40,600 nt of DNA. Source: Candidatus Nomurabacteria bacterium RIFCSPLOWO2_01_FULL_41_12 (GTDB taxonomy: Bacteria; Patescibacteriota; Minisyncoccia; Phycocordibacterales; UBA9973). Location of the stretch: assembly GCA_001787035.1 (NCBI GenBank), contig MFUY01000002.1:7355-47954 (forward strand), read 5' to 3'. Positions 1-40,600 of the stretch are shown here, in pieces (positions within the stretch are counted from its first letter, which is position 1; the number at the start of each line of letters is the position of its first letter). Both the position numbers and the translations under genes were made by a program. The notes beneath the pieces were generated by a model. The model made no database searches, was not told the origin of the DNA, and worked only from the letters and a program-made list of their open reading frames with translations.

Positions 1-164
1 GAGAGGTGTTTATGCTCTCTAGCCTGCCCTTACTTGCCATACCCTTTATTATATTTTGGCTTGTTTTGAATATTGCTCTTGTAGAGGGCGCAAAATATCT
101 GCTACGCGACAAGAAGCATCTCTTTACAAAAGAACATTATCTTAAGCTTTTCTCAATAATATAG
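1..164 (+). CDS. C-terminal fragment of a membrane protein gene cut by the window edge
   Basis: The frame starting at nt 3 is open from the window edge to TAG 162-164. It translates to EVFMLSSLPLLAIPFIIFWLVLNIALVEGAKYLLRDKKHLFTKEHYLKLFSII, hydrophobic then basic. It is not in the ORF track because no start lies in the window. Confidence 0.3.
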   Translation, partial: EVFMLSSLPLLAIPFIIFWLVLNIALVEGAKYLLRDKKHLFTKEHYLKLFSII

Positions 165-207
165 TGTGTGGCATTTATGGGCATTTTTTGGTATAAAGTA
201 AATACAT

Positions 208-279
208 GGTGCCTGTAGTTTAGTGGTAAAACTTCGGCTTGTGGAGCCGATATCGAGAGTTCAATTCTCTCCAGGCACC
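208..279 (+). tRNA. tRNA-His (anticodon GTG) with genome-encoded G-1
   Basis: Hand-folded cloverleaf. Acceptor GTGCCTG 209-215 pairs with CAGGCAC 272-278. D stem GTTT/AAAC. Anticodon stem TCGGC/GCCGA with loop TTGTGGA (GTG at 241-243). T arm GAGAG-TTCAATT-CTCTC. The extra G208 opposite C279 is the His identity element. CCA is not fully encoded. Confidence 0.85.
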
Positions 280-281
280 CA

Positions 282-674
282 TTAATTTTTGTGAATATCT
301 TCTTCTAAATGGGCTAGTTGCTTTTCCACTCTATTCAAAGTATCTTGGAGGTTTTTAATTTGAGTTTCTTCTGTTGCAACTTCTTCTTCCACTTTTTCAG
401 CCATTTTTTCTTCGCCAATCAAGCCGGAAATAATAAGCCGGCTCCCAATAAAAGCGGAGACAAATACTCCCGTGATAAGAAGTATTATGGTTCCTATAAT
501 TATTGAGGCCACAGAACTGACATTAATATCATCGGCCAAATGCCATATTCCGCGCCAAAATAATATTATTCCAATGCCCCCTATGAGCGCGTAAAGAATA
601 GGGTAGTGGCTTAGTTTACTCCTTACTCTGTCTTCCAACTTATCAAAAAATCGCTTTATCTTTTTCAACTTCAT
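282..674 (-). CDS. hypothetical small membrane protein with acidic coiled-coil-like C-terminus
   Basis: 130-aa ORF with two hydrophobic segments (PILYALIGGIGIILFW, IIIGTIILLITGVFVSAFIG) and an EEKMAEKVEEEV tail. TAA stop. No family recognised. Confidence 0.55.
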   Translation of the reverse strand: MKLKKIKRFFDKLEDRVRSKLSHYPILYALIGGIGIILFWRGIWHLADDINVSSVASIIIGTIILLITGVFVSAFIGSRLIISGLIGEEKMAEKVEEEVATEETQIKNLQDTLNRVEKQLAHLEEDIHKN

Positions 675-753
675 CCCAGTACTAAAATTTTAAATAATAA
701 TGTTTATCCTTATTTCCCGTAATCAAAATTAGGTGAAACCGTTACGGGACAAG
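675..753 (-). repeat. Family A leader element, copy A1 (abuts the ATG of the 282..674 gene)
   Basis: The reverse complement reads ACTTGTCCCGTAACGG...AAAATTTTAGTACTGGG followed by ATG. It shares the 5' box ACTTGTCCCGT and the 3' box AAAATTTTAGTACTGGGATG with copies at 4630, 27776 and 36197. Confidence 0.7.
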
Positions 754-790
754 TATTGCTTTATCATACACTAAGAGTAGAATTGTTTCC

Positions 791-1342
791 ATGCCTTGGG
801 ACGATAAAGAACTTATAGAGGTACTAAAAAATAATGGCGTCGTGGTAATGCCCACAGACACTTTATATGGAATTGTGGGTAGGGCGCAAAACCAGTCTGC
901 GGTAGAACGTATTTATAAAATACGAAAAAGAAACCCAGGAAAGCCTTGCATAATACTTATTGGAGACATAAATGAGTTAAAGAAATTTGGCATAATTCTA
1001 ACAGAAGCACAAAAAGATCAAATTAGAAGATATAGAGAACCCACAAGTTTTATTGTTGACTGCACTGATGAAAAATTTTCATATTTACATCGTGGCACAA
1101 AGACTTTAGCATTTCGCTTACCTACTTCAAAATCTCTAAGAAATTTTTTAATAAAAACCGGACCATTGATTGCGCCTTCCGCGAATATTGAGGGTTTGCT
1201 CCCGGCAAAGACTATTATTGAAGCACGCAATTACTTTGGCAGTCAAGTAGACCTATATATTGACGGCGGGGAAATTAGGAGTAAGGCTTCAAAAATTGAA
1301 AAATTGCATAAAGATGGCAAATTAAGTACAATTAGGGAATAA
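791..1342 (+). CDS. tsaC: L-threonylcarbamoyladenylate synthase (YrdC/TsaC family)
   Basis: 183 aa. YrdC-type motifs VVVMPTDTLYGIVGRA, KPCIILIG, LRLPT and PLIAPSAN. Confidence 0.8.
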   Translation: MPWDDKELIEVLKNNGVVVMPTDTLYGIVGRAQNQSAVERIYKIRKRNPGKPCIILIGDINELKKFGIILTEAQKDQIRRYREPTSFIVDCTDEKFSYLHRGTKTLAFRLPTSKSLRNFLIKTGPLIAPSANIEGLLPAKTIIEARNYFGSQVDLYIDGGEIRSKASKIEKLHKDGKLSTIRE

Positions 1343-1343
1343 T

Positions 1344-1874
1344 ATGATTCAAAACCACCTTTCATTTTTAAGATTACTTTTCGGTGAGAATGAAGAGCCG
1401 AGACGGAGGATATTCCGCAGTATCAAGGCCAAGGCTGATGCAAAAAGAACAGCAACAGAGCGGATTGCAGACTGGATGACTTCACGTTTTGGGAGCATAA
1501 CTTTTTTATCCCTAAATATACTGATGTTTATTTTATGGGTACTCATAAATACCAATCAAATACAGGGAATACCCCCCTTTGACCCTTTTCCTTTCAGTCT
1601 TCTTACCACCATTGTCTCTCTGGAAGCTATTATTCTTGCAATCTTCGTACTTATATCCCAAAATCGCAATTCAAAAGTAGATGACTTGCGGGAAGAAACT
1701 CACTTGCAAGTCAATCTTATTGCTGAAAAGGAAATTACTAAACTTATGAAAATGATGGCTATTCTTCTGGAAAAGCATGGGGTAGACTTGTCACAAGACC
1801 CCGAATTAAAAAAACTGCTCCGACCGATCAGTGAGGAAGAAATAGAAAAAAGATTGGAAAAAGAGATTCTGTAG
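1344..1874 (+). CDS. DUF1003 family membrane protein
   Basis: 176 aa. FGSITFLSLN..W...N, then FDPFPFSLLTTIVSLEAIILAIFVLISQNR is the typical DUF1003 core. Confidence 0.7.
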   Translation: MIQNHLSFLRLLFGENEEPRRRIFRSIKAKADAKRTATERIADWMTSRFGSITFLSLNILMFILWVLINTNQIQGIPPFDPFPFSLLTTIVSLEAIILAIFVLISQNRNSKVDDLREETHLQVNLIAEKEITKLMKMMAILLEKHGVDLSQDPELKKLLRPISEEEIEKRLEKEIL

Positions 1875-1875
1875 T

Positions 1876-2907
1876 ATGAAAATTCTAAAGAATTATGATT
1901 TGAAAAATTTAAATACTTTTGGTATACCCACCAAGGCCAAATTTTTTGTAGAAATTACGGGTGAAGGTGAACTAAATGAACTTTTTAAAGAGCCGTTATA
2001 TATAGGGCACGAAAAGCTTTTCTTAGGGGAAGGCAGCAATGTTTTATTTACCAAAGACTGGGGTGGCATAGTAGTCCTAAATAAAATAAAAGGCATAGAA
2101 ATTCTAGAAGAAGATTCCGAGAACATCCTAATAAAATCAATGAGCGGAGTAATCTGGCACGATTTAGTGTCTTTTGCGGTAGACCACGATTATTGGGGGA
2201 TTGAAAATTTGGCGCTTATCCCCGGTACAGTAGGGGCTGCGCCGATGCAAAACATCGGAGCTTACGGAGCGGAATTAAAAAATGTTCTCACTTTAGTTGA
2301 GGCTTATAATGTTAATACTGGAGAGAAGAGAATTTTCAGTAAAGAAGAGTGCATTTTTGGGTACAGAGACAGTATTTTTAAGAACTCGTTAAGAAATAAA
2401 TATTTCATATCTGCTATCACTTTAAGATTAAGCAAGACGGGAAAGCCCAACACGAGCTATAAAATTTTAAAAGAGCATTTGGAGAAAAATAAAATTGAAA
2501 TCAAAAACTCTAAAAACATAAGCGATGCTGTATCTGAAATCCGCCGGAGTAAGCTTCCCGACCCGAGGGTCATTGGAAATGCCGGAAGTTTTTTTAAGAA
2601 TGTCTTCGTGGATAAAGACAAGTTGGCAGAATTGCGCAGACTTTATCCAGCTATGCCATTTTTTGAAGAAGATGGTCTATCAAAAATTCCGTCTGCCTGG
2701 CTGATTGAACAATGTGGTCCTGCAAACGGGACAAGCTGGAAGGGATATAGAGTAGGCAATGTTGGAGTACATCATAAACAGGCGCTTGTTTTAGTCAATC
2801 ACGGAGACGGGCGGGGACAAGATATTAAAGATTTAGCTCTGCAAATCATTGCTTCAGTCAAAGAAAAATTTGGCTTAGAACTTGCCCCTGAAGTCAATTT
2901 GATTTAG
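1876..2907 (+). CDS. murB: UDP-N-acetylenolpyruvoylglucosamine reductase
   Basis: 343 aa. NLNTFGI, LGEGSNVLF, GAAPMQNIGAYG, GNAGSFFKN, PSAWLIEQCG. Confidence 0.9.
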   Translation: MKILKNYDLKNLNTFGIPTKAKFFVEITGEGELNELFKEPLYIGHEKLFLGEGSNVLFTKDWGGIVVLNKIKGIEILEEDSENILIKSMSGVIWHDLVSFAVDHDYWGIENLALIPGTVGAAPMQNIGAYGAELKNVLTLVEAYNVNTGEKRIFSKEECIFGYRDSIFKNSLRNKYFISAITLRLSKTGKPNTSYKILKEHLEKNKIEIKNSKNISDAVSEIRRSKLPDPRVIGNAGSFFKNVFVDKDKLAELRRLYPAMPFFEEDGLSKIPSAWLIEQCGPANGTSWKGYRVGNVGVHHKQALVLVNHGDGRGQDIKDLALQIIASVKEKFGLELAPEVNLI

Positions 2908-2955
2908 CAGCATTTCAGGTGTAGAATTAAAACATTAAAAATTAATCTAAAATTT

Positions 2956-3765
2956 ATGGAAATCCCACAAGAATATCAAAAGAATTTATATCGTGCAGTA
3001 CTTGCCTTTCTAATCGTCTTGTCGCTTCTGTTCGCAGTAAAGTTTTTCTCTGAGCTCCGCTCTTACGGAATGATGGGCAGCTCAAATGCCAATGTTATCA
3101 CTCTCTCCGGTCATGGAGAAGTGCAGGCAGTACCGGATATTGCCAATGTTTATTTCACTATTTCTAAAGATGCGAAAACAGTAAAAGAAGCACAGGAAGC
3201 TGTGGCGAAAATAGAAAAAGCCGCGCTTGATTTTTTGAAAGGAAAAGGGGTAGCTGATAAAGACATAAAAACCGAAAATGCCTCTTTCTATCCGAAGTAT
3301 GAATATAAATACGATACGAAAATGATGATGCCTTGCAACGAATATGGATGTCCTCCACGAGGAGGCAATAGTGTAATTGTCGGCTATACTGCGTCTGAGA
3401 GCGTTACGGTAAAGGTTCGCAATACTGATGATGCCGGAATTATTATGCAAGGCTTGGGTACAGTTGGCGTTTCTAATTTAAATGGCCCTAATTTTGCCAT
3501 AGATGATGAAGATGCATTAAAAGCTGAGGCTAGAAAAAAAGCGATTGATGATGCGAGAGTTAAAGCAAAAGTTTTAGCAAAAGATCTTGGAGTTAAATTA
3601 GGCAGGATTGCAAATTTCAGCGAGGGAGGCGGATATTTTCCTGTAATGTATGGCAAGGTTGCCGGGATGGGGGGTGATGCTGAAATTTCATCCGCTCCGG
3701 CCGAGATTCCCAAAGGAGAAAACACCATCAGCTCGGACGTGACAATAACTTACGAGATAAAGTAA
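2956..3765 (+). CDS. SIMPL (DUF541) domain secreted/periplasmic protein
   Basis: 269 aa. N-terminal membrane anchor, then GHGEVQAVPDIANVYFTI and an AKVLAKDLGVKLGRI SIMPL-type core. Confidence 0.75.
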   Translation: MEIPQEYQKNLYRAVLAFLIVLSLLFAVKFFSELRSYGMMGSSNANVITLSGHGEVQAVPDIANVYFTISKDAKTVKEAQEAVAKIEKAALDFLKGKGVADKDIKTENASFYPKYEYKYDTKMMMPCNEYGCPPRGGNSVIVGYTASESVTVKVRNTDDAGIIMQGLGTVGVSNLNGPNFAIDDEDALKAEARKKAIDDARVKAKVLAKDLGVKLGRIANFSEGGGYFPVMYGKVAGMGGDAEISSAPAEIPKGENTISSDVTITYEIK

Positions 3766-3794
3766 ACCCGCACACTAAATTTTAGTGTGCGGGT
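3766..3794 (+). terminator. hairpin directly abutting the stop codon (terminator-like)
   Basis: ACCCGCACACTAAA (3766-3779) pairs with TTTAGTGTGCGGGT (3781-3794), followed by AAATTTGATATTTT. The arms resemble the hairpin at 29050/29108. Confidence 0.55.
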
Positions 3795-3833
3795 AAATTT
3801 GATATTTTATAGAAAAAGAGTACTATTAAAACC

Positions 3834-4361
3834 ATGAAACAACTTGATCCAAAGGCAGTCTGGTTATTTTTTATTAGTTCTGTTTTACGTTTGTTTTGGT
3901 TACTCATACTTTTTAGTATTGTAGGTTCGGTAACCTTGATTGATTACCTTAGCAAAAACTTAAATAAGACTGGGGAGATTTCATTTACCTTTCTGAATTG
4001 GCTATGGATTATTATTCCTATTTTTCTTATTATTTGCTTTATTTTGGCAAAGCTTACCTATCATTATTATCGATATGAGATGTCAGAACTCGTGTTTAAA
4101 AAAGAGCACGGCATCATTTGGAAAAAATATGTTTCCATACCTTACGACAGGATTCAAAATGTCGATATTTATCGCGGAGTATTGGCGCGGCTTCTTGGTC
4201 TCTCTGATCTCCAAATTCAAACAGCAGGAGGCATAACTGCCGGTAGCTACGGAGCGTTTTCTGAAGGAAGACTAATAGGAGTATCAAAAGAAGAGGCTGA
4301 AAAATTAAGAGACGAGCTAATCCAAAAAGCCCGCAGTTCTCGTACTGGCCAAGGACTCTAA
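3834..4361 (+). CDS. membrane-flanked bacterial PH domain protein (bPH_2/DUF304, YdbS-like)
   Basis: 175 aa. Two N-terminal TM segments, then PYDRIQNVDIYRGVLARLLGLSDLQIQTAG. Confidence 0.7.
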   Translation: MKQLDPKAVWLFFISSVLRLFWLLILFSIVGSVTLIDYLSKNLNKTGEISFTFLNWLWIIIPIFLIICFILAKLTYHYYRYEMSELVFKKEHGIIWKKYVSIPYDRIQNVDIYRGVLARLLGLSDLQIQTAGGITAGSYGAFSEGRLIGVSKEEAEKLRDELIQKARSSRTGQGL

Positions 4362-4401
4362 TTTTTTAATTTGACTATTTGAGAGAAAAAGAGTAAAGTT
4401 G

Positions 4402-4426
4402 AAAGAGCCCTGAAGGGGGCTTTTTT
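4402..4426 (+). terminator. rho-independent terminator
   Basis: AAAGAGCCC - TGAAGG - GGGCTTTTT stem-loop followed by a T run, between the bPH gene and secE. Confidence 0.65.
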
Positions 4427-4431
4427 AAGAA

Positions 4432-4614
4432 ATGTCAAAGATTACCGAATATTTCAAAGATACAAAAATGGAGCTGAAACATGTAATTTGGCCCGGGAGG
4501 AGCCAGACTCTTTACTATACTTTAATTGTCATAGTTTTGTCAGTTTTAGTCGCGTATTATCTGGGTATTTTTGATTTTATTTTTTCCAAAGGTTTAGAAA
4601 AGTTATTACCATAA
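4432..4614 (+). CDS. secE: preprotein translocase subunit SecE
   Basis: 60 aa with a single TM. ELKHVIWPGRSQTLYYTLIVIVLSVLVAYYLGIFDFIF. Located immediately upstream of nusG. Confidence 0.8.
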   Translation: MSKITEYFKDTKMELKHVIWPGRSQTLYYTLIVIVLSVLVAYYLGIFDFIFSKGLEKLLP

Positions 4615-4629
4615 GCCTCAAGCCTATAC

Positions 4630-4702
4630 ACTTGTCCCGTACTAAATTTTTGATTACGAGGCATAACGATAAACATTAATAATTAAAATTTTAGTACTGG
4701 GA
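4630..4702 (+). repeat. Family A leader element, copy A2 (ends in the nusG ATG)
   Basis: ACTTGTCCCGTACTAAATTTTTGATTACG...AAAATTTTAGTACTGGGA. TCCC 4635-4638 pairs with GGGA 4699-4702, which includes the A of the ATG. Confidence 0.7.
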
Positions 4703-5244
4703 TGAAACAAGAAACAGAGGGGGCAAGAAATTGGTACGCAATACACACTTATGCCGGATATGAAAATGTCGTCTTGCGTAATTTGCGCCAGCGCATTGAC
4801 TCCCTAGGTATGAACGATAAAATTTTCAACGTTATTGTTCCGATTGAAAAAAAGATAAAAATAAAAGGAGGCAAGAGAGTGGAGGTGGAAGAAAAAATTT
4901 ATCCGGGTTATGTTTTGGTTGATATGATTGTGACGGATGATTCTTGGTATGTGGTGAGGAATACTCCGCGGGTCACCGGTTTCGTCGGCGCGGGAGTAAA
5001 CCCGGTGCCTCTTAAAAAAGAAGAAGTGGAGTATCTTTTCAAGAAGATGGATGCCGGCACAACTAAGCACAATATTGACATGGTTATCGGCGAGAGCATT
5101 CTGATTACCGATGGTCCGTTTAAAGAACTGGAAGGGAAAATTAATTCCATTGACCAAGAGCGTGGCAAAGTTAAAGTGCTTGTTTCAATGTTCGGTCGCG
5201 AGACCCCGGTCGAACTAGATTTCTTGCAAGTCAAGAAAATTTAA
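4702..5244 (+). CDS. nusG: transcription termination/antitermination factor NusG
   Basis: 180 aa. WYAIHTYAGYENVV, YPGYVLVDM and a KOW-type C-terminus ITDGPFKELEGKI. Confidence 0.9.
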   Translation: MKQETEGARNWYAIHTYAGYENVVLRNLRQRIDSLGMNDKIFNVIVPIEKKIKIKGGKRVEVEEKIYPGYVLVDMIVTDDSWYVVRNTPRVTGFVGAGVNPVPLKKEEVEYLFKKMDAGTTKHNIDMVIGESILITDGPFKELEGKINSIDQERGKVKVLVSMFGRETPVELDFLQVKKI

Positions 5245-5258
5245 GATAATGTATCAGA

Positions 5259-5302
5259 GTCGCGCTTAAAGGACGGTTGCGCGACATGATTTCGCAAAAT
5301 CA
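5259..5302 (+). repeat. Family B leader hairpin pair, copy B1 (abuts the rplK ATG)
   Basis: GTCGCGC (5259-5265) - 13 nt loop - GCGCGAC (5279-5285), then ATGATTTCGCAAAATCA. Near-identical copy at 31249-31294. Confidence 0.7.
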
Positions 5303-5728
5303 ATGGCTAAAAAAATAACCAAAAAAATAAAACTTCAAATTCAAGCTGCAAAGGCCACTCCGGCGCCGCCCTTGGGGCCTGCGCTCGGCCAAGCCGGCAT
5401 AAATATCGGAGATTTTGTCACCAAGTTCAACGCTGCCACAGCCAAAATGGCCGGGGATAAAGTCGGTGTTTCCATTACTGTTTATGAAGACAGGAGCTAT
5501 GATTTTATTGTGAAAACACCTCCAGTAACCGGGCTTATCTTAAAAGCCGCTGGGGTGGAGAAAGGTTCTGGTAAAAATGTTGCGACAAAAGCGGGTAAAA
5601 TCACTCGCGCACAAGCTTTAGAAATCGCAAATAAAAAAAGAGCGGATTTGAATGCCAAAGATGACGAAGGCGCAATACGCATTATCGCCGGCTCTGCTCG
5701 ATCTATGGGTATTGAAGTAGTGGATTAA
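5303..5728 (+). CDS. rplK: 50S ribosomal protein L11
   Basis: 141 aa. [26 protein letters not shown]. Follows nusG as usual. No rplA follows. Confidence 0.95.
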
Positions 5729-5736
5729 CGAAGCCT

Positions 5737-6462
5737 ATGTTAAGATACTCATATATGTCAAACATTAAACAATATTTTACGCAGAAAAATGTTCTCTTTA
5801 TTGTTATTTTCGCAGTTTTGGGGTTTATCGCTCTGCAAATTCCAGTGGCCCAATTGGAAGGGTCTAAAGTGAAGTTTATGGTCTATGACGCTTTCGCTCC
5901 TGTGGCCGGCGCTTTTATCGGTAGCTTGCCTGGCGTAGTGGCGGTCTTTTTAATGCAATTTGTAAATTTCTTGGTGCACGGAGCAGTTGTGGAAGATGCC
6001 GGAACAATTATTCGTTTTTTGCCGATGCTTTTCGCGGCATTATACTTCGCTCGGAAAGGAAAATCTAATCTAGTCGTTCCAGTACTTGCGATTATCGCTT
6101 TTATTGCTCATCCTATCGGCCAAACGGTTTGGTATTTTGCACTTTTCTGGACCATTCCAATTATTGCCTATTTTTTCCGTGACAGGTTTCTTTTGGCGCG
6201 GGCGCTTGGCGCCACCTTTACCGCCCACGCGGTCGGCGGCGCTTTATGGATCTGGGTTTTCAACCTGCCGGCGCCGGTTTGGGTCTCGCTTATACCGGTT
6301 GTGGCTCTAGAGCGCGGATTTTTTGCTCTTGGAATTGTTATTTCTTTTGTTCTTGTCAACAATCTTTTAGCTTTTCTCGAAAAGAAATATATCTTAAATC
6401 TCGGTTTTACTATTAACCAGGGATATCTCTTGGGCGCATTACGCCATGAATCGAAAGTCTAA
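5737..6462 (+). CDS. multi-pass membrane protein; possible vitamin/folate-type transporter component (context only)
   Basis: 241-aa ORF (alternative ATG at 5755) with about 6 hydrophobic segments. Its stop overlaps the next gene. Any function is inferred only from the adjacent folate genes. Confidence 0.5.
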   Translation: MLRYSYMSNIKQYFTQKNVLFIVIFAVLGFIALQIPVAQLEGSKVKFMVYDAFAPVAGAFIGSLPGVVAVFLMQFVNFLVHGAVVEDAGTIIRFLPMLFAALYFARKGKSNLVVPVLAIIAFIAHPIGQTVWYFALFWTIPIIAYFFRDRFLLARALGATFTAHAVGGALWIWVFNLPAPVWVSLIPVVALERGFFALGIVISFVLVNNLLAFLEKKYILNLGFTINQGYLLGALRHESKV

Positions 6463-6985
6463 GCCGCATAAAGTTATTTACACCGCTTATGTTGCAACTA
6501 GTATTGATGGACGCATAGCAGAGAGTCATCAGTCCGGCATAGACTGGACAAGCAAGGAAGACTGGAATTTTTTTCAGAAATCTCTTAATAAAATGGATGC
6601 CGTCATTGTGGGGCATAATACTTATAAAGTTTCCAAAGATCGCCTCAAACGGAGAAACACCATAGTTTTGACTTCAAAAATCAATAAGTTGAAAACACAA
6701 GACAAAATTGTTTTTTTTAATCCAAAGAACTCCAGCCTAGAAAAATTTCTTAGTAGTAAAGGATATAAAAATATAGCAGTGCTCGGTGGCGGTAAAGTGT
6801 ATGATTTTTGCCTTTCCAATAAAATGCTGGATGAGCTTTTTGTCACGATTGAACCGTATGTTTTCACAAATGGCGTGCCGATGTTCTCCGGGATTAGATT
6901 CAGAAAATATAAATTTTCCTTAGTTACAGTTAAAAGACTTAATAAAACAGGAACCCTTCTCTTAAAATATAAAAATGAAAATTAA
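6446..6985 (+). CDS. RibD C-terminal domain / dihydrofolate-reductase-like reductase family protein
   Basis: 179 aa. VATSIDGRIA, DAVIVGHNTY, VLGGGKVY, DELFVTIEPYVFTNG. Confidence 0.7.
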   Translation: MNRKSKPHKVIYTAYVATSIDGRIAESHQSGIDWTSKEDWNFFQKSLNKMDAVIVGHNTYKVSKDRLKRRNTIVLTSKINKLKTQDKIVFFNPKNSSLEKFLSSKGYKNIAVLGGGKVYDFCLSNKMLDELFVTIEPYVFTNGVPMFSGIRFRKYKFSLVTVKRLNKTGTLLLKYKNEN

Positions 6986-7736
6986 AACTATAAAAACCAG
7001 AATATTTCGCGAAAACGAAAACCTAATGGAGTTTATTTTAAAGTATCTCAAAAAAATTCCCAAAAAAAATCTTGAGCAATCTATCCTGGTTATAACCTCC
7101 AAGATAGTGGCTCTCTCCGAAGGGAGAACTAAAGAAATTGATAAATCAATTTCTCACGACAAAATGCGGGAAAAGATTATTAAAGCTGAAAGCGAATATA
7201 TGCTGCGGACTAAATACACCTGGCTGACCATCAAAGACGGGATGGTCATGGCTTCAGCCGGCATTGATGAATCCAATGCGGACAACAAGATAGTTTTATT
7301 ACCAAAAGATTCTTTCCAGGCCGCCCATTTAATTCGCAAGAAGTTAGTTAAAGAATATAAAGTAAAAAACTTAGGTATTCTAATTACGGACAGCAGGCTA
7401 CTGCCTCTGCGCGCAGGCATCGTCGGAGCCGCTGTCGGTTATGCTGGGTTTAAAGGTGTGCGAGATTATCGCGGAACTCCGGATATCTTCAGGAGAATTT
7501 TAAAATTATCCCGGACTGATGTGGCTGACGGCTTGGCTACCGCAGCCGTACTTTGCATGGGAGAAGGCAAAGAGCGGCAACCACTCGCCTTGATTACTAA
7601 CGCTCCGGTTGAATTCGTGGAAAAAGTCAACAAAAAAGAGCTCTACATCGACCCGCGCGAAGATTTGTATCAGCCTCTTTTTGCCAGGATAAAAAAAATA
7701 AAAAATATAAAATCAAAGAATTATTACAGGTTTTAA
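6975..7736 (+). CDS. CofE/FbiB-like gamma-glutamyl ligase (putative folate-metabolism gamma-glutamate ligase)
   Basis: 253 aa. ITSKIVALSEGR, ASAGIDESNA, ILITDSRLLPLRAGIVGAAVGYAGF. Confidence 0.7.
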   Translation: MKIKTIKTRIFRENENLMEFILKYLKKIPKKNLEQSILVITSKIVALSEGRTKEIDKSISHDKMREKIIKAESEYMLRTKYTWLTIKDGMVMASAGIDESNADNKIVLLPKDSFQAAHLIRKKLVKEYKVKNLGILITDSRLLPLRAGIVGAAVGYAGFKGVRDYRGTPDIFRRILKLSRTDVADGLATAAVLCMGEGKERQPLALITNAPVEFVEKVNKKELYIDPREDLYQPLFARIKKIKNIKSKNYYRF

Positions 7737-7765
7737 AAATTTTTGAGGTGTGATATATTAATCCT

Positions 7766-8095
7766 ATGGTTGATTTAAAAGAATTACAAAAGGAAGTGAT
7801 GAGGAATAAGCTGGAGAAGGGGTTTAACACAAAAAATCTTGCGCTGGATTTTTGTCGCGCACACGAAGAACTTTCTGAAGCTTTTTCTAAACACAACAGG
7901 AATCAGCCCGGAGTGGCGGAAGAATTTGCTGATGTAATGATATTTATCCTTGGTATGTGTGAGACAATGGACTTTGACCTGGAAAAAGAATTAAACAGAA
8001 AAATTGAAATTAATAAAAAAAGAAAATACAGAAAAGAAAAATCCCCAGAAGGTGAAGATGTATTTATTCGCATAAAAACTCCCGAGGACCCTTAG
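7766..8095 (+). CDS. MazG-like all-alpha nucleoside triphosphate pyrophosphohydrolase
   Basis: 109 aa. AHEELSEAF ... AEEFADVMIFILGMCE metal-binding E-x-x-E/E-x-x-D pattern. Confidence 0.7.
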   Translation: MVDLKELQKEVMRNKLEKGFNTKNLALDFCRAHEELSEAFSKHNRNQPGVAEEFADVMIFILGMCETMDFDLEKELNRKIEINKKRKYRKEKSPEGEDVFIRIKTPEDP

Positions 8096-8583
8096 ATTTT
8101 TTCGTAGATTGAAAAGGTATAGTTAAAAGGATTCCTTTCGTCTTTTTGGCGCTCTTCGTGGGAGATTTCGTTCCAAACTACCGGTATAATTTCCGGGAAA
8201 AAGGCGTCAGCATCTTTTTCTTCCGCTTCTGTGTGGGTTATATAAAGTCTGTCGGCAATAGACATAGTTTGCTTATATAATTCTCCTCCTCCGATTATAA
8301 AAATTTCCTCGTCAGTATTTTTAAATAATTCTAATGCCTCATTTATAGAATGGGTAATTTCCACTCCGTCTTTCTTATAATTTAAATCTCTAGTAATTAT
8401 TATATTTCTCCTGTTGGGCAATGGCCTCCCCAGAGACTCAAAAGTCTTGCGTCCCATGATGACCGCATGTCCGGATGTAGTTTCCCTGAAATGCTTCATG
8501 TCTTCAGGCATATGCCACAGGAGGGTATTGTTTTTGCCTAGTTCGTTATTTTTCCCGATAGCTGCGATAAGTGAAATGGTCAT
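8092..8583 (-). CDS. folA: dihydrofolate reductase
   Basis: 163 aa. ISLIAAIGKNNELGKNNTLLWHMPEDMKHFRETTSGHAVIMGRKTFESLGRPLPNRRNIIITR and IIGGGELY. The ATG overlaps the TGA of the upstream ThyA-like gene (ATGA). Confidence 0.9.
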   Translation of the reverse strand: MTISLIAAIGKNNELGKNNTLLWHMPEDMKHFRETTSGHAVIMGRKTFESLGRPLPNRRNIIITRDLNYKKDGVEITHSINEALELFKNTDEEIFIIGGGELYKQTMSIADRLYITHTEAEEKDADAFFPEIIPVVWNEISHEERQKDERNPFNYTFSIYEKI

Positions 8584-9413
8584 TTTATGATATTTAAGCC
8601 TTCAATCGGCTCTCCGGGCTTGTAATAAGGAGCGAATGCTTCATAAATCTCTTTTACCAGATTCTCATCCTTTTTTTTCGCCCGGTCAAAAATATCTGGG
8701 GGCATTACCGGGAAAATGTTTGGATGCGTGTTCACTCTTTTAATTAATTCTTTTGCTCCTTCATAATGCGTATCGTAAATATGCGCATTGGAAATAGTAT
8801 GGGTATAAACTCCAGGTTTCACTCCCAGTTTTTGCGCAACTATATACATGAGGAGGGTAAAGCCAAAAGTATCAAAAGGGCATCCTAGCATCATGTCATT
8901 TGACCTTATAATATTGTGCAAATGAAGCCTCCTACCGATGATATTTATGGTAAAGGCAAAAGGGCAAGGCACGTTCTTTTTCTCCGTTCCGCCAAACCCG
9001 TCATCGCCCGGGTCCCAGGTGACTATCACTCCCTGGCGAGAAGTCGGGTCTTTTGTAAGTAATTCTATCAGCTTGCCTAGCTGGTCTCTTTTGAAATGAT
9101 GTTTCCAGCGATATCCGTAGGCTGCGGTAATCGTACCGTCCGGCTCAATAAATTCATCCCACATTTTTGTATATTTTCGCAAAAACTCAGTATCTTTCTC
9201 GCCAGTTATAAACCAAACTTGCTCGGCAATGGGCGACTTTATAGGATTTTTCCTTAGCGTCAAAATAGGAAAACCATCTTTTTCTATATCAATTTGGAAA
9301 GTAATCCCGGGCAAGGCTTTTGTTTTATGGCCCGTTCTCTCGTTAAGCTCTTCTATTCCTTCAGACATTATTTTCTTAATAATGTTTTGATAGATTGTAT
9401 CAAAAGTGGTCAT
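8580..9413 (-). CDS. thymidylate synthase (ThyA) family enzyme with Asp at the Asn177 specificity position
   Basis: 277 aa counted from the ATG at 9413. The track ORF runs on to 9638, but the ThyA alignment begins at MTTFDTIYQ. Motifs: NERTGHKT, MWDEF, catalytic Cys in NVPCPFAF (codon 8964-8966), IRSNDMMLGCPFD (Asp codon 8871-8873), NAHIY. Confidence 0.85.
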   Translation of the reverse strand: MTTFDTIYQNIIKKIMSEGIEELNERTGHKTKALPGITFQIDIEKDGFPILTLRKNPIKSPIAEQVWFITGEKDTEFLRKYTKMWDEFIEPDGTITAAYGYRWKHHFKRDQLGKLIELLTKDPTSRQGVIVTWDPGDDGFGGTEKKNVPCPFAFTINIIGRRLHLHNIIRSNDMMLGCPFDTFGFTLLMYIVAQKLGVKPGVYTHTISNAHIYDTHYEGAKELIKRVNTHPNIFPVMPPDIFDRAKKKDENLVKEIYEAFAPYYKPGEPIEGLNIIK

Positions 9414-9438
9414 ATAGTAGAGTATACAATATAAACTT

Positions 9439-9927
9439 ATGGAAACAAGAAATATCAAATATCCGTATTTGCCGGAAAGCCGAACTATTTTATATGTTCC
9501 CGAGGAAAATAAATATATGTTTTCCGCCAAAGAAGTTGCACTCAGAGAATCTACTGATAAAAAGATTTCAACCGGAGTTGTAATTGTAAATGAGCAGGGC
9601 GAGATTTTGGTTAAGGCTGCAAACCAGTCCGCGCTCAAAAATCAATATCTTCTAGCTACCCATAAAAACTGGTGTATCAGAAAACTTTTTAAAATTCCTT
9701 CGGGGCAAAAATATTGGCTATGTCCCGGATGCGCTTCGCACAGGAATCATGGGGAATATAGGGCGATAAAGATGCTGGAAAAAAAATTTCCGAATAAAGT
9801 TGGCTCAAGTTTAGATTTATATTTGTGGGGGCATTGGTGGTGCTGCAAGCCTTGTTGGGATAAAATGATAGAGGTTGGAATCAGGAGTGTATATCTTCTG
9901 CAGGGGGCAGATAAACTTTTTAAATAA
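9439..9927 (+). CDS. cytidine/deoxycytidylate deaminase-fold zinc enzyme (dCMP deaminase-like)
   Basis: 162 aa. NHGEYRAI (H-x-E zinc/catalytic motif) and CKPCWDKM (PCxxC). Divergent from the ThyA-like gene across a 25-bp spacer. Confidence 0.65.
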   Translation: METRNIKYPYLPESRTILYVPEENKYMFSAKEVALRESTDKKISTGVVIVNEQGEILVKAANQSALKNQYLLATHKNWCIRKLFKIPSGQKYWLCPGCASHRNHGEYRAIKMLEKKFPNKVGSSLDLYLWGHWWCCKPCWDKMIEVGIRSVYLLQGADKLFK

Positions 9928-9928
9928 T

Positions 9929-10360
9929 ATGAAAAAGAAACTTTACATCGGTTGCGCTTTGACAAATATCCCAGTTGATAAAAGGAAAATTCTTCTAGAG
10001 ATGATTGTTAAAATAAAAAAGGAATTAAGTAATCATTTTGAAATTCTAGAGTTTTTAGGGGTTGATGATTTGGGGACCGATCGTCCTTTTTCTCCACGTG
10101 AAATTTATAATTTTGATATAAAAGAGTGTTTAATGAAAACGGATTATTTTTTAGCAATTTGTGATTATCCTGCACTTGGTCTTGGTTATGAGATAGCTAC
10201 AGCTGTGGAGAAAAGAGGAATTCCGGTTTTGGCTCTGGCTCATAAGGATTCTAAGGTTTCTAGATGTATTGTTGGTATTGATCATCCCAATTTTCATTTC
10301 ATGTATTATGATTCGGTGGAAGATATTATTGAAAAAACCTTTAAAACATTGACAAATTAA
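9929..10360 (+). CDS. nucleoside 2-deoxyribosyltransferase/DNPH1-like fold protein
   Basis: 143 aa from the ATG at 9929 (the track start 9875 overlaps the upstream gene). LYIGCAL... and PALGLGYEIATAVEKRGIPVLAL resemble the NDT-family core. Weak assignment. Confidence 0.4.
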   Translation: MKKKLYIGCALTNIPVDKRKILLEMIVKIKKELSNHFEILEFLGVDDLGTDRPFSPREIYNFDIKECLMKTDYFLAICDYPALGLGYEIATAVEKRGIPVLALAHKDSKVSRCIVGIDHPNFHFMYYDSVEDIIEKTFKTLTN

Positions 10361-10420
10361 CACGAAAATGCTATTCTTTTTATATCATTCTCATCTATTA
10401 CATATTGGGAGTGACCCATT

Positions 10421-11656
10421 ATGTACGCACATCATCAATCAGGACCAAAGAAATTTGGCCGTTCATCTTCTTTTAGAGCTAGACCCCGTTTAGGAGGCGG
10501 ACGGTTTTCTCGTTCAAAGAGCAATAGAAGGTCGCGTGGCGAGCACATAGATTTTTCGCGCTTTGTTAAAAAGAATGTTTATGTGGAAGAAAAGCCCTAT
10601 TTGTCCAAACACACCTTCGCAGATTTCTCCTTTAATCCTCAATTGCATAAAAACATAACTCGTGCCGGGTTCATCCATCCCCGGCCTATTCAAGACCAGG
10701 CGATACCGACGGTACTAAAAGGCTCGGACGTCTTTGGCATGGCCAATACTGGTACAGGCAAGACTGCGGCATTTTTACTTCCTTTAATTGAAAAAATCGC
10801 TAAGACCAGAGGCAAGAACATGAGAGAAAAGGTCTTGATAATGGCGCCAACTAGAGAGCTTGCGCTACAGATAGAGGAGGACTTTAAAAACCTCGCTTTT
10901 GGGTTCGGGATGTTTTCGGTCGCTTGTGTGGGAGGCCTACCTATCACCAAACAAATTAGAGAAATACAATTAGGTGTTTCGTTTATTATCGGCACACCAG
11001 GAAGATTGCGAGATTTGATAAATAGAAAGGTTCTTGATCTTTCTATTTGCCACTCTGTCGTGCTTGACGAAGCAGATAGAATGCTGGATATGGGTTTCCG
11101 GGACGACATGGTTTTTATCATCGGCAAAACTGCAAAAGAAAAGCAGACGCTTTTCTTTTCGGCGACGCTTTCCCCAGAAATTAGAAAATTAACGCAACTG
11201 TATCTAAAAGACCCAGTTTTTATTTCCGTAATTTCTGGTGAGACGTTAAAAAATATTGATCAAGATGTCGTTCGTACTAGAAGCAAAGAAGAAAAATTAA
11301 ACAAACTGCACGAAGTTTTGAAAAAAGATGGTTCCGATAAAGTGCTTATTTTTCGCGAGATGAAGCACAGCGTGGATTCTCTGGCGAAAGAATTGTCCCA
11401 TTTTGGTTTTAAAGTAGGCGCTATTCACGGCGACAAAAGAAGCCGTGAACGTATCCGCATACTGGATTCATTTAAAAAAGACAAGATTAATATTTTAATT
11501 GCCACCGACGTGGCCGCGCGCGGGCTTGATATTCCAGACGTAACGCACGTCATCAACTACGACGTGCCTCAAACCTACGATACCTACGTGCACCGTATCG
11601 GCCGCACCGGCCGTTCTGGCAAAAAAGGTACAGCCCTGACTTTCGTACCAGTATAG
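10421..11656 (+). CDS. DEAD-box ATP-dependent RNA helicase with RG/RS-rich N-terminal extension
   Basis: 411 aa. Q motif PRPIQ, Walker A ANTGTGKTAAF, PTRELA, VLDEADRMLDMGF, SAT, ARGLDI, HRIGRTGR. Confidence 0.9.
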   Translation: MYAHHQSGPKKFGRSSSFRARPRLGGGRFSRSKSNRRSRGEHIDFSRFVKKNVYVEEKPYLSKHTFADFSFNPQLHKNITRAGFIHPRPIQDQAIPTVLKGSDVFGMANTGTGKTAAFLLPLIEKIAKTRGKNMREKVLIMAPTRELALQIEEDFKNLAFGFGMFSVACVGGLPITKQIREIQLGVSFIIGTPGRLRDLINRKVLDLSICHSVVLDEADRMLDMGFRDDMVFIIGKTAKEKQTLFFSATLSPEIRKLTQLYLKDPVFISVISGETLKNIDQDVVRTRSKEEKLNKLHEVLKKDGSDKVLIFREMKHSVDSLAKELSHFGFKVGAIHGDKRSRERIRILDSFKKDKINILIATDVAARGLDIPDVTHVINYDVPQTYDTYVHRIGRTGRSGKKGTALTFVPV

Positions 11657-11676
11657 ATGTTATAATTAAAATACAT

Positions 11677-12567
11677 ATGCTTGAAGGAAATTTAGTTAAA
11701 ACTATCACTTCCGATGGCTTGGAGTTAGTCGGTTTTTGGGCCAACGCTAAAAGTGATATTGCTGTATTTCACTCTCACGGAACAGCCGGGGATTTCTACA
11801 CCCATAAATTTATAGAAGAAGAAGGAGAGAGATTGTCCCAAAAAGGTATTTCTTTTTTAACTGCCAACAATCGGGGGCATGATGTATATGCAGATATTAG
11901 AAAGCACAAAAACGGAAAGGTGAAATGGACCCAAATCGGTGGCGGGTTTGAAAAATTTGAAGATTGCCTTTTGGATATCGATGCTTGGGTTAAATTTTTA
12001 ATAAAAAATGGTGTCAAAAAAATTATTCTGCAAGGGCATAGTTTATCCCAAAAGATTTTATATTATCAGTATGCTAAGAAGAATCCAAAAGTAGTTGGAC
12101 AAATTCATTTATCACCGCAAAACGACGATGGCCTAATGTTCTTTTCTTTGGGTGCAAAGAAGTATAAAGAAATAAATAAAAAGATTAGAAAAATGATTAA
12201 AAACGGTAAGGCAAATGAGATACTTTCCAAAGATCTTTCTCCAGTCAGTTACACCACTTCGGCTCAGATGTACTCTGGTTATTTAACTGATTACGGAGTT
12301 GGAACTTTAACCCCTTATCATAATCCTAAATCAAAAAACTGGCAGATATTAGAGAAAACGAGAAACCCTCTTTTGGTTATTTTTGGTGGCAAAGATGCTT
12401 ACATTAAACCATCTCCAAAAATTGCGGCCAAACTTATAAGAGAAAAAGCAAAATTAGCCAAATCACTCGAGGTTAAAGTTATTAAAAGTGCTACCCATAG
12501 TTATATTGGCTATGAAAAAGAGTTGGTAAAAATTATTACCAATTGGATTAAAGAAAATTTTCTTTAG
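11677..12567 (+). CDS. alpha/beta-fold hydrolase
   Basis: 296 aa. Nucleophile elbow GHSLS, HG oxyanion region (FHSHGTAGD), C-terminal ATHSY. Confidence 0.65.
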   Translation: MLEGNLVKTITSDGLELVGFWANAKSDIAVFHSHGTAGDFYTHKFIEEEGERLSQKGISFLTANNRGHDVYADIRKHKNGKVKWTQIGGGFEKFEDCLLDIDAWVKFLIKNGVKKIILQGHSLSQKILYYQYAKKNPKVVGQIHLSPQNDDGLMFFSLGAKKYKEINKKIRKMIKNGKANEILSKDLSPVSYTTSAQMYSGYLTDYGVGTLTPYHNPKSKNWQILEKTRNPLLVIFGGKDAYIKPSPKIAAKLIREKAKLAKSLEVKVIKSATHSYIGYEKELVKIITNWIKENFL

Positions 12568-12572
12568 AGTTT

Positions 12573-12821
12573 TTATGCTTTTATCAAGCCAGCCTTAAGT
12601 AGAGTGGCATAGGCGCCCCGCTTTTTCATTGTGCGCATGCCTTGGACGGAGACTTCTATATTTACAAATTTGTTGATTTCAGGAATAAAAACCCTCTTCT
12701 TTTGAAGATTTAAGTATTTTCGGACTTTGCCGGTTGGATTGAATTTAGTGGCACGAGTCCTGTTGGAATACCCGCCACCTACAAGTGAACCCTTTTTTGT
12801 TATCGCGCATGTTTTCGCCAT
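12573..12821 (-). CDS. rpmB: 50S ribosomal protein L28
   Basis: 82 aa. MAKTCAITKKGSLVGGGYSNRTRATKFNP... Confidence 0.85.
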   Translation of the reverse strand: MAKTCAITKKGSLVGGGYSNRTRATKFNPTGKVRKYLNLQKKRVFIPEINKFVNIEVSVQGMRTMKKRGAYATLLKAGLIKA

Positions 12822-12849
12822 AGTTTTTTCATGCTATCATAGAATTTAT

Positions 12850-13470
12850 ATGGACGCAATGGATGCAGTTTTTTATATAGCCATACTAGTGATGTCTATA
12901 GTCATGCACGAAGTTTCGCACGGCTTTATGGCGGAATATTTCGGCGACAAGACGGCGCGCTATGCCGGCCGTCTGACACTCAACCCGCTCAAGCACTTGG
13001 ATTTATTCGGTTCGGTGCTTTTACCTGTACTTCTGGTTATATCAAATGCTCCTTTTTTGTTTGGTTGGGCGAAGCCGGTGCCGTATAATCCAGACAACTT
13101 AAGCAATAGGAAGTGGGGGACGATATGGGTTGCGGCGGCCGGAGTGCTCGCCAACTTTTCTATCGCATTTTTATTCGGGGTCATTATCCGTCTTAGTTCC
13201 GGGATGATCTTACCTGATGCTTTTTACTTTATAACATCCGTGATTGTTGTTATAAATCTTGCTCTAGGGATATTCAACTTAGTACCGATTCCGCCCTTAG
13301 ATGGTTCCAAAATACTTTTTTCCTTTTTACCCTTCTCTTTTTCCAAAGCAGTAATGTTTTTTGAGCAATACTCACTTGCTCTACTTCTTCTTTTTATTGT
13401 TTTCTTTGCTGATTATTTATCTCCGATACTGGCTTATCTTTTTACTCTTATCACCGGCCTTGCATTTTAG
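12850..13470 (+). CDS. site-2 protease family (M50) membrane metalloprotease
   Basis: 206 aa from the ATG at 12850 (the track start 12727 would overlap rpmB). HEVSHG zinc motif, multiple TM segments, NLVPIPPLDGSK. Confidence 0.75.
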   Translation: MDAMDAVFYIAILVMSIVMHEVSHGFMAEYFGDKTARYAGRLTLNPLKHLDLFGSVLLPVLLVISNAPFLFGWAKPVPYNPDNLSNRKWGTIWVAAAGVLANFSIAFLFGVIIRLSSGMILPDAFYFITSVIVVINLALGIFNLVPIPPLDGSKILFSFLPFSFSKAVMFFEQYSLALLLLFIVFFADYLSPILAYLFTLITGLAF

Positions 13471-13504
13471 CCTGTCCCGTATCAAGCTTACTTTGGTTCG
13501 GGGT

Positions 13505-13533
13505 TTGCAATTTCCTCTATGTTATAGTATATT
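13505..13533 (+). promoter_or_regulatory. sigma70-like promoter upstream of rpsL
   Basis: TTGCAA (13505-13510), 17-nt spacer, TATATT (13528-13533). Confidence 0.5.
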
Positions 13534-13540
13534 TTCACCT

Positions 13541-13564
13541 GAGTCTTCGGACTCTTTTGTTTTC
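13541..13564 (+). promoter_or_regulatory. 5'-leader hairpin plus U-tract in the rpsL leader
   Basis: GAGTC-TTCG-GACTC (13541-13554) followed by TTTTGTTTTC. The same promoter/hairpin/T-run layout occurs upstream of tuf and rpsS. Confidence 0.45.
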
Positions 13565-13578
13565 AATAGTCAAATTTG

Positions 13579-14004
13579 ATGCCAACAATTAATCAATTAA
13601 TAAAGAAAAACAGGGTTAAAGTCCACGCCAAGCACAAGACGGTGGCTTTGGCCAAGGGTTTCAATGTCTTGAAAAACAGGCCGGTCTTTTTTCCGGCGCC
13701 CTTCAAGCGCGGCGTCTGCGTGAAAGTTTCAACCACGACTCCCAAAAAGCCGAACTCTGCGTTGCGTAAAATCGCCAGAGTGCGCTTGACCAACGGCATG
13801 GAAGTCACAGCCTATATTCCGGGCGAAGGACACAACTTACAAGAACACTCAGTGGTTATGCTCCGAGGAGGACGTGTGAAGGACTTGATCGGAGTACGGT
13901 ATCACATTGTGCGTGGAGTGCTTGATACACAGGGTGTTGAAAAGAGGCGTCAAGCACGTTCTCTTTATGGAAATAAGAAGCCTAAAGAAACAAAAGCAAA
14001 ATAA
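13579..14004 (+). CDS. rpsL: 30S ribosomal protein S12
   Basis: [10 protein letters not shown]..., [21 protein letters not shown] at 13579 (the track begins at an upstream TTG). Confidence 0.95.
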
Positions 14005-14007
14005 TTT

Positions 14008-14478
14008 ATGCGAAGAAAAGTAAAAAATAGAAATATAGTTTCTCCTGACTTCGTTTACAACTCGGAGAAGTTGGAGAAATTTATCAATTACATTATGTGG
14101 TCCGGCAAAAAGGAAACTGCCCGGAAAGTGATGTATGCCACCTTTGATACAATAAAAGAAAAAACAGGTAATCCGAATCCACTGGAAGTTTTTGATCTGG
14201 CTTTGCGTAATGCCGGTCCTTCCACTGAAGTGCGCTCCAAGCGCATCGGAGGCGCGAACTATCAAGTACCGATAGAGGTGCGGGCGGAGAGAAAACTCGC
14301 TCTTGCTATGCGCTGGATCCGCGATGCTGCCCGGGGTGGCAAAGGCAGGCCGATGCATTTGAAACTCGCCGATGAATTAATTTCCGCTTCCAAGAACGAA
14401 GGCTCGGCCATCAAAAAGAAAGAAGATACACACAAAATGGCCGAAGCCAACAAGGCTTTCGCTCATTTCGCCTGGTAA
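14008..14478 (+). CDS. rpsG: 30S ribosomal protein S7
   Basis: 156 aa. GKKETARKV, VRSKRIGGANYQVPIEVR, ANKAFAHFAW. Confidence 0.95.
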   Translation: MRRKVKNRNIVSPDFVYNSEKLEKFINYIMWSGKKETARKVMYATFDTIKEKTGNPNPLEVFDLALRNAGPSTEVRSKRIGGANYQVPIEVRAERKLALAMRWIRDAARGGKGRPMHLKLADELISASKNEGSAIKKKEDTHKMAEANKAFAHFAW

Positions 14479-14487
14479 TCAAAATAT

Positions 14488-16635
14488 ATGGAACGGGATT
14501 ATCCTCTGGAAAAAGTCAGGAATATTGGAATTATTGCGCACATTGATGCGGGTAAGACGACCACGACCGAGCGCGTGCTTTTTTATACCGGTGTGTCGCA
14601 TAAAATCGGCGAAGTGCATGAAGGGGATACCACTACTGACTGGATGGAGCAGGAGCGGGAGCGCGGTATTACCATTACCTCTGCCGCGGTCACTTGTTTT
14701 TGGACTCCGACTTACGCAGGGACTGATAAAACTAAAAAACACCGCTTCAACATTATTGATACTCCTGGGCACATTGATTTTACCGTAGAAGTGAAGCGAT
14801 CTCTTCGTGTTTTAGACGGTGCTGTCGTCGTCTTTGACGGTGTGGCTGGAGTAGAGCCTCAGTCTGAAACAAATTGGCGTTATGCGGATGAAGCAAAGGT
14901 TCCCCGTATTTGTTTTATAAACAAACTGGACCGAACAGGCGCTTCTTTTGAGCATTCATATGAGACTATTTTAGACAGATTAAGTAAAAAAGCTGTGCGT
15001 GTGCAGATTCCTATCGGGCTCGAAGAAAAGTTTGAGGGGGTTGTTGATATTCTTCGTATGAAGGCCTATTACTTTGAAGGAGAAATGGGTAATCAGGTAA
15101 GGGAAGCAGAAATTCCGGAAAATTTAAAAGCTGATGCGGAAAAATATCATAGTGAACTGGTTGAGAAAATAGTTGAGACCGATGAAGTTATGATGACGGA
15201 ATATCTGGAAGGAATGATTCCTAATTTTGACACGCTGAAAAAAACTCTTCGCAAGGCGGTTATTGGGAATAATATTTTCCCGGTATTTGCTGGGAGCGCA
15301 TTAAAGAATAAAGGTATCCAGCTGGTCTTGGACGCCGTGGTGGACTATTTGCCCTCACCGCTTGATATTCCGCCTGTCTCCGGTATTGACCCAAATACGG
15401 AAGAGGTTATTACAAGAGGCGCTTCCGACGAAGAGCCTTTTTCCGCGCTTGCTTTCAAAGTCGCGACTGACCCTTTCGTCGGCCAGCTTATTTTCTTCCG
15501 CGTTTACGCCGGAACTTTATCCGCTGGTAGCTATGTCTACAATCCGCGCACGCGCAATAAAGAGCGCATTGGCCGAATTTTACGGATGCATGCCAATGAC
15601 AGGGAAGAAGTAAAAAAAGTTTTTGCCGGAGAAATAGCGGCTGCGGTAGGACTCAAGGATACCATCACGTCAGACACTATTTGTGATGAGGATAAGCCTA
15701 TCATTCTGGATCGCATTGTATTTCCTGAACCGGTTATTTCGCTTCGTATTGAGCCCAAGACAAAAGCCGACCAAGAAAAAATGGGCATGGCCCTTAATCG
15801 CCTGGCACAGGAGGACCCAACTTTTAAAGTTTCAACCGACCAAGAGACAGGCGAGACCATCATTGCCGGCATGGGAGAATTGCACTTGGAAATTATCGTA
15901 GATAGAATGAAGCGTGAGTTTACTGTGGAAGCGAATGTCGGCAAACCGCAAGTGGCTTATCGAGAAACAATCAATGGCACTAGTGAAGCTGAAGGAAAAT
16001 ATATCAAGCAGTCGGGCGGACGCGGAAACTACGGACATGTGAAGATAAAAGTGAAGCCGATGGAGGCGCTTAGCAAAGAAGAATTAGAAGATTTGCCGAA
16101 GAATACCAAGCGCTCTCCGGGTTTTGAATTTATAAATAGCATCAAAGGAGGAGTGATTCCGCAGGAATACATCGCGCCTTGCGAGAAAGGATTTAAAGAA
16201 GGGTTGGAACGCGGAATCGTGGCTGGGTTTAAAATGGTTAATGTTTCAGTAGAGCTTTGGGACGGGTCTTACCATGAAGTTGACTCTAATGAAATGGCTT
16301 TTAAAATCGCCGCGAGTATGGCAGTGCAGGATGCGTGCAAAAGGGCGAATCCAGTAATCCTAGAGCCGATGATGAAAGTGGAAGTTGTTACTCCGGATAA
16401 ATTCATGGGTGATGTAACGGGCAATCTCTCTTCCAAGCGGGCTCTGATTGAAGGGATGGAAGACCGCGGAATGAATAAAGTTATCCGCGCTATTGTGCCT
16501 CTTTCGGAGATGTTCGGCTACATGACCGGCTTGCGTTCCATGACCGAAGGCCGCGCCAGCTTTACTATGGAATTCTTCCGCTACGACATCGTGCCGAACA
16601 ATGTGGCTGAGACCATTATTGCAACTAGGAAATAG
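14488..16635 (+). CDS. fusA: translation elongation factor G
   Basis: 715 aa. [25 protein letters not shown], and the C-terminal [31 protein letters not shown]. Confidence 0.95.
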
Positions 16636-16669
16636 ATTTATGGGGGAAAATATGTGGTAGAATGGTTGA

Positions 16670-17209
16670 GTGACTACTCAATTTAAAAAATTTCTCATTG
16701 GGCTGTTTTCTTTAGTACTTGGAATCGCAACTTTCGTTGTCCTACTTTACTTTACTATACCTCGTAATGCGGGATTGGAGGGTATTGTTATTGCAATGAG
16801 TGATATAGGGTTATCTCTTGGTAGCATTTTTATTTATTACATTCTACTTATCCGAGTGTTCAGACAATTTGTCTTTGAGGATTTTATGGGTGCAGCTAAC
16901 CAAAATACACAAAGCTCTAATATACTTTTAGAAAATAAATTTAGTGTCCTGACGCTACTAGCCATTCTCTCGGTTTTTGTAAGCGGTCAATACGGTGTGA
17001 TTTTTTACGGGCTGGTTCCTGTTTTTGGCATTTTAAGCTTATTTAAGGACAGAAAAGCGGGGAAACTTTTAATTCTTACAATAGGAGCTGTATTTTTGAT
17101 ATTCACGTTTTATGAGCGTCAAACTGGATATCAAAAATGTCTTCAAGAAAAAATAGCTTATGAAAGTGACCCCAAAAATAATGCTGGCAGTTTTACTTGC
17201 GTCAATTGA
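16670..17209 (+). CDS. hypothetical multi-pass membrane protein
   Basis: 179-aa ORF with a GTG start and several hydrophobic segments. TGG-TAGAAT extended -10-like site at 16655-16663. No family recognised. It lies between fusA and the fusA 3'-end relic. Confidence 0.45.
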   Translation: MTTQFKKFLIGLFSLVLGIATFVVLLYFTIPRNAGLEGIVIAMSDIGLSLGSIFIYYILLIRVFRQFVFEDFMGAANQNTQSSNILLENKFSVLTLLAILSVFVSGQYGVIFYGLVPVFGILSLFKDRKAGKLLILTIGAVFLIFTFYERQTGYQKCLQEKIAYESDPKNNAGSFTCVN

Positions 17210-17232
17210 CTAACAAGAATCGTTCTTGCTAA

Positions 17233-17289
17233 TTTTATGATATAGTTCCTAATAATGTTGCCGAGACAATTATTGCCGCCAGAAAATAA
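17233..17289 (+). pseudogene. relic duplicate of the fusA 3' end ([18 protein letters not shown]-stop)
   Basis: 17236-17289 aligns codon for codon with fusA 16582-16635, with 40 of 54 nt identical. 11 differences are synonymous third positions, one is TAG vs TAA, and two fall in a single Thr-to-Ala codon. A TAA at 17230-17232 closes the frame upstream. Confidence 0.75.
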
Positions 17290-17965
17290 AAGAATTTTTC
17301 TATACCTGGCCTTGCCTTTAATTGTTCTGGCCCTCTATTTCGGCATAATTTATTTGTTTAGATATTTAGGGTTTCCTTCTCCGGAAGAAATAATTGCTTT
17401 CACTCAAAGATACTACGAAACCTACGGATACTCTGTGGTTTTAGTCGGCGCTATAGCGGAAGGTGCGCTCTTAATCAATTGGTATTTGCCGGGTTCTATC
17501 GTGGTGGCTTTGGGAGTTATCTTTGCCAAGCAAGCGGGACTGAATGTTTTCTTAATGTTAGGCTTGGTGATTCTGGGCTTTTTTCTGACTGCTCTCTTGA
17601 ACTATGCTTTAGGACGTTTTGGCTGGTATCATGTGTTTTTAAAATTAGGATTACAAATGCCGCTTGAAAAAATGCAGTCAAAAGTGGCGGACAAAGGTTT
17701 GAAGATATTATTTACCACTTATGTTCACCCTAACTTTGGAGCTTTAGCTGCTACTGCGGCCGGTATTTTACGCCTGCCTTTTTTTAAATTTTTTCTTTAT
17801 TCTTTAATTTCAATAACCATTTGGAATAGCTTATGGACTATTTTGTTTTATTATTTTGGTTCATTTCTTGTCCACTATGTAAACCTTCTCGTTATAGCAG
17901 GAGGGATATTCGTCTATTTTGTGCTGATGAAAAGCTTTAAAGAATCAAAAGTTAACATCCCCTAA
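17255..17965 (+). CDS. DedA/VTT-domain family membrane protein
   Basis: 236 aa. YGYSVVLVGAIAEGALLINWYLPGS and multiple TM segments. The 5' end overlaps the fusA relic in another frame. Confidence 0.75.
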   Translation: MLPRQLLPPENKRIFLYLALPLIVLALYFGIIYLFRYLGFPSPEEIIAFTQRYYETYGYSVVLVGAIAEGALLINWYLPGSIVVALGVIFAKQAGLNVFLMLGLVILGFFLTALLNYALGRFGWYHVFLKLGLQMPLEKMQSKVADKGLKILFTTYVHPNFGALAATAAGILRLPFFKFFLYSLISITIWNSLWTILFYYFGSFLVHYVNLLVIAGGIFVYFVLMKSFKESKVNIP

Positions 17966-18005
17966 GAGGTTTCTGTTTTCTGTTTTTTTTGATAGTATAC
18001 TAGCA

Positions 18006-19097
18006 ATGCTTCAGACCCCATTTTACAACCCGGAGAAATCTTATGAGGAAAATTTTCAAAAAGGCCCTTTTGGTGCCTTCGCGCAAGGCTTCGGCAACCC
18101 AAAGGGGGCTGATTCGGAAGTCATAAAAGATGAAGGCGAGCCCAAATATGATTTTCTTGGCTTCAAAGTAAACTCGCCTTTCGGTATTGCTGCCGGACCG
18201 CTTATAAATGGGAATTTTGTGCAGGCGGCACTCGATAAAGGTTTTGATATTGTCACTTATAAAACTGTCCGCACTAGAGAGTATCCATGTCATCCATGGC
18301 CGAATGTTTTGTCAGTGGAAGTGCCTGGAGACTTAACTTTAGAGAAGGCTGAAGAGGGAGTTGTGGCGAACGAAAATTATTCTGAACCGCTTTCCATTAC
18401 CAATTCTTTCGGCGTGCCCTCCTTTCCGCCTGAATTCTGGCAGGAAGATATAAAAAAAGTGGTAAAAAATTTACGCAAGGGGCAGATTCTCGTCGGCGCT
18501 TTCCAGAGAACAAAAAAAGAAATACCGGATGTGGAAGAATATATAAAAGATTTTGCCAGAGCAGCCAGACTAATGAAGGAAACTGGGGTGAATGTGATGG
18601 AAGTAAATTTCTCTTGTCCCAATGAAGGCACTGCAGAGCTTCTTTGTTATGACGTAGAGCGCAGCGCCGAAGTTTTGAAAGCGATCAAAGATGAAATTAA
18701 AAATATTCCTTTGATTGTAAAAATTTCTTATTTTAAAGACGAAGAATTGCTTCGCCATTTTGTAAAAAAGGTTGGTTCTTTAGTGCAAGGTGTTTCTGCT
18801 ATTAATACTATTTTTTCAAAAATAGTGGACGAGAAGGGAGGCGAAGCGCTTCCCGGACGGACGCATAGCGGAGTTTGCGGTCATGCCATAAAATGGGCAG
18901 GACTGGATATGGTGAAAAGATTAAAAAAGTTGCGTGAAGAGTTAGGATATTCATATACTATCATCGGCGTCGGGGGAGTGATGAATGCGAATGATTTTTT
19001 GGAGTACCGAAATGCCGGTGCAGACGTCGTGATGTCGGCGACCGGCGCGATGTGGAACCCGTATCTTGCAAGAGACATAAAAGAAAGGTTAAGATAA
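18006..19097 (+). CDS. pyrD: dihydroorotate dehydrogenase family protein
   Basis: 363 aa. FGIAAGPL, NFSCPN, GVGGV. Followed by pyrE and pyrF. Confidence 0.75.
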   Translation: MLQTPFYNPEKSYEENFQKGPFGAFAQGFGNPKGADSEVIKDEGEPKYDFLGFKVNSPFGIAAGPLINGNFVQAALDKGFDIVTYKTVRTREYPCHPWPNVLSVEVPGDLTLEKAEEGVVANENYSEPLSITNSFGVPSFPPEFWQEDIKKVVKNLRKGQILVGAFQRTKKEIPDVEEYIKDFARAARLMKETGVNVMEVNFSCPNEGTAELLCYDVERSAEVLKAIKDEIKNIPLIVKISYFKDEELLRHFVKKVGSLVQGVSAINTIFSKIVDEKGGEALPGRTHSGVCGHAIKWAGLDMVKRLKKLREELGYSYTIIGVGGVMNANDFLEYRNAGADVVMSATGAMWNPYLARDIKERLR

Positions 19098-19103
19098 AAT
19101 TAT

Positions 19104-19751
19104 ATGAATGAATCGAACCAAGAAGTTGTGGATATACTTAAGAAAACAAATGCAGTAGTTACCAATAGTCATTTCGTTTATGTTTCTGGGAAGCATGCTC
19201 CGGAATATGTTAACAAGGATTATGTTTATCCGCACACCGCACAAATTTCCCGGATTGCGGAAATAATTGCGGAAAAATACAAAGACCTACCAGTTGATGT
19301 CATAGTTGGACCATCTATCGGTGGTATTATACTTTCTCAATGGACGGCGCATCATCTATCGCTTTTGAAAGGTAAAGAAATTTTAAGTGTTTTTACAGAA
19401 AAGCAACCCAATAAAGATCAAATTTTTATGAGATATTACGGGCAATACGTAAAAGGCAGAAATGTTTTAGTTGTTGAAGATGTAGTAACTACAGGGGGCT
19501 CTGTGAAAAAAGTTATAAATAGTGTTCTGAAAGAAGGCGGTAAAGTTTTAGCCGCCTGCGCGATAGTAAACAAAGACCCCAAAAATATAAATCCGGATTT
19601 TATCGGTGTGCCTTTTGACTATTTGGCAATTATTGGTATGGATGTTTGGGATGAAAAAGATTGTCCGTTATGTAAAGAGGGTGTGCCAATAAATCTTCAG
19701 TTGGGATATGGTAACCAATTTTTGGAGCAACATAAAGATTATCCAAGATGA
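19104..19751 (+). CDS. pyrE: orotate phosphoribosyltransferase
   Basis: 215 aa. PRPP-binding loop VLVVEDVVTTGGS. The TGA stop overlaps the pyrF ATG. Confidence 0.8.
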   Translation: MNESNQEVVDILKKTNAVVTNSHFVYVSGKHAPEYVNKDYVYPHTAQISRIAEIIAEKYKDLPVDVIVGPSIGGIILSQWTAHHLSLLKGKEILSVFTEKQPNKDQIFMRYYGQYVKGRNVLVVEDVVTTGGSVKKVINSVLKEGGKVLAACAIVNKDPKNINPDFIGVPFDYLAIIGMDVWDEKDCPLCKEGVPINLQLGYGNQFLEQHKDYPR

Positions 19752-20563
19752 TAATTGATAAATACAACAAAAGAGCAAAAAAAATAAATTCGCTTCTTTG
19801 TGTAGGTTTGGATACTGACTTTTCTAAAATTCCCAAGCGTTTTTTGAGAAAAAAATTTCCTCAATTTGAATTTAATAAATGGATTATAGAAGAGACGCAC
19901 GAATTTGTCGTGGCTTATAAGCCAAATAGCGCATTTTATGAAGCGCGGGGTGATAAGGGAATGAAAGAATTAAAAATGACAATGGATTATTTGATTAAAA
20001 ATTATCCGGATGTTTTTACAATATTAGATGCCAAACGCGCAGACATTGGTAATACGAATAATGGCTATGTGTCGGCTATTTTTGACTGGCTTAATTTTGA
20101 TGCTGTAACTCTTCATCCATATTTAGGGAAAGAAGCATTAAAGCCGTTTCTAGACAGGAAAAATAAAGGTTGCATTATTCTTTGCCGGACTTCAAACAAA
20201 GGAGCCGAAGAGTTTCAGGATTTAGAGTTTTCGCAAGGACGGTCCTTGCGAAAACTTTGGCAGATTGTGGCGGAGAGAGTGAGTAAAAATTGGGATAAAA
20301 ATAAAAATTGCATGCTTGTCGTCGGTGCGACTTATCCAAAAGAAATGAAAAAAATCCGCGCGCTGGTCGGCGACATGACTTTTCTTGTGCCCGGTATCGG
20401 TGCGCAGGGTGGAGATTTGAAAGCTGTAATAAAAGCCGGCTTAAACAAAAAAGGCCTCGGTCTCATTATTAATTCTTCTCGGGGAATTATTTTTGCCAAA
20501 AATCCCAAAGAAGGGGCACAAAAACTTAGGGATGAAATTAGGACATATAAGAATATTTCCTAA
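19748..20563 (+). CDS. pyrF: orotidine 5'-phosphate decarboxylase (type 2)
   Basis: 271 aa. LCVGLDTD, ILDAKRADIGNT, LVPGIGAQGG. Confidence 0.85.
   Translation: MIIDKYNKRAKKINSLLCVGLDTDFSKIPKRFLRKKFPQFEFNKWIIEETHEFVVAYKPNSAFYEARGDKGMKELKMTMDYLIKNYPDVFTILDAKRADIGNTNNGYVSAIFDWLNFDAVTLHPYLGKEALKPFLDRKNKGCIILCRTSNKGAEEFQDLEFSQGRSLRKLWQIVAERVSKNWDKNKNCMLVVGATYPKEMKKIRALVGDMTFLVPGIGAQGGDLKAVIKAGLNKKGLGLIINSSRGIIFAKNPKEGAQKLRDEIRTYKNIS
20226..20256. repeat. Family D palindrome, copy D1, inside the pyrF coding sequence
   Basis: Perfect 31-nt palindrome AGTTTTCGCAAGGAC-G-GTCCTTGCGAAAACT, encoding FSQGRSLRKL. The core AAGGAC-S-GTCCTT recurs at 21908, 26121/26145, 27333 and 39978/40004. Confidence 0.7.
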
Positions 20564-20564
20564 T

Positions 20565-20592
20565 TTGACAACATTTTTTAATCTGCTAATAT
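20565..20592 (+). promoter_or_regulatory. near-consensus sigma70-like promoter upstream of tuf
   Basis: TTGACA (20565-20570), 16-nt spacer, TAATAT (20587-20592). Confidence 0.55.
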
Positions 20593-20598
20593 AACAAT

Positions 20599-20625
20599 AA
20601 CTGCACTTTTGGCAGTTTTTGTTTG
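20599..20625 (+). promoter_or_regulatory. 5'-leader hairpin plus U-tract in the tuf leader
   Basis: AACTGC-ACTTTTG-GCAGTT followed by TTTTGTTTG. Confidence 0.4.
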
Positions 20626-20709
20626 CCCAATTATTAATAATATCGTTAGTAATTAAGCCTTAGCAGCTATTCCTGTATGTTAAGTCTTAACTATTAGCAC
20701 AATAAATAT

Positions 20710-21903
20710 ATGGCAGAAGAATTTAAAAGAGACAGGCCGCACATAAATGTCGGCACCATTGGTCACGTTGACCATGGTAAGACTACCTTAACAGCTTCCA
20801 TCCTGCATGTTTTGAATATGGCCGGAAAGCAGGTTAGGCTTCGAGGTGTTGATCAGATCGACAATGCTCCGGAAGAAAAAGCTCGAGGAATTACTATTAA
20901 TATTTCTCACAACGAGTATTCAACCGATGCCCGCCACTATGCGCACATCGATGCTCCAGGACACGCGGACTATATTAAAAACATGATTACCGGCGCAGCT
21001 CAGATGGACGGCGCTATCCTTGTGGTTGCGGCTACTGACGGCGCGATGCCTCAAACTCGCGAACACGTTTTGCTTGCTAAGCAAGTCGGCGTGCCTAAAA
21101 TGATTGTTTTCTTAAACAAGTGCGACATGGTTGACGATAAAGACATGATTGACCTGGTGGAAGAAGAAATTCGCGAGCTCCTAACCAAACAAGGTTTTGA
21201 CGGCGCTGGCGCTCCGGTTATTCGCGGTTCAGCCCTTAAAGCTCTTGAATCAAAGTCCGTTGACGATGAATGGGCGAAAAAAATTCTTGAACTCGTCAAT
21301 GCTCTAGATACCTATATTCCAATCCCAGAGAGAGACATTTCCAAGCCTTTTCTTATGCCGGTTGAAGACATCTTCTCTATTGAAGGACGAGGAACAGTTG
21401 TGACCGGAAAAATTGAAAGAGGGGTAGTGAAAGTCGGCGAAGATGTGGAAATTGTCTGAATTAAACCTACCCAAAAATCAACGGTTACCGGTATTGAAAT
21501 GTTCAATAAAAATCTACAAGAAGGTATGGCTGGAGACAACGCCGGTATTCTGCTTCGGGGCTTAAAGAAAGAAGACATTACCCGTGGGCAAGTTCTTTGC
21601 AAACCGGGCACAACTACTCCACACGACAACTTTACCGCTGAAATATATGTTTTAAAAAAAGAAGAAGGCGGACGTCACACTCCTTTCTTTAAAGGCTATA
21701 AGCCCCAGTTTTATATCCGAACGACGGATGTCACAGGTGATGTAGCTCTTGCTGAAGGGACAGAAATGGTTATGCCTGGAGATACGGTAAAGATTACAGT
21801 TAAATTAGTCACTCCGGTTGCATTAGAGGAAGCGCAGAGATTTGCTATTCGTGAAGGAGGCAAGACTGTCGGCGCAGGGGTGGTTACAAAGATTCTTGGT
21901 TAA
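20710..21903 (+). CDS. tuf: translation elongation factor Tu, one reading frame interrupted by a single in-frame TGA (21457-21459)
   Basis: Track ORFs 20710..21459 and 21499..21903 are in the same frame. Read through, the junction gives GEDVEIV-[TGA][15 protein letters not shown], which matches the conserved EF-Tu [33 protein letters not shown] and NKCD are present. Confidence 0.85.
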
Positions 21904-21907
21904 AATC

Positions 21908-21942
21908 AAGAACGGTCCTTAGGGAAGTTGAGACCGTCCTTT
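21908..21942. repeat. Family D composite hairpin, copy D2 (tuf-rpsJ spacer)
   Basis: AAGAACGGTCCTT-AGGGAAGTTG-AGACCGTCCTTT. Same layout as 39978-40018. Confidence 0.65.
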
Positions 21943-21951
21943 AAAAGCACA

Positions 21952-22416
21952 ATGACAACAACAGAGACAAAAACAAAAAAGCCTAAAATGCTCAAAACTC
22001 CGGCAGTTAAAGTTGCCAAAATACCTAAATTAAAAGTCTCTAAAATTAGTCTTAAAAAAGGTAAATCTTCGCCTTCTCTACGGGCAGGTCGTCCAACTTC
22101 CGGGGATGGCAAAGTAGTGCTTCGCATACGTGTGCGAGCGTATGAAAATAAAATTCTTGATAGCTCAGTCAAGCAGATTATGGATACTGCTGTCCGTTAC
22201 GATGCAGTCATCGTCGGGCCGGTGCCTCTGCCTACTGAAATTAAGAAATACACGGTTAATCGTTCCCCTTTTATTTACAAAAATACGCGGGAGCAATTTG
22301 AGATTCGAGTGCATAAAAGATTAATTGATATTGTAAATCCAAACGCAAAAACCATCGAGGCTCTGACTAATTTATCGCTTCCTTCGGGGGTAGATATTGA
22401 CGTCAAGATGTTATGA
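21952..22416 (+). CDS. rpsJ: 30S ribosomal protein S10 with Lys-rich N-terminal extension
   Basis: First ATG in frame at 21952. The core LRIRVRAYENKILDSSVKQIMDTAVRYDAVIVGPVPLPT is S10. It is preceded by about 55 Lys/Thr/Pro-rich residues. The TGA stop overlaps the rplC ATG. Confidence 0.85.
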   Translation: MTTTETKTKKPKMLKTPAVKVAKIPKLKVSKISLKKGKSSPSLRAGRPTSGDGKVVLRIRVRAYENKILDSSVKQIMDTAVRYDAVIVGPVPLPTEIKKYTVNRSPFIYKNTREQFEIRVHKRLIDIVNPNAKTIEALTNLSLPSGVDIDVKML

Positions 22417-22967
22417 AATTTATTTTAGGAACAAAAGAAAACATGACGGAGTATTTCGAGGAAGATGGAAAAGTAATTCCAGTTACTTCGCTCTATGCTG
22501 GTCCGGTGACAGTAAGTCGGATTTTTCGGAAAGAAAAAGATGGCTATAATGCCGTCCAAGTAGATTTTGCTTCAAAGAAAAAAGAATTTAGGCTTAAGCC
22601 AGAAGATACGATAGACCTCAAAGAGGGAGACACTATTGACGTTTCAGTTTTTGCTCCGGGCGACAATCTTATTGTTTCAAGCGTATCCAAAGGTAAAGGT
22701 TTCCAAGGCGTGGTCAAGCGCCATGGGTTCTCTGGCGGCCCGCGCACCCACGGTCAGAAACATTCGGAAAGAGAGGCAGGCTCAATCGGCGGAGGACTTC
22801 GAACTCATGTTCCTCGCGGCATGAGAATGGCGGGCAGGATGGGGGGAGATAGAATAACCCAGAAAAATTTAAAAGTTGTTTTTGTAGATAAAGAAAATAA
22901 TATAATGCTGGTGAAGGGAGCGATAGCCGGAAAGCGCGGGAGCTTGGTTGAGATTGTAAGCAGATAG
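22413..22967 (+). CDS. rplC: 50S ribosomal protein L3
   Basis: 184 aa. ILGTKENMTEYF, GKGFQGVVKRHGFSGGPRTHG. Confidence 0.9.
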   Translation: MKFILGTKENMTEYFEEDGKVIPVTSLYAGPVTVSRIFRKEKDGYNAVQVDFASKKKEFRLKPEDTIDLKEGDTIDVSVFAPGDNLIVSSVSKGKGFQGVVKRHGFSGGPRTHGQKHSEREAGSIGGGLRTHVPRGMRMAGRMGGDRITQKNLKVVFVDKENNIMLVKGAIAGKRGSLVEIVSR

Positions 22968-22989
22968 TAGTAAATAGTTAGTAAGAATT

Positions 22990-23661
22990 ATGGAAGCAAA
23001 AATACAAGCAAAAATTTATGACCAAAAAGGTGTCTCGGCGGGGGCAGTATTTCTTCCAGCGAAAGTTTTTGCCGCTAAGTGGAGGAGCGACCTAGTGCAT
23101 CAAGTTGTGGAAGGAATGCGCAGCAATAAGCGCGCAGGCACAGCTGATACTAAGGACAGGGGAGAAGTCCGCGGTGGAGGCAGAAAGCCCTGGAAACAAA
23201 AGGGGACAGGGCGGGCACGTCACGGGTCTTCCAGGAGCCCTATCTGGGTGGGCGGAGGCGTAACCCACGGCCCGCTGGCGGAGAAAAATTATAAAAGAAA
23301 AATCTCAAAAAAAATGCGGGCGCAGGCGCTTTTCTCCGTTTTGTCTAGAAAATTAAAAGACGGGGAGATTATTTTTATAGATTCTCTTGTAATGTCTGGG
23401 ATCAGCACTAAAAACGGAGTAGAAGTGATAAAAAATTTAGCCAAAGCTATAGGAGCCAAAAATATTACAACTGCAAAGAAACCCAAAATGCTCATGGCTC
23501 TGTATGAACGTAATGTTAAAACAGAAAAGAGCTTCAGAAATATATCGGCACTTGAGATAGTTTTTCTAAAAAATCTAAATCCTCTTGATGTATTAAATTA
23601 CCAATACCTTTTAATAGAAAATCCGGTCGAGAGCGTAAAATTTTTAGAATCTCGTGGCTAG
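22990..23661 (+). CDS. rplD: 50S ribosomal protein L4
   Basis: 223 aa. RGGGRKPWKQKGTGRARHGSSRSPIWVGGGVTHGP. Confidence 0.9.
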   Translation: MEAKIQAKIYDQKGVSAGAVFLPAKVFAAKWRSDLVHQVVEGMRSNKRAGTADTKDRGEVRGGGRKPWKQKGTGRARHGSSRSPIWVGGGVTHGPLAEKNYKRKISKKMRAQALFSVLSRKLKDGEIIFIDSLVMSGISTKNGVEVIKNLAKAIGAKNITTAKKPKMLMALYERNVKTEKSFRNISALEIVFLKNLNPLDVLNYQYLLIENPVESVKFLESRG

Positions 23662-23780
23662 TGAAACTTTTTAAAATATGCTTTTTCCGGTACGGATTTT
23701 CCGAAGCTTGAAAAATCCTGAAATTCTCGGCTCGTCAGCCTCGAAACCCCTCCAAAAGCATATTTTAAAAAGTTTCACTA
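23659..23780. repeat. 122-bp element with perfect 27-bp terminal inverted repeats (rplD-rplW spacer)
   Basis: TAGTGAAACTTTTTAAAATATGCTTTT (23659-23685) is the exact reverse complement of 23754-23780. The 68-nt core contains an internal GGATTTT/AAAATCC hairpin. The left arm includes the rplD TAG stop. Confidence 0.8.
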
Positions 23781-23787
23781 AAACAAA

Positions 23788-24057
23788 ATGACAAAAATAA
23801 TTAAAAACCCAAGAGTGACCGAAAAAGCCTCATTTGCGCAAGAGCAAAATGTTTACTCTTTTGATGTTGTTTCAGGGGCGAATAAGACAGAAATAAAAAA
23901 GGCTATTTTTGCGCTCTATAAAGTGCATCCGGTAAAAGTGAATGTTTTACCTATACCAAGGAAAAATATTATGTCCAAAGGACGTTTGGGAGTCAAAGGC
24001 GGAGGCCGAAAGGCGTTGGTGTATTTAAAGGTAGGTGATAAAATAGAATTTATTTAA
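23788..24057 (+). CDS. rplW: 50S ribosomal protein L23
   Basis: 89 aa. PRVTEKASFAQEQNVYSFDV, NKTEIKKAI. Confidence 0.9.
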   Translation: MTKIIKNPRVTEKASFAQEQNVYSFDVVSGANKTEIKKAIFALYKVHPVKVNVLPIPRKNIMSKGRLGVKGGGRKALVYLKVGDKIEFI

Positions 24058-24058
24058 A

Positions 24059-24898
24059 ATGAAAAGCTACAAACCGACAAGTAAATCAAGACGTCAGATG
24101 ACTAATGTATCATACAGGGGTGTTTTGACAGCGACCGCTCCCACTAAGTCTTTGACTTATGGTTTCAAGAGATCAGTAGGGCGTAACAGCCAAGGCAGGA
24201 TTACCATGAGACATAAAGGCGGAGGGCATAAGCGTCTTTTCCGGGATGTTGACTTTGTTTATAATAAAAAAGAAATTCCCGCGAAGATTAAATCTGTGGA
24301 ATACGACCCGAACCGTTCGGCCTTCATTGGCTTAGCTGTCTATAAAGATGGAGAAAAAAGATATGTCGTATTGCCGAAAGGAGTAAAAATGGGGGATTCT
24401 TTTATCGTATCCGAAAAGGCGCCCCTCTCGGCGGGAAATCGTTTGCCACTTCGTAATATTCCGGTTGGAACTTTTGTTTACAATATTGAAATCAAACCTA
24501 GGGGCGGTGCTAAGATCGGTCGCTCAGCGGGAATTTTTGCCCAAGTGGTGGCGAATGCCGACGGATATACGAACATCAAAATGCCTTCAACGGAAATCAG
24601 AAAAATAAATGAAGAGTGTTGGGCCTCTATAGGCGCGGTTTCAAACGAAGAGCATCATCTGGAGAATTACGGTAAAGCGGGGCGTAGCCGTTGGAAAGGA
24701 ATACGCCCGACGGTTCGCGGCACAGCAATGAACCCAGTAGACCATCCATACGGAGGCGGAGAGGGCAGACAAGGGCGCGGAACCAAACGCCCGAAAACAA
24801 TGTGGGGCAAGGTTACCGGCGGGCGCAAAACCCGCGGTCCGAAGAAATACTCAAATGTGTTTATCGTGTCTAGGCGCAAGACTGGGAAGAATAAATAA
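24059..24898 (+). CDS. rplB: 50S ribosomal protein L2
   Basis: 279 aa. RHKGGGHKR, GTAMNPVDHPYGGGEG. Confidence 0.95.
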   Translation: MKSYKPTSKSRRQMTNVSYRGVLTATAPTKSLTYGFKRSVGRNSQGRITMRHKGGGHKRLFRDVDFVYNKKEIPAKIKSVEYDPNRSAFIGLAVYKDGEKRYVVLPKGVKMGDSFIVSEKAPLSAGNRLPLRNIPVGTFVYNIEIKPRGGAKIGRSAGIFAQVVANADGYTNIKMPSTEIRKINEECWASIGAVSNEEHHLENYGKAGRSRWKGIRPTVRGTAMNPVDHPYGGGEGRQGRGTKRPKTMWGKVTGGRKTRGPKKYSNVFIVSRRKTGKNK

Positions 24899-24927
24899 AA
24901 AAATCCTCCACTATGGAGGATTTTTTT
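24899..24927 (+). terminator. strong rho-independent terminator immediately after rplB, inside the S10 cluster
   Basis: AAAAATCCTCCA-CTA-TGGAGGATTTTT (12-bp stem) with a T7 run. The A run upstream makes it potentially bidirectional. Confidence 0.75.
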
Positions 24928-25016
24928 ATTAACAACCATAACTTGCGTTATTTTGTGTAGATTATAGACTTTATAATGGAATCATACATAAACTTTGTTC
25001 TCTCACCCCAGATATT

Positions 25017-25301
25017 TTGGGGTAAATCGTAACGTTGTCGTTTCGGAGGGGGTCAATGCACCACGTGTCAAGGCGTCGTCGTCGCCAGGCGAGGAGAGTT
25101 ATCATCGCCGTGGCTATGTTGTTCATTGTACGTCGGGCGAAGGAGGCCCGTGTTACGCGTCGCAAACGACGCTAGTCTGGTGCATCCACCCTCTAGCTGG
25201 CTCCCCGCCGGCCCCTCAACATCGCTGGCTCCCGCCAGTCCCACCCCGCCCCGGCCTTCGACGCCTGTCGAATGCTGGGGCACTCTTATTTTTACCCCCA
25301 A
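25017..25301. other. GC-rich insert 1 between rplB and rpsS; candidate structured RNA or foreign DNA remnant
   Basis: 151 of 240 nt are G+C in 25021-25260, and 47 of 60 in 25201-25260. The flanking line 24941-25000 has 16 of 60. Complementary segments: 25046-50/25189-93, 25056-62/25179-85, 25134-38/25146-50, 25157-62/25167-72, and possibly 25017-26/25291-301. TATAAT at 24972-24977 lies upstream. Strand undetermined. Confidence 0.5.
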
Positions 25302-25328
25302 CGGCTCAAATACCAGTATTTGAGCCGT
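25301..25328. other. perfect 12-bp hairpin at the right edge of GC-rich insert 1
   Basis: ACGGCTCAAATA-CCAG-TATTTGAGCCGT. No U-tract on either strand. Confidence 0.6.
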
Positions 25329-25342
25329 TCGCTGACTTTCAT

Positions 25343-25370
25343 TTGACATTTTAGCCATATTTGTTAGTAT
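25343..25370 (+). promoter_or_regulatory. near-consensus sigma70-like promoter re-initiating at rpsS
   Basis: TTGACA (25343-25348), 16-nt spacer, TAGTAT (25365-25370). Followed by leader hairpin GGCTC-AATTGA-GAGCC (25379-25394) and GTTTTGTTTG. Confidence 0.55.
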
Positions 25371-25423
25371 GTTTTTAAGGCTCAATTGAGAGCCGTTTTG
25401 TTTGCTTAAGAGAAAACATAAGA

Positions 25424-25771
25424 ATGACAAGATCAATCAAAAAAGGCATATATGTGGATGAAAAACTCTTAAAAAAGATTGAGGGCAAAAACCCGCTTTC
25501 CACTCCGGTCGTCAAGACCTGGAAAAGGGCCTGCGTTATATCCCCAGAGATGCTTGGTTTTACCTTCGGCGTGCATAATGGTAAGACGCACATAGATGTT
25601 TTAGTTACGGAAGACATGGTTGGGCACCGATTGGGAGAATTTTCTCCGACTAAGAAATTTATTAAGCACGGAGGAAAGATGCAGAAAGAGCTTGAGCAAA
25701 AGAAAAAAGAAGCCGAGATAACAGCCGCTAAAGGAGCGACTGCCGCCACAGCTGATGCGAAGAAAACATAA
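25424..25771 (+). CDS. rpsS: 30S ribosomal protein S19 with Lys/Ala-rich C-terminal tail
   Basis: 115 aa. RSIKKGIYVD, GFTFGVHNGKTHIDVLVTEDMVGHRLGEFSPT. Confidence 0.95.
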   Translation: MTRSIKKGIYVDEKLLKKIEGKNPLSTPVVKTWKRACVISPEMLGFTFGVHNGKTHIDVLVTEDMVGHRLGEFSPTKKFIKHGGKMQKELEQKKKEAEITAAKGATAATADAKKT

Positions 25772-25773
25772 TT

Positions 25774-26169
25774 ATGAAAGCATTTTTAAAAAATTACAGA
25801 CAGTCTCCGAGGAAAGTTCGTCTAGTTGCCGGACTGATCAGGGGGAAAAGTGTAGGACAGGCCGTAGCGGAGCTTGATTTTTTAGCGAAGCGCGCCGGAT
25901 TACCGATAAAAAAGCTTTTACTTTCTGCGGTTTCTAATGCGAAACAAAACGGAATAGAAATGGCTAATTTATATATCAAAGAACTGCGAGTAGACAAAGG
26001 CATAACCATGAAAAGGATGATGCCCGCGGCCATGGGTACCGGACACAGGATAAATAAGCGCACCAGCCATCTGAATATCCTTTTAGGAGAAAAAGTTGTT
26101 AAAGTTGCAAAGTCTAATAAAAGAACGGTCTCGAGTTCTAAAAAAAGGACCGTCCCTGAGAAAAAATAA
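25774..26169 (+). CDS. rplV: 50S ribosomal protein L22 with basic C-terminal extension
   Basis: 131 aa. YRQSPRKVRLVAGLIRGKSV, GHRINKRTSH. The tail KSNKRTVSSSKKRTVPEKK is encoded by a Family D composite element. Confidence 0.95.
   Translation: MKAFLKNYRQSPRKVRLVAGLIRGKSVGQAVAELDFLAKRAGLPIKKLLLSAVSNAKQNGIEMANLYIKELRVDKGITMKRMMPAAMGTGHRINKRTSHLNILLGEKVVKVAKSNKRTVSSSKKRTVPEKK
26121..26157. repeat. Family D composite element, copy D3, inside the rplV 3' coding region
   Basis: AAGAACGGTCTC-GAGTTCTAAAAA-AAGGACCGTCCCT. Both arms are read as K-R-T-V. Confidence 0.6.
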
Positions 26170-26170
26170 T

Positions 26171-26896
26171 ATGAGCAAAATAGTCCATCCATATGCGCAT
26201 AGGTTGATAATACTCCGAGACTGGAAGTCCCGCTGGTTTGCCGATCCGAAGAAATACGTTTCTTACCTGAAGGGAGATGTTCTGATACGCCAATATTTAG
26301 AAAAAAAACTGCGCGGAATGTATATTTCCACCATTGAAATCGAAAGAAGCAGAAAAGCAACTCGGTTCATCATCCGAACTTCCCGTCCCGGCCTTATCAT
26401 AGGCAGGAGTGGTGAGGGAGCCACTAAGCTGAAGGCTGATATTTTGAAGAAAATGGATAATTTGAAACTTCCAAGACCGGAAGATTTTAAATTGGAAATT
26501 GTTGAAGTAGGGAATCCGGAAGCTGATGCCGCTATCGTCGCTTATATGATTGCCGAAGGGTTGGAGAAAAGATTGCCTTATCGCCGGGTTATTAAAACGA
26601 TTATTGAAAAAGTCATGACGACACGCGGAGTAGAAGGCGCCAGAGTGGTTCTCTCCGGCCGTCTTGGCGGAGCTGATATTGCCCGCACAGAAGAGCTCAA
26701 GCGGGGCAGTATTCCGCTGCAGAGTTTCCGCGCGGATATAGATTTCAAGCGTGAGCGCGCGACCTTGTCTTACGGCGTGGTCGGGATAAAAGTCTGGATT
26801 TACCGCGGTAAAATTTTTGCTGATAAAAGACCTGCCCGTAGTGGTTTTAGTACATCTGATGCAGGCGGAAGAGAAAATAAGATAAAAACTGATTAA
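26171..26896 (+). CDS. rpsC: 30S ribosomal protein S3
   Basis: 241 aa from the ATG at 26171 (the track start 26096 overlaps rplV). MSKIVHPYAHRL, GRLGGADIARTE. Confidence 0.95.
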   Translation: MSKIVHPYAHRLIILRDWKSRWFADPKKYVSYLKGDVLIRQYLEKKLRGMYISTIEIERSRKATRFIIRTSRPGLIIGRSGEGATKLKADILKKMDNLKLPRPEDFKLEIVEVGNPEADAAIVAYMIAEGLEKRLPYRRVIKTIIEKVMTTRGVEGARVVLSGRLGGADIARTEELKRGSIPLQSFRADIDFKRERATLSYGVVGIKVWIYRGKIFADKRPARSGFSTSDAGGRENKIKTD

Positions 26897-26900
26897 TTTT

Positions 26901-27329
26901 ATGTTAGTACCAAAAAAAGTAAAATTTAGAAAATGGCAAACCAAGCGCACCAATCCAAAGATGGTGTCGCCAGACACCCGGGGTACGAAGTTGTCTTTTG
27001 GTTCCTACGGTCTTAAGTCTGAGACTCAAGCGCGTGTCAAATCAACCCAAATCGAATCCGCCCGCAAGGTAATATCCCGCACTCTCACTAAAGCCGGAAA
27101 ATACTGGATTCGTATTTTCCCCGACCGCCCCTATACTTCCAAACCCCCAGAAATGGGCATGGGAAAAGGGAAAGGCGACCCACAGGGATATTGTTTTGAT
27201 GTTTTTCCGGGACGCATTATTTTTGAAGTGGACGGCGTGGATGAGGCTATTGCCCATGAAGCATTACGAAAAGCGGGCACCAAGCTTCCGCTTAAAGTAA
27301 GAATTATTGGGAGAACTCATAAGCAATAA
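26901..27329 (+). CDS. rplP: 50S ribosomal protein L16
   Basis: 142 aa. MLVPKKVKFRKWQ, MGKGKG. Confidence 0.95.
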   Translation: MLVPKKVKFRKWQTKRTNPKMVSPDTRGTKLSFGSYGLKSETQARVKSTQIESARKVISRTLTKAGKYWIRIFPDRPYTSKPPEMGMGKGKGDPQGYCFDVFPGRIIFEVDGVDEAIAHEALRKAGTKLPLKVRIIGRTHKQ

Positions 27330-27332
27330 TAC

Positions 27333-27345
27333 AAGGACCGTCCTT
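27333..27345. repeat. Family D palindrome, copy D4 (rplP-rpmC spacer)
   Basis: AAGGAC-C-GTCCTT, perfect. Confidence 0.6.
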
Positions 27346-27352
27346 AAAAAAC

Positions 27353-27547
27353 ATGAAAACAAAGAAAGACAATTTAAAAGGAATGAAAAAGGATGAGCTC
27401 AAGAAAAAGCTTGTTGTCCTGGAAGAGAATGTGCGAGTTATTAGATTTAAGGCGGAAGGTTCAAAATCAAAGAATGTAAAAGAGTCGGCAACTTTAAGAA
27501 AAGAAATTGCTCGAATATTAACAGAGATAAATAACAAAAAGAAATGA
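27353..27547 (+). CDS. rpmC: 50S ribosomal protein L29
   Basis: 64 aa. [20 protein letters not shown]. The TGA stop overlaps the rpsQ ATG. Confidence 0.9.
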
Positions 27548-27771
27548 ATAAAGGTAATATCTTAAAAGGAGTGGTTGTTTCGGACAAGATGGATAAGACC
27601 GTGATTGTAACAGTGTCGCGATTTATCAAGCATCCGCTTTACGGCAAATTTTATAAAGTAAATAAGAAATACAAAGCGCATGACCAGGAAAATAAATATA
27701 AAATCGGAGATAAGGTAGAAATAGTTGAAACCAGGCCGATTTCAAAAGACAAAAGATTTAAAGTGGTATAA
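27544..27771 (+). CDS. rpsQ: 30S ribosomal protein S17
   Basis: 75 aa. [45 protein letters not shown]. Confidence 0.95.
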
Positions 27772-27775
27772 TTAT

Positions 27776-27847
27776 ACTTGTCCCGTTGCAAATTCAACGA
27801 ATGGGACATAAAGGATAAAAATTATTAATTAAAATTTGCAACTGGGA
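27776..27847 (+). repeat. Family A leader element, copy A3 (ends in the rplN ATG; classical S10|spc boundary)
   Basis: ACTTGTCCCGTTGCAAATT...AATTTGCAACTGGGA. GTTGCAAATT 27785-27794 pairs perfectly with AATTTGCAAC 27833-27842, and TCCC pairs with GGGA 27844-27847. It carries three compensatory pair changes relative to A2 and A4. Confidence 0.75.
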
Positions 27848-28218
27848 TGATACAAAACGAAAGTTTAGTTAAAATAACAGATAACGCTGGAGGCACCGTG
27901 GGTAAAGTGTTCAAGATTTTAGGCTCTTCAAAAAAAAGATACGCGACTTTGGGCGAATTGGTTATTATTTCTGTGAAAGTAGCTTCTCCACGAAAAGGGG
28001 TAAAGAAGAAAGACGTGCATCAGGCAGTCGTCGTACGCACCAGAAGCGCCTACAGAAGGAAGGATGGATCTTATATTCGTTTTGACGATAATGCTGTAGT
28101 GCTCTTGGAAAAAGGCAAGCTTGACCCGAAAGCCGGGCGCGTCTTCGGTCCGATACCGAGAGAGCTTGCTGAAAAGGGATTTCAAAAAATAATTTCGCTG
28201 GCGCAGGAAGTAATTTAA
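27847..28218 (+). CDS. rplN: 50S ribosomal protein L14
   Basis: 123 aa. MIQNESLVKITDNAGG. Confidence 0.95.
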   Translation: MIQNESLVKITDNAGGTVGKVFKILGSSKKRYATLGELVIISVKVASPRKGVKKKDVHQAVVVRTRSAYRRKDGSYIRFDDNAVVLLEKGKLDPKAGRVFGPIPRELAEKGFQKIISLAQEVI

Positions 28219-28236
28219 AAAAGTTTCTTAAAATAT

Positions 28237-28455
28237 ATGAAATTAAAAAAGGGAGACAACATAATAATCATAACAGGCAAGGATAAAGGTAAAAAAGGCA
28301 AGATTGTCCGTGTTTTGGTGCGAGAGAATAAAGTTATTGTTGAAGGGGCAAATATGAGCAAAAAGCATCAGCGTCCCAGAAAGTCTGGCGAAAAGGGGAG
28401 GATGATAGATATGGCTATGCCGATACACGCTTCAAATGTTAAAAAAGCAGAATAA
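28237..28455 (+). CDS. rplX: 50S ribosomal protein L24 (short form)
   Basis: 72 aa. MKLKKGDNIIIITGKDKGKKGKI KOW motif. Confidence 0.9.
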   Translation: MKLKKGDNIIIITGKDKGKKGKIVRVLVRENKVIVEGANMSKKHQRPRKSGEKGRMIDMAMPIHASNVKKAE

Positions 28456-28464
28456 ATAGTTAAT

Positions 28465-29049
28465 ATGAAACATTTAACCGTAAAAGAAAAAGAAGTGCAA
28501 GCCTTTGAGAAAATGAAAAACTCTACTGTGGCGTTAAGCTCGGAGTTTCATTATAAAAATGCCATGGCTTCGCCGAAGATGGAGAAGATTGTTTTGAACA
28601 CAGGCACTGGGACAGCCATCAAGAAAGATAAAAATAAAAATGATGCTATCGGAGAACGTTTAGCCAAAATTACCGGGCAGAGGCCGGTTCTAAAAGGCGC
28701 CAAGCAGTCCATTGCGTCTTTTAAAGTCCGCCAGGGCGACCCTATCGGCATCGTTGTGACATTGAGGGGCAAGAGGATGTATGCTTTCCTAGAAAAACTT
28801 ATAAATGTCGCCATCCCCCGCACCAAAGATTTCCGTGGTATTGCCCGCACGGCAGTGGATACTATCGGCAACCTCACCATTGGCATCAAAGAACACACTA
28901 TTTTTCCGGAAACAGCTGATGAAGATATCCGCGACGTTTTCGGCATGTCTATTACTCTGGTTTCCACAGCTAAAAATAAAAAAGAAGGTACAGCTTTCTT
29001 TGAACTCCTGGGTGTCCCTTTCAAGAAGGAAGAAGAGAAAAAGAAATAA
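28465..29049 (+). CDS. rplE: 50S ribosomal protein L5
   Basis: 194 aa. PKMEKIVLNTGTG, ITGQRPV, FRGI, GIKEHTIFPE. Confidence 0.95.
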   Translation: MKHLTVKEKEVQAFEKMKNSTVALSSEFHYKNAMASPKMEKIVLNTGTGTAIKKDKNKNDAIGERLAKITGQRPVLKGAKQSIASFKVRQGDPIGIVVTLRGKRMYAFLEKLINVAIPRTKDFRGIARTAVDTIGNLTIGIKEHTIFPETADEDIRDVFGMSITLVSTAKNKKEGTAFFELLGVPFKKEEEKKK

Positions 29050-29121
29050 ACCCGAACACTTATATGTATAACGCAACTTCGTTGCGCACTTTTGGCGCAT
29101 TATGCAAATAAGTGTGTGGGT
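29050..29121 (+). other. long-loop hairpin abutting the rplE stop
   Basis: ACCCGAACACTTAT (29050-29063) pairs with ATAAGTGTGTGGGT (29108-29121), 12 of 14 complementary. Internal CGCAAC-TTC-GTTGCG. The arms resemble the 3766-3794 terminator hairpin. Confidence 0.5.
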
Positions 29122-29194
29122 AAAGTTATCCACAGTTTTTATTGATATATGAATATATAGGTCTACTATTAAGGATGGAGTCTGTACATCAGTG

Positions 29195-29550
29195 TGAGTA
29201 GATTCCCGTGCACTGCCCACGTATCGGCAGAAGAAAGCAAAGAGGATCCTCACATGACGAATCGTCTGGCGCCCAACTGGGCGCAGATCAGCGGCAAGCA
29301 GATCTTCTTCAAGCATCCGTTCGGCGTCGGCAACACCAACAAGGAGGCGCAGGGCGGCACGTAGGCGAAGAAGCCAAGCGCGCCGCGGCATCAGGGGTTT
29401 CATCGCAAGGTGAGTAGGTCTTCGGGACCATGGCTCACTAGGGACGGGAAGGGACGGCGCACACAACATCGTGCTCCTTCCCCCCGTCCTTCTCTATTTC
29501 TACCTTGACTATTCCGCGCTTATTTGCTAGGCTCAAGGGGCCTAGCAATA
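29195..29550 (+). other. GC-rich insert 2 between rplE and rpsN: leader, SD plus 36-codon ORF, and hairpin-rich 3' part
   Basis: 146 of 240 nt are G+C in 29221-29460. Possible promoter TTGATA-16-TACTAT at 29142-29169. Hairpins at 29410-29438, 29441-29489 (GGGACGGGAAGGG / CCTTCCCCCCGTCC, then TTCTCTATTTCT) and 29524-29548 (TTGCTAGGC-TCAAGGG-GCCTAGCAA). 8-nt direct repeat GTGAGTAG at 29194 and 29410. Confidence 0.55.
29254..29364 (+). CDS. candidate 36-aa small protein MTNRLAPNWAQISGKQIFFKHPFGVGNTNKEAQGGT (no family recognised)
   Basis: ATG preceded by AAAGAGGA, whose GGA ends 7 nt upstream. 33 of 36 codons end in G or C, unlike the A/T-ending usage of neighbouring genes. TAG stop at 29362-29364. 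Too short for the ORF track. Confidence 0.4.
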   Translation: MTNRLAPNWAQISGKQIFFKHPFGVGNTNKEAQGGT

Positions 29551-29589
29551 GATCGATCTGTATTTCTCCTTAAGGTCTTTAGTAGTTTT

Positions 29590-29618
29590 TTGAAGAACTT
29601 TAAGAAAAAATATACGAT
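29590..29618 (+). promoter_or_regulatory. possible promoter re-initiating at rpsN
   Basis: TTGAAG (29590-29595), 17-nt spacer, TACGAT (29613-29618). Weak call. Confidence 0.3.
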
Positions 29619-29662
29619 ATCATCTATAAAAATAGGCGATATTTACTAGTTAATTTTTTTTG

Positions 29663-29848
29663 ATGGCAAAAACATCAGTAAAAGCGAGAGCTTCAAAGAA
29701 ACCCAAATTCAGCACCCGGGCCAAGAACCGATGTTTTCGCTGTGGCCGAGGCAATGCTTTTATGAGAGATTTCGGCATTTGCCGTATTTGTTTCAGAGAG
29801 TTGGCAAATGAAGGAATGTTACCGGGTGTTCGTAAATCAAGCTGGTAG
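29663..29848 (+). CDS. rpsN: 30S ribosomal protein S14, zinc-binding type Z
   Basis: 61 aa from the ATG at 29663. CFRCGR...CRICFRE double CxxC, C-terminal LPGVRKSSW. Confidence 0.95.
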
Positions 29849-29852
29849 TTAA

Positions 29853-29890
29853 CAGGTGTTGGACACCCGAATTCGGGTGTCCAACACCTG
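29853..29890. repeat. Family C hairpin, copy C1: perfect 38-nt palindrome (rpsN-rpsH spacer)
   Basis: CAGGTGTTGGACACCCGAA|TTCGGGTGTCCAACACCTG. Followed by the tandem CACCTGAAG x2. No U-tract. Confidence 0.8.
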
Positions 29891-29910
29891 AAGCACCTGA
29901 AGCATAAAAA

Positions 29911-30297
29911 ATGGATTCAATTGCAAACATGTTAATAGTAATGAAGAATGGAGGTGAAGCCGGCAAAGAGTCCGTACTCTTACCGTATTCTAAAATGAAG
30001 AATGCTATTTTGGAATGTCTGCAGAAGGAAGGTTATGTAAATTCTGTCTCCAAGAAAGTCAAAAAAGATCAGCCGGTACTGGAAGTAGGTCTGATTTATA
30101 TGGAAGAAAAGCCAAAAATCGCAGAAGTTGAAAGGATTTCCAAACAGTCCAGGCGTGTCTATTTTAAAATGAAAGATATTCATAGAGTTAGAAACGGAGC
30201 AGGACTGCTCGTGCTTTCCACACCGAAAGGCATTTTATCCGGTAAAGAAGCGCGCAAAGAACAAGTCGGAGGTGAAGCGTTATTCAGAATTTGGTAA
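29911..30297 (+). CDS. rpsH: 30S ribosomal protein S8
   Basis: 128 aa. DSIANMLIVMKNG, GGEALFRIW. Confidence 0.95.
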   Translation: MDSIANMLIVMKNGGEAGKESVLLPYSKMKNAILECLQKEGYVNSVSKKVKKDQPVLEVGLIYMEEKPKIAEVERISKQSRRVYFKMKDIHRVRNGAGLLVLSTPKGILSGKEARKEQVGGEALFRIW

Positions 30298-30301
30298 ATT
30301 T

Positions 30302-30835
30302 ATGAGTAGAATAGGCAAACAAGAAATAGTTATACCAGGGGGAGTGAAAGTCACACAGAGTGGTCCTACTCTTACTGTTGTCGGTCCTAAAGGTACACTA
30401 ACTAAAAATTTCAGAGATGATATTACTATCACTATTGCCGGCAATGCCATAAATTTAAATATCAAGAGAAATGACAAATTCTCCAAATCTCTCTGGGGCA
30501 CTTATGCTTCACATATCAAGAATATGATTGCCGGAGTACAAACGCCGTATCAGAAGAAATTAATCCTAGAAGGCGTGGGGTTCAAGTCCGAAGTCAAGGG
30601 CAAAACTCTTAATTTTGCCCTAGGGTTTTCCCATCCGGTCATTGTGGAAATTCCGGACACCATTACCGCTACTGCCGATAAAAATAATATTACGATTACC
30701 GGGATTGATAAGGAATTAGTTGGAAGTTTTACCGCTGCCATCCGTGCCTTAAAGAAACCGGAGCCTTACAAGGGCAAAGGGATGCGTTATGAGGGCGAGG
30801 TTATCAGGCGCAAGCAAGGCAAGAAGACAGTTTAA
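30302..30835 (+). CDS. rplF: 50S ribosomal protein L6
   Basis: 177 aa from the ATG at 30302. MSRIGKQEIVIPGGVKV, YKGKGMRYEGE. Confidence 0.95.
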   Translation: MSRIGKQEIVIPGGVKVTQSGPTLTVVGPKGTLTKNFRDDITITIAGNAINLNIKRNDKFSKSLWGTYASHIKNMIAGVQTPYQKKLILEGVGFKSEVKGKTLNFALGFSHPVIVEIPDTITATADKNNITITGIDKELVGSFTAAIRALKKPEPYKGKGMRYEGEVIRRKQGKKTV

Positions 30836-30888
30836 ATACAGGTGTTAAATACAGGTGTTGGACACCCGGGTTCAGGTGTCCAACACCT
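30834..30888. repeat. Family C hairpin, copy C2 (rplF-rplR spacer) with tandem 13-mer
   Basis: AAATACAGGTGTT x2, then AGGTGTTGGACACC (30853-30866) pairing with GGTGTCCAACACCT (30875-30888). Same arms as C1. Confidence 0.8.
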
Positions 30889-30902
30889 AGAGAATAAAAA
30901 TC

Positions 30903-31244
30903 ATGCAAAAGAAAAACAACAAAAGAATAAGGCTGAAGAAGAGAATCAGAGTAAAAATCAAAGGTACTGAAACGCGCCCGCGTCTGACTGTTTTTCGTTC
31001 AAATAAATTTATCTATGCGCAAATTATCAATGACTTGGCGGGGAAAACTTTAGTGCAGGCAAGTGACGTGAAAGTGACCAAAGGAACGAAGACAGAGAGA
31101 GCCAAGGAAGTAGGCCGCCTGATAGGCGCTCTTTGTCTGAAAATAAAAATTAGCAAAGTTGTTTTTGATCGCAACGGATTTAAGTATACCGGAAGGATAA
31201 AGACAGTAGCAGATGAAGCCAGGGCTTCAGGTCTTCAATTTTAA
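30903..31244 (+). CDS. rplR: 50S ribosomal protein L18
   Basis: 113 aa. RPRLTVFRSNKFIYAQI, FDRNGFKYTGRIK. Confidence 0.95.
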   Translation: MQKKNNKRIRLKKRIRVKIKGTETRPRLTVFRSNKFIYAQIINDLAGKTLVQASDVKVTKGTKTERAKEVGRLIGALCLKIKISKVVFDRNGFKYTGRIKTVADEARASGLQF

Positions 31245-31248
31245 TAGC

Positions 31249-31294
31249 GTCGCGCTTTAATGGACGATTGCGCGACATGATTTCGTAAAATCAT
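31249..31294 (+). repeat. Family B leader hairpin pair, copy B2 (abuts the rpsE ATG)
   Basis: GTCGCGC (31249-31255) - 14 nt loop - GCGCGAC (31270-31276), then ATGATTTCGTAAAATCAT. Confidence 0.7.
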
Positions 31295-31885
31295 ATGGAA
31301 AAGACAAAAGAAAAAAAGAATAATAATCGCAGAGGATCCTCTTTCGGACGAGCAAAGCCGGAGTTTGACCAGAAGATTTTAAATATTCGCCGCGTGACCA
31401 GGGTTGTCGCTGGCGGACGCCGGTTTTCCTTTAGCGTCGCTTTGGTGGCCGGGGATAAAAAGGGGTCTGTTGGTTTAGGCTTGGGAAAAGCGGGAGATAC
31501 GGCACTCGCGATAAATAAAGCAGTACGCAATGCCAAGAAAAATATGATAAGGTTAAAGTTGACAAAGACAATGTCTATTCCCCACGAGCTTTCTGCTAAG
31601 TTTTCAAGCTCACGAATTATTCTTTTGCCGAACAAGGGTCGCGGGCTGGTAGCTGGCTCGGTTATTCGCGATATAATAAAACTCTCCGGGATGAAGGATA
31701 TTACTGGGAAAATCGTGTCTAATAGCAAGAATAAATTAAACAATGCCAAAGCAGTCATGGAGGCTCTCTCTGTTATTTCTTCAAAATATGCAAAACCAGT
31801 AGTGGAAAACATTACCATAGTCCCGGTAGAAGTTCCTATCCCCGCAACATTTATTAAAGATGTAAAAGAGGAACCCCAGCAGTAG
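31295..31885 (+). CDS. rpsE: 30S ribosomal protein S5
   Basis: 196 aa. INRVTKVV-like RRVTRVVAGGRRFSFSVALVAGD, GLGLGKAGD. Confidence 0.95.
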   Translation: MEKTKEKKNNNRRGSSFGRAKPEFDQKILNIRRVTRVVAGGRRFSFSVALVAGDKKGSVGLGLGKAGDTALAINKAVRNAKKNMIRLKLTKTMSIPHELSAKFSSSRIILLPNKGRGLVAGSVIRDIIKLSGMKDITGKIVSNSKNKLNNAKAVMEALSVISSKYAKPVVENITIVPVEVPIPATFIKDVKEEPQQ

Positions 31886-31943
31886 AGCGAAGCTCACTAC
31901 GGGGCAAGAAAAAATAAATAAATAAAATTTCTGTAAAAAATAT

Positions 31944-32246
31944 ATGCAAATACATAATTTAAAAAGAACTCATAAAAATAAAAAAGATCGGCTGGTGGGC
32001 CGTGGTGGGAAGCACGCCAAGACTTCTGGCCGCGGAGGCAAGGGCCAAACGGCTCGCGCCGGTAACAAGCGCCGTCCGGAACTTCGTGATATCATTAAGA
32101 AATTGCCGAAGAATCGCGGGTACAGATTTAAGTCTGTTCGCAGGGCATTGGTTCTTTCAAAAGAGAAGCTTGCCTCTCCAGGTGAAAAGTTTTCGGATAT
32201 TCGCAAGCGCCTCGGAATAAAGGGCAAGAAGATAAAGATTAGATAA
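31944..32246 (+). CDS. rplO: 50S ribosomal protein L15 (short form)
   Basis: 100 aa. VGRGGKHAKTSGRGGKGQTARAG. It directly follows rpsE with no L30 gene between. Confidence 0.85.
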   Translation: MQIHNLKRTHKNKKDRLVGRGGKHAKTSGRGGKGQTARAGNKRRPELRDIIKKLPKNRGYRFKSVRRALVLSKEKLASPGEKFSDIRKRLGIKGKKIKIR

Positions 32247-32247
32247 A

Positions 32248-33519
32248 ATGTTGAATTTTTGGAACAAAATGAAATTAGTCTGGACGGATACTTCACTACG
32301 AAAAAGGGTATTCTTCGTGCTTTTTATATTGATATTGTTCAGACTGCTTTCGGCTATTCCTATTCCCGGCATCGATACATTGCAACTCAATCGATTTCTC
32401 TCTAACAATCAATTTTTCGGTATTTTAAATATATTCTCCGGAGGCGGGCTTTCCAACCTTTCCATTATAATGCTCGGTGTCGGTCCGTATATTACTAGCT
32501 CGATTATTATGCAGCTTTTGACCATTATGGTTCCGGCTTTAAAGAAAATTTACCACGAAGAAGGTGAGGCTGGCAGAAAGAGGTTTACCCAATACTCCAG
32601 ACTGCTTACTGTGCCTTTGGCCGGTCTTCAAGGCTTCGCTCTTTTGGCTATTTTAGAAAGCCAGAATATTTTAGTTAATCTGACGGCTTTTGACAGAGTG
32701 ACGAATTTAATTATTGTGGTTGCTGGGTCAATCTTGCTAATGTGGCTGGGCGAGCTTGTGTCCGAATTCGGCATCGGGAACGGCGTGTCGCTCATAATTT
32801 TTGCCGGTATTGTGGCGACTTTGCCTTCACAGGTCAGCCAGCTTGCCTTCACTTTTGATGTTTCTCAAGTTCCGCTTTATTTGATGTTTATGGTCGTGGG
32901 CGTCTTGGTCATTGCCGGCATTGTCCTTGTGACTGAAGCCGAACGCCCGATTCCCGTCACTTATGCCAAGCGTGTCAGGGGGATGAAAATGTACGGCGGC
33001 GGTTCCACTTATCTGCCGCTCCGGGTCAACCAAGCCGGAGTGATTCCGATAATTTTCGCTCTTTCCATCCTGCTTTTCCCGCAAATGATCGGCACTTTTT
33101 TGTCGCGCTTTGATAATGTGATAATTGCGAAAATTTCCAGCCTGCTTATTTCATTTACACAAACCTCAGTGCTTTATGCAATACTCTACTTTATTTTGGT
33201 ATTTCTTTTTACTTATTTTTATACGGCAGTCACTTTTGACCCCGAGGCGCTCTCCACCAACTTGCAAAAAAACGGTGCTTTTATTCCCGGTATCCGCCCG
33301 GGCGCGTCAACTTCCGACTATATTTCTAAAGTCTTGAGCCGTATCACGCTTCTCGGCGCTGTCTTTCTGGGCTTTATCGCTGTATTGCCTCTCATTATGC
33401 AATTTGCCACCGGGATAGCTGCTTTGGCGCTCGGTGGCACTTCAATCTTGATCGTCGTCTCTGTCGTCTTAGACCTGATGAAAAAAGTGGATTCGCAAAT
33501 CTCCATGCGAGAGTATTAA
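32248..33519 (+). CDS. secY: preprotein translocase subunit SecY
   Basis: 423 aa. IPIPGID, FSGGGLSNLSIIMLGVGPYITSSIIMQLL, RVNQAGVIPIIFA. Confidence 0.95.
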   Translation: MLNFWNKMKLVWTDTSLRKRVFFVLFILILFRLLSAIPIPGIDTLQLNRFLSNNQFFGILNIFSGGGLSNLSIIMLGVGPYITSSIIMQLLTIMVPALKKIYHEEGEAGRKRFTQYSRLLTVPLAGLQGFALLAILESQNILVNLTAFDRVTNLIIVVAGSILLMWLGELVSEFGIGNGVSLIIFAGIVATLPSQVSQLAFTFDVSQVPLYLMFMVVGVLVIAGIVLVTEAERPIPVTYAKRVRGMKMYGGGSTYLPLRVNQAGVIPIIFALSILLFPQMIGTFLSRFDNVIIAKISSLLISFTQTSVLYAILYFILVFLFTYFYTAVTFDPEALSTNLQKNGAFIPGIRPGASTSDYISKVLSRITLLGAVFLGFIAVLPLIMQFATGIAALALGGTSILIVVSVVLDLMKKVDSQISMREY

Positions 33520-33551
33520 AACTACTAGGCAAGACCTAGTCGAAAAAGATT

Positions 33552-34067
33552 ATGTCAAAAAAAGAAAAAATAGAAATAATAATGACAGGGGGAACAATAG
33601 ATTCCTCGTGGAATGGTATTAAAGATACAGCCATTGTAAATGCTCATTCCATAATCCCTGGTTATTTCAAGAAATTAATTATTTATCCGGAAATTAAATT
33701 TACTGAAATTTGTATGAAGGATAGCAGGGAAATAAACCAGGAAGATATTAAAAATATCTTGAAAAAAATTGAAAAAAGTAAAGCAAATAAAGTTCTTATA
33801 ACGCATGGTACATATACTATGCCTGATACAGCAAAATTTCTTGAAGCCAATTTAAAAAGAAAAGATCAAACTATTGTTTTCACAGGTTCCATGGTTCCCC
33901 TAGAAGGTGTTTATCCCACTGACGCAGGTTTTAATCTTGGTTTTGCCATTTCTAAAGTTCAAGAGCTTAAACCAGGGTTTTATATATGTATGAATGGTGA
34001 AACTTTTAGTCCTCAAGAAGTAGTAAAGAATTTAGGCGAAGGGAAGTTCTATTCCATATTTAGATAA
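33552..34067 (+). CDS. asparaginase N-terminal-domain protein (short form)
   Basis: 171 aa. IIMTGGTIDS and LITHGTYTMPDTA match the asparaginase/GatD-type N-domain motifs. Confidence 0.6.
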   Translation: MSKKEKIEIIMTGGTIDSSWNGIKDTAIVNAHSIIPGYFKKLIIYPEIKFTEICMKDSREINQEDIKNILKKIEKSKANKVLITHGTYTMPDTAKFLEANLKRKDQTIVFTGSMVPLEGVYPTDAGFNLGFAISKVQELKPGFYICMNGETFSPQEVVKNLGEGKFYSIFR

Positions 34068-34093
34068 GTTAGGAAATTATTTCCCAAGGAAAG

Positions 34094-34936
34094 ATGAAAA
34101 CCCCGGAATATCCAATTAAGAGAATAGAAAAATCTCCTCTTAAAAAAGTTGAACAAGCGCCTAATGTGCCTATTATTGATATTATTCGTCACGGGGACAC
34201 AGATTATAAACAAGGGCGGGGTGATGACTATAAAAGGGCGCAACTCAATACTAGTTTTCCTGGTTTCAAGTTAGATAGCGAGCATTTGGATTTAACGCGT
34301 GGGGGGATAATAACGATGAAGGAAGCGGCCCTTCAGCTAGTAAATATAATAGATAGAGCAAATGAAGTAGTTTTGATAATTAGTTCACCATCTCAGCGTG
34401 CGCATTCATCGGCATTAGTTGTGGAAAAGGAATTAAGAGATAACGGCATAAATATTTTAAATGGCACAGGGGAATTTAAATTCGCCGGGGCGTTAGATGA
34501 AGCCAGTTCACGATTAGATAAATTGCGTGATAAATATTATAGCAAAGAAGGCAATCCTAAAACTGACGAGGGCCACGTTGATATTAGAGACAAACGTCAT
34601 GAGGTTGAAGCCTTAGCTTTCCAACGATTTTTACGACATATGAATAATATTTATAAATGGCTGAAACCAGAAACCCTAGAAAAGATAAAAGGAAAAAGGT
34701 TAAGAATTGTATGTTTCACTCACGGCGAAATTACAGGTCATTTTATCCCTGAAGCTTTTCATTTCACAGCTGAAGGAGGCCATCAAAAAAGAAGTCAAAT
34801 TTTAGAAATTTTGCCTAAGTCTCAACTTATAGCAGGCAAAAAGATTACCACTAATGTAAAATTATATCCAACTAGAGAAAGGGACTCTGGAAAAGATGGA
34901 CAAATAACAAGAGGTTTTAAGCCGAAGAATAGCTAG
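34094..34936 (+). CDS. histidine phosphatase (phosphoglycerate mutase-like) family protein
   Basis: 280 aa. IIRHGDTDY (RHG motif), SSPSQRAHSSA, FTHGEI. Confidence 0.65.
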   Translation: MKTPEYPIKRIEKSPLKKVEQAPNVPIIDIIRHGDTDYKQGRGDDYKRAQLNTSFPGFKLDSEHLDLTRGGIITMKEAALQLVNIIDRANEVVLIISSPSQRAHSSALVVEKELRDNGINILNGTGEFKFAGALDEASSRLDKLRDKYYSKEGNPKTDEGHVDIRDKRHEVEALAFQRFLRHMNNIYKWLKPETLEKIKGKRLRIVCFTHGEITGHFIPEAFHFTAEGGHQKRSQILEILPKSQLIAGKKITTNVKLYPTRERDSGKDGQITRGFKPKNS

Positions 34937-35534
34937 GTGTATTTTTGTACCCCTCAATTGCTTTTAAGATATCTTTGGTAACTTTCGAGATAGATTGATT
35001 GCCGTTGATTGTTTTGAGCTTTTTTAGGCTTTTAAAATACTTTACGGTTTTGCCGACTTGGTCTTTATGCCATTTTATGCGAGTAACAATAAGCTTTTTT
35101 GTATCAAATACTTTATAGATTGCTTTCATATTTCCGACTTTGCGCAAGAGAGAGCGTTTATACACTTCTTTGTCTGAGAGAGTAATGTATAAAGCTAAAA
35201 AATCCTGATTTTGTGAGTAAAGAATTTTTTTTACAAGCTGGCCTTCCGGCTTGAGCCTAGGAGTACCCAGAAAGAGCAGGTCTTTGTTTTTTGGCTTGTT
35301 TTTTATTTCTCTAATTAAGAATCTTTGTAGCAAAACAGTCGGTAAAGGTTTGCCTTTTCCCGTGGTTCTCCTAGCCCAGTCGCCATTTTTACTTTTTTCT
35401 TTTAGGAGCTTGCGTGAATATACACCGGACTCAACAAATTTTAACGCATATTTCTTTTTTAGAATGTTGGCTTGGGTTTCTTTGCCGGAAGCTATCATTC
35501 CGAGAAGCACTATGTTAAATCCAAGTTTTTTCAT
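34917..35534 (-). CDS. adenylate kinase-like nucleoside monophosphate kinase paralog
   Basis: 205 aa. P-loop LLGMIASGKETQ, and LGTPRLKPEGQ corresponding to the DGFPR..Q region. Opposite strand to the surrounding cluster. Confidence 0.6.
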   Translation of the reverse strand: MKKLGFNIVLLGMIASGKETQANILKKKYALKFVESGVYSRKLLKEKSKNGDWARRTTGKGKPLPTVLLQRFLIREIKNKPKNKDLLFLGTPRLKPEGQLVKKILYSQNQDFLALYITLSDKEVYKRSLLRKVGNMKAIYKVFDTKKLIVTRIKWHKDQVGKTVKYFKSLKKLKTINGNQSISKVTKDILKAIEGYKNTPSYSSA

Positions 35535-35597
35535 AATAAAGCCATTCTATTACAAAATCCTTGATTATTCAAGCTAAATTTTGTATTGTTTAGATAT

Positions 35598-36194
35598 ATG
35601 CCAAATGAAAATAGTCAGACTTTCGTATTTTTTGGAATAGTGGGCTCCGGCAAAGGGACACAGGTGAAATTGCTGATGGATTTTTTAAAGACTCGTGACG
35701 GACGGGAGATAGTTTATGCTTACCCAGGTAATGAGTACAGGAAACTTATAGAGTCCGGTAGCTATACTGGTTCTTTGGTAAAAGGTCCTGTTTCTCGTGG
35801 TGAACTTCTTCCCGGTTTTTTAACTGACGCTATTGTTACAAATATTCTCATTTTATCTTTGACTCCAGAGAAACATTTGATTGCCGATGGATACCCTCGC
35901 GCAGTAGCCCAATCTATGAGCTTTGAAAAAATGATGGAGTTTTATAAACGGAAAGACATAAAGATTATTTATATTGAAGTAAAAAAAGAGGAAGGAATAA
36001 AGAGAAATCTTTTACGTGGTCGGCATGATGATACAGGAGAAGGTCTTGCCAAAAGATTTGATGAATATGTAAACAATGTAGTGCCAGCGATGAATTATTT
36101 TAAAGATAAAGAAAATTATAAGATTTATCCTATCAATGGCGAGCAATCAGTAGAAAATGTGCATAAAGATATTATCGAAGCTCTGGGGTTTTAG
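35598..36194 (+). CDS. adk: adenylate kinase
   Basis: 198 aa from the ATG at 35598. FFGIVGSGKGTQ, DGYPRAVAQ, RGRHDD. Canonical position before map. Confidence 0.8.
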   Translation: MPNENSQTFVFFGIVGSGKGTQVKLLMDFLKTRDGREIVYAYPGNEYRKLIESGSYTGSLVKGPVSRGELLPGFLTDAIVTNILILSLTPEKHLIADGYPRAVAQSMSFEKMMEFYKRKDIKIIYIEVKKEEGIKRNLLRGRHDDTGEGLAKRFDEYVNNVVPAMNYFKDKENYKIYPINGEQSVENVHKDIIEALGF

Positions 36195-36196
36195 CC

Positions 36197-36270
36197 ACTT
36201 GTCCCGTACTAAATTTTTGATTAAGATAAATGACCACTCTTAGTAACAATTTAAAATTTTAGTACTGGGA
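36197..36270 (+). repeat. Family A leader element, copy A4 (ends in the map ATG)
   Basis: ACTTGTCCCGTACTAAATTTTTGATTAAG...AAAATTTTAGTACTGGGA. Both boxes are identical to copy A2. Confidence 0.7.
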
Positions 36271-37052
36271 TGATAATTATTAAAACACCAGAAGAAATAG
36301 AAATACTGCGAAAAGGGGGCAGGCATCTGGCGGCTGTGCTTCATAAAGTAAAAGAGAAAATAAAACCAGGAATTTCCACGAAAGATTTGGATGATTATGC
36401 ATTTAAGTTAATTAATGAAATGGGCGACTCTCCCGCATTTTTGAATTATCGTCCAGCCGGCGCGAAAGTTCCTTTTCCTGCAAGTCTTTGTGTGTCTGTC
36501 AATGATGAAGTAGTGCACGGCATTCCAAACAAGGAAAGAATATTAAAAGAGGGTGACATTGTCGCGCTTGATTTAGGACTTAAGCATAAAGGGCTTTTTA
36601 CCGACATGGCATTTACGGTACCAGTAGGGAAAGTGAGTTCTAGCGCTCTTAAATTAATGGAGGTGACAGAGAAGGCACTGCAAGTGGGCATCAATGCGGC
36701 GCAAGCCGGCAATACGGTAGGGGACATCGGCCATGCCGTTGAGAGTTTTGTGCGTGCCCAAAAAAACAGCCAGCAGTACGGTATTGTAGAAGTTCTCTCG
36801 GGGCACGGAGTCGGACGCGCAATACATGAAGACCCCTATATACCCAACTTTGGGAAAAAAGGGAAAGGAGAAAAGTTAGTTCCGGGCATGGTCATTGCGC
36901 TCGAGCCGATGATAAATAACGGCACAAAAAATGTGACTTTGGACGATGACGGCTACACTTTCCGCACAGCTGACAGCAAAAACAGCGCGCATTTTGAGCA
37001 TACAATTTTGATTACCGAAAATGGGCCGGAAATTTTGACCAAAACTTTTTAA
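36270..37052 (+). CDS. map: type I methionine aminopeptidase
   Basis: 260 aa. VVHGIP, DIVALDLG, FTDMAFT, GHGVGRAIHE, ALEPM, FEHTILIT. Confidence 0.95.
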   Translation: MIIIKTPEEIEILRKGGRHLAAVLHKVKEKIKPGISTKDLDDYAFKLINEMGDSPAFLNYRPAGAKVPFPASLCVSVNDEVVHGIPNKERILKEGDIVALDLGLKHKGLFTDMAFTVPVGKVSSSALKLMEVTEKALQVGINAAQAGNTVGDIGHAVESFVRAQKNSQQYGIVEVLSGHGVGRAIHEDPYIPNFGKKGKGEKLVPGMVIALEPMINNGTKNVTLDDDGYTFRTADSKNSAHFEHTILITENGPEILTKTF

Positions 37053-37094
37053 AAAAATTTTAGCTTTTGTTTGTTTTGTTATATACTTATATCC

Positions 37095-39866
37095 ATGGAA
37101 CAGCCATTTTTTAAGGAAATGCCGAAGTTTAAGACTCCAGAAGAGGAGCTTGATTATTTGCGTGCTCATGTGGCTCGTCGCGAAGAGGAGCTTATTAAGA
37201 TTGGGCATATTGAACATGCGGGAGACAATGCGGCGCGGGACGTGGTGGGAGCATATAAGGAAGTGCCCGCGGAGGAGATATTGCACGAAAGTCATCTTTT
37301 AAATAAAAAGGAAACGGAAGGCATAGTTTTGGCGCTTAAGCCGGAATCCCACGATAATACAATGGAAGAACTTTTAGGTATTGTCATAACCAAAGGAGTT
37401 AAAAATGCGCTCTCGGTGGTAGAGGCTATGAATAACCCGCATATTGAAGATGATTTCCATAGGATTTTAATTCAGTACTTAAAAGCAGGCCAAGCGAACA
37501 TCCCCTTCAAAGAAGGTACTCCCATGCACAAGTCTCTCAATATGACGCTCTTTGAGATAACTCTTCCACCGCCCACCGATGAGGCTGATAAATCAAAGGG
37601 TTTCAAGGAATTTATCGGAGCGATGGAGCAGTTTTATGCCGGCATGCAATCCATTTCTTCGGATAAAAAAAATACAAAAGAAATTTATTTCACATTAGAA
37701 GTGGCTCTTGGTAATCAAAATGATGAGGTGGTTGTCTATGCGGGAGTTCCCAATAAGCATATTTCTCTTTTTGAGAAACAGATTTTGGCATTTTATCATA
37801 ATGCGAAAATCCGCGAGGTGACGGATGATTATAATATTTTTAATATGGACGGAGGGTCCACCGGAGCTTATGCGGTGCTCTCCGAGCGCGGAGTAATGCC
37901 AATCAAGACTTATGACAATATCGAGCATGATCCAATGAATACGATTCTCAATGTATTTTCCAAACTGCAGACTAAGGGTGAGGGCGCAGCGATCCAGCTC
38001 GTGGTAGCGCCCGCCGGCGAAAAATTTATCAATGAATTTCACATGATCTTGGATGATGTGAAAGACGGTATGTCTGTCAAACATGCGGCGGATAATTTTT
38101 ATAAATTTAACCGCGCATTTTTAGACGCAGGCAAGGAATTAATTTTTGGCAAAAAGAAAAAGGAGCCGGAGGGAAAAAATCCTGAAAAATACATGAAAGG
38201 CAGACGCGCGGTGGATGAAGGAGCAGCGGAAAAAATAGGCAATAAAATAAAAAGTAGTATTATGAAAGCCAATATCCGTGTTATTACATCAGGCGCGACG
38301 AAAGAGCGCGCAGAGGCTATTCTAAAAGAAATAGAATCTTCTTTCAACCAATTTTCCGAAGCGGCCAGCAACTCTTTTGTCTTTGAAGAAGCTCACGGAA
38401 GCTCTCTGAAGCAGCTTTTTCATGATTTTTCTTATCGTGCTTTTTCAACTGACAGGATTATACCGCTTAATTTAAAGGAGCTTGCTTCAGTCTTTCACTT
38501 TCCGGTCGGCATCGGCAGTCAGCCACAGTTGAAGGAGGCTAAAGCCGGTATTGCTCCAGCACCACTTGAGATGGGGCAAGAGGGGATAATCTTAGGAGTA
38601 AATAGTTACCGGGGCAAAGATACTGAAATCCACATGGCGCGTGAAGACCGCATGAGGCATTTCTATGTGATAGGTCAGACGGGAACAGGCAAAACAAATA
38701 TCATGCTCAATATGATTACGCAGGATATAATCTCCGGCGACGGTTGTTGTTATATAGACCCTCACGGCACTGATATACAGACCATCTTATCCCGTATTCC
38801 AAAAGAACGTATTGATGACGTTATTTATTTTGATCCAGCCTACACATCTCGCCCAATGGGGTTAAACATGCTTGAGTATGACACTAAATATCCGGAGCAG
38901 AAAACTTTCGTGGTAAACGAGATGATGGGAATTTTTAATAAACTTTTTGATATGAAAGTGGGAGGCGGGGCGATGTTTGAACAATACTTCAGGAATAGCG
39001 CATTTCTGGTGATGGAAGATCCGGAGTCCGGCTCCACCTTGCTTGAGATTACCAGGGTCTTGGGCGACAAAGAATTTCGAGACATGAAACTTGCCAAGTG
39101 TAAGAACCCTATCATTAAACAATTTTGGGTTTCTGCCGAGCAGACGACGGGGGATCAGTCTCTAGCGAACTTCGTGCCATATATTTCTTCTAAATTTGAT
39201 AATTTTATCAGCAACGACATTATGCGTCCGGTAGTGCTCCAGCAGAATTCTGTCTTTAACTTCCGAAAGATTATGGACGAGAAGAAAATTCTCTTGGTCA
39301 ATCTTTCCAAGGGCCGGCTGGGAGATATCAACGCGAACTTAATCGGTCTCGTCTTGGTGGGTAAAATCCAAATGGCGGCGCTTTCCCGAGTGGATATGTT
39401 TGGCAAGCCGATGAATGATTTTTATCTTTACATTGATGAGTTTCAAAATGTCACTACCGACTCCATCGCTTCTATTTTATCAGAGGCTAGAAAATACAGA
39501 TTATCGCTCAACATCGCGCATCAATACATCACTCAATTGGAGGAGAATATTAAAAATGCTGTCTTTGGAAATGTCGGATCAATGGCGGTCTTTCGCGTCG
39601 GCACTGAAGACGCGACATTTCTTGAACCAAAATTTAAAGAAAAATTTACAGCGCATGATATTACAAAACTAGATAATTACAATGCCTATGTGAGCATGCT
39701 TGTAAAAGGCCAGCCAACTAAACCTTTTAATCTGCATACTTTGGCTCCGGAGAAAGGCAATCCTGACATTGTGGATAGTCTAAAAGAACTTTCTTATGTC
39801 AAATACGGCCGCGACCGAGAAGAAGTGGAAGCTGAAATCATGGCGAGGTATACGTCTATGGAATAA
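37095..39866 (+). CDS. large soluble P-loop NTPase of the TraD/VirD4/VirB4-HerA (T4SS-type) superfamily with an unassigned ~500-aa N-terminal region
   Basis: 923 aa from the ATG at 37095. Walker A GQTGTGKT (38673-38696). Walker B-like FYLYIDEFQN (about 39420-39449). YIDPHG, ARKYRLSLNIAHQY. No TM segment seen. Confidence 0.6.
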   Translation: MEQPFFKEMPKFKTPEEELDYLRAHVARREEELIKIGHIEHAGDNAARDVVGAYKEVPAEEILHESHLLNKKETEGIVLALKPESHDNTMEELLGIVITKGVKNALSVVEAMNNPHIEDDFHRILIQYLKAGQANIPFKEGTPMHKSLNMTLFEITLPPPTDEADKSKGFKEFIGAMEQFYAGMQSISSDKKNTKEIYFTLEVALGNQNDEVVVYAGVPNKHISLFEKQILAFYHNAKIREVTDDYNIFNMDGGSTGAYAVLSERGVMPIKTYDNIEHDPMNTILNVFSKLQTKGEGAAIQLVVAPAGEKFINEFHMILDDVKDGMSVKHAADNFYKFNRAFLDAGKELIFGKKKKEPEGKNPEKYMKGRRAVDEGAAEKIGNKIKSSIMKANIRVITSGATKERAEAILKEIESSFNQFSEAASNSFVFEEAHGSSLKQLFHDFSYRAFSTDRIIPLNLKELASVFHFPVGIGSQPQLKEAKAGIAPAPLEMGQEGIILGVNSYRGKDTEIHMAREDRMRHFYVIGQTGTGKTNIMLNMITQDIISGDGCCYIDPHGTDIQTILSRIPKERIDDVIYFDPAYTSRPMGLNMLEYDTKYPEQKTFVVNEMMGIFNKLFDMKVGGGAMFEQYFRNSAFLVMEDPESGSTLLEITRVLGDKEFRDMKLAKCKNPIIKQFWVSAEQTTGDQSLANFVPYISSKFDNFISNDIMRPVVLQQNSVFNFRKIMDEKKILLVNLSKGRLGDINANLIGLVLVGKIQMAALSRVDMFGKPMNDFYLYIDEFQNVTTDSIASILSEARKYRLSLNIAHQYITQLEENIKNAVFGNVGSMAVFRVGTEDATFLEPKFKEKFTAHDITKLDNYNAYVSMLVKGQPTKPFNLHTLAPEKGNPDIVDSLKELSYVKYGRDREEVEAEIMARYTSME

Positions 39867-39942
39867 ATTTTGGTTATCCCCACTTATTTTCCTTTAAAGA
39901 AAAGGCTATTTTTGATATAATTAAGGTGTCCTAAAATACAAA

Positions 39943-40600
39943 ATGATACCAAAAAATTTTAGGAAAAAATTTCTTACAAGGACGGTCCTTGGGGAAACTT
40001 CTTTAAGGACCGTCCTTAGACTACTTGGACTTTTAGTCTTAGCTTTTTTGGTTTTTTCTCCGGTAGCGGTAGGGGCGGTTTCGGATGTGCAGTTCAGCAT
40101 TCCCTTCTCCAAATTCAATCCCTACCTCTCTAAACTAAAAGATATAAAGAATGAAATAGTTTCCTCTATTACTTCCGCCACCTCCCAAACAGCCAACATC
40201 TTAGACACCTTCACCGACAATCTCCGAGATGCCTGGAGAGCTTATGTTAATCCTCTGCCTCCTCTCCCGACCAAAGTCCCGACCCGGGTCGGGGCCATCA
40301 TCACCGTCTCTGCCCCTCCCCCAGTCATCTCTGACCAGGCTCTACTGAACGCTCTCTCTATTCTCTTCAATAACAAAGAGATAGCTTCCAGATTCAGAGG
40401 CTCTCCTGGATTACCAGGTCCGGAAGGTAAAGAAGGTCCTCCTGGACCCAAGGGAGAGACAGGCTCCTCCCTCGGCCGTAGCCCTATGGGCGAGGCCTCC
40501 GTCACCTACATACCCTCCAATCCTTCCACTAACTTCGGAGGAGCTTCCATCTTCTCTGTTACAGACTTATCTTCCAATAAATTAATCACCGAGACAGCTA
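39943..40600 (+). CDS. secreted/anchored protein with collagen-like G-X-Y repeats, 3'-truncated by the window end
   Basis: ATG at 39943 and open to nt 40600, so it is absent from the ORF track. MIPKNFRKKF..., TM segment LLGLLVLAFLVFSPVAVGAV, and eight G-X-Y triplets GSPGLPGPEGKEGPPGPKGETGSS at 40399-40470. The minus-strand track ORF 40242..40505 is its antisense shadow. Confidence 0.7.
   Translation, partial: MIPKNFRKKFLTRTVLGETSLRTVLRLLGLLVLAFLVFSPVAVGAVSDVQFSIPFSKFNPYLSKLKDIKNEIVSSITSATSQTANILDTFTDNLRDAWRAYVNPLPPLPTKVPTRVGAIITVSAPPPVISDQALLNALSILFNNKEIASRFRGSPGLPGPEGKEGPPGPKGETGSSLGRSPMGEASVTYIPSNPSTNFGGASIFSVTDLSSNKLITETA
39978..40018. repeat. Family D composite element, copy D5, inside the 5' coding region of the collagen-like gene
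   Basis: AAGGACGGTCCTT-GGGGAAACTTCTTT-AAGGACCGTCCTT. The two arms are exact reverse complements and are read as T-R-T-V-L and L-R-T-V-L. Confidence 0.7.

What the first reader, a model, noticed from the sequence alone, without database searches (positions are those of the whole stretch)
27776..27847. Family A: conserved ~72-79-nt leader whose 5' box base-pairs with the start-codon region, with three compensatory pair changes between copies
Four copies end exactly at the ATG of a gene:
- 675-753, minus strand (membrane ORF).
- 4630-4702 (nusG).
- 27776-27847 (rplN, the classical S10|spc boundary).
- 36197-36270 (map).
A partial 5' box CTGTCCCGTA lies at 13472, upstream of rpsL.

All copies share ACTTGTCCCGT at the 5' end and ...ACTGGGATG at the 3' end. 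The 5' arm TCCC-GTACTAAATTTT pairs with AAAATTTTAGTAC-T-GGGA, so the helix includes the A of the AUG and the place where an SD would sit.

In the rplN copy the 5' arm is GTTGCAAA instead of GTACTAAA, and the 3' arm is TTTGCAAC instead of TTTAGTAC. The three pairs change A-T to T-A, C-G to G-C and T-A to C-G. These are fully compensatory changes, which is the classical evidence for a selected secondary structure.

Copies A1 and A3 and the rpsL site also offer a competing proximal partner for the 5' box: TCCCGTAA...TTACGGGA in A1, GTCCC...GGGAC in A3. This suggests alternative folds.

Possible roles are a translational operator, an RNase III-type processing site defining sub-operons, or a mobile promoter-leader cassette.
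Basis: partly seen in the sequence, partly recalled or inferred. Interest (0 to 1): 0.7.

Follow-up and report, generated by a model that had tools for sequence, protein, structure and literature searches.

The report
Palindromic mobile element abutting start codons
The "conserved leader" is a roughly 72-base palindromic repeat that has inserted, again and again, exactly in front of the ATG of genes in a tiny Candidatus Nomurabacteria genome that uses leaderless mRNAs, so its hairpin buries the start codon, a placement not reported for other bacterial repeat elements.

Summary
All four window copies exist. A covariance model finds 21 strong and at least 3 diverged copies in the 666-kb genome, and 92 copies were aligned across the genus. 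Of these, 86 end in ATG and 84 abut an open reading frame (chance P about 1e-188).

The two ends pair into a 13-22 bp stem that includes the AUG. Cognate arms pair far better than swapped arms (-14.2 vs -7.9 kcal/mol; 0/1000 permutations). Mismatches are almost all G.U on the sense strand.

It is not a conserved leader. Close relatives have empty sites at rpsQ|rplN, secE|nusG and fba, so each copy is a precise insertion between position -1 and the ATG, with no target duplication.

The host has no Shine-Dalgarno signal and uses TGnTAnAAT-N6-ATG leaderless promoters. The element sits either at that transcription start or 1-4 nt after an upstream stop codon.

Best reading: a REPIN/Correia-like miniature palindromic mobile element, co-transcribed as a hairpin leader, sometimes with its own promoter in the loop. 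How the buried AUG gets translated is inferred, not shown. Candidates are RNase III trimming, the loop promoter, or transfer of the ribosome across the stem foot.

The parts
27776..27849 (+). Family A copy in front of rplN (element 27776-27846 plus ATG 27847-27849). 5' arm 27779-27794, loop 27795-27832, 3' arm 27833-27849, U27843 bulged.
   Evidence: 71.7 bits; arm duplex -19.9 kcal/mol; MFE -17.4, z -3.5. Insertion relative to 29 congeners.
4630..4704 (+). Family A copy between secE (stop at 4614) and nusG (ATG 4702). Class-1 loop with a proximal partner for the 5' box.
   Evidence: 96.6 bits; MFE -20.4, z -5.0. Empty site in most related MAGs.
36197..36272 (+). Family A copy between adk (stop at 36194) and map (ATG 36270). 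Class-2 loop (TGACC type), with no proximal partner.
   Evidence: 86.3 bits; gap of 2 nt after the upstream stop; z -4.2.
672..754 (-). Family A copy in front of the 130-aa membrane ORF (ATG 674..672). The 5' arm is interrupted by a 10-nt insertion, so the proximal hairpin is favoured.
   Evidence: 66.8 bits; z -0.4.
27544..27771 (+). rpsQ ORF. Its stop codon lies 4 nt before the element.
27847..28218 (+). rplN ORF, starting at the ATG that forms the foot of the stem.
27764..27772 (+). TGgTATAAT, an extended -10-like box overlapping the rpsQ stop. Predicted start 3 nt inside the element. It may be fortuitous.
   Evidence: PWM 9.5. Not present in relatives.
13472..13503 (+). Short hairpin of a second family (B), upstream of rpsL.
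31874..31904 (-). Another Family B hairpin (CCCCGTAGTGAGC...GCTCTACTGCTGGGG).

Best explanation
Family A is a miniature palindromic mobile element, built like a REPIN or a Correia element. It occurs in Candidatus Nomurabacteria and a few neighbouring genera.

It integrates, always in one orientation, between position -1 and the A of a start codon. In this organism mRNAs are normally leaderless, so that position is either the transcription start itself or lies 1-4 nt after the stop codon of the preceding cistron.

The element is therefore transcribed with the gene as a roughly 72-nt leader or intercistronic spacer. Its terminal inverted repeats fold into a 13-22 bp hairpin whose foot is the AUG (U.G, G.U, U-A, then CCC/GGG).

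Shown:
- repeat family and its copy numbers;
- insertion polymorphism among close relatives;
- exact abutment to start codons;
- selected pairing with a sense-strand G.U bias;
- leaderless promoter architecture of the host.

Predicted, not shown:
- an upstream promoter placing the start at element nucleotide 1 in many copies;
- an extended -10 box in the loop of about a fifth of the copies.

Inferred:
- The hairpin loops the insertion out, so that the AUG stays next to the RNA 5' end or to the upstream stop codon.
- Expression is rescued by RNase III cutting at the stem foot to give a (near-)leaderless mRNA (my preferred step, about 0.3), and/or by the element's own promoter, and/or by ribosomes unmasking the AUG when they terminate just upstream.
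For: Copies and specificity:
- 21 strong and at least 3 diverged copies in the genome; 92 aligned across the genus.
- 86/92 end in ATG and 84/92 abut an ORF. The background rate is 0.43% of positions, P about 9e-189.
- Copies in other genera of the order behave the same way.

Insertion:
- Filled versus empty sites at rplN, fba and nusG. The break is exactly at -1/ATG, with no target duplication.
- Present in 13/24 species of the genus, 1-17 copies each.
- The same gene carries different subfamilies in different species.

Hairpin:
- Pairing and covariation.
- Every copy forms the stem.
- Cognate arms -14.2 vs swapped arms -7.9 kcal/mol, 0/1000 permutations.
- About 107 G.U pairs beyond the invariant one, against 4 A.C mismatches.

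Host context:
- No SD signal.
- 108/656 ORFs have TAnnnT exactly at -12..-7, preceded by TG.
- The anti-SD motif is reported as often missing in Parcubacteria (PMC9297842).

Transcription of the whole element:
- The predicted start falls exactly on element nucleotide 1 in 18 copies and within 6 nt in 32.
- In 31/60 operon-internal copies the upstream stop lies 1-4 nt before the element.

Loop promoter and RNase III:
- TGaTATAAT is conserved in the ftsA-linked copy of 7 species while neighbouring bases vary.
- An RNase III gene is present.
Against: - No transposase is linked to the element. The four RAYT/IS200-like genes of the genome are flanked by other inverted repeats. No autonomous parent was found in this genome.
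- There is no target-site duplication, unlike classical MITEs.
- No transcript data exist, so no 5' end, cleavage site or translation effect is shown.
- The stem extends only about 3 weak pairs below the AUG, which is short for canonical RNase III geometry.
- The G.U bias would also arise from selection on a single-stranded DNA hairpin during transposition.
- Arm conservation in orthologous copies could reflect gene conversion among copies rather than local function.
Confidence: 0.6

Rival explanations
1. A portable promoter cassette. The element matters because it brings a promoter close to the ATG: an extended -10 in the loop (start about 28 nt upstream), or TAAAAT in the 3' arm (start 3-6 nt upstream, near-leaderless). 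The inverted ends serve only transposition as single-stranded DNA hairpins, and the RNA stem has no role.
For: - Loop TGnTATAAT is conserved across 7 species at ftsA.
- 20/92 copies score at least 8 for a loop promoter. A weak but recurrent match predicts a start at -6.
- Operon-internal GTAC-type copies lack an upstream promoter.
- Correia elements are known to create promoters at their ends (PMC2649163).
Against: - 42/92 copies have neither a good upstream nor a good loop promoter. Class-2 and long-loop copies have none.
- GTT-type copies nearly always sit behind a resident promoter that would transcribe the whole element.
- A 28-nt SD-less leader is not obviously translatable in a leaderless-type organism.
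- The arm promoter lacks the TG extension typical of this genome.
Confidence: 0.2
2. A genuine cis-regulatory RNA (translational operator or switch). The leader toggles between a 5'-box:proximal hairpin (AUG free) and the long 5':3' stem (AUG masked). This would co-regulate a set of growth genes in response to a factor, temperature or ribosome traffic.
For: - The alternative proximal pairing is significantly better than shuffled loops in GTAC class-1 and GTT copies (mean -9.5 vs -4.5 kcal/mol, z about -2.4).
- The AUG is inside the stem in all copies.
- The arms are conserved in orthologous ftsA copies of 7 species.
- The gene set is rich in ribosomal, division and translation genes.
Against: - The closest relatives lack the element at the same genes, and 11/24 congeners have none.
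- Loops fall into unrelated classes, and 25 copies have no alternative partner.
- No Rfam family matches.
- Recurrence of the same gene across species is about what chance predicts (my estimate).
Confidence: 0.13
3. A DNA-level site: an operator for a dimeric regulator, an invertible promoter switch flanked by inverted repeats, or a terminator/insulator between transcription units.
For: - Inverted repeats flank a promoter-like loop.
- The 5' box YTG-YCCCGTA is strongly conserved and shared with a second hairpin family.
Against: - Covariation of the variable arm positions and the G.U bias are not expected for protein half-sites.
- A 36-nt invertible segment is too short to invert (general knowledge).
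- No U-tract follows the stem, which is followed directly by AUG.
- Orientation is always that of the downstream gene.
Confidence: 0.05

Closest known systems
Correia repeat-enclosed elements (CREE/NEMIS) of Neisseria
   Same: - Size range (short forms 69-73 bp).
- Terminal inverted repeats.
- Presence/absence polymorphism between close strains.
- Frequent location 5' of genes.
- Can supply promoters at their ends.
- When co-transcribed, the repeats form mRNA hairpins that RNase III binds or cuts. One gonococcal copy even contributes the A of an ATG (PMC2649163).
   Different: - CREE insert at TA (or CA) with duplication and are scattered at varying distances from genes. Family A shows no duplication and abuts the start codon in about 90% of copies.
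- No IHF site is evident.
- The host is an SD-less, leaderless-type CPR bacterium.
- RNase III cleavage is not shown here.
REPINs / REP elements mobilised by RAYT (IS200-like Y1) transposases
   Same: - Two inverted conserved ends separated by a less conserved spacer.
- A predicted long hairpin in ssDNA or mRNA.
- Compensatory changes are common.
- An alternative, less stable fold exists.
- Length about 70-110 nt (PMC3116915).
- RAYT-like genes are present in the genome.
   Different: - The arms are not themselves REP palindromes.
- No RAYT gene is flanked by Family A arms.
- REPINs are spread through extragenic space, typically 3' of genes, not fixed at start codons.
- RAYT-like genes also occur in congeners that lack Family A.
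RNase III sites that activate translation or punctuate operons (phage T7 early mRNA sites, lambda N leader, E. coli adhE leader): works-like comparison only, from general knowledge
   Same: A long stem containing or occluding the translation start. Cleavage would free the start and separate cistrons.
   Different: Those are single, vertically inherited sites upstream of SD-led genes. Here it is a mobile repeat, and the product would have to be a (near-)leaderless mRNA. Nothing is tested here.
Ribosome shunting / hairpin-bridged reinitiation (cauliflower mosaic virus 35S leader; T4 gene 60 bypass): works-like comparison only, from general knowledge
   Same: A stop codon a few nt before the foot of a stable stem, and the restart codon right after it. 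This is the geometry of 31/60 operon-internal copies.
   Different: Those are eukaryotic or phage-specific mechanisms. No evidence exists for such transfer in bacteria of this kind.

Membership tests
MITE (classical, DDE-transposase derived) | Terminal inverted repeats | tested here: met
   Arms of 13-22 bp in all 92 copies.
MITE (classical, DDE-transposase derived) | Target-site duplication flanking the element | tested here: not met
   Three filled/empty comparisons show no duplication. Only the third class has ATG at both ends.
MITE (classical, DDE-transposase derived) | Autonomous parent element with the same ends | tested here: not met
   No arm pair encloses a longer segment in G000. Other genomes were not searched for this.
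MITE (classical, DDE-transposase derived) | Insertion polymorphism among close relatives | tested here: met
REPIN / REP-RAYT system | Two inverted conserved ends plus a spacer forming a hairpin, with compensatory changes | tested here: met
   Definition from PMC3116915.
REPIN / REP-RAYT system | Each end is itself a REP palindrome carrying a GTAG or CGTC tag | tested here: inconclusive
   Only the left end forms its own small hairpin (CCCGTA..TACGGG), in about two thirds of copies. GTAC, GTAG or GTTAG lies inside, not outside, the GC clamp.
REPIN / REP-RAYT system | Cognate RAYT gene flanked by the same repeats | tested here: not met
   Four Y1-transposase-like genes carry other flanking repeats. 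RAYT-like genes are also present in species without Family A.
Correia-type element | TA target and duplication | tested here: not met
   The junctions are N|ACTTG... and ...GGG|ATG.
Correia-type element | Co-transcribed hairpin cleaved or bound by RNase III | not testable with these tools
   Only the presence of rnc is shown.
Curated cis-regulatory RNA families (Rfam, including ribosomal-protein leaders) | Match to a covariance model | tested here: not met
   No hit at the gathering score in the window, and none at E<=1 in 17 copies.
Intrinsic terminator | GC-rich stem followed by a U-tract | tested here: not met
   The stem is followed directly by AUG and coding sequence.

The most novel reading that the evidence does not exclude
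The element is a self-neutralising insertion aimed at the first base of start codons. The aiming might work through an HUH-type single-strand enzyme, or through the open complex at leaderless promoters. Its hairpin is then cut at the foot by RNase III, or spanned by the ribosome, so that a 5'-terminal AUG is regenerated. That would make processing-generated leaderless mRNAs, and start-codon-targeted mobile DNA, a regular feature of SD-less CPR bacteria.
Probability: 0.25. Interest if true: 0.85.

Novelty: new variant of a known kind. Interest (0 to 1): 0.7.

Why it matters
- Small palindromic repeats are known to land near genes and to be cut by RNase III. I found no report, by searching the held library and from memory, of a family that abuts the start codon base-for-base in about 90% of copies, including essential genes (rplN, rpsL, nusG, map, ftsA, mreB).
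- It occurs in a Parcubacteria lineage that this analysis shows to lack SD and to use leaderless mRNAs. The question 'how is an AUG buried in a 15-22 bp stem, 70 nt from the RNA 5' end, translated?' therefore bears directly on how translation starts in CPR bacteria.
- It also raises the question of how mobile DNA can find a start codon.
- Practically, the element marks true start codons and transcription units in Nomurabacteria MAGs. It also gives a compact natural test case for leaderless initiation, RNase III processing and translational coupling.

Tried and rejected
- Rfam: no known family.
- 16S rRNA, to read the anti-SD: not in the assembly.
- A conserved uORF starting at the TTG of the 5' box: rejected. 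The frame and the stop are not conserved, and GTT-type copies stop after 3 codons. Only the third class has a real 5'-terminal ATG uORF (reading).
- The 5' box TTGTCC as a -35 with a -10 placed 17 nt downstream: rejected, because that hexamer is not conserved (reading).
- A canonical leaderless -10 at -12..-7 inside the 3' arm: rejected. That stretch covaries with the 5' arm.
- Integron attC site: rejected on sequence. The core-like motifs are in the wrong order, and the genes are housekeeping genes.
- Link to RAYT genes: their flanking repeats differ. Proximity of copies to RAYT genes is only weakly above expectation by my rough estimate, which was not formally tested.
- Phage carriage: no match in viral contigs for either main subfamily.
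- Literature: no description found of such an element, or of leaderless usage, in Patescibacteria. One literature query failed on syntax.
- Preference for particular genes: the 5 cases of the same gene carrying different subfamilies are about what chance predicts.

Full report
**1. What is in the window**

Each begins ACTTGTCCCGT and ends ACTGGG immediately before an ATG. The ATGs open nusG (4702), rplN (27847), map (36270) and, on the minus strand, a 130-aa membrane ORF (674..672). The translated N-termini read like normal NusG, uL14 and methionine aminopeptidase starts, so these ATGs are the true start codons.

The rplN copy carries GTTGCAAA and TTTGCAAC where the others have GTACTAAA and TTTAGTAC. 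That is three fully compensated pairs. Rfam finds only a tRNA in the window, and nothing in 17 further copies even at E<=1.

**2. It is a large repeat family**

- The whole assembly is 666 kb in 31 contigs; the window is contig 2, 7355-47954. It holds many more copies.
- I aligned 20 copies (A1) and built a covariance model (R1). The model finds 21 strong copies in the genome. It also finds at least three diverged ones with perfect 15-bp stems and a 5' end reading ATGRATCCCGT.
- Two hairpins consist of the arms alone with a short loop.
- NusG relatives identify the organism as Candidatus Nomurabacteria (Paceibacteria, Patescibacteria).
- In the same genus, 13 of 24 sampled species have 1-17 copies and 11 have none detected.
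- Across 150 genomes of the order, only 6 genomes in 5 other genera have matches. Those copies also end at the ATG of open frames.

**3. The pairing is real and selected**

- On A1 the proposed helix has 94% of cells paired, against 36-56% when the partner is slid. Six pairs change on both sides. No shuffle out of 500 reaches this.
- I aligned 92 copies from 15 genomes. Every one folds its first and last 27 nt or so into a 13-22 bp duplex of -9 to -23 kcal/mol.
- There are at least a dozen arm variants: GTACTAA, GTTAGAA, GTTAAAA, GTATTAA, GTAGTAA, GTTGTAA, GTTGCAA, GTACGAA and others. Each has the matching 3' arm.
- Cognate arms pair at -14.2 kcal/mol on average, arms from different variants at -7.9, and 0 of 1000 permutations reach the observed mean.
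- Even the GC clamp covaries (TCCT with AGGA in another genus).
- Non-Watson-Crick positions are almost all G.U on the sense strand. There are about 107 G.U pairs beyond the invariant G5.U of the AUG, against 4 A.C mismatches. These are cells, not independent events.
- The hairpin is therefore selected on the strand that is the mRNA sense strand, either as RNA or as single-stranded DNA.
- Single-copy folds give z -2.4 to -5.5. The exception is the minus-strand window copy, whose 5' arm is split by a 10-nt insertion (z -0.4).

**4. The host is a leaderless-mRNA organism without SD**

- Only 7% of long ORFs have an SD core upstream, and there is no purine enrichment.
- Instead, 108 of 656 ORFs have TAnnnT exactly at -12..-7, against a background of about 20 per offset.
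- The consensus is TTG(-35..-33) ... T-G-n-T-A-t-A-A-T(-15..-7)-N6-ATG. This is an extended -10 promoter that starts transcription at the A of the ATG.
- This fits the report that the anti-SD motif is often missing in a Parcubacteria subgroup (PMC9297842).

**5. The element is an insertion placed exactly at the start codon**

*Abutment to start codons*
- 86 of 92 copies end in ATG (3 in ATT, 3 in GTG). 84 are followed by an ORF of at least 50 codons, or by one that stays open to the end of the fetched DNA.
- The genome-wide frequency of such positions is 0.43%, giving P about 9e-189.

*Filled versus empty sites*
- rpsQ|rplN: all 29 other species examined have a short junction. The closest relative (RplN 95% identical) reads TAA-TTTT-ATG where this genome has TAA-TTAT-[71 nt]-ATG.
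- fba: the closest relative reads ...TGtTAAAAT-aaatag-ATG. This genome has the same promoter followed by the element and then ATG. A third species has an independent insertion of the ATG-type class at the same point.
- secE|nusG: most of 80 related MAGs have TAA-N5-20-ATG. Only a few carry the element.
- No target duplication is visible in any of these.

*Turnover between species*
- Orthologous genes carry different subfamilies in different species (exonuclease, rpsP, nusG, a response regulator). One copy, in front of an ftsA-like gene, is shared by seven species.
- By my rough count, the number of such coincidences is about what random choice among gene starts would give.

**6. Two insertion contexts**

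- I scanned with a weight matrix built from the 108 leaderless promoters. The predicted transcription start falls exactly on element nucleotide 1 in 18 copies and within 6 nt in 32. All other offsets are hit at most once or twice.
- This holds for almost all GTT-type copies. There the element sits between the N6 spacer and the ATG of a leaderless gene, so the whole element should be transcribed as a leader.
- In 60 copies a co-directional ORF ends within 90 nt upstream. In 31 of these the stop codon is only -1 to +4 nt from the element. The geometry is stop, hairpin, AUG.
- About a fifth of copies (mostly GTAC class 1) have a strong extended -10 in the loop, predicting a start about 28 nt before the ATG. 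In the ftsA copy, TGaTATAAT is kept in all seven species while the bases around it vary. I take that promoter to be real.
- A weaker TAAAAT in the 3' arm predicts a start 3-6 nt before the ATG in most copies, but it lacks the TG extension.
- 42 copies have neither a good upstream nor a good loop promoter.

**7. Alternative fold**

The 5' box can also pair with a G-rich stretch 8-14 nt downstream (CCCGTA with TACGGG, GTCCC with GGGAC, and so on).

| Class | Copies | Proximal pairing vs shuffled loops |
|---|---|---|
| GTAC class 1 | 33 | about -9.5 vs -4.5 kcal/mol, z about -2.4, 58-64% individually significant |
| GTT-type | 33 | same range as above |
| TGACC-type | 10 | not better than shuffled |
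| Long-loop | 15 | not better than shuffled |

The proximal partner directly precedes the -10-like box. The same arrangement (small hairpin, then -10) occurs at some ordinary promoters of the genome (C9, C16, C5).

**8. What could move it**

- The genus is rich in IS200/RAYT-like Y1 (HUH) transposase genes. 28 of 31 genomes have them, 1-11 each, and this genome has four.
- Each of the four is flanked by its own inverted repeats, none of which is Family A.
- No arm pair encloses a longer segment in this genome.
- Neither main subfamily occurs in the viral contig collection.
- A single-strand, hairpin-recognising enzyme would fit three features: strand-specific G.T tolerance, lack of duplication and fixed orientation. 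This is a lead, not a finding.
- A target as short as ATG, combined with purifying selection in a roughly 90% coding genome, could be enough to explain the start-codon pattern. The few copies that end in ATT or lack an ORF (C28, L143, L055) fit that view.

**9. How it most likely works**

*Shown*
- A mobile or recently mobile palindromic repeat.
- Exact placement at start codons.
- A selected stem that contains the AUG.
- A leaderless host.

*Predicted from sequence*
- Transcription of the whole element from resident promoters or by read-through.
- A promoter in some loops.

*Inferred*
Such an insertion separates the AUG from the RNA 5' end, or from the upstream stop, by 70 nt. In an SD-less organism that should abolish initiation unless something brings them together again. 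The stem does exactly that geometrically. I see three ways it could be used.

(a) RNase III could cut at the foot to leave a (near-)leaderless mRNA and a stem-capped upstream RNA.
   - The gene is present.
   - It is reported as retained in CPR (PMC12641178).
   - This is what happens to co-transcribed Correia elements (PMC2649163).

(b) The element's own promoter could be used.

(c) A ribosome terminating 1-4 nt before the stem would, by its footprint, open the lower stem and free the AUG held nearby.

I prefer (a), at about 0.3. None of the three is tested.

**10. Comparison and novelty**

- The closest known kinds are Correia/CREE elements and REPINs. They share the size, the inverted ends with a variable spacer, the compensatory changes, the insertion polymorphism, the promoter creation and the RNase III substrates.
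- Family A fails the defining tests of both. It has no TA duplication and no cognate RAYT with the same flanks.
- It also differs in one striking property: base-exact abutment to start codons in about 90% of copies, in a leaderless-type CPR bacterium.
- I found no description of this in the held literature.
- I therefore rate it a new variant of a known kind, not a conserved regulatory leader.

Noticed in passing
whole genome G000; in the window e.g. upstream of ORFs starting at 6975 and others: The genome has no Shine-Dalgarno signal. It shows a sharp TTG...TGnTAnAAT-N6-ATG signature (108/656 ORFs), so leaderless mRNAs appear to be the default mode in this Nomurabacteria MAG.
   Followed up: yes
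window 13472-13503 (+) and 31874-31904 (-); about 18 copies genome-wide: A second hairpin family: YTG-CCCCGTA..AGC-loop-GCT..TTCGGGG-T. It shares the YTG-YCCCGTA 5' motif with Family A. Some copies sit directly upstream of a -10 box. The U-tracts are poor, so the role (terminator, REP-like repeat) is unclear.
   Followed up: partly
G000 contigs C9, C10:844-1506, C20:9889-10578, C25:1514-2242: Four IS200/RAYT-like Y1 (HUH, NHFH motif) transposase genes of 214-242 aa. Each is flanked by its own inverted repeats. There are 1-11 such genes in 28/31 species of the genus, which is many for genomes of 0.5-0.9 Mb.
   Followed up: partly
G000 C20:3896-3969(-), C20:35324-35399(+), C1:7178-7265(+); G023 fba locus (L155); G005 (L071): A third class of the element begins with ATG (ATGRATCCCGT...CGGGATG) and has perfect 15-bp stems. 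At G023 fba the resident -10 box is spaced N6 from this first ATG, so a leaderless uORF (MNPVR...) would read into the hairpin. In C1 the uORF stop overlaps the main ATG (ATGA).
   Followed up: partly
loci L077, L079, L081, L102 (rpsQ|rplN junction of other species): Other species carry unrelated small GC hairpins (e.g. TCCCGCC-agag-GGCGGA) at the same junction. This spot seems to collect hairpin insertions.
   Followed up: no
window 13504-13575: Upstream of rpsL there is a TGtTATAGT box followed by a leader of about 60 nt. The leader contains a GAGTCTTCGGACTC hairpin, so rpsL seems to be one of the leadered genes of this genome.
   Followed up: no
window 37071-39866 (+): A 931-aa ORF directly follows map, where infA-rpmJ-rpsM usually follow in bacteria. 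It was not examined.
   Followed up: no
G000 C24:30830-30953 (-): A decayed copy upstream of a response-regulator gene. It has an intact 5' box (CTGTCCCGTTAGAGG) but no recognisable 3' arm, 47 nt before the ATG.
   Followed up: no
G000 C9:8461-8504 (+) and C30:49909-49946 (-): Hairpins made of Family A arms alone with a 3-4 nt loop. The C9 one abuts a TATAAT-N6-ATG promoter.
   Followed up: partly

What the first reader, a model, noticed from the sequence alone, without database searches (positions are those of the whole stretch)
27776..27847. Family A: conserved ~72-79-nt leader whose 5' box base-pairs with the start-codon region, with three compensatory pair changes between copies
Four copies end exactly at the ATG of a gene:
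- 675-753, minus strand (membrane ORF).
- 4630-4702 (nusG).
- 27776-27847 (rplN, the classical S10|spc boundary).
- 36197-36270 (map).
A partial 5' box CTGTCCCGTA lies at 13472, upstream of rpsL.

All copies share ACTTGTCCCGT at the 5' end and ...ACTGGGATG at the 3' end. The 5' arm TCCC-GTACTAAATTTT pairs with AAAATTTTAGTAC-T-GGGA, so the helix includes the A of the AUG and the place where an SD would sit.

In the rplN copy the 5' arm is GTTGCAAA instead of GTACTAAA, and the 3' arm is TTTGCAAC instead of TTTAGTAC. The three pairs change A-T to T-A, C-G to G-C and T-A to C-G. These are fully compensatory changes, which is the classical evidence for a selected secondary structure.

Copies A1 and A3 and the rpsL site also offer a competing proximal partner for the 5' box: TCCCGTAA...TTACGGGA in A1, GTCCC...GGGAC in A3. 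This suggests alternative folds.

Possible roles are a translational operator, an RNase III-type processing site defining sub-operons, or a mobile promoter-leader cassette.
Basis: partly seen in the sequence, partly recalled or inferred. Interest (0 to 1): 0.7.

Follow-up and report, generated by a model that had tools for sequence, protein, structure and literature searches.

The report
Hairpin insertion element rebuilding start codons
The repeated 72-79-nt leader is real: it is a small hairpin-forming insertion element, spread through Candidatus Nomurabacteria and related Paceibacteria, that lands exactly on gene start codons and folds over them in the RNA, which matters because these bacteria lack Shine-Dalgarno sites and appear to use many leaderless mRNAs.

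Summary
All four window copies are real. The 0.67-Mb genome holds 21 main-type copies plus 3 of a sister type.

Of 108 copies collected from 18 genomes, 97 end at the ATG of an open frame of at least 60 codons. The 18-pair helix, which includes all three start-codon bases, covaries strongly: 96% of cells pair and 11 of 18 pairs change on both sides. It is more stable on the sense strand in 101 of 108 copies.

It is not a conserved operator. The rplN copy is in 1 of 31 genus genomes, nusG in 4 of 80 relatives, and map in 0 of 5.

At fba, relatives have an extended -10 box, six bases, then ATG, the layout expected of a leaderless gene. The own genome has the element inserted exactly there. Another species has an independent sister-type insertion that duplicates ATGAA.

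The sister type has perfect inverted ends and a 4-5-bp target duplication, TGNA. Its last A rebuilds the ATG. It occurs in 65 of 151 genus genomes and 38 of 220 genera of the class.

My best reading is a MITE-like mobile leader whose RNA hairpin masks the start codon. How the gene is still expressed is unresolved, and no RNA data were listed. No matching Rfam family or paper was found.

The parts
27776..27849 (+). rplN copy of the element. 5' arm 27778-27794, A/U-rich loop 27795-27831, 3' arm 27832-27849 including the ATG at 27847-27849. It fills the whole gap after the rpsQ stop codon (27769-27771).
   Evidence: minimum-energy fold, z -2.85; model R1, 69 bits; absent at this junction in 30 other genus genomes; empty site TAA-TTTT-ATG.
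27764..27772 (+). TGgTATAAT, an extended -10-like box formed by the last rpsQ codons, ending 3 nt before the element. It is a possible promoter for a transcript that starts at or just inside the element's 5' end.
   Evidence: Sequence read; scan. Inferred, not shown.
4630..4704 (+). nusG copy (bulged type, loop subfamily a). The ATG is at 4702-4704.
   Evidence: 97.6 bits; z -4.19; an element at this junction in only 4 of 80 relatives.
36197..36272 (+). map copy (bulged type, loop subfamily b, with ATGACC-N16-TAAAAT in the loop). It starts 1-2 nt after the adk stop codon. The ATG is at 36270-36272.
   Evidence: 91.7 bits; z -3.96; no element before map in 5 relatives.
672..754 (-). Copy before a 130-aa membrane ORF. 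It carries a 3-bp mini-hairpin (GGT-TTC-ACC) inserted in the 5' arm. The ATG is at 674-672.
   Evidence: 46 bits; proximal alternative fold preferred; three G042 copies have the same insert with covarying stems.
13471..13503 (+). Short hairpin after the stop codon of the ORF upstream of rpsL. It shares the CCCGTA foot but is not a partial copy of the element.
   Evidence: similar short hairpins elsewhere in the genome.

Best explanation
**What it is.** Family A is a small non-coding insertion element, MITE-like, about 66-119 nt long with a median of 77. It belongs to a superfamily found across the class Paceibacteria. The ends are near-invariant inverted repeats, TCCCGT...ACGGGA or ...TGGGA. 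The interior is free to vary.

**How it inserts (shown by comparing filled and empty sites).**
- The element sits exactly at the first base or bases of a gene.
- The sister ('A2') type duplicates 4-5 bp of target, TGNA. Because it ends in A, it rebuilds A+TG, so the native reading frame survives. The old ATG is left 5 nt upstream of the 5' arm.
- The main type, present in this window, brings ACTTG in place of that upstream ATG copy and makes no duplication.

**Why start codons (inferred).** In these very compact genomes without Shine-Dalgarno sites, a -10 box often sits 6 nt before the ATG, so many genes look leaderless. The start codon may be almost the only place where such an insertion leaves a gene intact. 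That could explain why nearly every surviving copy abuts a real start.

**What it does when transcribed (partly shown, partly inferred).**
- Shown by folding and covariation: the arms form an 18-20-bp RNA helix whose last three pairs hold A, U and G of the start codon. A leaderless or tightly coupled gene therefore gains a leader that masks its own AUG.
- Inferred: the gene stays expressed because the 5' arm is displaced or avoided. Three routes are possible. A ribosome finishing the upstream ORF could displace it; at least 13 of 24 own copies start within about 8 nt of an upstream stop codon. In A2 copies, a ribosome translating the duplicated 5'-terminal AUG could displace it. In loop subfamily a, a -10 box in the loop could start transcripts that lack the 5' arm.
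- Inferred: the A/U-rich 3' half of the loop would then serve as an open landing site for the ribosome.
For: **Copy number and position**
- Own genome: 21 main plus 3 A2 copies.
- 97 of 108 copies from 18 genomes end at an ATG followed by at least 60 open codons.
- Downstream genes are diverse and include essential ones: nusG, rplN, map, mreB, ftsA, fba, pheT, purA, rpsI.

**Helix**
- Model-fitted alignment of 88 copies: 96% of cells paired, 11 of 18 pairs changed on both sides, 0 of 500 shuffles as high, slid controls 34-58% paired.
- Structure-blind MAFFT alignment of 15 own copies: 99.3% paired, 6 pairs changed on both sides. One of these is the pair holding the G of AUG: U-G becomes A-U where ATG is ATT, and C-G in mreB.
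- Sense arms are more stable than antisense arms in 101 of 108 copies, -17.1 against -12.3 kcal/mol. G-U or U-G pairs number 321 against 7 A-C mismatches.

**Mobility**
- rpsQ-rplN junction filled in 1 of 31 genomes.
- nusG junction filled in 4 of 80 relatives.
- map junction filled in 0 of 5 relatives.
- fba: an extended -10 box (mostly TGtTAAAAT or TGtTATAAT), six bases, then ATG in about a dozen relatives. The own genome has the element inserted between position -1 and the ATG. G023 has an independent A2 insertion with ATGAA on both sides. G006 has a remnant of the 3' arm.
- Three tandem A2 copies before gap in G240, each bounded by TGAA.
- 27 of 31 A2 copies show the 4-nt direct repeat, and 2 more a 5-nt one.

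**Spread**
- Model R1 hits 13 of 24 sampled genus genomes and 1 of 16 other genera of the order.
- The A2 pattern hits 65 of 151 genus genomes, with 0 hits for the reversed-pattern control.
- It hits 43 of 301 genomes and 38 of 220 genera of the class.

**Promoters and translation signals**
- Strong -10 hexamers peak 6 nt before the ATG in 57 of 435 genes.
- They peak 6 nt before the element's first A in 15 of 42 no-bulge copies.
- Only 43 of 435 genes have any Shine-Dalgarno-like 4-mer.

**Retention at an orthologous site**
- The ftsA copy is held in at least 8 species with FtsA 66-75% identical.
- It keeps TGnTATAAT about 34 nt before the ATG, and most of its 3'-arm changes preserve pairing through G-U.
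Against: - No transposase has been tied to the element.
- No longer element with the same ends was found, either in this genome or in the fetched loci.
- The four RAYT-like Y1 genes here, and eleven examined in relatives, are flanked by other hairpin families.
- The main type shows no target duplication, so its mode of spread is unexplained.
- No transcript data exist, so transcription starts, co-transcription of the two arms and any processing are all inferred.
- A helix of -17 to -22 kcal/mol over the AUG of essential genes should be strongly inhibitory. The proposed unmasking routes do not cover no-bulge copies whose only promoter lies just upstream.
- Copies are related by descent, so the shuffle statistics overstate independence.
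- G-T is also the most stable mismatch in single-stranded DNA, so the strand asymmetry does not fully exclude a DNA-hairpin constraint.
Confidence: 0.6

Rival explanations
1. The hairpin is a processing signal. RNase III, or another double-strand-specific nuclease, cuts the helix. This removes the inserted leader and regenerates a leaderless or near-leaderless mRNA, or separates sub-operons. The insertion would then be almost invisible to translation.
For: - The helix base coincides with the AUG.
- The organism appears to use leaderless starts and no Shine-Dalgarno sites.
- An RNase III gene is present at C12:3039-3695, scoring 240 bits, above the curated cut-off.
- There is precedent in Correia elements, whose transcript hairpins bind and are cut by RNase III (PMC2649163).
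- It would explain tolerance in front of essential genes, including copies with no upstream ORF.
Against: - From established knowledge, RNase III usually cuts inside a stem of about 20 bp, not at its base, so an exact 5'-AUG end is not expected.
- The stems carry bulges and a U-U mismatch.
- There are no RNA data.
- It does not explain the conserved -10 box in the ftsA loop.
Confidence: 0.2
2. The inverted repeats matter only at the DNA level. They would be transposase recognition ends, or a single-strand DNA hairpin used by a Y1/HUH transposase as in REP/REPIN-RAYT systems. On this view the RNA helix is a by-product without function.
For: - A2 copies have perfect 14-15-bp inverted ends and target duplications.
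- The outermost TCCCGT/ACGGGA is almost invariant rather than covarying, as expected of a protein-recognised end.
- The genome carries four RAYT-like genes, and 28 of 31 genus genomes carry 1-11.
Against: - The ftsA copy has been kept through speciation, with most changes compatible with pairing.
- In the main type the helix extends into the host's own ATG by wobble pairs, with compensation at that pair.
- The conserved G-U and bulged C give a fixed sense-strand asymmetry.
- No RAYT-like gene is flanked by these arms.
Confidence: 0.2
3. It is a regulon operator. A trans-acting protein or RNA would bind the conserved CCCGU/GGGAUG helix and co-regulate the roughly 24 genes that carry it.
For: - The helix foot is nearly invariant in sequence across a whole class.
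- Many housekeeping genes carry it.
Against: - The set of genes differs between species of one genus, and many species have none.
- Independent insertions and tandem triplets occur.
- It matches no Rfam family.
Confidence: 0.08
4. It is mainly a portable promoter. The loop carries the -10 box, and in subfamily b a -35-like ATGACC as well, that drives the downstream gene. The arms would only insulate or be incidental.
For: - TGnTATAAT is conserved about 34 nt before the ATG in all ftsA orthologues and in many subfamily-a loops.
- ATGACC-N16-TAAAAT is seen in subfamily-b loops.
Against: - Most no-bulge copies lack an internal box and have the -10 just upstream instead.
- Loops in other genera are G+C-rich and structured, without promoter-like boxes.
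- A/T-rich loops yield -10-like hexamers by chance.
Confidence: 0.12

Closest known systems
Correia repeat-enclosed elements (CREE/NEMIS) of Neisseria
   Same: - Size of about 70-160 bp, non-coding, many copies per genome, inverted ends, mostly 5' of genes.
- Insertion polymorphism between strains.
- Can supply promoters.
- Their inverted repeats form mRNA hairpins that RNase III binds or cuts (PMC2649163).
   Different: - CREE insert at TA (or CA) and lie at variable distances from genes.
- These elements duplicate TGNA, or nothing, and abut the start codon to the base.
- These elements rebuild the ATG and pair with it.
- There is no sequence similarity, and the host phylum is different.
REP/REPIN elements with RAYT (REP-associated tyrosine transposases)
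   Same: - Hairpin-forming doublets of about 70-110 nt with variable spacers.
- Persistent within lineages.
[quoted passage not shown]
- RAYT-like genes, each flanked by its own hairpins, are abundant in this genus.
   Different: - The arms are not themselves REP palindromes.
- No GTAG foot is present.
- No RAYT-like gene is flanked by these arms.
- The A2 type makes a target duplication, which IS200/IS605-type Y1 enzymes do not (established knowledge).
- The position is at gene starts rather than gene ends.
Long-range helices that mask a start site until an upstream ribosome opens them (for example MS2 coat-replicase coupling; my own knowledge, not checked here)
   Same: The start codon is buried in a helix whose other strand lies where an upstream-translating ribosome would unwind it. 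Many copies begin 0-8 nt after an upstream stop codon, or after a duplicated 5'-terminal AUG.
   Different: Those are single, gene-specific structures. This is a dispersed mobile module, and coupling is inferred, not shown.
Intervening sequences of bacterial rRNA removed by RNase III, and tRNA punctuation of mitochondrial transcripts that yields leaderless mRNAs (my own knowledge)
   Same: In both, an inserted structured RNA is excised by host nucleases, so the host RNA still works. That would fit a helix whose base is the first base of the mRNA's coding part.
   Different: No cleavage has been shown here. ARAGORN finds no tRNA-like fold in four loci that carry the G+C-rich loop form, and there is no Rfam match.

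Membership tests
[quoted passage not shown] | Short, non-coding, with terminal inverted repeats | tested here: met
   Length 66-119 nt with no conserved ORF. Ends are TCCCGT.../...ACGGGA, or TGGGA in the main type.
[quoted passage not shown] | Target-site duplication of fixed length | tested here: inconclusive
   A2 type: met. TGNA is repeated in 27 of 31 copies, plus 2 with 5 nt. This is confirmed by the filled/empty comparison at fba and by a tandem triplet. Main type, which includes the window copies: none at rplN or fba.
[quoted passage not shown] | Presence/absence polymorphism at orthologous sites | tested here: met
   rplN 1 of 31, nusG 4 of 80, map 0 of 5. At fba there are two independent insertions and one remnant among 23 genomes.
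[quoted passage not shown] | An autonomous partner with the same ends that encodes a transposase | tested here: inconclusive
   No pair of matching ends lies 150-4000 nt apart in the own genome, or 250-3200 nt apart in any fetched locus. PF01609 is absent here. Other genomes were not scanned for long elements.
REPIN / REP-RAYT system | A cognate RAYT gene flanked by the same repeat | tested here: not met
   Four own and eleven relatives' Y1 genes are each flanked by other short G+C-rich hairpins. None is flanked by these arms.
REPIN / REP-RAYT system | RAYT present in the genome | tested here: inconclusive
   Four PF01797 matches lie above the Pfam cut-off. The two tested score 69 and 49 bits against NF047646, whose cut-off is 80.
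Correia / CREE | Neisserial Correia repeat ends with a TA target | tested here: not met
   The ends and the target (TGNA) differ from those described in PMC2649163.
Correia / CREE | Transcript hairpin bound or cut by RNase III | not testable with these tools
   An RNase III gene is present. No RNA runs were listed.
Described cis-regulatory RNA families (Rfam 15, including ribosomal-protein leaders and ribozymes) | Match to a curated covariance model | tested here: not met
   Nothing at gathering score in the window except one tRNA. There were no hits at E up to 1 on five copies. There were no hits on the elements at E up to 0.1 in four loci of other species that carry the G+C-rich loop form.
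Ribosomal-protein operon autoregulatory leader | Conserved at the same operon position in related genomes | tested here: not met
   The S17-L14 junction is filled only in this genome of 31.
Start-codon-masking leader helix | The start codon lies inside a helix supported by covariation | tested here: met
   A, U and G of the AUG pair with U, G and U of the 5' box. The G pair shows A-U and C-G alternatives.

The most novel reading that the evidence does not exclude
The element may be a mobile leader specialised for organisms that translate leaderless mRNAs.
- It would integrate at the transcription and translation start, perhaps guided by the open promoter complex rather than merely filtered by selection.
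- It rebuilds the ATG with its own last base.
- Its hairpin would make the insertion translationally invisible. Either the helix is trimmed by RNase III or another nuclease back to a 5'-terminal AUG, or a ribosome loaded on the duplicated 5'-terminal AUG is handed across the closed helix to the identical AUGNA at its base.
Probability: 0.2. Interest if true: 0.9.

Novelty: new variant of a known kind. Interest (0 to 1): 0.72.

Why it matters
- **Scale.** About one gene start in thirty in this 0.67-Mb genome carries the element, including starts of essential ribosomal, division and translation genes. Related copies occur in about a sixth of sampled genera of Paceibacteria.
- **A new survival trick.** The element shows a way for selfish DNA to persist in extremely compact genomes. 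It inserts into the start codon and restores it.
- **A handle on translation initiation.** These Candidate Phyla Radiation (CPR) bacteria lack Shine-Dalgarno sites. Part of Parcubacteria lacks the anti-Shine-Dalgarno motif (PMC9297842). Each insertion is a natural experiment that turns a leaderless gene into a leadered one.
- **Annotation.** It explains recurrent 70-nt 'leaders' and warns against reading them as conserved operators.
- **Searchability.** The covariance model and the simple end pattern make the family easy to search for.

Tried and rejected
**Searches that found nothing**
- RNA evidence: no RNA holder was listed for the window or for the rplN region. The 14 listed holders are soil and groundwater metagenomes recorded as DNA.
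- Rfam: no family matches.
- tRNA-like fold: ARAGORN finds none in the four loci tried, which carry the G+C-rich loop form.
- 16S rRNA, to read the anti-Shine-Dalgarno tail: not present in this assembly.
- Viral contigs: no exact match to either end pattern.
- Transposases: PF01609 is absent, and PF07282 gives only a sub-threshold match.
- Autonomous partner: none found.
- Papers: no paper on such an element was found with the terms tried.

**Ideas considered and rejected**
- RAYT link. Y1 gene counts do not track element counts: G022 has 17 model matches and 3 genes, while G003 has none and 11 genes. The flanks of these genes are other hairpins.
- A conserved leader peptide. The A2 upstream ATG opens short frames that begin M-(N/D)-P-V-R. 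That follows from the fixed end sequence. Lengths run from 1 to 47 codons and stops are scattered. In the main type the frame differs.
- The proximal alternative hairpin as a switch. It is confined to one loop subfamily, is absent from the ftsA orthologues, and is not compensated in the one informative variant.
- A GTG-start covariation (CCCC/GGGG in two copies). On inspection the likely start there is a TTG inside the 3' arm.
- An r-protein operator at the S10|spc boundary.

**Procedural notes**
- The second fold used wrong coordinates and is ignored.
- The translation frame printed was off by one. The counts were redone.

Full report
**1. The observation**

- Each runs from ACTTGTCCCGT to ...GGGATG.
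- In each case the ATG is the native start codon of a membrane ORF, nusG, rplN or map, judged from the N-terminal sequences.
- The 5' box is far commoner than chance: 11 matches with at most one mismatch against 1.4 expected, and 0 of 100 shuffles reach that count.
- The three compensatory pair changes in the rplN copy are exactly as described.
- Folded with 20-odd bases of coding sequence, the rplN, nusG and map leaders take the long helix as their minimum-energy structure. It closes on the G of AUG, with z-scores from -2.9 to -4.2.
- The membrane-ORF copy has a small extra hairpin in its 5' arm and prefers a proximal fold.
- The 'partial box' before rpsL is a different thing. It is a 31-nt hairpin directly after a stop codon that shares only the CCCGTA foot.

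**2. Extent in the genome and helix support**

The window is part of a 666-kb, 31-contig assembly that is 91% complete.

*Copy number and position*
- A profile search and a covariance model (R1) find 21 main-type copies, plus 3 of a sister type that I call A2.
- They precede nusG, rplN, map, mreB, ftsA, fba, pilC, purA, pheT, rpsI, a NUDIX gene, membrane proteins and others.
- Many copies fill the whole intergenic gap. At least 13 of 24 begin within about 8 nt of the stop codon of the upstream co-directional ORF (rplN read).
- Across 108 copies gathered from 18 genomes, 97 end at an ATG followed by at least 60 open codons.

*Support for the helix*
- In 88 copies aligned to the model, 96% of cells form standard pairs and 11 of 18 pairs show changes on both sides.
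- No shuffle of 500 reaches any of the five measures. Sliding the partner by 1-3 columns drops pairing to 34-58%.
- That alignment is fitted to the model, so I repeated the count on a structure-blind MAFFT alignment of 15 own copies. It gives 99.3% paired and six pairs changed on both sides.
- One of those six is the pair that holds the G of the AUG. It is A-U in the rpsI copy, where ATG has become ATT and CTTG has become CTAG. It is C-G in the mreB copy.
- The arms are more stable as sense RNA than as antisense in 101 of 108 copies (-17.1 against -12.3 kcal/mol).
- G-U or U-G pairs number 321 against 7 A-C mismatches.
- The copies share descent, so these figures overstate independence. The direction is nevertheless clear.

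**3. It is an insertion, not a conserved leader**

The organism is a Candidatus Nomurabacteria (Paceibacteria, CPR) from groundwater or soil, judged from the titles of its nearest relatives' records and from the run records.

*Patchy distribution*
- Model R1 finds the element in 13 of 24 sampled genomes of the genus, with 1 to 17 matches each.
- It finds it in only 1 of 16 other genera of the order.
- The closest sampled relative, G042 (L14 95% identical), has eight matches, mostly before other genes.

*Orthologous junctions*
- rpsQ-rplN: filled in this genome only, out of 31. G042 reads TAA-TTTT-ATG where this genome reads TAA-TTAT-[element]-ATG, with no duplication.
- secE-nusG: filled in 4 of 80 relatives.
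- map: 0 of 5 relatives.

*The fba gene is the clearest case*
- About a dozen relatives have an extended -10 box (mostly TGtTAAAAT or TGtTATAAT), six bases, then ATG. That is the layout of a leaderless gene.
- This genome keeps the same box and six bases, then the element, then ATG.
- G023 has an independent A2 insertion with ATGAA on both sides.
- G006 keeps only a decayed 3' arm.

By contrast, the ftsA copy is orthologous in at least eight species whose FtsA proteins are 66-75% identical. Some insertions are therefore old and retained.

**4. The sister type shows how insertion works**

*Structure of A2 copies*
- A2 copies have perfect 14-15-bp inverted ends, ATCCCGT(TAG/ACG)AAAT and its complement.
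- Of 31 copies examined, 27 carry the same four bases, TGNA, immediately outside both ends, and two more carry five.
- One of the 31 (L249) comes from the unpublished genome G076. Without it the count is 26 of 30.
- Because the element ends in A, the downstream junction always reads A+TG. The gene's own first codons follow, so the reading frame is restored. The old ATG stays upstream.
- In two copies the upstream repeat reads GTG: L232 and L301, a copy from the class-wide search that is outside the 31. I infer that the insertion there turned a GTG start into ATG.
- In G240, three different A2 copies lie head to tail before gap, each bounded by TGAA. Such a pattern is expected from repeated insertion into a duplicated target.

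*Spread of the A2 pattern*
- It occurs in 65 of 151 genus genomes, or 64 of 150 without G076. The reversed-pattern control gives 0 hits.
- It occurs in 43 of 301 genomes, 38 of 220 genera, across the class. There the interiors are quite different, often G+C-rich and themselves folded.

*How the main type differs*
- ACTTG or ACCTG stands where A2 has the upstream ATGNA.
- The 3' foot is TGGGA, giving a G-U pair, often with a bulged C.
- There is no duplication.
- In both types, five bases separate the inferred transcription start from TCCCGT.

**5. Promoters and translation signals**

*Genome-wide signals*
- Only 43 of 435 genes with unambiguous starts have any GGAG, GAGG or AGGA in positions -20 to -4.
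- Strong -10 hexamers peak sharply 6 nt before the ATG: 57 genes at that spacing against about 3-22 at other spacings.
- I read this as no Shine-Dalgarno use and many leaderless genes. That is an inference from sequence.
- A published survey reports that the anti-Shine-Dalgarno motif is often missing in Parcubacteria (PMC9297842).

*Signals around the element*
- The same peak, 6 nt, is seen before the first A of the no-bulge copies: 15 of 42 with a strong hexamer.
- On a laxer scan 33 of 42 have a -10-like box there, 15 of them with TGn.
- In the A2 copies, 17 of 32 scanned have a box 6-9 nt before the upstream ATG.
- In those copies the transcript should therefore begin at the element's first base, and the element is the whole 5' UTR.
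- Bulged copies usually lack an upstream box (32 of 66). Many of them have TATAAT, often with TGn, about 34 nt before the ATG inside the loop. This is conserved in all ftsA orthologues.
- Loop subfamily b has ATGACC-N16-TAAAAT.
- A/T-rich loops give such boxes easily, so only the ftsA case carries weight.

**6. What it most likely is and does**

*Shown*
- It is a dispersed, insertion-polymorphic, hairpin-ended element that sits on start codons.
- Its arms pair, by prediction and by covariation, into a helix that contains the AUG.
- In the A2 type the insertion duplicates TGNA and rebuilds the ATG.

*Inferred*
- Survival at start codons could be largely a filter. In a genome this dense, a TGNA-duplicating element ending in A leaves a gene intact only when the TG is that of the start codon.
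- Active targeting of start sites is not excluded. Three independent events at fba and a triplet at gap hint at it.
- The RNA helix masks the AUG. Expression would continue because the 5' arm is unwound by a ribosome ending the upstream ORF or translating the duplicated leaderless ATG, or because a loop promoter makes arm-less transcripts.
- The weak point is copies at stand-alone promoters with neither route. For these, nuclease trimming is the more attractive mechanism (RNase III is present).
- I hold the nature of the element at about 0.8 and the masking-and-unmasking account at about 0.35. The 0.6 entered as confidence in the best explanation is a blend of the two.

**7. Comparison with known systems**

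- It works most like Correia elements of Neisseria. Those have inverted ends, sit 5' of genes, supply promoters, and form RNase III-recognised transcript hairpins (PMC2649163).
- It is built somewhat like REPINs (PMC3337134).
- It fails the defining tests of both. The ends and target differ, and no cognate RAYT is flanked by these arms.
- It meets the general MITE criteria, except that no autonomous partner is known and the main type lacks a duplication.
- It matches no Rfam family.
- I found no paper describing it.
- I therefore class it as a new variant of a known kind, with an unusual and, as far as I could find, undescribed property: base-exact association with start codons, and their reconstruction.

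Noticed in passing
G000 C9:5518-6141(-), C10:844-1506(+), C20:9907-10578(+), C25:1580-2242(+): Four paralogous Y1/HUH (RAYT-like) transposase genes in a 0.67-Mb genome. Each is flanked on both sides by its own short G+C-rich hairpin and preceded by a -10 box set for a leaderless start. 28 of 31 genus genomes carry 1-11 such genes.
   Followed up: partly
window about 29870-29910, about 30865-30902 and about 33515-33551: Copies of the hairpins that flank two of those Y1 genes lie just upstream of gene starts in the window. GGTGTCCAACACC lies before the ORFs at 29911 and 30903, and CTAGGCAAGACCTAG before the ORF at 33552. Several REP-like families therefore populate the ribosomal-protein cluster.
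   Followed up: no
window 5263-5302 and 31255-31294: A second shared leader of about 40 nt, with core TTGCGCGACATGATTTCG, directly precedes the ATGs of rplK (5303) and an rpsE-like gene (31295). In relatives G044 and G007 (rplK) and G042 (the rpsE-like gene), the same genes carry Family A copies instead.
   Followed up: no
whole genome G000 (435 gene starts): Strong -10 hexamers peak 6 nt before the ATG (57 genes), and Shine-Dalgarno-like 4-mers are rare (43 of 435). This suggests widespread leaderless mRNAs and no Shine-Dalgarno use in this Nomurabacterium.
   Followed up: partly
G000 C28:3436-3547 and G009:C6:7655-7766: In this orthologous pair of long-loop copies the gene's ATG lies inside the loop. 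The 3' arm (AAAATTTTAGTACTGGGAT) is translated as part of a predicted transmembrane stretch, K-I-L-V-L-G.
   Followed up: no
window 672-754 (-); G042:C23:6123, C8:32631, C5:15494: A 9-11-nt mini-hairpin is inserted in the 5' arm. Its 3-bp stem covaries between copies: GGT/ACC, GAC/GTC, GGC/GCC.
   Followed up: no
window 31899-31935 (-) and G000 C4:26373, C5:34709, C10:5756, C15:7389, C30:49908-49947: A family of short hairpins, CTTGCCCCGTAG...CTGGGG, lies at gene ends and shares the CCCGTA foot with Family A. C9:8460-8505 has the Family A stem with only a 4-nt loop, followed by TATAAT.
   Followed up: no
L223 (G003:C20:44333-44406), L301, L302 and other genera: In other Paceibacteria the same conserved outer helix encloses a 74-nt G+C-rich interior. 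This interior has two covarying inner hairpins, one presenting GGAGG in its loop. It is a compact structured RNA abutting the ATG, with no Rfam or tRNA match.
   Followed up: partly
G093:C23:8905-8973, G155:C10:3651-3734, G125:C1:577143-577224, G095:C1:331082-331149: Some A2 copies match the pattern on both strands, reading CAT at one end and ATG at the other. One element may therefore serve two divergent genes. This was not examined further.
   Followed up: no

What the first reader, a model, noticed from the sequence alone, without database searches (positions are those of the whole stretch)
27776..27847. Family A: conserved ~72-79-nt leader whose 5' box base-pairs with the start-codon region, with three compensatory pair changes between copies
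Four copies end exactly at the ATG of a gene:
- 675-753, minus strand (membrane ORF).
- 4630-4702 (nusG).
- 27776-27847 (rplN, the classical S10|spc boundary).
- 36197-36270 (map).
A partial 5' box CTGTCCCGTA lies at 13472, upstream of rpsL.

All copies share ACTTGTCCCGT at the 5' end and ...ACTGGGATG at the 3' end. The 5' arm TCCC-GTACTAAATTTT pairs with AAAATTTTAGTAC-T-GGGA, so the helix includes the A of the AUG and the place where an SD would sit.

In the rplN copy the 5' arm is GTTGCAAA instead of GTACTAAA, and the 3' arm is TTTGCAAC instead of TTTAGTAC. The three pairs change A-T to T-A, C-G to G-C and T-A to C-G. These are fully compensatory changes, which is the classical evidence for a selected secondary structure.

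Copies A1 and A3 and the rpsL site also offer a competing proximal partner for the 5' box: TCCCGTAA...TTACGGGA in A1, GTCCC...GGGAC in A3. This suggests alternative folds.

Possible roles are a translational operator, an RNase III-type processing site defining sub-operons, or a mobile promoter-leader cassette.
Basis: partly seen in the sequence, partly recalled or inferred. Interest (0 to 1): 0.7.

Follow-up and report, generated by a model that had tools for sequence, protein, structure and literature searches.

The report
Start-codon-abutting palindromic repeat element
The "leader" is one of 24 copies of a roughly 72-nt hairpin-forming repeat found in Candidatus Nomurabacteria genomes. It sits immediately in front of start codons, is present or absent at the same gene in different species, and folds so that the AUG is part of the stem.

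Summary
All four window copies exist as described, and the three compensatory pair changes in the rplN copy are correct.

**Extent**
- The genome (666 kb, 91% complete) holds 24 full copies.
- 43 of 61 congeneric genomes hold 1-22 copies.
- The 17-nt arm core occurs in more than 118 stretches of Nomurabacteria/Paceibacterota MAGs.

**Structure**
- The long helix is supported by covariation: 0 of 500 shuffles reach the observed score.
- It is strand-specific: 255 Watson-Crick, 16 G-U and 1 A-C pairs over 29 distinct arm pairs.
- A competing local hairpin also covaries.

**It is not a fixed operon-boundary signal**
- Only this genome has it before rplN, out of 29 species read.
- 3 of 30 species have it before nusG.
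- Other species carry it before rplX, rplE, rpsE, rplO or secY.
- Each case is a clean ~72-nt block between a short spacer and ATG.

**Host context.** The host uses no Shine-Dalgarno sequences and has a leaderless-type promoter signature.
- In promoter-proximal copies, an extended -10 box places +1 on the element's first A.
- In 75% of copies, an upstream cistron stops a few nucleotides before the helix base.

**Best reading.** This is a MITE/REPIN-like insertion element. Its RNA hairpin loops itself out, so the ribosome's entry point stays beside the AUG. The mobilising enzyme and the RNA-level effect are untested.

The parts
27776..27846 (+). Element copy A3 (the finding). It runs from its first A to the last G before the rplN ATG.
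   Evidence: Sequence. CM R1 gives 72.2 bits. RNAfold gives -18.4 kcal/mol, z = -3.3.
27778..27794 (+). 5' arm. TTGT pairs with AUGA (wobble pairs), then CCC, then GTTGCAAATT.
27800..27807 (+). Loop segment AATGGGAC. It is the alternative partner of GTCCCGTT in the 5' arm.
   Evidence: Covariation of the local helix: GTA with TAC in 27 copies, GTT with AAY in 5, GTT with TAC in 0.
27807..27812 (+). Loop box CATAAA. It occupies the position where other copies carry TATAAT, or an extended -10 (TGnTATAAT).
27832..27846 (+). 3' arm AAATTTGCAAC, a bulged T (27843), then GGG.
27847..28218 (+). rplN (L14). Its AUG forms the bottom of the helix.
   Evidence: Pfam Ribosomal_L14, E = 2.4e-41.
27764..27772 (+). 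TGGTATAAT, an extended -10-like box overlapping the rpsQ stop codon, 3 nt before the element's first A.
   Evidence: Geometry is closer than the usual 6-nt gap.
4630..4701 (+). Element copy A2, before nusG.
   Evidence: The orthologous junction is empty in 27 of 30 species.
36197..36269 (+). Element copy A4, before the M24 methionine-aminopeptidase-type gene. Its loop is type ii (ATGACC box).
675..754 (-). Element copy A1, before a 130-aa ORF. Its 5' arm is interrupted by an insertion of about 8 nt.
13471..13481 (+). Isolated 5' box CCTGTCCCGTA upstream of the rpsL promoter. It is a remnant or a chance match. A relative has a complete copy directly before the rpsL ATG.

Best explanation
Family A is a lineage-specific palindromic insertion element, MITE/REPIN-like, of Candidatus Nomurabacteria. 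It is about 72 nt long, and about 115 nt in long-loop forms.

**Layout.** Its ends are 5'-ACYTGTCCCGTW... and ...WAC(N)GGG-3'. It lies in one orientation immediately 5' of a start codon.

**How it most likely works.**
1. *Shown:* new copies appear as clean blocks between a short A/T-rich spacer and ATG. Copy number and occupied genes differ between congeneric species.
2. *Shown:* the host uses no Shine-Dalgarno sequence. Its promoter-proximal genes have an extended -10 box 6-8 nt before ATG, which is a leaderless-type geometry.
3. *Partly shown:* the element is co-transcribed with the gene in one of two ways. In the first, a host -10 box places +1 on the element's first A. In the second and commoner way, transcription reads through from a cistron that stops a few nucleotides before the helix base.
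4. *Shown by covariation and G-U tolerance:* the sense strand folds into a 20-28-bp bulged hairpin. Its bottom pairs are YGU with AUG and CCC with GGG.
5. *Inferred:* by looping itself out, the hairpin restores the adjacency between the ribosome's entry point and the AUG. That entry point is the mRNA 5' end or the upstream stop codon. A ribosome terminating upstream melts the weak bottom of the helix and frees the AUG. Initiation then stays coupled despite the ~72-nt insertion, and becomes dependent on that upstream event.
6. *Inferred:* some copies, such as all seven ftsA orthologues, also keep an extended -10 box in the loop and may supply an internal promoter.

The enzyme that spreads the element is unknown.
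For: **Copy number and spread.**
- 24 sense copies lie in this genome, each aimed at a gene. In 22 of them ATG follows GGG directly.
- The downstream genes are unrelated housekeeping genes.
- 43 of 61 congeners carry 1-22 copies. Only 1 of 16 other families in the order has a match, and it is weak.
- The 17-mer arm core occurs in more than 118 stretches of Nomurabacteria/Paceibacterota MAGs.

**Filled versus empty sites.**
- Filled and empty sites were read at rplE, rplX, rpsE, rplO and secY.
- secE|nusG is occupied in 3 of 30 species, with two different loop types.
- S17|L14 is occupied in 1 of 29 species.
- Most genes that carry the element in relatives lack it in this genome.

**Helix.**
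- 92.8% of cells are paired, and 49 cells are changed on both sides. No shuffle out of 500 reaches this, and slid controls are much lower.
- Counts are 255 Watson-Crick, 16 G-U and 1 A-C over 29 distinct arm pairs.

**Resident copies stay paired.** In the seven ftsA orthologues (proteins 65-76% identical) the 5' arms are identical. The 3' arms differ at three kinds of position: two are wobble-compatible (A-to-G in this genome, C-to-T in three relatives) and one is disruptive. The loop has diverged except for GTGRTATAAT.

**Host context.**
- TGnTAnnnT ends 6, 7 or 8 nt before ATG in 59, 20 and 13 of 479 genes.
- SD 4-mers are not enriched: 41 genes against 46 in a control window, of 478.

**Geometry at the element.**
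- The same box ends 6 nt before the element's first A in 12 copies, and near that position in 21.
- 97 of 129 copies follow a co-oriented ORF, whose stop codon most often begins 10-13 nt before CCC.

**Energetics.** The full fold averages -19.9 kcal/mol and includes the A and U of AUG in most copies. The 3' half alone averages -3.5 kcal/mol.

**Shared termini.** Short GC-rich hairpins in the same genome share part of the terminal motif, and one is nested inside another.
Against: - No transcript data exist. The transcription start, co-transcription of both arms and any effect on translation are all inferred.
- No transposase is linked to the element. RAYT-like Y1 genes are common in the genus, but they are flanked by other hairpins and do not adjoin the element. 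Two genomes with 18 and 20 copies have no PF01797 match.
- The main type has no target-site duplication.
- G-T tolerance would also fit a single-stranded DNA hairpin.
- The arms are far more conserved in sequence than pairing alone requires. That points to a sequence-specific partner this model does not name.
- A stable helix over the AUG could simply repress translation.
- Differential loss from an ancestor with many copies is not formally excluded.
Confidence: 0.5

Rival explanations
1. The element is a promoter cassette with fold-back insulation. Its real output is a transcript started from the -10 box in the loop, so that transcript lacks the 5' arm and has an open, A/U-rich leader of about 28 nt. 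The 5' arm matters only in read-through transcripts, where it sequesters the AUG. The gene is therefore translated only from its own promoter, as in IS10 fold-back inhibition.
For: - The loop box sits at a fixed position. It is TATAAT, or an extended -10, in a subset: 12-17 of 133 copies, including all seven ftsA orthologues.
- The 3' half alone is essentially unstructured, at -3.5 kcal/mol.
- No promoter lies at a fixed position upstream of most copies.
Against: - The commonest loop box is CATAAA or CATAAC, which lacks the T1 and T6 seen in this genome's own -10 boxes.
- Type ii and long-loop copies have no such box.
- Twelve to 21 copies have a host -10 box placed to start transcription at the element's first base, so both arms would be transcribed.
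- Blocking translation of rplN, secY or nusG from the operon transcript would be costly.
Confidence: 0.2
2. The element is an RNase III-type processing site. The long bulged helix is cut near the bulged U or the GGG|AUG junction. Cutting separates cistrons and leaves a nearly leaderless mRNA suited to this SD-less host, in the manner of the phage T7 intercistronic sites.
For: - The helix is 20-28 bp with conserved bulges.
- The genome encodes RNase III, at 127 bits.
- Leaderless-type initiation appears to be the host's norm.
- The zero spacing between helix and AUG is nearly invariant.
Against: - There is no cleavage evidence.
- The proposed cut lies 0-4 bp from the helix bottom, which is atypical for RNase III.
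- It does not explain copies whose transcript would already begin at the helix base.
Confidence: 0.12
3. The element is a purely selfish DNA palindrome. The hairpin is needed only as single-stranded DNA for copying, as with REP/REPIN elements and RAYT. The position at ATG reflects target choice plus purging of harmful insertions, and there is no RNA-level role.
For: - Occupancy is polymorphic and copy number ranges from 0 to 22.
- The element has a master sequence with rarer variants.
- Shorter hairpins share part of its termini, and one is nested in another.
- Y1/RAYT-like genes are abundant in the genus.
Against: - Resident orthologous copies keep pairing over long divergence, with mostly wobble-compatible changes.
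- The element's 5' YGU complements the host's AUG.
- High copy numbers occur without any PF01797 match.
Confidence: 0.13
4. The element is a vertically inherited regulatory leader: a translational operator or two-state RNA switch bound by one global factor. On this reading the carrying genes form a growth regulon rather than hosting a mobile element.
For: - Two mutually exclusive helices both covary.
- The arms are conserved beyond what pairing requires.
- The targets are growth-related genes.
Against: - A ~72-nt block is cleanly present or absent at the same junction in close relatives, whose proteins are 85-97% identical.
- Different loop or arm types occur at the same locus.
- Half of the copies lack the second helix.
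- 18 of 61 congeners have no copy.
Confidence: 0.05

Closest known systems
Correia elements (CREE/NEMIS) of Neisseria
   Same: Both are short, non-coding, multi-copy palindromic insertions that lie close to genes. Both are co-transcribed and fold through their inverted ends. Some copies can supply promoters. (From general knowledge, not tested here.)
   Different: Correia elements duplicate a TA target, lie at varied distances from genes, and act in an SD-using host. Family A abuts the ATG with zero spacing in one orientation, pairs with the AUG itself, and its main type shows no duplication.
REP/REPIN elements with RAYT (Y1) transposases
   Same: Both are hairpin-forming repeats with a master sequence and compensated variants. 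Y1/RAYT-like genes flanked by their own small hairpins are present in this genus.
   Different: REPINs lie mostly after genes and in either orientation. No RAYT is flanked by Family A. Two genomes with 18-20 copies show no PF01797 match.
IS10/IS50 fold-back inhibition of transposase translation
   Same: In both, a sequence near the element's outer end pairs with the start-codon region, but only in transcripts that enter from outside.
   Different: In IS10 the protected gene belongs to the element. Here the gene is a host gene and the element is non-coding.
Phage T7 intercistronic RNase III sites
   Same: Both are bulged hairpins of similar size lying between cistrons of a polycistronic RNA.
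   Different: The T7 sites are not mobile repeats and do not contain the start codon. Cleavage is untested here.
Ribosome shunting and long-range translational coupling (CaMV 35S leader, T4 gene 60)
   Same: In both, a stem brings a take-off point just 5' of the helix next to a landing or start site just 3' of it.
   Different: These are a eukaryotic virus and a phage, each a single-case mechanism. No bacterial multi-copy element of this kind is known to me. The resemblance is to how it might work only.
Rickettsia palindromic elements (RPE)
   Same: Both are palindromic repeats tolerated in reduced genomes at places that touch coding sequence. One copy here has its 3' arm inside an ORF.
   Different: RPEs insert in frame within genes. 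Family A sits outside the ORF, at its first codon.

Membership tests
MITE (miniature inverted-repeat transposable element) | Terminal inverted repeats | tested here: met
   The arms are complementary over 15 or more bp.
MITE (miniature inverted-repeat transposable element) | Presence/absence polymorphism at orthologous sites, with clean boundaries | tested here: met
MITE (miniature inverted-repeat transposable element) | Target-site duplication | tested here: inconclusive
   Six of 8 ATCCC-type copies are flanked by a direct ATGRA(T) repeat, though four of those six positions are also explained by pairing. The 72 GTCCC-type copies have none.
MITE (miniature inverted-repeat transposable element) | A parent autonomous element with the same ends | not tested
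   None was seen near copies. No systematic search was made.
REP/REPIN-RAYT system | Cognate RAYT gene flanked by the repeat | tested here: not met
   The four RAYT-like genes of this genome are flanked by other hairpins. No element adjoins a Y1 gene in the four loci read.
REP/REPIN-RAYT system | Co-occurrence of the repeat family with RAYT across genomes | tested here: not met
   G048 has 18 copies and G054 has 20, with 0 PF01797 matches. G003 has 11 matches and 0 copies.
REP/REPIN-RAYT system | Extragenic location without strict relation to start codons | tested here: not met
   All 24 copies face a gene start, and 22 have zero spacing.
Any Rfam family (riboswitch, r-protein leader, thermometer and others) | Covariance-model match | tested here: not met
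   The window at the gathering threshold returns only one tRNA. Twenty copies searched at E<=1 return only a chance miRNA match at E = 0.64.
Gene-specific autoregulatory leader (r-protein operator type) | Association with one gene or operon across species | tested here: not met
   More than 60 different downstream genes were found, and the S17|L14 site is occupied in 1 of 29 species.
RNase III processing site | Cleavage of the helix in vivo or in vitro | not testable with these tools
   RNase III is encoded. No RNA run was listed.
Sigma-70-type promoter (extended -10) | TGnTAnnnT box at a fixed place, with a mapped transcription start | tested here: inconclusive
   The box is present in a subset of loops. 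Most loops have CATAAA. No start mapping exists.
Intrinsic terminator | GC-rich stem followed by a U tract | tested here: not met
   The helix is followed by AUG plus coding sequence. Canonical terminators exist elsewhere in this genome, for example before secE.

The most novel reading that the evidence does not exclude
This would be a mobile element that has specialised on the first codon of genes in an organism that translates without Shine-Dalgarno sequences. Its RNA hairpin would act as a splint that lets ribosomes pass from an mRNA 5' end or an upstream stop codon to an AUG about 72 nt away. That would be a bacterial, multi-copy form of ribosome shunting or structure-mediated coupling, and it could be co-opted as a switch through the competing local hairpin.
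Probability: 0.25. Interest if true: 0.85.

Novelty: new variant of a known kind. Interest (0 to 1): 0.62.

Why it matters
Candidate Phyla Radiation bacteria are uncultured, and how they express genes is largely unknown. This window contributes three points.

1. A Nomurabacteria genome shows no Shine-Dalgarno signal and has a strong leaderless-type promoter signature.
2. A repeat family has colonised exactly the position where initiation happens, in front of essential genes such as rplN, nusG, secY and ftsA.
3. The hairpin is maintained by selection on one strand.

If the hairpin bridges or gates initiation, it is a new way of coupling translation and a natural reporter of how SD-less ribosomes find start codons.

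Practically, the element can mislead annotation, because it looks like a conserved leader or regulon. It is also a useful marker of recent genome change in this clade.

Tried and rejected
- **RNA evidence.** A search for public runs holding window 27001-37000 listed no RNA holder. This is not evidence either way, and read laying could not be used.
- **Rfam.** No family matched.
- **Fixed upstream promoter.** A positional profile of 70 nt upstream of 135 copies shows only A/T richness in the last 8 nt. The later motif scan found a -10 box at a fixed distance in only a minority of copies.
- **Reverse-strand copies.** The apparent "bidirectional" copies on contigs C1 and C20 are the same palindromes read backwards. 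One faces the antisense of a tRNA and the other has no ORF.
- **RAYT link.** Rejected as currently required.
- **TrpR-like regulator.** Its gene carries the element, and the arms contain GTACTA as in the E. coli trp operator (from memory). Its presence does not track the element across 61 genomes.
- **uORF through the element.** Only the MFS copy has an ORF from an upstream ATG to a TGA overlapping the real ATG. The canonical copies do not (read from the sequences).
- **Leaderless promoter directly at the gene's ATG.** The bases 7-12 nt before ATG belong to the variable arm and do not form a -10 box.
- **Anti-SD check.** 16S rRNA is not in the assembly.
- **Literature.** Searches for leaderless or SD-less translation or RNA motifs in Patescibacteria, Parcubacteria or Nomurabacteria returned nothing relevant.

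Full report
**1. The observation**

All four window copies are as described. They align with invariant ACTTGTCCCGT at the 5' end and ACTGGGATG at the 3' end.
- Three of the four fold far better than shuffled sequence, with z from -3.3 to -5.3.
- The fourth, on the minus strand, has an insertion of about 8 nt in its 5' arm and does not.
- The predicted helix runs beyond the A of AUG. U-A, G-U and U-G pairs join 5' UGU to AUG, and often one more pair follows.
- The downstream genes are NusG, L14, an M24 methionine-aminopeptidase-type protein and an ORF with no family. SecE, S17 and adenylate kinase lie just upstream.
- Rfam has nothing for this element.

**2. How many copies, and where**

The window is contig C2:7355-47954 of a genome of 666 kb and 40% GC, 91% complete.
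- A helix scan, nhmmer and a covariance model (R1, built on alignment A2) agree on 24 full copies.
- Every copy points at a gene, and in 22 the ATG follows GGG directly.
- The genes are unrelated housekeeping genes. They include mreB, ftsA, murJ, pilC, pilM, fba, purA, pheT, an atpI-like gene, an RNase J-like gene, and genes for an M48 peptidase, a NUDIX protein, an exonuclease, an MFS transporter, YraN and a TrpR-like protein. This is therefore not a gene-specific leader.
- R1 finds 1-22 copies in 43 of 61 genomes of the same genus. Only one of 16 other families of the order has a match, and it is weak. One of the 61 genomes, G076, is unpublished. Without it the tally is 42 of 60, and its locus was left out of the junction analysis.
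- The exact 17-mer from the arm occurs in more than 118 stretches of public MAGs. Most are labelled Candidatus Nomurabacteria or Paceibacterota.

**3. The helix is selected, and on one strand**

- On 62 distinct copies from many species, 92.8% of cells pair and 49 cells carry changes on both sides. No shuffle out of 500 reaches the observed values, and sliding the partner by 1-3 columns collapses them.
- I re-registered the arms by hand, because the canonical type has a bulged U before GGG and the variants do not. The 10 bp next to CCC/GGG then give 255 Watson-Crick, 16 G-U, 1 A-C and 18 other pairs over 29 distinct arm pairs. Twelve of the 18 are the constant extra T.
- The G-U excess means the sense strand is the one that folds, as RNA or as single-stranded DNA.
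- Only about three central pairs vary freely (GTACT, GTTAG, GTTGC, GTACG, GTAGT, GTATT and others). The flanking CCCG and AAATT parts are nearly fixed, which is more than pairing alone needs.
- About half of the copies ("type i" loops) also carry UACGGGRY in the loop, which can pair with the 5' GUCCCGUA at about -10 kcal/mol. This local helix covaries: GTA with TAC 27 times, GTT with AAY 5 times, and GTT with TAC never.

**4. It is not a fixed boundary signal; it comes and goes**

- Downstream ORFs of 105 copies from relatives were compared with this genome. Only a minority sit at the same genes: ftsA six times, nusG three, yraN two, and murJ, purA, pheT, the exonuclease gene and the TrpR-like gene once each. 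Most sit at genes that lack the element here.
- Inside the conserved spc cluster, other species carry the element before rplX, rplE, rpsE, rplO or secY, where this genome has a 5-12-nt spacer. The block lies exactly between that spacer and ATG.
- At secE|nusG, 3 of 30 species are occupied, with two different loop types. One empty site reads stop-GTCTATACC-ATG where this genome reads stop-...CCTATAC-[element]-ATG.
- At S17|L14, the focal site of this finding, only this genome is occupied among the 29 species read.
- The same locus can hold a short type i, a type ii or a long-loop (~115 nt) version, or a different arm type, in different species.
- Together with copy numbers of 0-22 among congeners, this is the behaviour of an insertion element, or at least of very rapid gain and loss.

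**5. Host context**

- Upstream regions lack GGAGG-type motifs. SD 4-mers occur in 41 of 478 genes at -20..-4, against 46 in a control window.
- An extended -10 box (TGnTAnnnT) ends 6, 7 or 8 nt before ATG in 59, 20 and 13 of 479 genes. This is the geometry of leaderless transcripts.
- The same box ends 12 nt before CCC, which is 6 nt before the element's first A, in 12 of 133 copies. It lies within a few nucleotides of that in 21. In those copies transcription should start at the very base of the hairpin.
- In 97 of 129 copies a co-oriented ORF ends just upstream. Its stop codon most often begins 10-13 nt before CCC, 1-4 nt before the element. Most copies therefore lie in what were very tight stop-start junctions.

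**6. Loop content**

- Type i loops carry a box at a fixed place. It is CATAAA or CATAAC in most copies, but TATAAT in many relatives and a full extended -10 in 12-17 of 133.
- All seven ftsA orthologues keep GTGRTATAAT, although the rest of the loop has diverged. An internal promoter in a subset is plausible.
- Type ii loops carry (A/G)TGACCA, or its reverse complement TGGTCA, 16 nt before TAAAAT. Their meaning is open.

**7. Resident copies stay paired**

- In the ftsA group (proteins 65-76% identical to this genome's), the 5' arm is identical in all seven.
- The 3' arm differs at three kinds of position. Two are wobble-compatible: A-to-G in this genome and C-to-T in three relatives. One is disruptive.
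- This argues for selection on pairing at the resident locus, and not only during copying. Gene conversion from other copies cannot be excluded.

**8. What spreads it**

- Y1/RAYT-like genes (PF01797) are frequent in the genus. This genome has four, each flanked by its own small hairpin.
- Those flanking hairpins are not Family A, and the element does not adjoin Y1 genes.
- Two near-complete genomes with 18 and 20 copies have no PF01797 match, while one with 11 matches has no copy.
- A TrpR-like regulator does not track the element either.
- The main type shows no target duplication. Six of eight ATCCC-type copies are flanked by a direct ATGRA(T) repeat, part of which is also explained by pairing.
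- Short GC-rich hairpins of about 44 nt in the same genome share part of the terminal motif (YTGYCCCGTAS ... STAC(N)GGGR). They occur inside ORFs and at gene ends, and one is nested in another. This suggests a wider family with common ends.

**9. Mechanism**

- The full element folds at about -20 kcal/mol with the AUG in the stem. The 3' half alone is open, at -3.5 kcal/mol.
- The most economical reading of points 3-7 is that the hairpin loops the insertion out. The place where ribosomes arrive, which is a 5' end or an upstream stop codon, then stays next to the AUG. A terminating ribosome melts the weak bottom pairs.
- This would make such an insertion tolerable before essential genes in an SD-less host. 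It would also make initiation depend on the upstream event.
- This step is inferred. An internal promoter with fold-back insulation, RNase III processing (RNase III is encoded), or a DNA-only role are live rivals, and some are compatible with the main model.

**10. Verdict**

The finding is real and larger than reported. I found no description of it in the searchable literature or in Rfam.

Noticed in passing
whole genome G000; examples at window 756-790, 11650-11676, 16640-16669, 17225-17254: The genome shows no Shine-Dalgarno enrichment. It has a sharp peak of extended -10 boxes (TGnTAnnnT) ending 6-8 nt before ATG in 92 of 479 genes, which implies widespread leaderless mRNAs.
   Followed up: yes
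G000 C9:5518-6162(-), C10:844-1506(+), C20:9889-10578(+), C25:1514-2242(+): There are four RAYT/IS200-like Y1 transposase homologues (HUH motif NHFH), each flanked by its own short palindrome. The genus carries 0-11 per genome.
   Followed up: partly
window 31874-31904; G000 C6:~725-765, C15:~34548-34590, C17:~8495-8535, C30:~49905-49985, C31:~12500-12580: This is a second, short (~44 nt) GC-rich hairpin family whose ends resemble those of Family A (YTGYCCCGTAG...CTAC(N)GGGR). One copy lies in frame inside an ORF, one spans a stop codon, and one is nested in the loop of another.
   Followed up: partly
window 29876-29888 and 30875-30887: The hairpin GGTGTCCAACACC lies just upstream of two ribosomal-protein-cluster genes. 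A nearly identical hairpin flanks the RAYT-like gene on contig C25.
   Followed up: no
window 33524-33540: The palindrome ACTAGGTCTTGCCTAGT lies before the gene at 33552. The same palindrome flanks the RAYT-like gene at C10:844-1506 on both sides.
   Followed up: no
window 5268-5302 and 31260-31294: A second repeated leader of about 30 nt (GGACGRTTGCGCGACATGATTTCGYAAAATCA) sits directly before the ATGs at 5303 and 31295. It is unrelated to Family A.
   Followed up: no
G000 C9:8459-8508: This is a mini form. The canonical arms (GTACTAAATTTT / AAAATTTAGTAC) are closed by a 3-nt loop. It lies between an extended -10 box and a second TATAAT box that is 6 nt before an ATG.
   Followed up: no
G000 C28:3437-3550 (L056); relatives L153:2601-2716, L161:2713-2828: This is a long-loop copy that ends GGGATT instead of GGGATG. 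An ATG inside the loop opens the 715-aa ORF, so the 3' arm encodes the start of a hydrophobic N-terminus (KILVLG...).
   Followed up: partly
L260, L261, L264, L266 (S17|L14 spacer of relatives): Several relatives have a small hairpin (TCCCGCCAAAGGCGGACAAGT-type) directly before the rplN ATG. Its 3' end is the reverse complement of the ACTTGTCC start of Family A.
   Followed up: no
G000 C1:7180-7268, C20:3893-3971, C20:35324-35402; L083, L085, L089: Copies of the ATCCC type, which lack the bulge, are flanked by a direct repeat ATGRA(T). This places a second ATG 6 nt before CCC. In two of them a -10 box is placed to start transcription at that upstream ATG.
   Followed up: partly
window 13500-13578: The rpsL leader holds a promoter-like TTGCAA / TGTTATAGT pair followed by a terminator-like hairpin with a T run (GAGTCTTCGGACTC TTTTGTTTT) before the ATG at 13579. 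This may be an attenuator. A relative has the same layout plus a full Family A copy.
   Followed up: no
window 4405-4426: A canonical intrinsic terminator (a GC-rich hairpin plus a T run) lies just before secE. The organism therefore uses ordinary terminators, and Family A is not one.
   Followed up: no

What the first reader, a model, noticed from the sequence alone, without database searches (positions are those of the whole stretch)
27776..27847. Family A: conserved ~72-79-nt leader whose 5' box base-pairs with the start-codon region, with three compensatory pair changes between copies
Four copies end exactly at the ATG of a gene:
- 675-753, minus strand (membrane ORF).
- 4630-4702 (nusG).
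- 27776-27847 (rplN, the classical S10|spc boundary).
- 36197-36270 (map).
A partial 5' box CTGTCCCGTA lies at 13472, upstream of rpsL.

All copies share ACTTGTCCCGT at the 5' end and ...ACTGGGATG at the 3' end. The 5' arm TCCC-GTACTAAATTTT pairs with AAAATTTTAGTAC-T-GGGA, so the helix includes the A of the AUG and the place where an SD would sit.

In the rplN copy the 5' arm is GTTGCAAA instead of GTACTAAA, and the 3' arm is TTTGCAAC instead of TTTAGTAC. The three pairs change A-T to T-A, C-G to G-C and T-A to C-G. These are fully compensatory changes, which is the classical evidence for a selected secondary structure.

Copies A1 and A3 and the rpsL site also offer a competing proximal partner for the 5' box: TCCCGTAA...TTACGGGA in A1, GTCCC...GGGAC in A3. 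This suggests alternative folds.

Possible roles are a translational operator, an RNase III-type processing site defining sub-operons, or a mobile promoter-leader cassette.
Basis: partly seen in the sequence, partly recalled or inferred. Interest (0 to 1): 0.7.

Follow-up and report, generated by a model that had tools for sequence, protein, structure and literature searches.

The report
Mobile hairpin element at gene start codons
In a reduced-genome bacterium of the candidate phyla radiation (Patescibacteria), a short repeated DNA element sits directly in front of the start codons of at least 22 unrelated genes, folds into a hairpin that pairs with the start codon, and moves between sites in related genomes, so it looks like a mobile element that targets start codons and may dampen or re-wire translation of the genes it lands in front of.

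Summary
The genome (666 kb, GC 40%, Patescibacteria/Paceibacteria) carries 22 full copies of a 70–110-nt element. In 20 of them the element ends exactly at the ATG of a full-length ORF, and two degenerate copies also end at starts. The ORFs include nusG, rplN, map, rpsI, pheT, purA, mreB, ftsA, atpI and others. Each copy is one long hairpin: 16–17-bp imperfect terminal inverted repeats (TIRs), whose 3' arm pairs up to and including the A of the AUG. Pairing holds across 42 copies (22 here plus 20 in relatives), with compensatory changes: 95.9% of cells paired vs 33–55% when partners are slid. The element is mobile, not an ancestral leader. It occurs only in one genus (0 of 148 other genomes in the class). 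Copy number among congeners runs from 0 to 22. Sister genomes have 'empty sites' where the flank joins the ATG directly, at rplN and nusG. Close strains in metagenomes differ in occupancy at an orthologous start codon. Copies at non-orthologous sites in different species are up to 95% identical, although flanking orthologues are only 70–80% identical. The best reading is a MITE-like element that inserts immediately 5' of start codons, in one orientation and without target-site duplication. It probably dampens translation of read-through transcripts or couples it to the upstream gene; this effect is inferred, not shown.

The parts
672..754 (-). element copy (memb130 variant, 8-nt insertion near 5' arm) ending at ATG of membrane ORF 282-674(-)
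4630..4704 (+). element copy ending at ATG of nusG (ORF 4702-5244); about 15 nt after the end of the secE-like upstream ORF
4635..4650 (+). 5' arm (TIR) of the nusG-upstream copy, TCCCGTACTAAATTTT
4685..4702 (+). 3' arm (TIR) of the nusG-upstream copy, AAAATTTTAGTACTGGGA, ending on the A of ATG
27776..27849 (+). element copy ending at ATG of rplN (ORF 27847-28218), between rpsQ and rplN; absent at this site in sister genomes
27781..27794 (+). 5' arm of the rplN copy with compensatory variant GTTGCAAA
27831..27847 (+). 3' arm of the rplN copy (AAAATTTGCAACTGGGA), pairs through the A of the rplN AUG
36197..36272 (+). element copy ending at ATG of map (ORF 36270-37052), 2 nt after the adk stop codon (within operon)
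36230..36257 (+). candidate sigma70-like promoter inside the map copy (ATGACC-16-TAAAAT); would start transcription about 5 nt before the ATG; recurs only in the TGACC-loop subfamily

Best explanation
The element is a genus-restricted family of miniature inverted-repeat mobile elements in a Paceibacteria (CPR) genus, about 70-110 nt long, with no coding capacity. Each consists of 16-18-bp imperfect terminal inverted repeats around a variable 30-70-nt loop. Copies sit in one orientation, with the 3' end abutting the ATG of a protein-coding gene and, in 20 of 22, no target-site duplication. The element has spread between start-codon sites recently. Its placement is specific to real start codons, not to any ATG. 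That specificity may be built into its insertion mechanism (a trans-acting transposase that inserts next to a short target, as IS200/IS605-family TnpA proteins do without duplication), or it may reflect selection after insertion; which one is not shown. Folding as RNA (and as single-stranded DNA), each copy forms a stable long hairpin whose base includes the A of the AUG and the preceding about 16 nt. This genome lacks Shine–Dalgarno motifs and initiates on unstructured A/U-rich starts. Transcripts that read into the element from upstream should therefore have their start codon sequestered, and translation of the downstream gene damped (inferred). About 13 copies sit 0-15 nt after the stop codon of a co-directional upstream gene, inside operons (adk–map, secE–nusG, rpsQ–rplN). 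There, the ribosome terminating on the upstream gene could melt the 5' arm, making downstream translation depend on upstream translation (translational coupling; inferred). Some copies (the TGACC-loop subfamily) may carry an outward promoter giving near-leaderless transcripts that lack the 5' arm (weak, inferred). The conserved pairing is best explained by the inverted-repeat symmetry the element needs in order to move, possibly reinforced by its RNA effect.
For: There are 22 full copies in the genome plus two degenerate ones. In 20 of 22 the copy ends at the ATG of a full-length ORF. Placement is far beyond chance: only 14% of the 2221 ATGs that have intergenic upstream sequence are gene starts. 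All copies share one orientation relative to their gene. The hairpin is stable as RNA and as DNA, and its pairing covaries. Distribution across 41 congeners is patchy, with copy numbers from 0 to 22; none was found in 148 genomes of other genera in the class. At rplN and nusG, sister genomes have empty sites where the flank joins the ATG precisely. In two congeners, different, longer element copies sit at the nusG start. Metagenome contigs of close strains carry a copy at the start of an orthologue of window ORF 32248, where this genome has none. Copies at non-orthologous sites in different species are up to 94.7% identical, although flanking orthologues are about 70-80% identical. There are no target-site duplications. 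Start-region accessibility drops with the element present: mean unpaired probability from 0.44-0.59 to 0.19-0.38, and the A of AUG is about fully paired. No Shine–Dalgarno enrichment was found. Many copies abut the upstream stop codon.
Against: No transposase or autonomous element with matching ends was found: the four Y1 transposase genes are not near copies, no TnpB is present, and no long element bounded by these inverted repeats exists in this genome. Without a mobilizer or a conspecific empty site with identical flanks, the exact insertion junction and target cannot be pinned down. One copy shows a 6-bp ATGGAT flank repeat (possible target-site duplication) while the rest show none. There are no RNA data, so the translational effect, coupling and promoter are all inferred. 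Several hosts are essential, highly expressed genes (rplN, rpsI, nusG, map), for which strong repression would be costly. That implies the hairpin is tolerated or bypassed, which fits coupling or an internal promoter but is not shown.
Confidence: 0.7

Rival explanations
1. A host cis-regulatory RNA (translational operator or thermosensor-like leader) kept by selection on the RNA structure and spread among 5' UTRs by gene conversion, with the hairpin regulating a coherent regulon.
For: Compensatory pair changes and conserved pairing through the AUG. Fixed position at start codons. The element is present identically in contigs of four metagenome samples at rplN and map.
Against: Downstream genes form no coherent regulon: ribosomal, cell-division, transport, nucleotide-synthesis and membrane genes. 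Many congeners lack the element, even at orthologous rplN and nusG starts. Near-identical copies sit at different genes in different species. The element is confined to one genus.
Confidence: 0.1
2. A portable promoter–leader cassette, like the Neisseria REP2 repeats (which carry promoter, RBS and ATG immediately upstream of genes): each insertion gives the downstream gene its own promoter, whose transcription start sits inside the element, so the mRNA lacks the 5' arm and is near-leaderless.
For: A sigma70-like -35/-10 pair (ATGACC-16-TAAAAT) sits at fixed positions in the TGACC-loop subfamily, predicting a transcription start about 5 nt before the ATG. Six copies face a divergent neighbour with little other room for a promoter (e.g. 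memb130: 36 nt between element and the divergent start). Closest known analogues are Neisseria REP2 and Borrelia 180-bp IR repeats (PMC3184786).
Against: The promoter motif is missing from other subfamilies. Promoter-like hexamer pairs are common in this AT-rich DNA (50 found vs 28.6 expected). No Shine–Dalgarno/RBS is present. No transcript data exist.
Confidence: 0.15
3. An RNase III processing signal: the double-stranded stem is cleaved so the downstream mRNA begins at or near the AUG (leaderless), separating sub-operons.
For: RNase III is encoded in the genome. The element forms a 16-17-bp stem with bulges whose base is the AUG. Many copies lie inside operons.
Against: The stems are short for RNase III, which usually needs about two helical turns, and contain bulges. 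No processing data exist.
Confidence: 0.08
4. Chance resemblance or assembly artefact.
For: None.
Against: 22 copies with covariance-model E-values down to 1e-15. Each copy sits on its own contig context with normal flanks. Copies are present in contigs of several independent metagenomes.
Confidence: 0.01

Closest known systems
Neisseria REP2 repeats / Borrelia 180-bp IR sequences (start-proximal intergenic repeats)
   Same: Multi-copy repeats found immediately upstream of ORFs that include the start codon and form internal stem-loops; thought to act as 5' UTR and promoter cassettes (PMC3184786, sections 11-12).
   Different: Here there is no Shine–Dalgarno/RBS. The structure is one long hairpin whose base pairs the AUG, not stem-loops near the 5' end. 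The element is in Patescibacteria and has no detectable sequence relation (no Rfam hit). A promoter is only a candidate in one subfamily.
Bacterial MITEs (e.g. Neisseria Correia elements/NEMIS, IS200/IS605-derived MITEs)
   Same: Short non-coding element with terminal inverted repeats folding into a hairpin. Multi-copy, with copy-number and site-occupancy variation among relatives. Correia elements are transcribed into UTRs and processed by RNase III (recalled from literature, not tested here).
   Different: Strict placement immediately 5' of ATG start codons in one orientation, and no target-site duplication in 20 of 22 copies. No autonomous partner found.
REPIN / RAYT system
   Same: A mobile, hairpin-forming, non-coding repeat family in bacterial genomes, spread by a trans-acting Y1 transposase. 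A REP-like GC-rich double-hairpin family and a Y1 gene are also present in this genome.
   Different: The AT-rich element's arms are not self-complementary REPs; it is one long hairpin. No Y1 gene lies near any copy. Start-codon placement is not a REPIN trait.
Start-codon-sequestering hairpins in translational control (e.g. RNA thermometers, coupling hairpins in polycistronic mRNAs)
   Same: A hairpin that pairs with the translation start region, expected to block initiation unless melted (by temperature, an upstream ribosome, or processing).
   Different: Here the hairpin is carried by a mobile repeat in front of about 22 unrelated genes, not a gene-specific evolved leader. Its regulatory effect is inferred, not shown.

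Membership tests
Bacterial MITE | Short non-coding element (< ~500 bp) with no ORF | tested here: met
   70-110 nt, no coding capacity
Bacterial MITE | Terminal inverted repeats | tested here: met
   16-18-bp imperfect TIRs, pairing maintained by covariation
Bacterial MITE | Multi-copy, with presence/absence polymorphism at orthologous sites among relatives | tested here: met
   0-22 copies per congener; empty sites at rplN/nusG; strain-level difference at a start site
Bacterial MITE | Flanking target-site duplication | tested here: not met
   No TSD at 20 of 22 copies; one possible 6-bp ATGGAT repeat. Some families (IS200/IS605) insert without TSD, so this does not exclude mobility.
Bacterial MITE | Related autonomous transposon with matching ends | tested here: not met
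   None found in this genome. Relatives not scanned for long elements.
Neisseria REP2-like start-proximal repeat | Located immediately upstream of ORFs, ending with the ATG start codon | tested here: met
   20 of 22 copies end GGG|ATG of full ORFs; placement far beyond chance
Neisseria REP2-like start-proximal repeat | Carries a promoter | tested here: inconclusive
   Candidate -35/-10 in one subfamily only; no RNA data
Neisseria REP2-like start-proximal repeat | Carries a ribosome-binding (Shine–Dalgarno) site | tested here: not met
   No GGAG/AGGA enrichment upstream of starts genome-wide, and none in the element
Neisseria REP2-like start-proximal repeat | Sequence homology to REP2 | not testable with these tools
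   No REP2 reference sequence on hand; no Rfam family matched
REPIN/RAYT | REP doublets of GC-rich self-palindromic REPs, with a RAYT gene nearby | tested here: not met
   Arms are not self-complementary; no Y1 gene within 3 kb of copies. A separate REP-like family exists.
IS200/IS605-derived element | Insertion next to a short specific target without duplication; single-stranded DNA hairpins recognised by TnpA | tested here: inconclusive
   No TSD, and one end always abuts ATG. The hairpin is stable as single-stranded DNA. No TnpA near copies and no TnpB.
Rfam-curated RNA families | Match at gathering threshold | tested here: not met
   No Rfam match over element copies

The most novel reading that the evidence does not exclude
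The element is a transposable element whose insertion machinery targets translation start codons themselves: it inserts exactly 5' of ATG start codons, in one orientation, with no duplication. Each insertion becomes a hairpin that sequesters the new host gene's start codon and makes its translation depend on translation of the upstream gene. This would be a mobile element that samples expressed-gene starts. That is possible only if the target is recognised co-transcriptionally or co-translationally, or if the element is mobilised through an RNA step.
Probability: 0.35. Interest if true: 0.85.

Novelty: new variant of a known kind. Interest (0 to 1): 0.6.

Why it matters
If it holds up, this is a mobile element that lands precisely on translation starts and wraps each start codon in a hairpin. 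In a Shine–Dalgarno-less CPR genome, each insertion would be a one-step switch that rewires translation of essential genes (rplN, rpsI, nusG, map, mreB, ftsA, atpI), possibly making them translationally coupled to upstream genes. It would show how such small genomes can gain regulatory variation. It would also make two open questions directly testable with comparative metagenomics and transcript mapping: how a mobile element could recognise start codons, and how SD-less bacteria initiate translation when the start is sequestered.

Tried and rejected
- The rpsL 'partial box' at window 13471 is a chance 10-mer with no 3' arm and no model hit.
- The 'competing proximal folds' are copy-specific. 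The memb130 insertion makes its alternative fold the minimum-energy one; the rplN copy keeps the main stem.
- Rfam search found no known family.
- RNA evidence: no RNA holder was listed, so expression, transcription start sites and processing could not be examined.
- Search for a mobilizer:
  - The four Y1 (IS200-like/RAYT) genes are unrelated to each other and have no element copies nearby.
  - No TnpB is present.
  - No long element bounded by these inverted repeats exists in this genome.
- No gene caller was available, so neighbour-gene distances and the random-ATG test rest on crude longest-ORF calls.
- Literature searches for start-codon-targeting MITEs in CPR found nothing specific; the closest analogues come from one review (PMC3184786).
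- I considered but did not run phylogenetic profiling to find a transposase whose presence tracks the element, because of budget.

Full report
What was checked and found. The window lies on contig C2 of a 665,914-bp, 31-contig, 40%-GC genome that is 91% complete. NusG relatives are named Patescibacteria, Candidatus Paceibacterota, Pacebacteria and Nomurabacteria, so this is a CPR bacterium.

Each ends 'GGG|ATG' at the start codon of its ORF: window 672-754 (-), memb130; 4630-4704, nusG; 27776-27849, rplN; 36197-36272, map. The 11-nt 5' box occurs 11 times exactly in the genome, far above chance. An HMM built from those copies, and then a covariance model (R1), find 22 full copies. Degenerate or symmetric relatives add at least two more start-codon copies.

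Genes that start at the element's ATG include:
- trpR-like, NUDIX, FtsA, YraN/UPF0102, HtpX (M48), a DnaQ-like exonuclease
- two membrane proteins, LivH-type permease, PheT, PurA, MreB, a beta-CASP RNase J-like protein
- PilC, PilM, AtpI, class II FBA
- ribosomal protein S9 (rpsI; the element ends GGGA|TT and the start ATG lies 9 nt downstream)
- plus nusG, rplN and map.

Structure. Each copy folds into one long hairpin: the 5' arm TCCC-GTACTAAA-TTTT pairs with AAAATTTTAGTACTGGGA, with single-nucleotide bulges, and the terminal pair is U–A(AUG). This is the minimum-free-energy structure in 20 of 21 copies, with z-scores of -2.2 to -5.8; as single-stranded DNA it is also stable, z -2.6 to -4.

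- mreB: C-G to G-C
- pilC: C-G to U-A
- atpI: U-A to G-C
- type-II copies: G·U wobbles

On a structure-aware alignment of 42 copies (22 here, 20 in relatives; alignment A2), 95.9% of cells pair, against 33-55% when partners are slid by 1-3 columns. Five pairs and 25 cells show changes on both sides. Because many changes are shared within subfamilies, there are fewer independent events than cells. Two parts of the finding fail. The rpsL 'partial box' is chance. The alternative folds are copy-specific.

The element is mobile, not an ancestral leader. Seven lines of evidence:
- Distribution. Among 41 congeners, 13 of 24 sampled genus members carry copies, from 0 to 17 apart from this genome's 22. 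None was found in 148 genomes of other genera in the class.
- rplN site. Sister genomes G042, G022, G019 and G024 have only about 10 nt between the rpsQ stop and the rplN ATG; the upstream flank joins the ATG exactly where this genome carries its 72-nt element (alignment A3). G049, G050 and G007 instead carry an unrelated 14-nt GC-rich hairpin at the same place.
- nusG site. Most congeners lack the element, and the secE-region flank joins the ATG directly. Two congeners, G054 and G010, carry different, longer element copies at this start.
- Strain level. Metagenome contigs of strains at 90-95% identity carry an element right before the ATG of the orthologue of window ORF 32248, where this genome has none. 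The rplN and map copies, by contrast, are present identically in four samples.
- Copy similarity. Copies at non-orthologous genes in different species are up to 94.7% identical, whereas flanking orthologous DNA is about 70-80% identical.
- Orientation. Every copy faces the same way relative to its gene.
- Junctions. Twenty of 22 copies have no target-site duplication.

Placement is specific to real start codons. Of 2221 ATG trinucleotides with at least 20 nt of intergenic sequence upstream, 14% are gene starts. At least 21 of 24 element copies are at starts, a binomial tail of roughly 1e-15. Crude gene calls make the exact figure approximate.

No mobilizer was found. The four Y1 transposase genes are not copies of one IS element and have no element copies within 3 kb. 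No TnpB is present. No long element bounded by these inverted repeats exists. A separate GC-rich REP-like double-hairpin family sits beside one Y1 gene, which looks like a RAYT/REP system; it is unrelated to this element.

Likely consequences, all inferred. The genome shows no Shine–Dalgarno enrichment before starts (GGAG 4.3% vs 4.8% background), and starts are A/U-rich, so initiation is SD-independent. A hairpin that pairs through the AUG lowers start-region accessibility: predicted mean unpaired probability over -12..+6 falls from 0.44-0.59 without the element to 0.19-0.38 with it, and the A of the AUG is about fully paired.

About 13 copies sit 0-15 nt after the stop codon of a co-directional upstream gene, so they lie inside operons (adk–map gap 2 nt, secE–nusG, rpsQ–rplN). 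Read-through mRNAs will therefore fold the hairpin. Two ways out are plausible. A ribosome terminating on the upstream gene could melt the 5' arm, coupling downstream translation to upstream translation. Alternatively, some copies may carry an outward promoter: a sigma70-like ATGACC-16-TAAAAT pair recurs at fixed positions in the TGACC-loop subfamily (map, NUDIX, YraN, LivH, PheT, PurA, rpsI), predicting near-leaderless transcripts that lack the 5' arm. Promoter-like hits are common in this DNA, however (50 found vs 28.6 expected), so this is weak. RNase III is present, but the stem is short for it.

There are no RNA data. The host-level effect is therefore unshown.

Assessment. Best reading, about 0.7: a MITE-like element restricted to one Paceibacteria genus. 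It inserts in one orientation immediately 5' of start codons without target duplication. Its conserved inverted-repeat pairing makes a start-codon-sequestering hairpin in mRNA, which probably damps or couples translation of the host gene. Whether pairing is selected for mobility or for the RNA effect is not resolved.

Rivals:
- a REP2-like promoter cassette (0.15)
- a host-selected regulatory leader spread by gene conversion (0.1; largely excluded by the site-occupancy data)
- an RNase III processing signal (0.08)

Closest known kinds are Neisseria REP2 and Borrelia 180-bp IR repeats, which sit immediately upstream of genes and carry promoter, RBS and ATG (PMC3184786, sections 11-12), and bacterial MITEs. 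This element differs in three respects: it has no RBS, its single long hairpin sequesters the start codon, and it is placed exactly at the start codon.

Novelty: a new variant of a known kind. The most novel reading not excluded is a transposon that targets start codons mechanistically (probability about 0.35).

Noticed in passing
G000 C1:13307, C1:7790, C3:1527, C9:4852, C30:29490, C30:43904 and more (genome coordinates): A separate GC-rich REP-like double-hairpin repeat family (core CCGCCAAAGGCGGATCCGCCTCGGGCGG) in this AT-rich genome. One copy sits about 850 bp from a Y1 transposase gene at C9:5698, which looks like a RAYT/REP system. In congeners G049, G050 and G007 such hairpins occupy the rplN start site instead of the AT-rich element.
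   Followed up: partly
G000 C9:5698, C10:1051, C20:10123, C25:1790 (loci L065-L068): Four Y1 (IS200-like/RAYT) transposase genes of about 220-247 aa that are not copies of one IS element. The L066 protein has the HuH and Y motifs.
   Followed up: partly
L027:2500-2609 (G000 C28:3437-3546): A longer element copy lies over the 5' end of a 715-aa ORF whose ATG is inside the element loop. The element's 3' arm is translated as part of a signal peptide (KILVLGLIL).
   Followed up: yes
G000 C20:35329-35397 (genome coordinates): A fully symmetric element variant (CCCGTACGAAATT...AATTTCGTACGGG) ending at the ATG of a 568-aa ORF and flanked on both sides by ATGGAT. This is the only copy with a possible target-site duplication, one that includes the start codon.
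   Followed up: partly
G000 C9:8440-8530 (genome coordinates): A 38-nt perfect hairpin made only of the two inverted repeats (CCGGTACTAAATTTT-GCTAA-AAAATTTTAGTACGGGG): a possible deletion derivative or 'solo' element.
   Followed up: no
window 209-279 (+); L014 several: tRNA genes detected by Rfam.
   Followed up: no
genome-wide: No Shine–Dalgarno motif enrichment upstream of gene starts; A-rich -11..-3 region. No 16S 3' end was found with a universal motif search, so the 16S may be missing from this assembly.
   Followed up: partly
window 36092-36405 and other element bins: Metagenome contig depth spikes over element copies, because contigs of all copies and of related strains pile up there. 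Depth over these elements is no measure of copy number or expression.
   Followed up: yes

What the first reader, a model, noticed from the sequence alone, without database searches (positions are those of the whole stretch)
29050..29662. Second GC-rich module splits rplE from rpsN in the spc cluster, laid out like a self-contained transcription unit
rplE and rpsN are normally contiguous (established). Here they are 613 bp apart.

Seen in sequence, in order:
- A hairpin abutting the rplE stop (29050-29121).
- A possible TTGATA-16-TACTAT promoter (29142-69).
- A block with 146 of 240 G+C (29221-29460) that contains an SD-preceded mini-ORF.
- Three hairpins: 29410-38; 29441-89, followed by a T-rich tail; and the 9-bp-stem TTGCTAGGC/GCCTAGCAA at 29524-48.
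- A 10-nt palindrome AGATCGATCT.
- A weak promoter before rpsN.
- The 8-mer GTGAGTAG as a direct repeat at 29194 and 29410, flanking the ORF-bearing core.

Together with insert 1, the universally conserved S10-spc cluster is broken by two compositionally foreign cassettes with the same layout: stop-hairpin, promoter, GC-rich body, hairpins, restart promoter. That shared layout suggests one kind of element or system rather than random junk. Its function is unknown. Candidates are a small protein plus RNA, a type I toxin-antitoxin-like pair, or a regulatory RNA.
Basis: partly seen in the sequence, partly recalled or inferred. Interest (0 to 1): 0.8.

Follow-up and report, generated by a model that had tools for sequence, protein, structure and literature searches.

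The report
Orphan mini-gene in ribosomal-operon spacer
The 613-bp gap between two ribosomal protein genes of this Nomurabacteria (CPR) genome is real, but it is not a broken operon: it holds a small orphan gene with foreign, G+C-rich codon usage, sitting in a spacer where related genomes carry many different extra genes, followed by a promoter and structured leader for rpsN that the whole group shares.

Summary
rplE (28465-29049) and rpsN (29663-29848) are 613 bp apart, every listed feature is at its stated coordinates, and the stretch is identical in 9 independently assembled contigs, so it is not a mis-assembly.

The premise does not hold for this clade. In 63 related Nomurabacteria/Paceibacterota genomes the rplE-rpsN gap is never below 136 bp, and it is 450-2900 bp in about half. 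Those longer gaps carry pilins, membrane proteins, dUTPase, DGR retroelements or G+C-rich DNA.

The last ~158 bp (29505-29662) are a clade-wide rpsN promoter (TTGACT-17-TGCTAGTAT) plus a covarying leader hairpin.

The lineage-specific part (29122-29501) is a small transcription unit found at this site in only three close lineages. Promoter, Shine-Dalgarno/ATG and a -31 kcal/mol terminator hairpin are conserved. The ORF is 36, 55 or 21 codons long, is barely alignable, has GC3 of 0.8-0.9 against a host mean of 0.39, and has no homologues.

It matches no Rfam family and is not repeated. It shows no sequence relation to insert 1, no antisense promoter and no strain-level hypervariability. Its function is unresolved. 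My reading is an orphan small gene of foreign origin in a cargo hot spot. Interest is modest.

The parts
28465..29049 (+). rplE (uL5), upstream flank
   Evidence: Pfam Ribosomal_L5 / L5_C. 100% identical to L5 of Cand. Nomurabacteria bacterium RIFCSPLOWO2_01_FULL_41_12.
29050..29121 (+). 72-nt imperfect hairpin abutting the rplE stop, found only in this species. Its 3' side overlaps a terminator-like hairpin with a T run (29115-29134 plus GTTTTTATT).
   Evidence: Fold. Terminator-like hit. Absent as a clean 75-nt indel from the sister species (alignment A1). No other copy in the window or in about 100 loci.
29142..29169 (+). Promoter of the mini-gene: -35 TTGATA (29142-47), 16 nt, -10 TACTAT (29164-69)
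   Evidence: Conserved as TTGACT-16-TAGCAT in the sister and TTGACT-16-TATGCT in L099. Segment identity 0.75 against 0.53 at neutral 4-fold sites.
29213..29230 (+). 5'-UTR hairpin CTGCC-N8-GGCAG
   Evidence: A hairpin stands at the equivalent place in the sister (CTGGC..GCCAG) and in L099 (GCTGGCGGA..TCCGCCTGC), within otherwise diverged sequence. The homology of these positions is inferred.
29241..29251 (+). Shine-Dalgarno AGAGGA within the palindrome GAGGATCCTC
   Evidence: Invariant between window and sister (GGAGGATCCTCACA). L099 has AAGGAG preceded by its complement CTCC-GAAA.
29254..29364 (+). Mini-ORF, 36 codons plus TAG: MTNRLAPNWAQISGKQIFFKHPFGVGNTNKEAQGGT
   Evidence: GC by codon position is 0.49/0.43/0.92. 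The only stretch of this kind in the 40.6-kb window is 29248-29400. CAI-like value 0.58, below all 2000 random host 37-codon windows. Homologous ORFs of 55 and 21 codons share only the N- and C-termini, in frame. No homologues.
29410..29438 (+). 3' hairpin H1 (GTGAGTAGGTC-loop-GGACCATGGCTCAC)
   Evidence: -15 kcal/mol, z = -4.1. Present in L099 with a different loop, deleted in the sister.
29441..29501 (+). H2: G+C-rich hairpin 29441-29489 plus pyrimidine-rich tail TTCTCTATTTCT. Taken to be the intrinsic terminator of the mini-gene and, in the sister lineages, the first terminator after rplE.
   Evidence: -31.6 kcal/mol, z = -5.7. 92% identical to the sister. L099 keeps the fold through compensatory changes. 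The terminator function is inferred.
29505..29533 (+). Clade-wide rpsN promoter: -35 TTGACT (29505-10), 17 nt, extended -10 TGCTAGGCT (29525-33).
   Evidence: Present at the same place upstream of rpsN in all relatives examined; 57 of 66 match the full -35/-10 pattern.
29534..29662 (+). Conserved rpsN 5' leader. Covarying hairpin 29557-29617 with invariant UUCUC / AAAAA internal loop and GAUAUC. Contains the AGATCGATCT palindrome.
   Evidence: blastn matches to about 35 relatives only in this part of the gap. RNAalifold on 42 sequences: 17 pairs, 13 with compensatory changes. No Rfam match.
29663..29848 (+). rpsN (Zn-ribbon type uS14, 61 aa), downstream flank
   Evidence: Pfam Ribosomal_S14, 3e-23.

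Best explanation
The gap has two unrelated parts.

(1) 29505-29662 is the ordinary, clade-wide rpsN promoter plus a structured 5' leader. In Nomurabacteria the rpsN-rpsH-rplF... genes have their own start signals, so the rplE|rpsN junction is a permissive spacer. Across the clade it has become a hot spot for extra DNA.

(2) 29122-29501 is one such cargo: a small stand-alone gene of foreign, high-G+C origin, inherited vertically in three closely related lineages.

Proposed mechanism, with each step marked:
- A sigma-70-type promoter at 29142-29169 drives a ~330-nt, strongly folded transcript (inferred).
- The transcript carries a Shine-Dalgarno site next to its own complement (shown in the sequence) and a short ORF of 36 codons here (shown). 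I infer that the ORF is translated.
- It ends at the hairpin H2 with a U-rich tail (hairpin shown; termination inferred).
- H2 also insulates the rpsN promoter 4 nt downstream of that tail from read-through. In the sister lineages, which lack a hairpin directly after rplE, it would terminate the upstream rplE operon as well (inferred).

Selection is visible on the expression signals and the terminator. It is not visible on the peptide sequence. The product is therefore a weakly constrained small peptide, a structured RNA, or both. It is not a core ribosomal component and not a mobile element.
For: - Real and stable: identical in 9 assemblies.
- Hot spot: the gap is 136-220 bp in about 30 relatives and 450-2905 bp in about 33 relatives. 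Cargo is diverse: type IV pilin-like and membrane-protein genes, DGR cassettes (target gene, VR/TR, Avd, RT) in L014/L032, a 1.1-kb insert of 55-60% GC in L026, dUTPase in L106.
- Shared promoter and leader: only window 29505-29648 aligns to relatives. The promoter is seen in all of them, and the leader hairpin has 13 of 17 compensatory pairs.
- Homologous insert at the same site in the sister species (rplE 91% aa; L090-L094, L097) and in L099/L100 (89%).
- Segment identity window vs sister: promoter 0.75, SD 0.88, H2 0.92, against 5'UTR 0.59, ORF 0.50, 3'UTR 0.51. The neutral 4-fold-site identity is 0.53.
- SD+ATG is present in all three lineages. The N-terminal T-N-R-x-A-P and the C-terminal G-x-T..K-K/R motifs are kept in the same frame despite length differences of 45 and 57 nt, both multiples of 3.
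- GC3 is 0.92 / 0.91 / 0.82 against a host mean of 0.39 and maximum of 0.51, and the CAI-like value lies outside the host range.
- H2 is stable in all three lineages with compensatory changes.
- No promoter-like site on the - strand.
Against: - There is no expression data. TSS, termination and translation are all inferred.
- The peptide is not conserved (21, 36 and 55 aa; the middle cannot be aligned). The window's TAG aligns with a sense codon in the sister, and the 3-periodicity runs about 12 codons past it. That pattern also fits a decaying gene.
- In G+C-rich DNA, open frames of this length are easy to get by chance.
- Public gene callers did not call this + strand ORF in the sister and called an antisense ORF instead. 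No entry for the sister's peptide was found in the protein collection.
- The H2 tail has 8 U in 12 nt, but they are interrupted, so termination could be weak.
- Only about 28 of 64 relatives have an obvious terminator right after rplE. rplE and rpsN may therefore still be partly co-transcribed in the clade.
- No donor of the G+C-rich DNA was found.
Confidence: 0.55

Rival explanations
1. Decaying remnant (pseudogene) of a horizontally acquired high-G+C gene. The ancestor of the three lineages took up foreign DNA at the hot spot. Internal deletions have since left different stumps of 21, 36 and 55 codons, and the 3-periodic GC3 is a fossil of the donor's codon usage. The unit has no present function apart from its terminator.
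For: - ORF lengths differ through large indels, and ORF and UTR identity (0.50-0.59) is at the neutral level of 0.53.
- The window's stop codon aligns with GCG in the sister, and periodicity continues to about 29400.
- There are no homologues anywhere.
- Other relatives carry G+C-rich foreign DNA at the same site (L026).
Against: - Promoter, SD and ATG are kept in all three lineages, well above neutral identity.
- The net indels between the conserved N- and C-terminal motifs are multiples of 3.
- GC3 is still 0.82-0.92 after about 0.75 substitutions per neutral site between the lineages (my estimate). My rough decay model would predict about 0.7-0.8.
- Third-position differences in the alignable codons are mostly G<->C.
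Confidence: 0.22
2. Structured non-coding (or dual-function) small RNA. The conserved product is the ~330-nt folded RNA (5' hairpin, H1, H2), and the ORF is incidental or serves only to load ribosomes.
For: - The + strand fold has z = -8.0.
- H1 and H2 are stable, with loop changes or compensatory changes between lineages.
- A hairpin is retained at the same 5'-UTR position despite sequence turnover.
- The peptide is not conserved.
- G+C-rich islands in A+T-rich genomes are often structured RNAs (general knowledge).
Against: - The strong codon-position periodicity (0.49/0.43/0.92) is a coding signature, not an RNA-structure signature.
- Apart from H1, H2 and one short 5' hairpin, the three MFE folds share no architecture.
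- H1 is deleted in the sister.
- No Rfam family matches, even at E up to 10.
- Three sequences are too few for a covariation test.
Confidence: 0.15
3. Type I toxin-antitoxin-like locus: a small toxic peptide mRNA with a sequestered SD, repressed by an antisense RNA.
For: - Size and layout: a ~330-nt unit with a highly folded mRNA, and the SD lies adjacent to its own complement (GAGGAUCCUC here; CUCC-GAAA-GGAG in L099).
- Intergenic location and lack of homologues are typical of such loci.
Against: - None of the three peptides has a hydrophobic or transmembrane stretch, and their charges differ in sign.
- There is no promoter-like site on the - strand.
- It is single-copy in all the data held.
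- There are no PADLOC or Pfam hits.
- Insert 1's peptide, not this one, has the toxin-like look.
Confidence: 0.04
4. Insert 1 and insert 2 are two copies of one kind of mobile or systematic element that targets the ribosomal cluster. A related version is that insert 2 is a remnant of, or a target for, a diversity-generating retroelement.
For: - The generic layout is the same: terminator, promoter, SD plus small ORF, G+C-rich hairpins, terminator, next promoter.
- DGR cassettes sit at exactly this junction in L014/L032.
- AAC-rich, GC3-fixed codons resemble DGR template or variable regions.
Against: - The two inserts share no sequence similarity.
- There are no terminal repeats beyond chance, no transposase or integrase, and no further copies.
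- Both inserts are inherited at fixed sites at about the divergence of the flanking genes.
- The ORF is invariant among 9 contigs here and 6 contigs of the sister, while rpsN next to it carries SNPs.
- There is no TR/VR repeat in the window.
Confidence: 0.03

Closest known systems
Integration hot spots / variable 'islets' between conserved core genes (as in bacterial pangenome hot-spot analyses; from my own knowledge)
   Same: One fixed junction between two conserved core genes carries different, unrelated cargo in different lineages: pilins, membrane proteins, DGRs, dUTPase, G+C-rich DNA, or nothing. Some of that cargo is compositionally foreign.
   Different: The hot spot lies inside the S10-spc ribosomal protein cluster, which is usually treated as uninterrupted. 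No integrase, tRNA or att-like repeat marks the site.
Orphan small-ORF genes and dual-function sRNAs (e.g. SgrS/SgrT, RNAIII/hld, SR1/SR1P; from my own knowledge)
   Same: A short independent transcript with its own promoter and intrinsic terminator, extensive secondary structure and a short translated-looking ORF with an SD.
   Different: There is no sequence or family relation. The peptide is far less conserved than the expression signals. Codon usage is strikingly foreign (GC3 0.92 in a genome with GC3 0.39). No target or phenotype is known.
Autoregulatory ribosomal-protein leaders, in particular the E. coli spc-operon S8 site (from my own knowledge); r-leader candidates of Eckert & Weinberg 2020 (PMC7247131)
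   Same: The 3' part of the gap (29534-29662) is a conserved, covarying structure directly upstream of rpsN-rpsH, as expected for an r-protein-binding leader.
   Different: It sits before rpsN rather than rplE. It matches no Rfam family, and I found no rpsN leader in that paper. The binding protein is unknown.
Type I toxin-antitoxin loci
   Same: Size, a folded mRNA, the SD next to its complement, orphan status.
   Different: There is no hydrophobic peptide, no antisense promoter and only a single copy.

Membership tests
Rfam RNA families (any) | Covariance-model match at or near the gathering score | tested here: not met
   The whole window at gathering threshold gives only tRNA-His. 28900-29800 at E up to 10 gives only noise hits to miRNA/snoRNA models, far below gathering.
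Intrinsic (Rho-independent) terminator, for H2 | Stable G+C-rich stem-loop directly followed by a U-rich tract | tested here: met
   -31.6 kcal/mol hairpin at 29441-89 followed by UUCUCUAUUUCU (8 U of 12, interrupted). The fold is kept in three lineages with compensatory changes. The generic scanner did not call it because the stem is long and bulged and the T run is interrupted.
Type I toxin-antitoxin | Small hydrophobic / membrane-active toxin peptide | tested here: not met
   The peptides of 36, 55 and 21 aa have no hydrophobic helix and no shared charge pattern.
Type I toxin-antitoxin | Antisense or divergent antitoxin RNA gene | tested here: not met
   No -35/-10-like site on the - strand of 29050-29662. 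Expression was not testable.
Diversity-generating retroelement (VR or TR) | TR/VR repeat pair with adenine-specific differences, and a nearby RT | tested here: not met
   No repeat of the body in the 40.6-kb window. The true DGRs at this junction in L014/L032 show a 125-131-nt VR/TR pair and a 343-aa RT. The rest of the genome could not be scanned.
Diversity-generating retroelement (VR or TR) | Hypervariability of the VR within populations | tested here: not met
   The ORF is identical in 9 contigs here and 6 contigs of the sister, while the adjacent rpsN carries 7 SNPs.
Mobile element (IS / MITE / integron cassette) | Terminal repeats or target-site duplication, multiple copies, recombinase or attC | tested here: not met
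   The 8-mer direct repeat is at chance level. There are no further copies in the window, in about 100 loci, in viral contigs or in JGI metagenomes apart from the sister species. No recombinase ORF is present.
Known protein families (Pfam, PADLOC) for the mini-ORF | Profile match | tested here: not met
   No hit at E up to 10. The exhaustive HMMER search returned only the identical protein plus multi-repeat proteins of unrelated families (choline-binding, FG-GAP, Ig-like). That is score inflation from summed repeat matches, not homology.
Ribosomal-protein leader (for 29534-29662 only) | Conserved structured element in the 5' UTR of an r-protein operon, with covariation | tested here: met
   42 sequences, 17 pairs, 13 of them with compensatory changes. 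It lies immediately upstream of rpsN in all relatives.
Ribosomal-protein leader (for 29534-29662 only) | Binding and feedback by an encoded r-protein | not testable with these tools
   Needs binding or reporter assays. S14 or S8 are only guesses, based on gene order.

The most novel reading that the evidence does not exclude
Nomurabacteria may carry a previously unrecognised class of tiny, fast-evolving, G+C/GC3-rich genes placed at internal promoter junctions of the ribosomal protein cluster. This one sits at rplE|rpsN. An Arg-rich small ORF sits at rplB|rpsS, conserved as a peptide in the sister and with N-terminally similar basic ORFs in two more distant relatives. Their products, ribosome-associated micro-proteins or translation-sensing leader peptides/RNAs, would be functionally tied to ribosome synthesis. 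The atypical codon usage would then be maintained by selection rather than inherited from a donor.
Probability: 0.08. Interest if true: 0.65.

Novelty: new member of a known kind. Interest (0 to 1): 0.3.

Why it matters
- It corrects a tempting reading. The S10-spc cluster of these CPR bacteria is not invaded by a special element. It is naturally segmented by internal promoters, and the rplE|rpsN junction is a tolerated landing site for diverse cargo, including DGRs and foreign DNA. This matters for anyone who uses ribosomal-protein synteny blocks of CPR genomes for binning, phylogeny or operon inference.
- The mini-gene itself is a clean example of an orphan small ORF. Its expression signals are conserved and its peptide is not, and its GC3 is unusually persistent. 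That makes it a modest test case for how foreign or de novo small genes survive in reduced genomes.
- The by-product may be the more useful result: a clade-wide, covarying leader upstream of rpsN that is absent from Rfam. It is a candidate new ribosomal-protein leader.

Tried and rejected
- Mis-assembly or contaminant: rejected. There are 9 identical independent contigs, and the insert is homologous in two other lineages.
- Known RNA: rejected (Rfam).
- Known protein or defence family: rejected.
- Donor search for the G+C-rich DNA:
  - Plasmids and phages by blastn gave nothing meaningful.
  - Viral contigs gave nothing.
  - A JGI metagenome scan with the invariant H2 20-mer found only the sister species plus two 20-22-nt chance matches in contigs of 71-73% GC.
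- Protein homology:
  - The 5.8-billion-sequence search found only the identical peptide for the window ORF and nothing for the sister ORF.
  - The exhaustive HMMER search gave repeat-protein artefacts. The resemblance of NWAQISGKQIFFK to choline-/cell-wall-binding repeats is not backed by Pfam and is not conserved in the sister ORFs.
- DGR variable region: considered because DGRs sit at this very junction in L014/L032 and because of the AAC-rich, GC3-fixed codons. Rejected for lack of a repeat and of any strain-level variation.
- Frame-by-frame protein comparison of the window and sister bodies gave only low-complexity Arg-rich matches.
- A common whole-transcript fold for the three lineages was not found.
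- Literature searches for CPR ribosomal-operon insertions or Nomurabacteria DGRs returned nothing.
- Not done: building a covariance model (three sequences are too few) and structure prediction of a 36-aa orphan (uninformative).
Full report
**Observation**

The window comes from Candidatus Nomurabacteria bacterium RIFCSPLOWO2_01_FULL_41_12, a member of the Paceibacterota/Parcubacteria in the CPR. Its L5 is 100% identical to that record's. rplE ends at 29049 and a Zn-ribbon-type rpsN starts at 29663, so the 613-bp gap is real.

The + strand folds much better than shuffled sequence (z = -8.0, against -4.8 for the - strand).

The same 613 bp are 100% identical in nine contigs assembled independently from different samples (ENA, Logan and the ANAN16 Rifle assemblies). 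This excludes mis-assembly or a contaminant join.

Two details do not carry weight:
- The GTGAGTAG direct repeat is at chance level. Shuffles of the insert give on average 2.8 repeated 8-mers against 2 observed.
- The generic promoter and terminator scans find no more sites than shuffles.

**The premise fails in this clade**

I fetched the rplE neighbourhood of 80 GTDB species representatives with 59-85% L5 identity and measured the rplE-to-rpsN distance wherever both genes were on the locus (63 genomes). The distance is never near zero. About 30 genomes have 136-220 bp, and about 33 have 450-2905 bp.

The long gaps hold unrelated cargo, mostly on the + strand:
- a type IV pilin-like family, seen in 9 or more genomes, often paired with a small membrane protein (also L095, L102, L107);
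- complete diversity-generating retroelements in L014 and L032, each with a target gene, a 125-131-nt VR/TR pair, an Avd-like ORF and a 343-aa RT;
- a 1.1-kb insert of 55-60% G+C with - strand ORFs in L026;
- a dUTPase plus three unknown genes in L106;
- TruB-like and coiled-coil proteins, and short hairpins.

The junction is therefore a cargo hot spot in this group, not a universally tight joint.

**The 3' third of the gap is a shared rpsN promoter and leader**

When the window's gap is compared with all other gaps, only positions 456-599 (window 29505-29648) find matches, in about 35 genomes. The alignment shows a strong promoter, TTGACT-17 nt-TGCTAGTAT, in all relatives; the full -35/-10 pattern is matched in 57 of 66. 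In the window it reads TTGACT (29505-10) and TGCTAGGCT (29525-33).

After the promoter comes a ~105-130-nt leader. RNAalifold on 42 leaders predicts a long hairpin (window 29557-29617). It has an invariant UUCUC/AAAAA internal loop and an invariant GAUAUC, and 13 of its 17 pairs show compensatory changes.

The '9-bp hairpin TTGCTAGGC/GCCTAGCAA' overlaps the -10 element. The 'AGATCGATCT palindrome' lies in the leader. The real promoter before rpsN is this strong, conserved one at 29505-33.

The leader matches no Rfam family. I found no rpsN leader in the 2020 survey of ribosomal leaders (PMC7247131).

A terminator-like hairpin with a T run follows rplE within about 100 nt in roughly 28 of 64 relatives. 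The junction is thus often, though not always, a true operon boundary.

**The lineage-specific part is a small transcription unit**

A search with the L5 protein found closer relatives than the GTDB representatives, and I fetched their contigs.
- A sister species has a 614-bp gap that is homologous to the window's. Its L5 is 90-91% identical, and it is represented by L090-L093, L097 and MAG RIFCSPHIGHO2_01_FULL_40_12 (L094).
- A third lineage (L099/L100, L5 89%) has a shorter homologue.
- Other relatives at 85-91% carry different cargo or none (L095, L101, L102, L104, L106).

The element is therefore confined to a small group and is inherited at a fixed site.

The comparison defines the parts as follows.
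- The 72-nt hairpin at 29050-29121 is specific to this species (a clean indel) and is not repeated anywhere.
- The promoter is kept: TTGATA-16-TACTAT here, TTGACT-16-TAGCAT and TTGACT-16-TATGCT in the other two.
- An SD plus ATG is kept: GGAGGATCCTCACA is invariant between window and sister, and L099 has AAGGAG.
- The G+C-rich hairpin H2 (29441-89, -31.6 kcal/mol) with its UUCUCUAUUUCU tail is 92% identical in the sister. L099 keeps the fold through compensatory changes.
- Hairpin H1 (29410-38) is shared with L099, with a different loop, and is deleted in the sister.

Segment identities between window and sister are:

| Segment | Identity |
|---|---|
| Promoter | 0.75 |
| SD | 0.88 |
| H2 | 0.92 |
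| 5' UTR | 0.59 |
| ORF | 0.50 |
| 3' UTR | 0.51 |

The neutral yardstick from 514 four-fold degenerate sites in seven flanking genes is 0.53, which I estimate as roughly 0.75 substitutions per site. Selection is therefore visible on the expression signals and the terminator, and not on what lies between them.

**The ORF**

The window's ORF (29254-29364, 36 codons) has G+C of 0.49/0.43/0.92 at codon positions 1/2/3. Host genes average GC3 0.39, with a maximum of 0.51. A scan for such periodicity finds only 29248-29400 in the entire 40.6-kb window. In about 90 related loci, all but one of the other hits (one in L047) also lie in rplE|rpsN gaps: the sister, the DGR target genes and L026.

Its codon adaptation to the host (0.58) is below all 2000 random 37-codon host windows. 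This is a coding signature with foreign codon usage.

The homologous ORFs are 55 codons in the sister (GC3 0.91) and 21 codons in L099 (GC3 0.82). The three peptides share only an N-terminal T-N-R-x-A-P-like motif and a C-terminal G-x-T...K-K/R-P/T motif. Both motifs are in the same frame, so the net length differences (57 and 45 nt) are multiples of three. The window's TAG aligns with a sense codon in the sister, and the periodicity runs on for about 12 codons.

There are no homologues. The 5.8-billion-sequence protein search finds only the identical 36-aa entry and nothing for the sister ORF. Pfam and PADLOC find nothing. The exhaustive HMMER search returns only multi-repeat proteins of unrelated families, which I treat as repeat-driven artefacts.

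No donor DNA was found in plasmids, phages, viral contigs or JGI metagenomes.

**What it is not**
- It is not a known RNA family.
- It is not a repeated or mobile element.
- It is not related in sequence to insert 1.
- It is not an active DGR variable region. The ORF is invariant in 9 plus 6 contigs while the neighbouring rpsN is polymorphic, and there is no template repeat in the window.
- It is not a convincing type I toxin-antitoxin locus. There is no hydrophobic peptide and no - strand promoter.

**Most likely mechanism**

This is inferred; no expression data are available. A promoter at 29142-69 would produce a ~330-nt, highly folded RNA. That RNA carries an SD lying next to its own complement and a short ORF, and it would terminate at H2.

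H2 ends 15 nt before the -35 of the rpsN promoter, so it would also shield that promoter from read-through. In the sister lineages, which lack any hairpin after rplE, H2 is the first terminator downstream of the rplE operon. This may explain why it is the best-conserved piece.

The ribosomal genes are unaffected because rpsN has its own promoter and leader throughout the clade.

I cannot decide between three readings of the product, and I rank them in this order:
1. a weakly constrained micro-protein;
2. a decaying stump of a foreign gene;
3. a structured or dual-function RNA.

**Relation to insert 1**

Insert 1 (24899-25423, between rplB and rpsS) is likewise homologous in the sister, at about the divergence of its flanks. 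Its ORF (25056-25175, MHHVSRRRRRQARRVIIAVAMLFIVRRAKEARVTRRKRR) is conserved as a protein, with conservative and synonymous changes. Its 3' hairpins show compensatory changes.

More distant relatives (L101, L107) also have 454-666-bp rplB|rpsS spacers. These hold small basic ORFs starting MH/MY-H, followed by G+C-rich hairpins and a conserved rpsS promoter.

The shared 'layout' of the two inserts is simply that of a small gene placed before an internal promoter. Nothing ties the two together as one element family.

**Verdict**

The finding is a lineage-restricted orphan mini-gene of foreign composition, sitting in a cargo hot spot, and it is followed by an ordinary rpsN promoter and a leader that matches no Rfam family.

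Interest is modest (0.3) and the novelty class is 'new member of a known kind'.

The most novel reading still open is a CPR-specific class of ribosome-linked micro-genes whose odd codon usage is maintained by selection. I put that at about 8%.

Noticed in passing
window 29534-29662 (hairpin 29557-29617); same position upstream of rpsN in L010-L089: A clade-wide structured leader follows a TTGACT-17-TGCTAGTAT promoter upstream of rpsN. It has an invariant UUCUC/AAAAA internal loop and GAUAUC, and 13 of 17 pairs show compensatory changes in 42 sequences. It is not in Rfam, and I did not find it in the 2020 r-leader survey. It is a candidate new ribosomal-protein leader.
   Followed up: partly
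window 24899-25423 (ORF 25056-25175); L090 1078-1590; L101 1756-2209; L107 1687-2352: The rplB|rpsS spacer ('insert 1') encodes an SD-preceded 39-aa Arg-rich peptide with a hydrophobic core. The peptide is conserved in the sister species with synonymous and conservative changes. It is followed by G+C-rich hairpins with compensatory changes and by a conserved rpsS promoter (TTGACA-16-TAGTAT, 25343-25370). More distant relatives have other small basic ORFs starting MH/MY-H at the same junction.
   Followed up: partly
L014 3745-6247 and L032 about 3700-6300 (rplE|rpsN gap): Complete diversity-generating retroelements sit at the same junction: a ~200-aa target gene with a C-terminal VR (L014 4224-4348), a TR (4686-4810, 88% identical), an Avd-like ORF on the - strand and a 343-aa RT.
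   Followed up: partly
L026 3600-4750: Another Nomurabacteria genome carries a ~1.1-kb block of 55-60% G+C (genome 43%) at the rplE|rpsN junction, with - strand ORFs of 174 and 146 aa and GC3-periodic stretches. This looks like independent foreign DNA at the same hot spot.
   Followed up: no
window 4629-4707, 27775-27852, 36196-36275 (+) and 670-728 (-): A ~75-nt repeated element (CACTTGTCCCGT...AAAATTTTAGTACTGGGATG) ends exactly on the start codons of four genes, including rplN. Its ends look complementary, which suggests a hairpin that sequesters the start codon. A similar element is appended to the rpsN leader in the sister species and in L059.
   Followed up: no
window 5266-5326 and 31257-31317; 20234, 21932, 26144, 27333, 39977, 40005; 29854-29890 and 30852-30888: Further recurrent intergenic elements. 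The first is a 61-nt repeat (..GCGCGACATGATTTCG.AAAATCA..) that runs into the start codons of the genes at 5303 and 31295 (rpsE). The second is a set of AAGGACCGTCCTT palindromes at several gene junctions. The third is a pair of near-identical 37-nt perfect hairpins after rpsN and after rplF.
   Followed up: no
L091 about 3710 (insert 2 ORF) and L094 about 1430-1500 (insert 1): Public scaffolds of the sister species have runs of N inside the G+C-rich inserts. Gene callers missed rpsN on several contigs (L001, L002) and called an antisense ORF inside the sister's insert. These islands are evidently hard to assemble and annotate.
   Followed up: no
window about 40000-40600 (+), runs off the end: A G+C-richer open frame with collagen-like Gly-X-Y repeats (GPEGKEGPPGPKGETG) starts near the end of the window. 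It follows a pair of AAGGACGGTCCTT hairpins.
   Followed up: no
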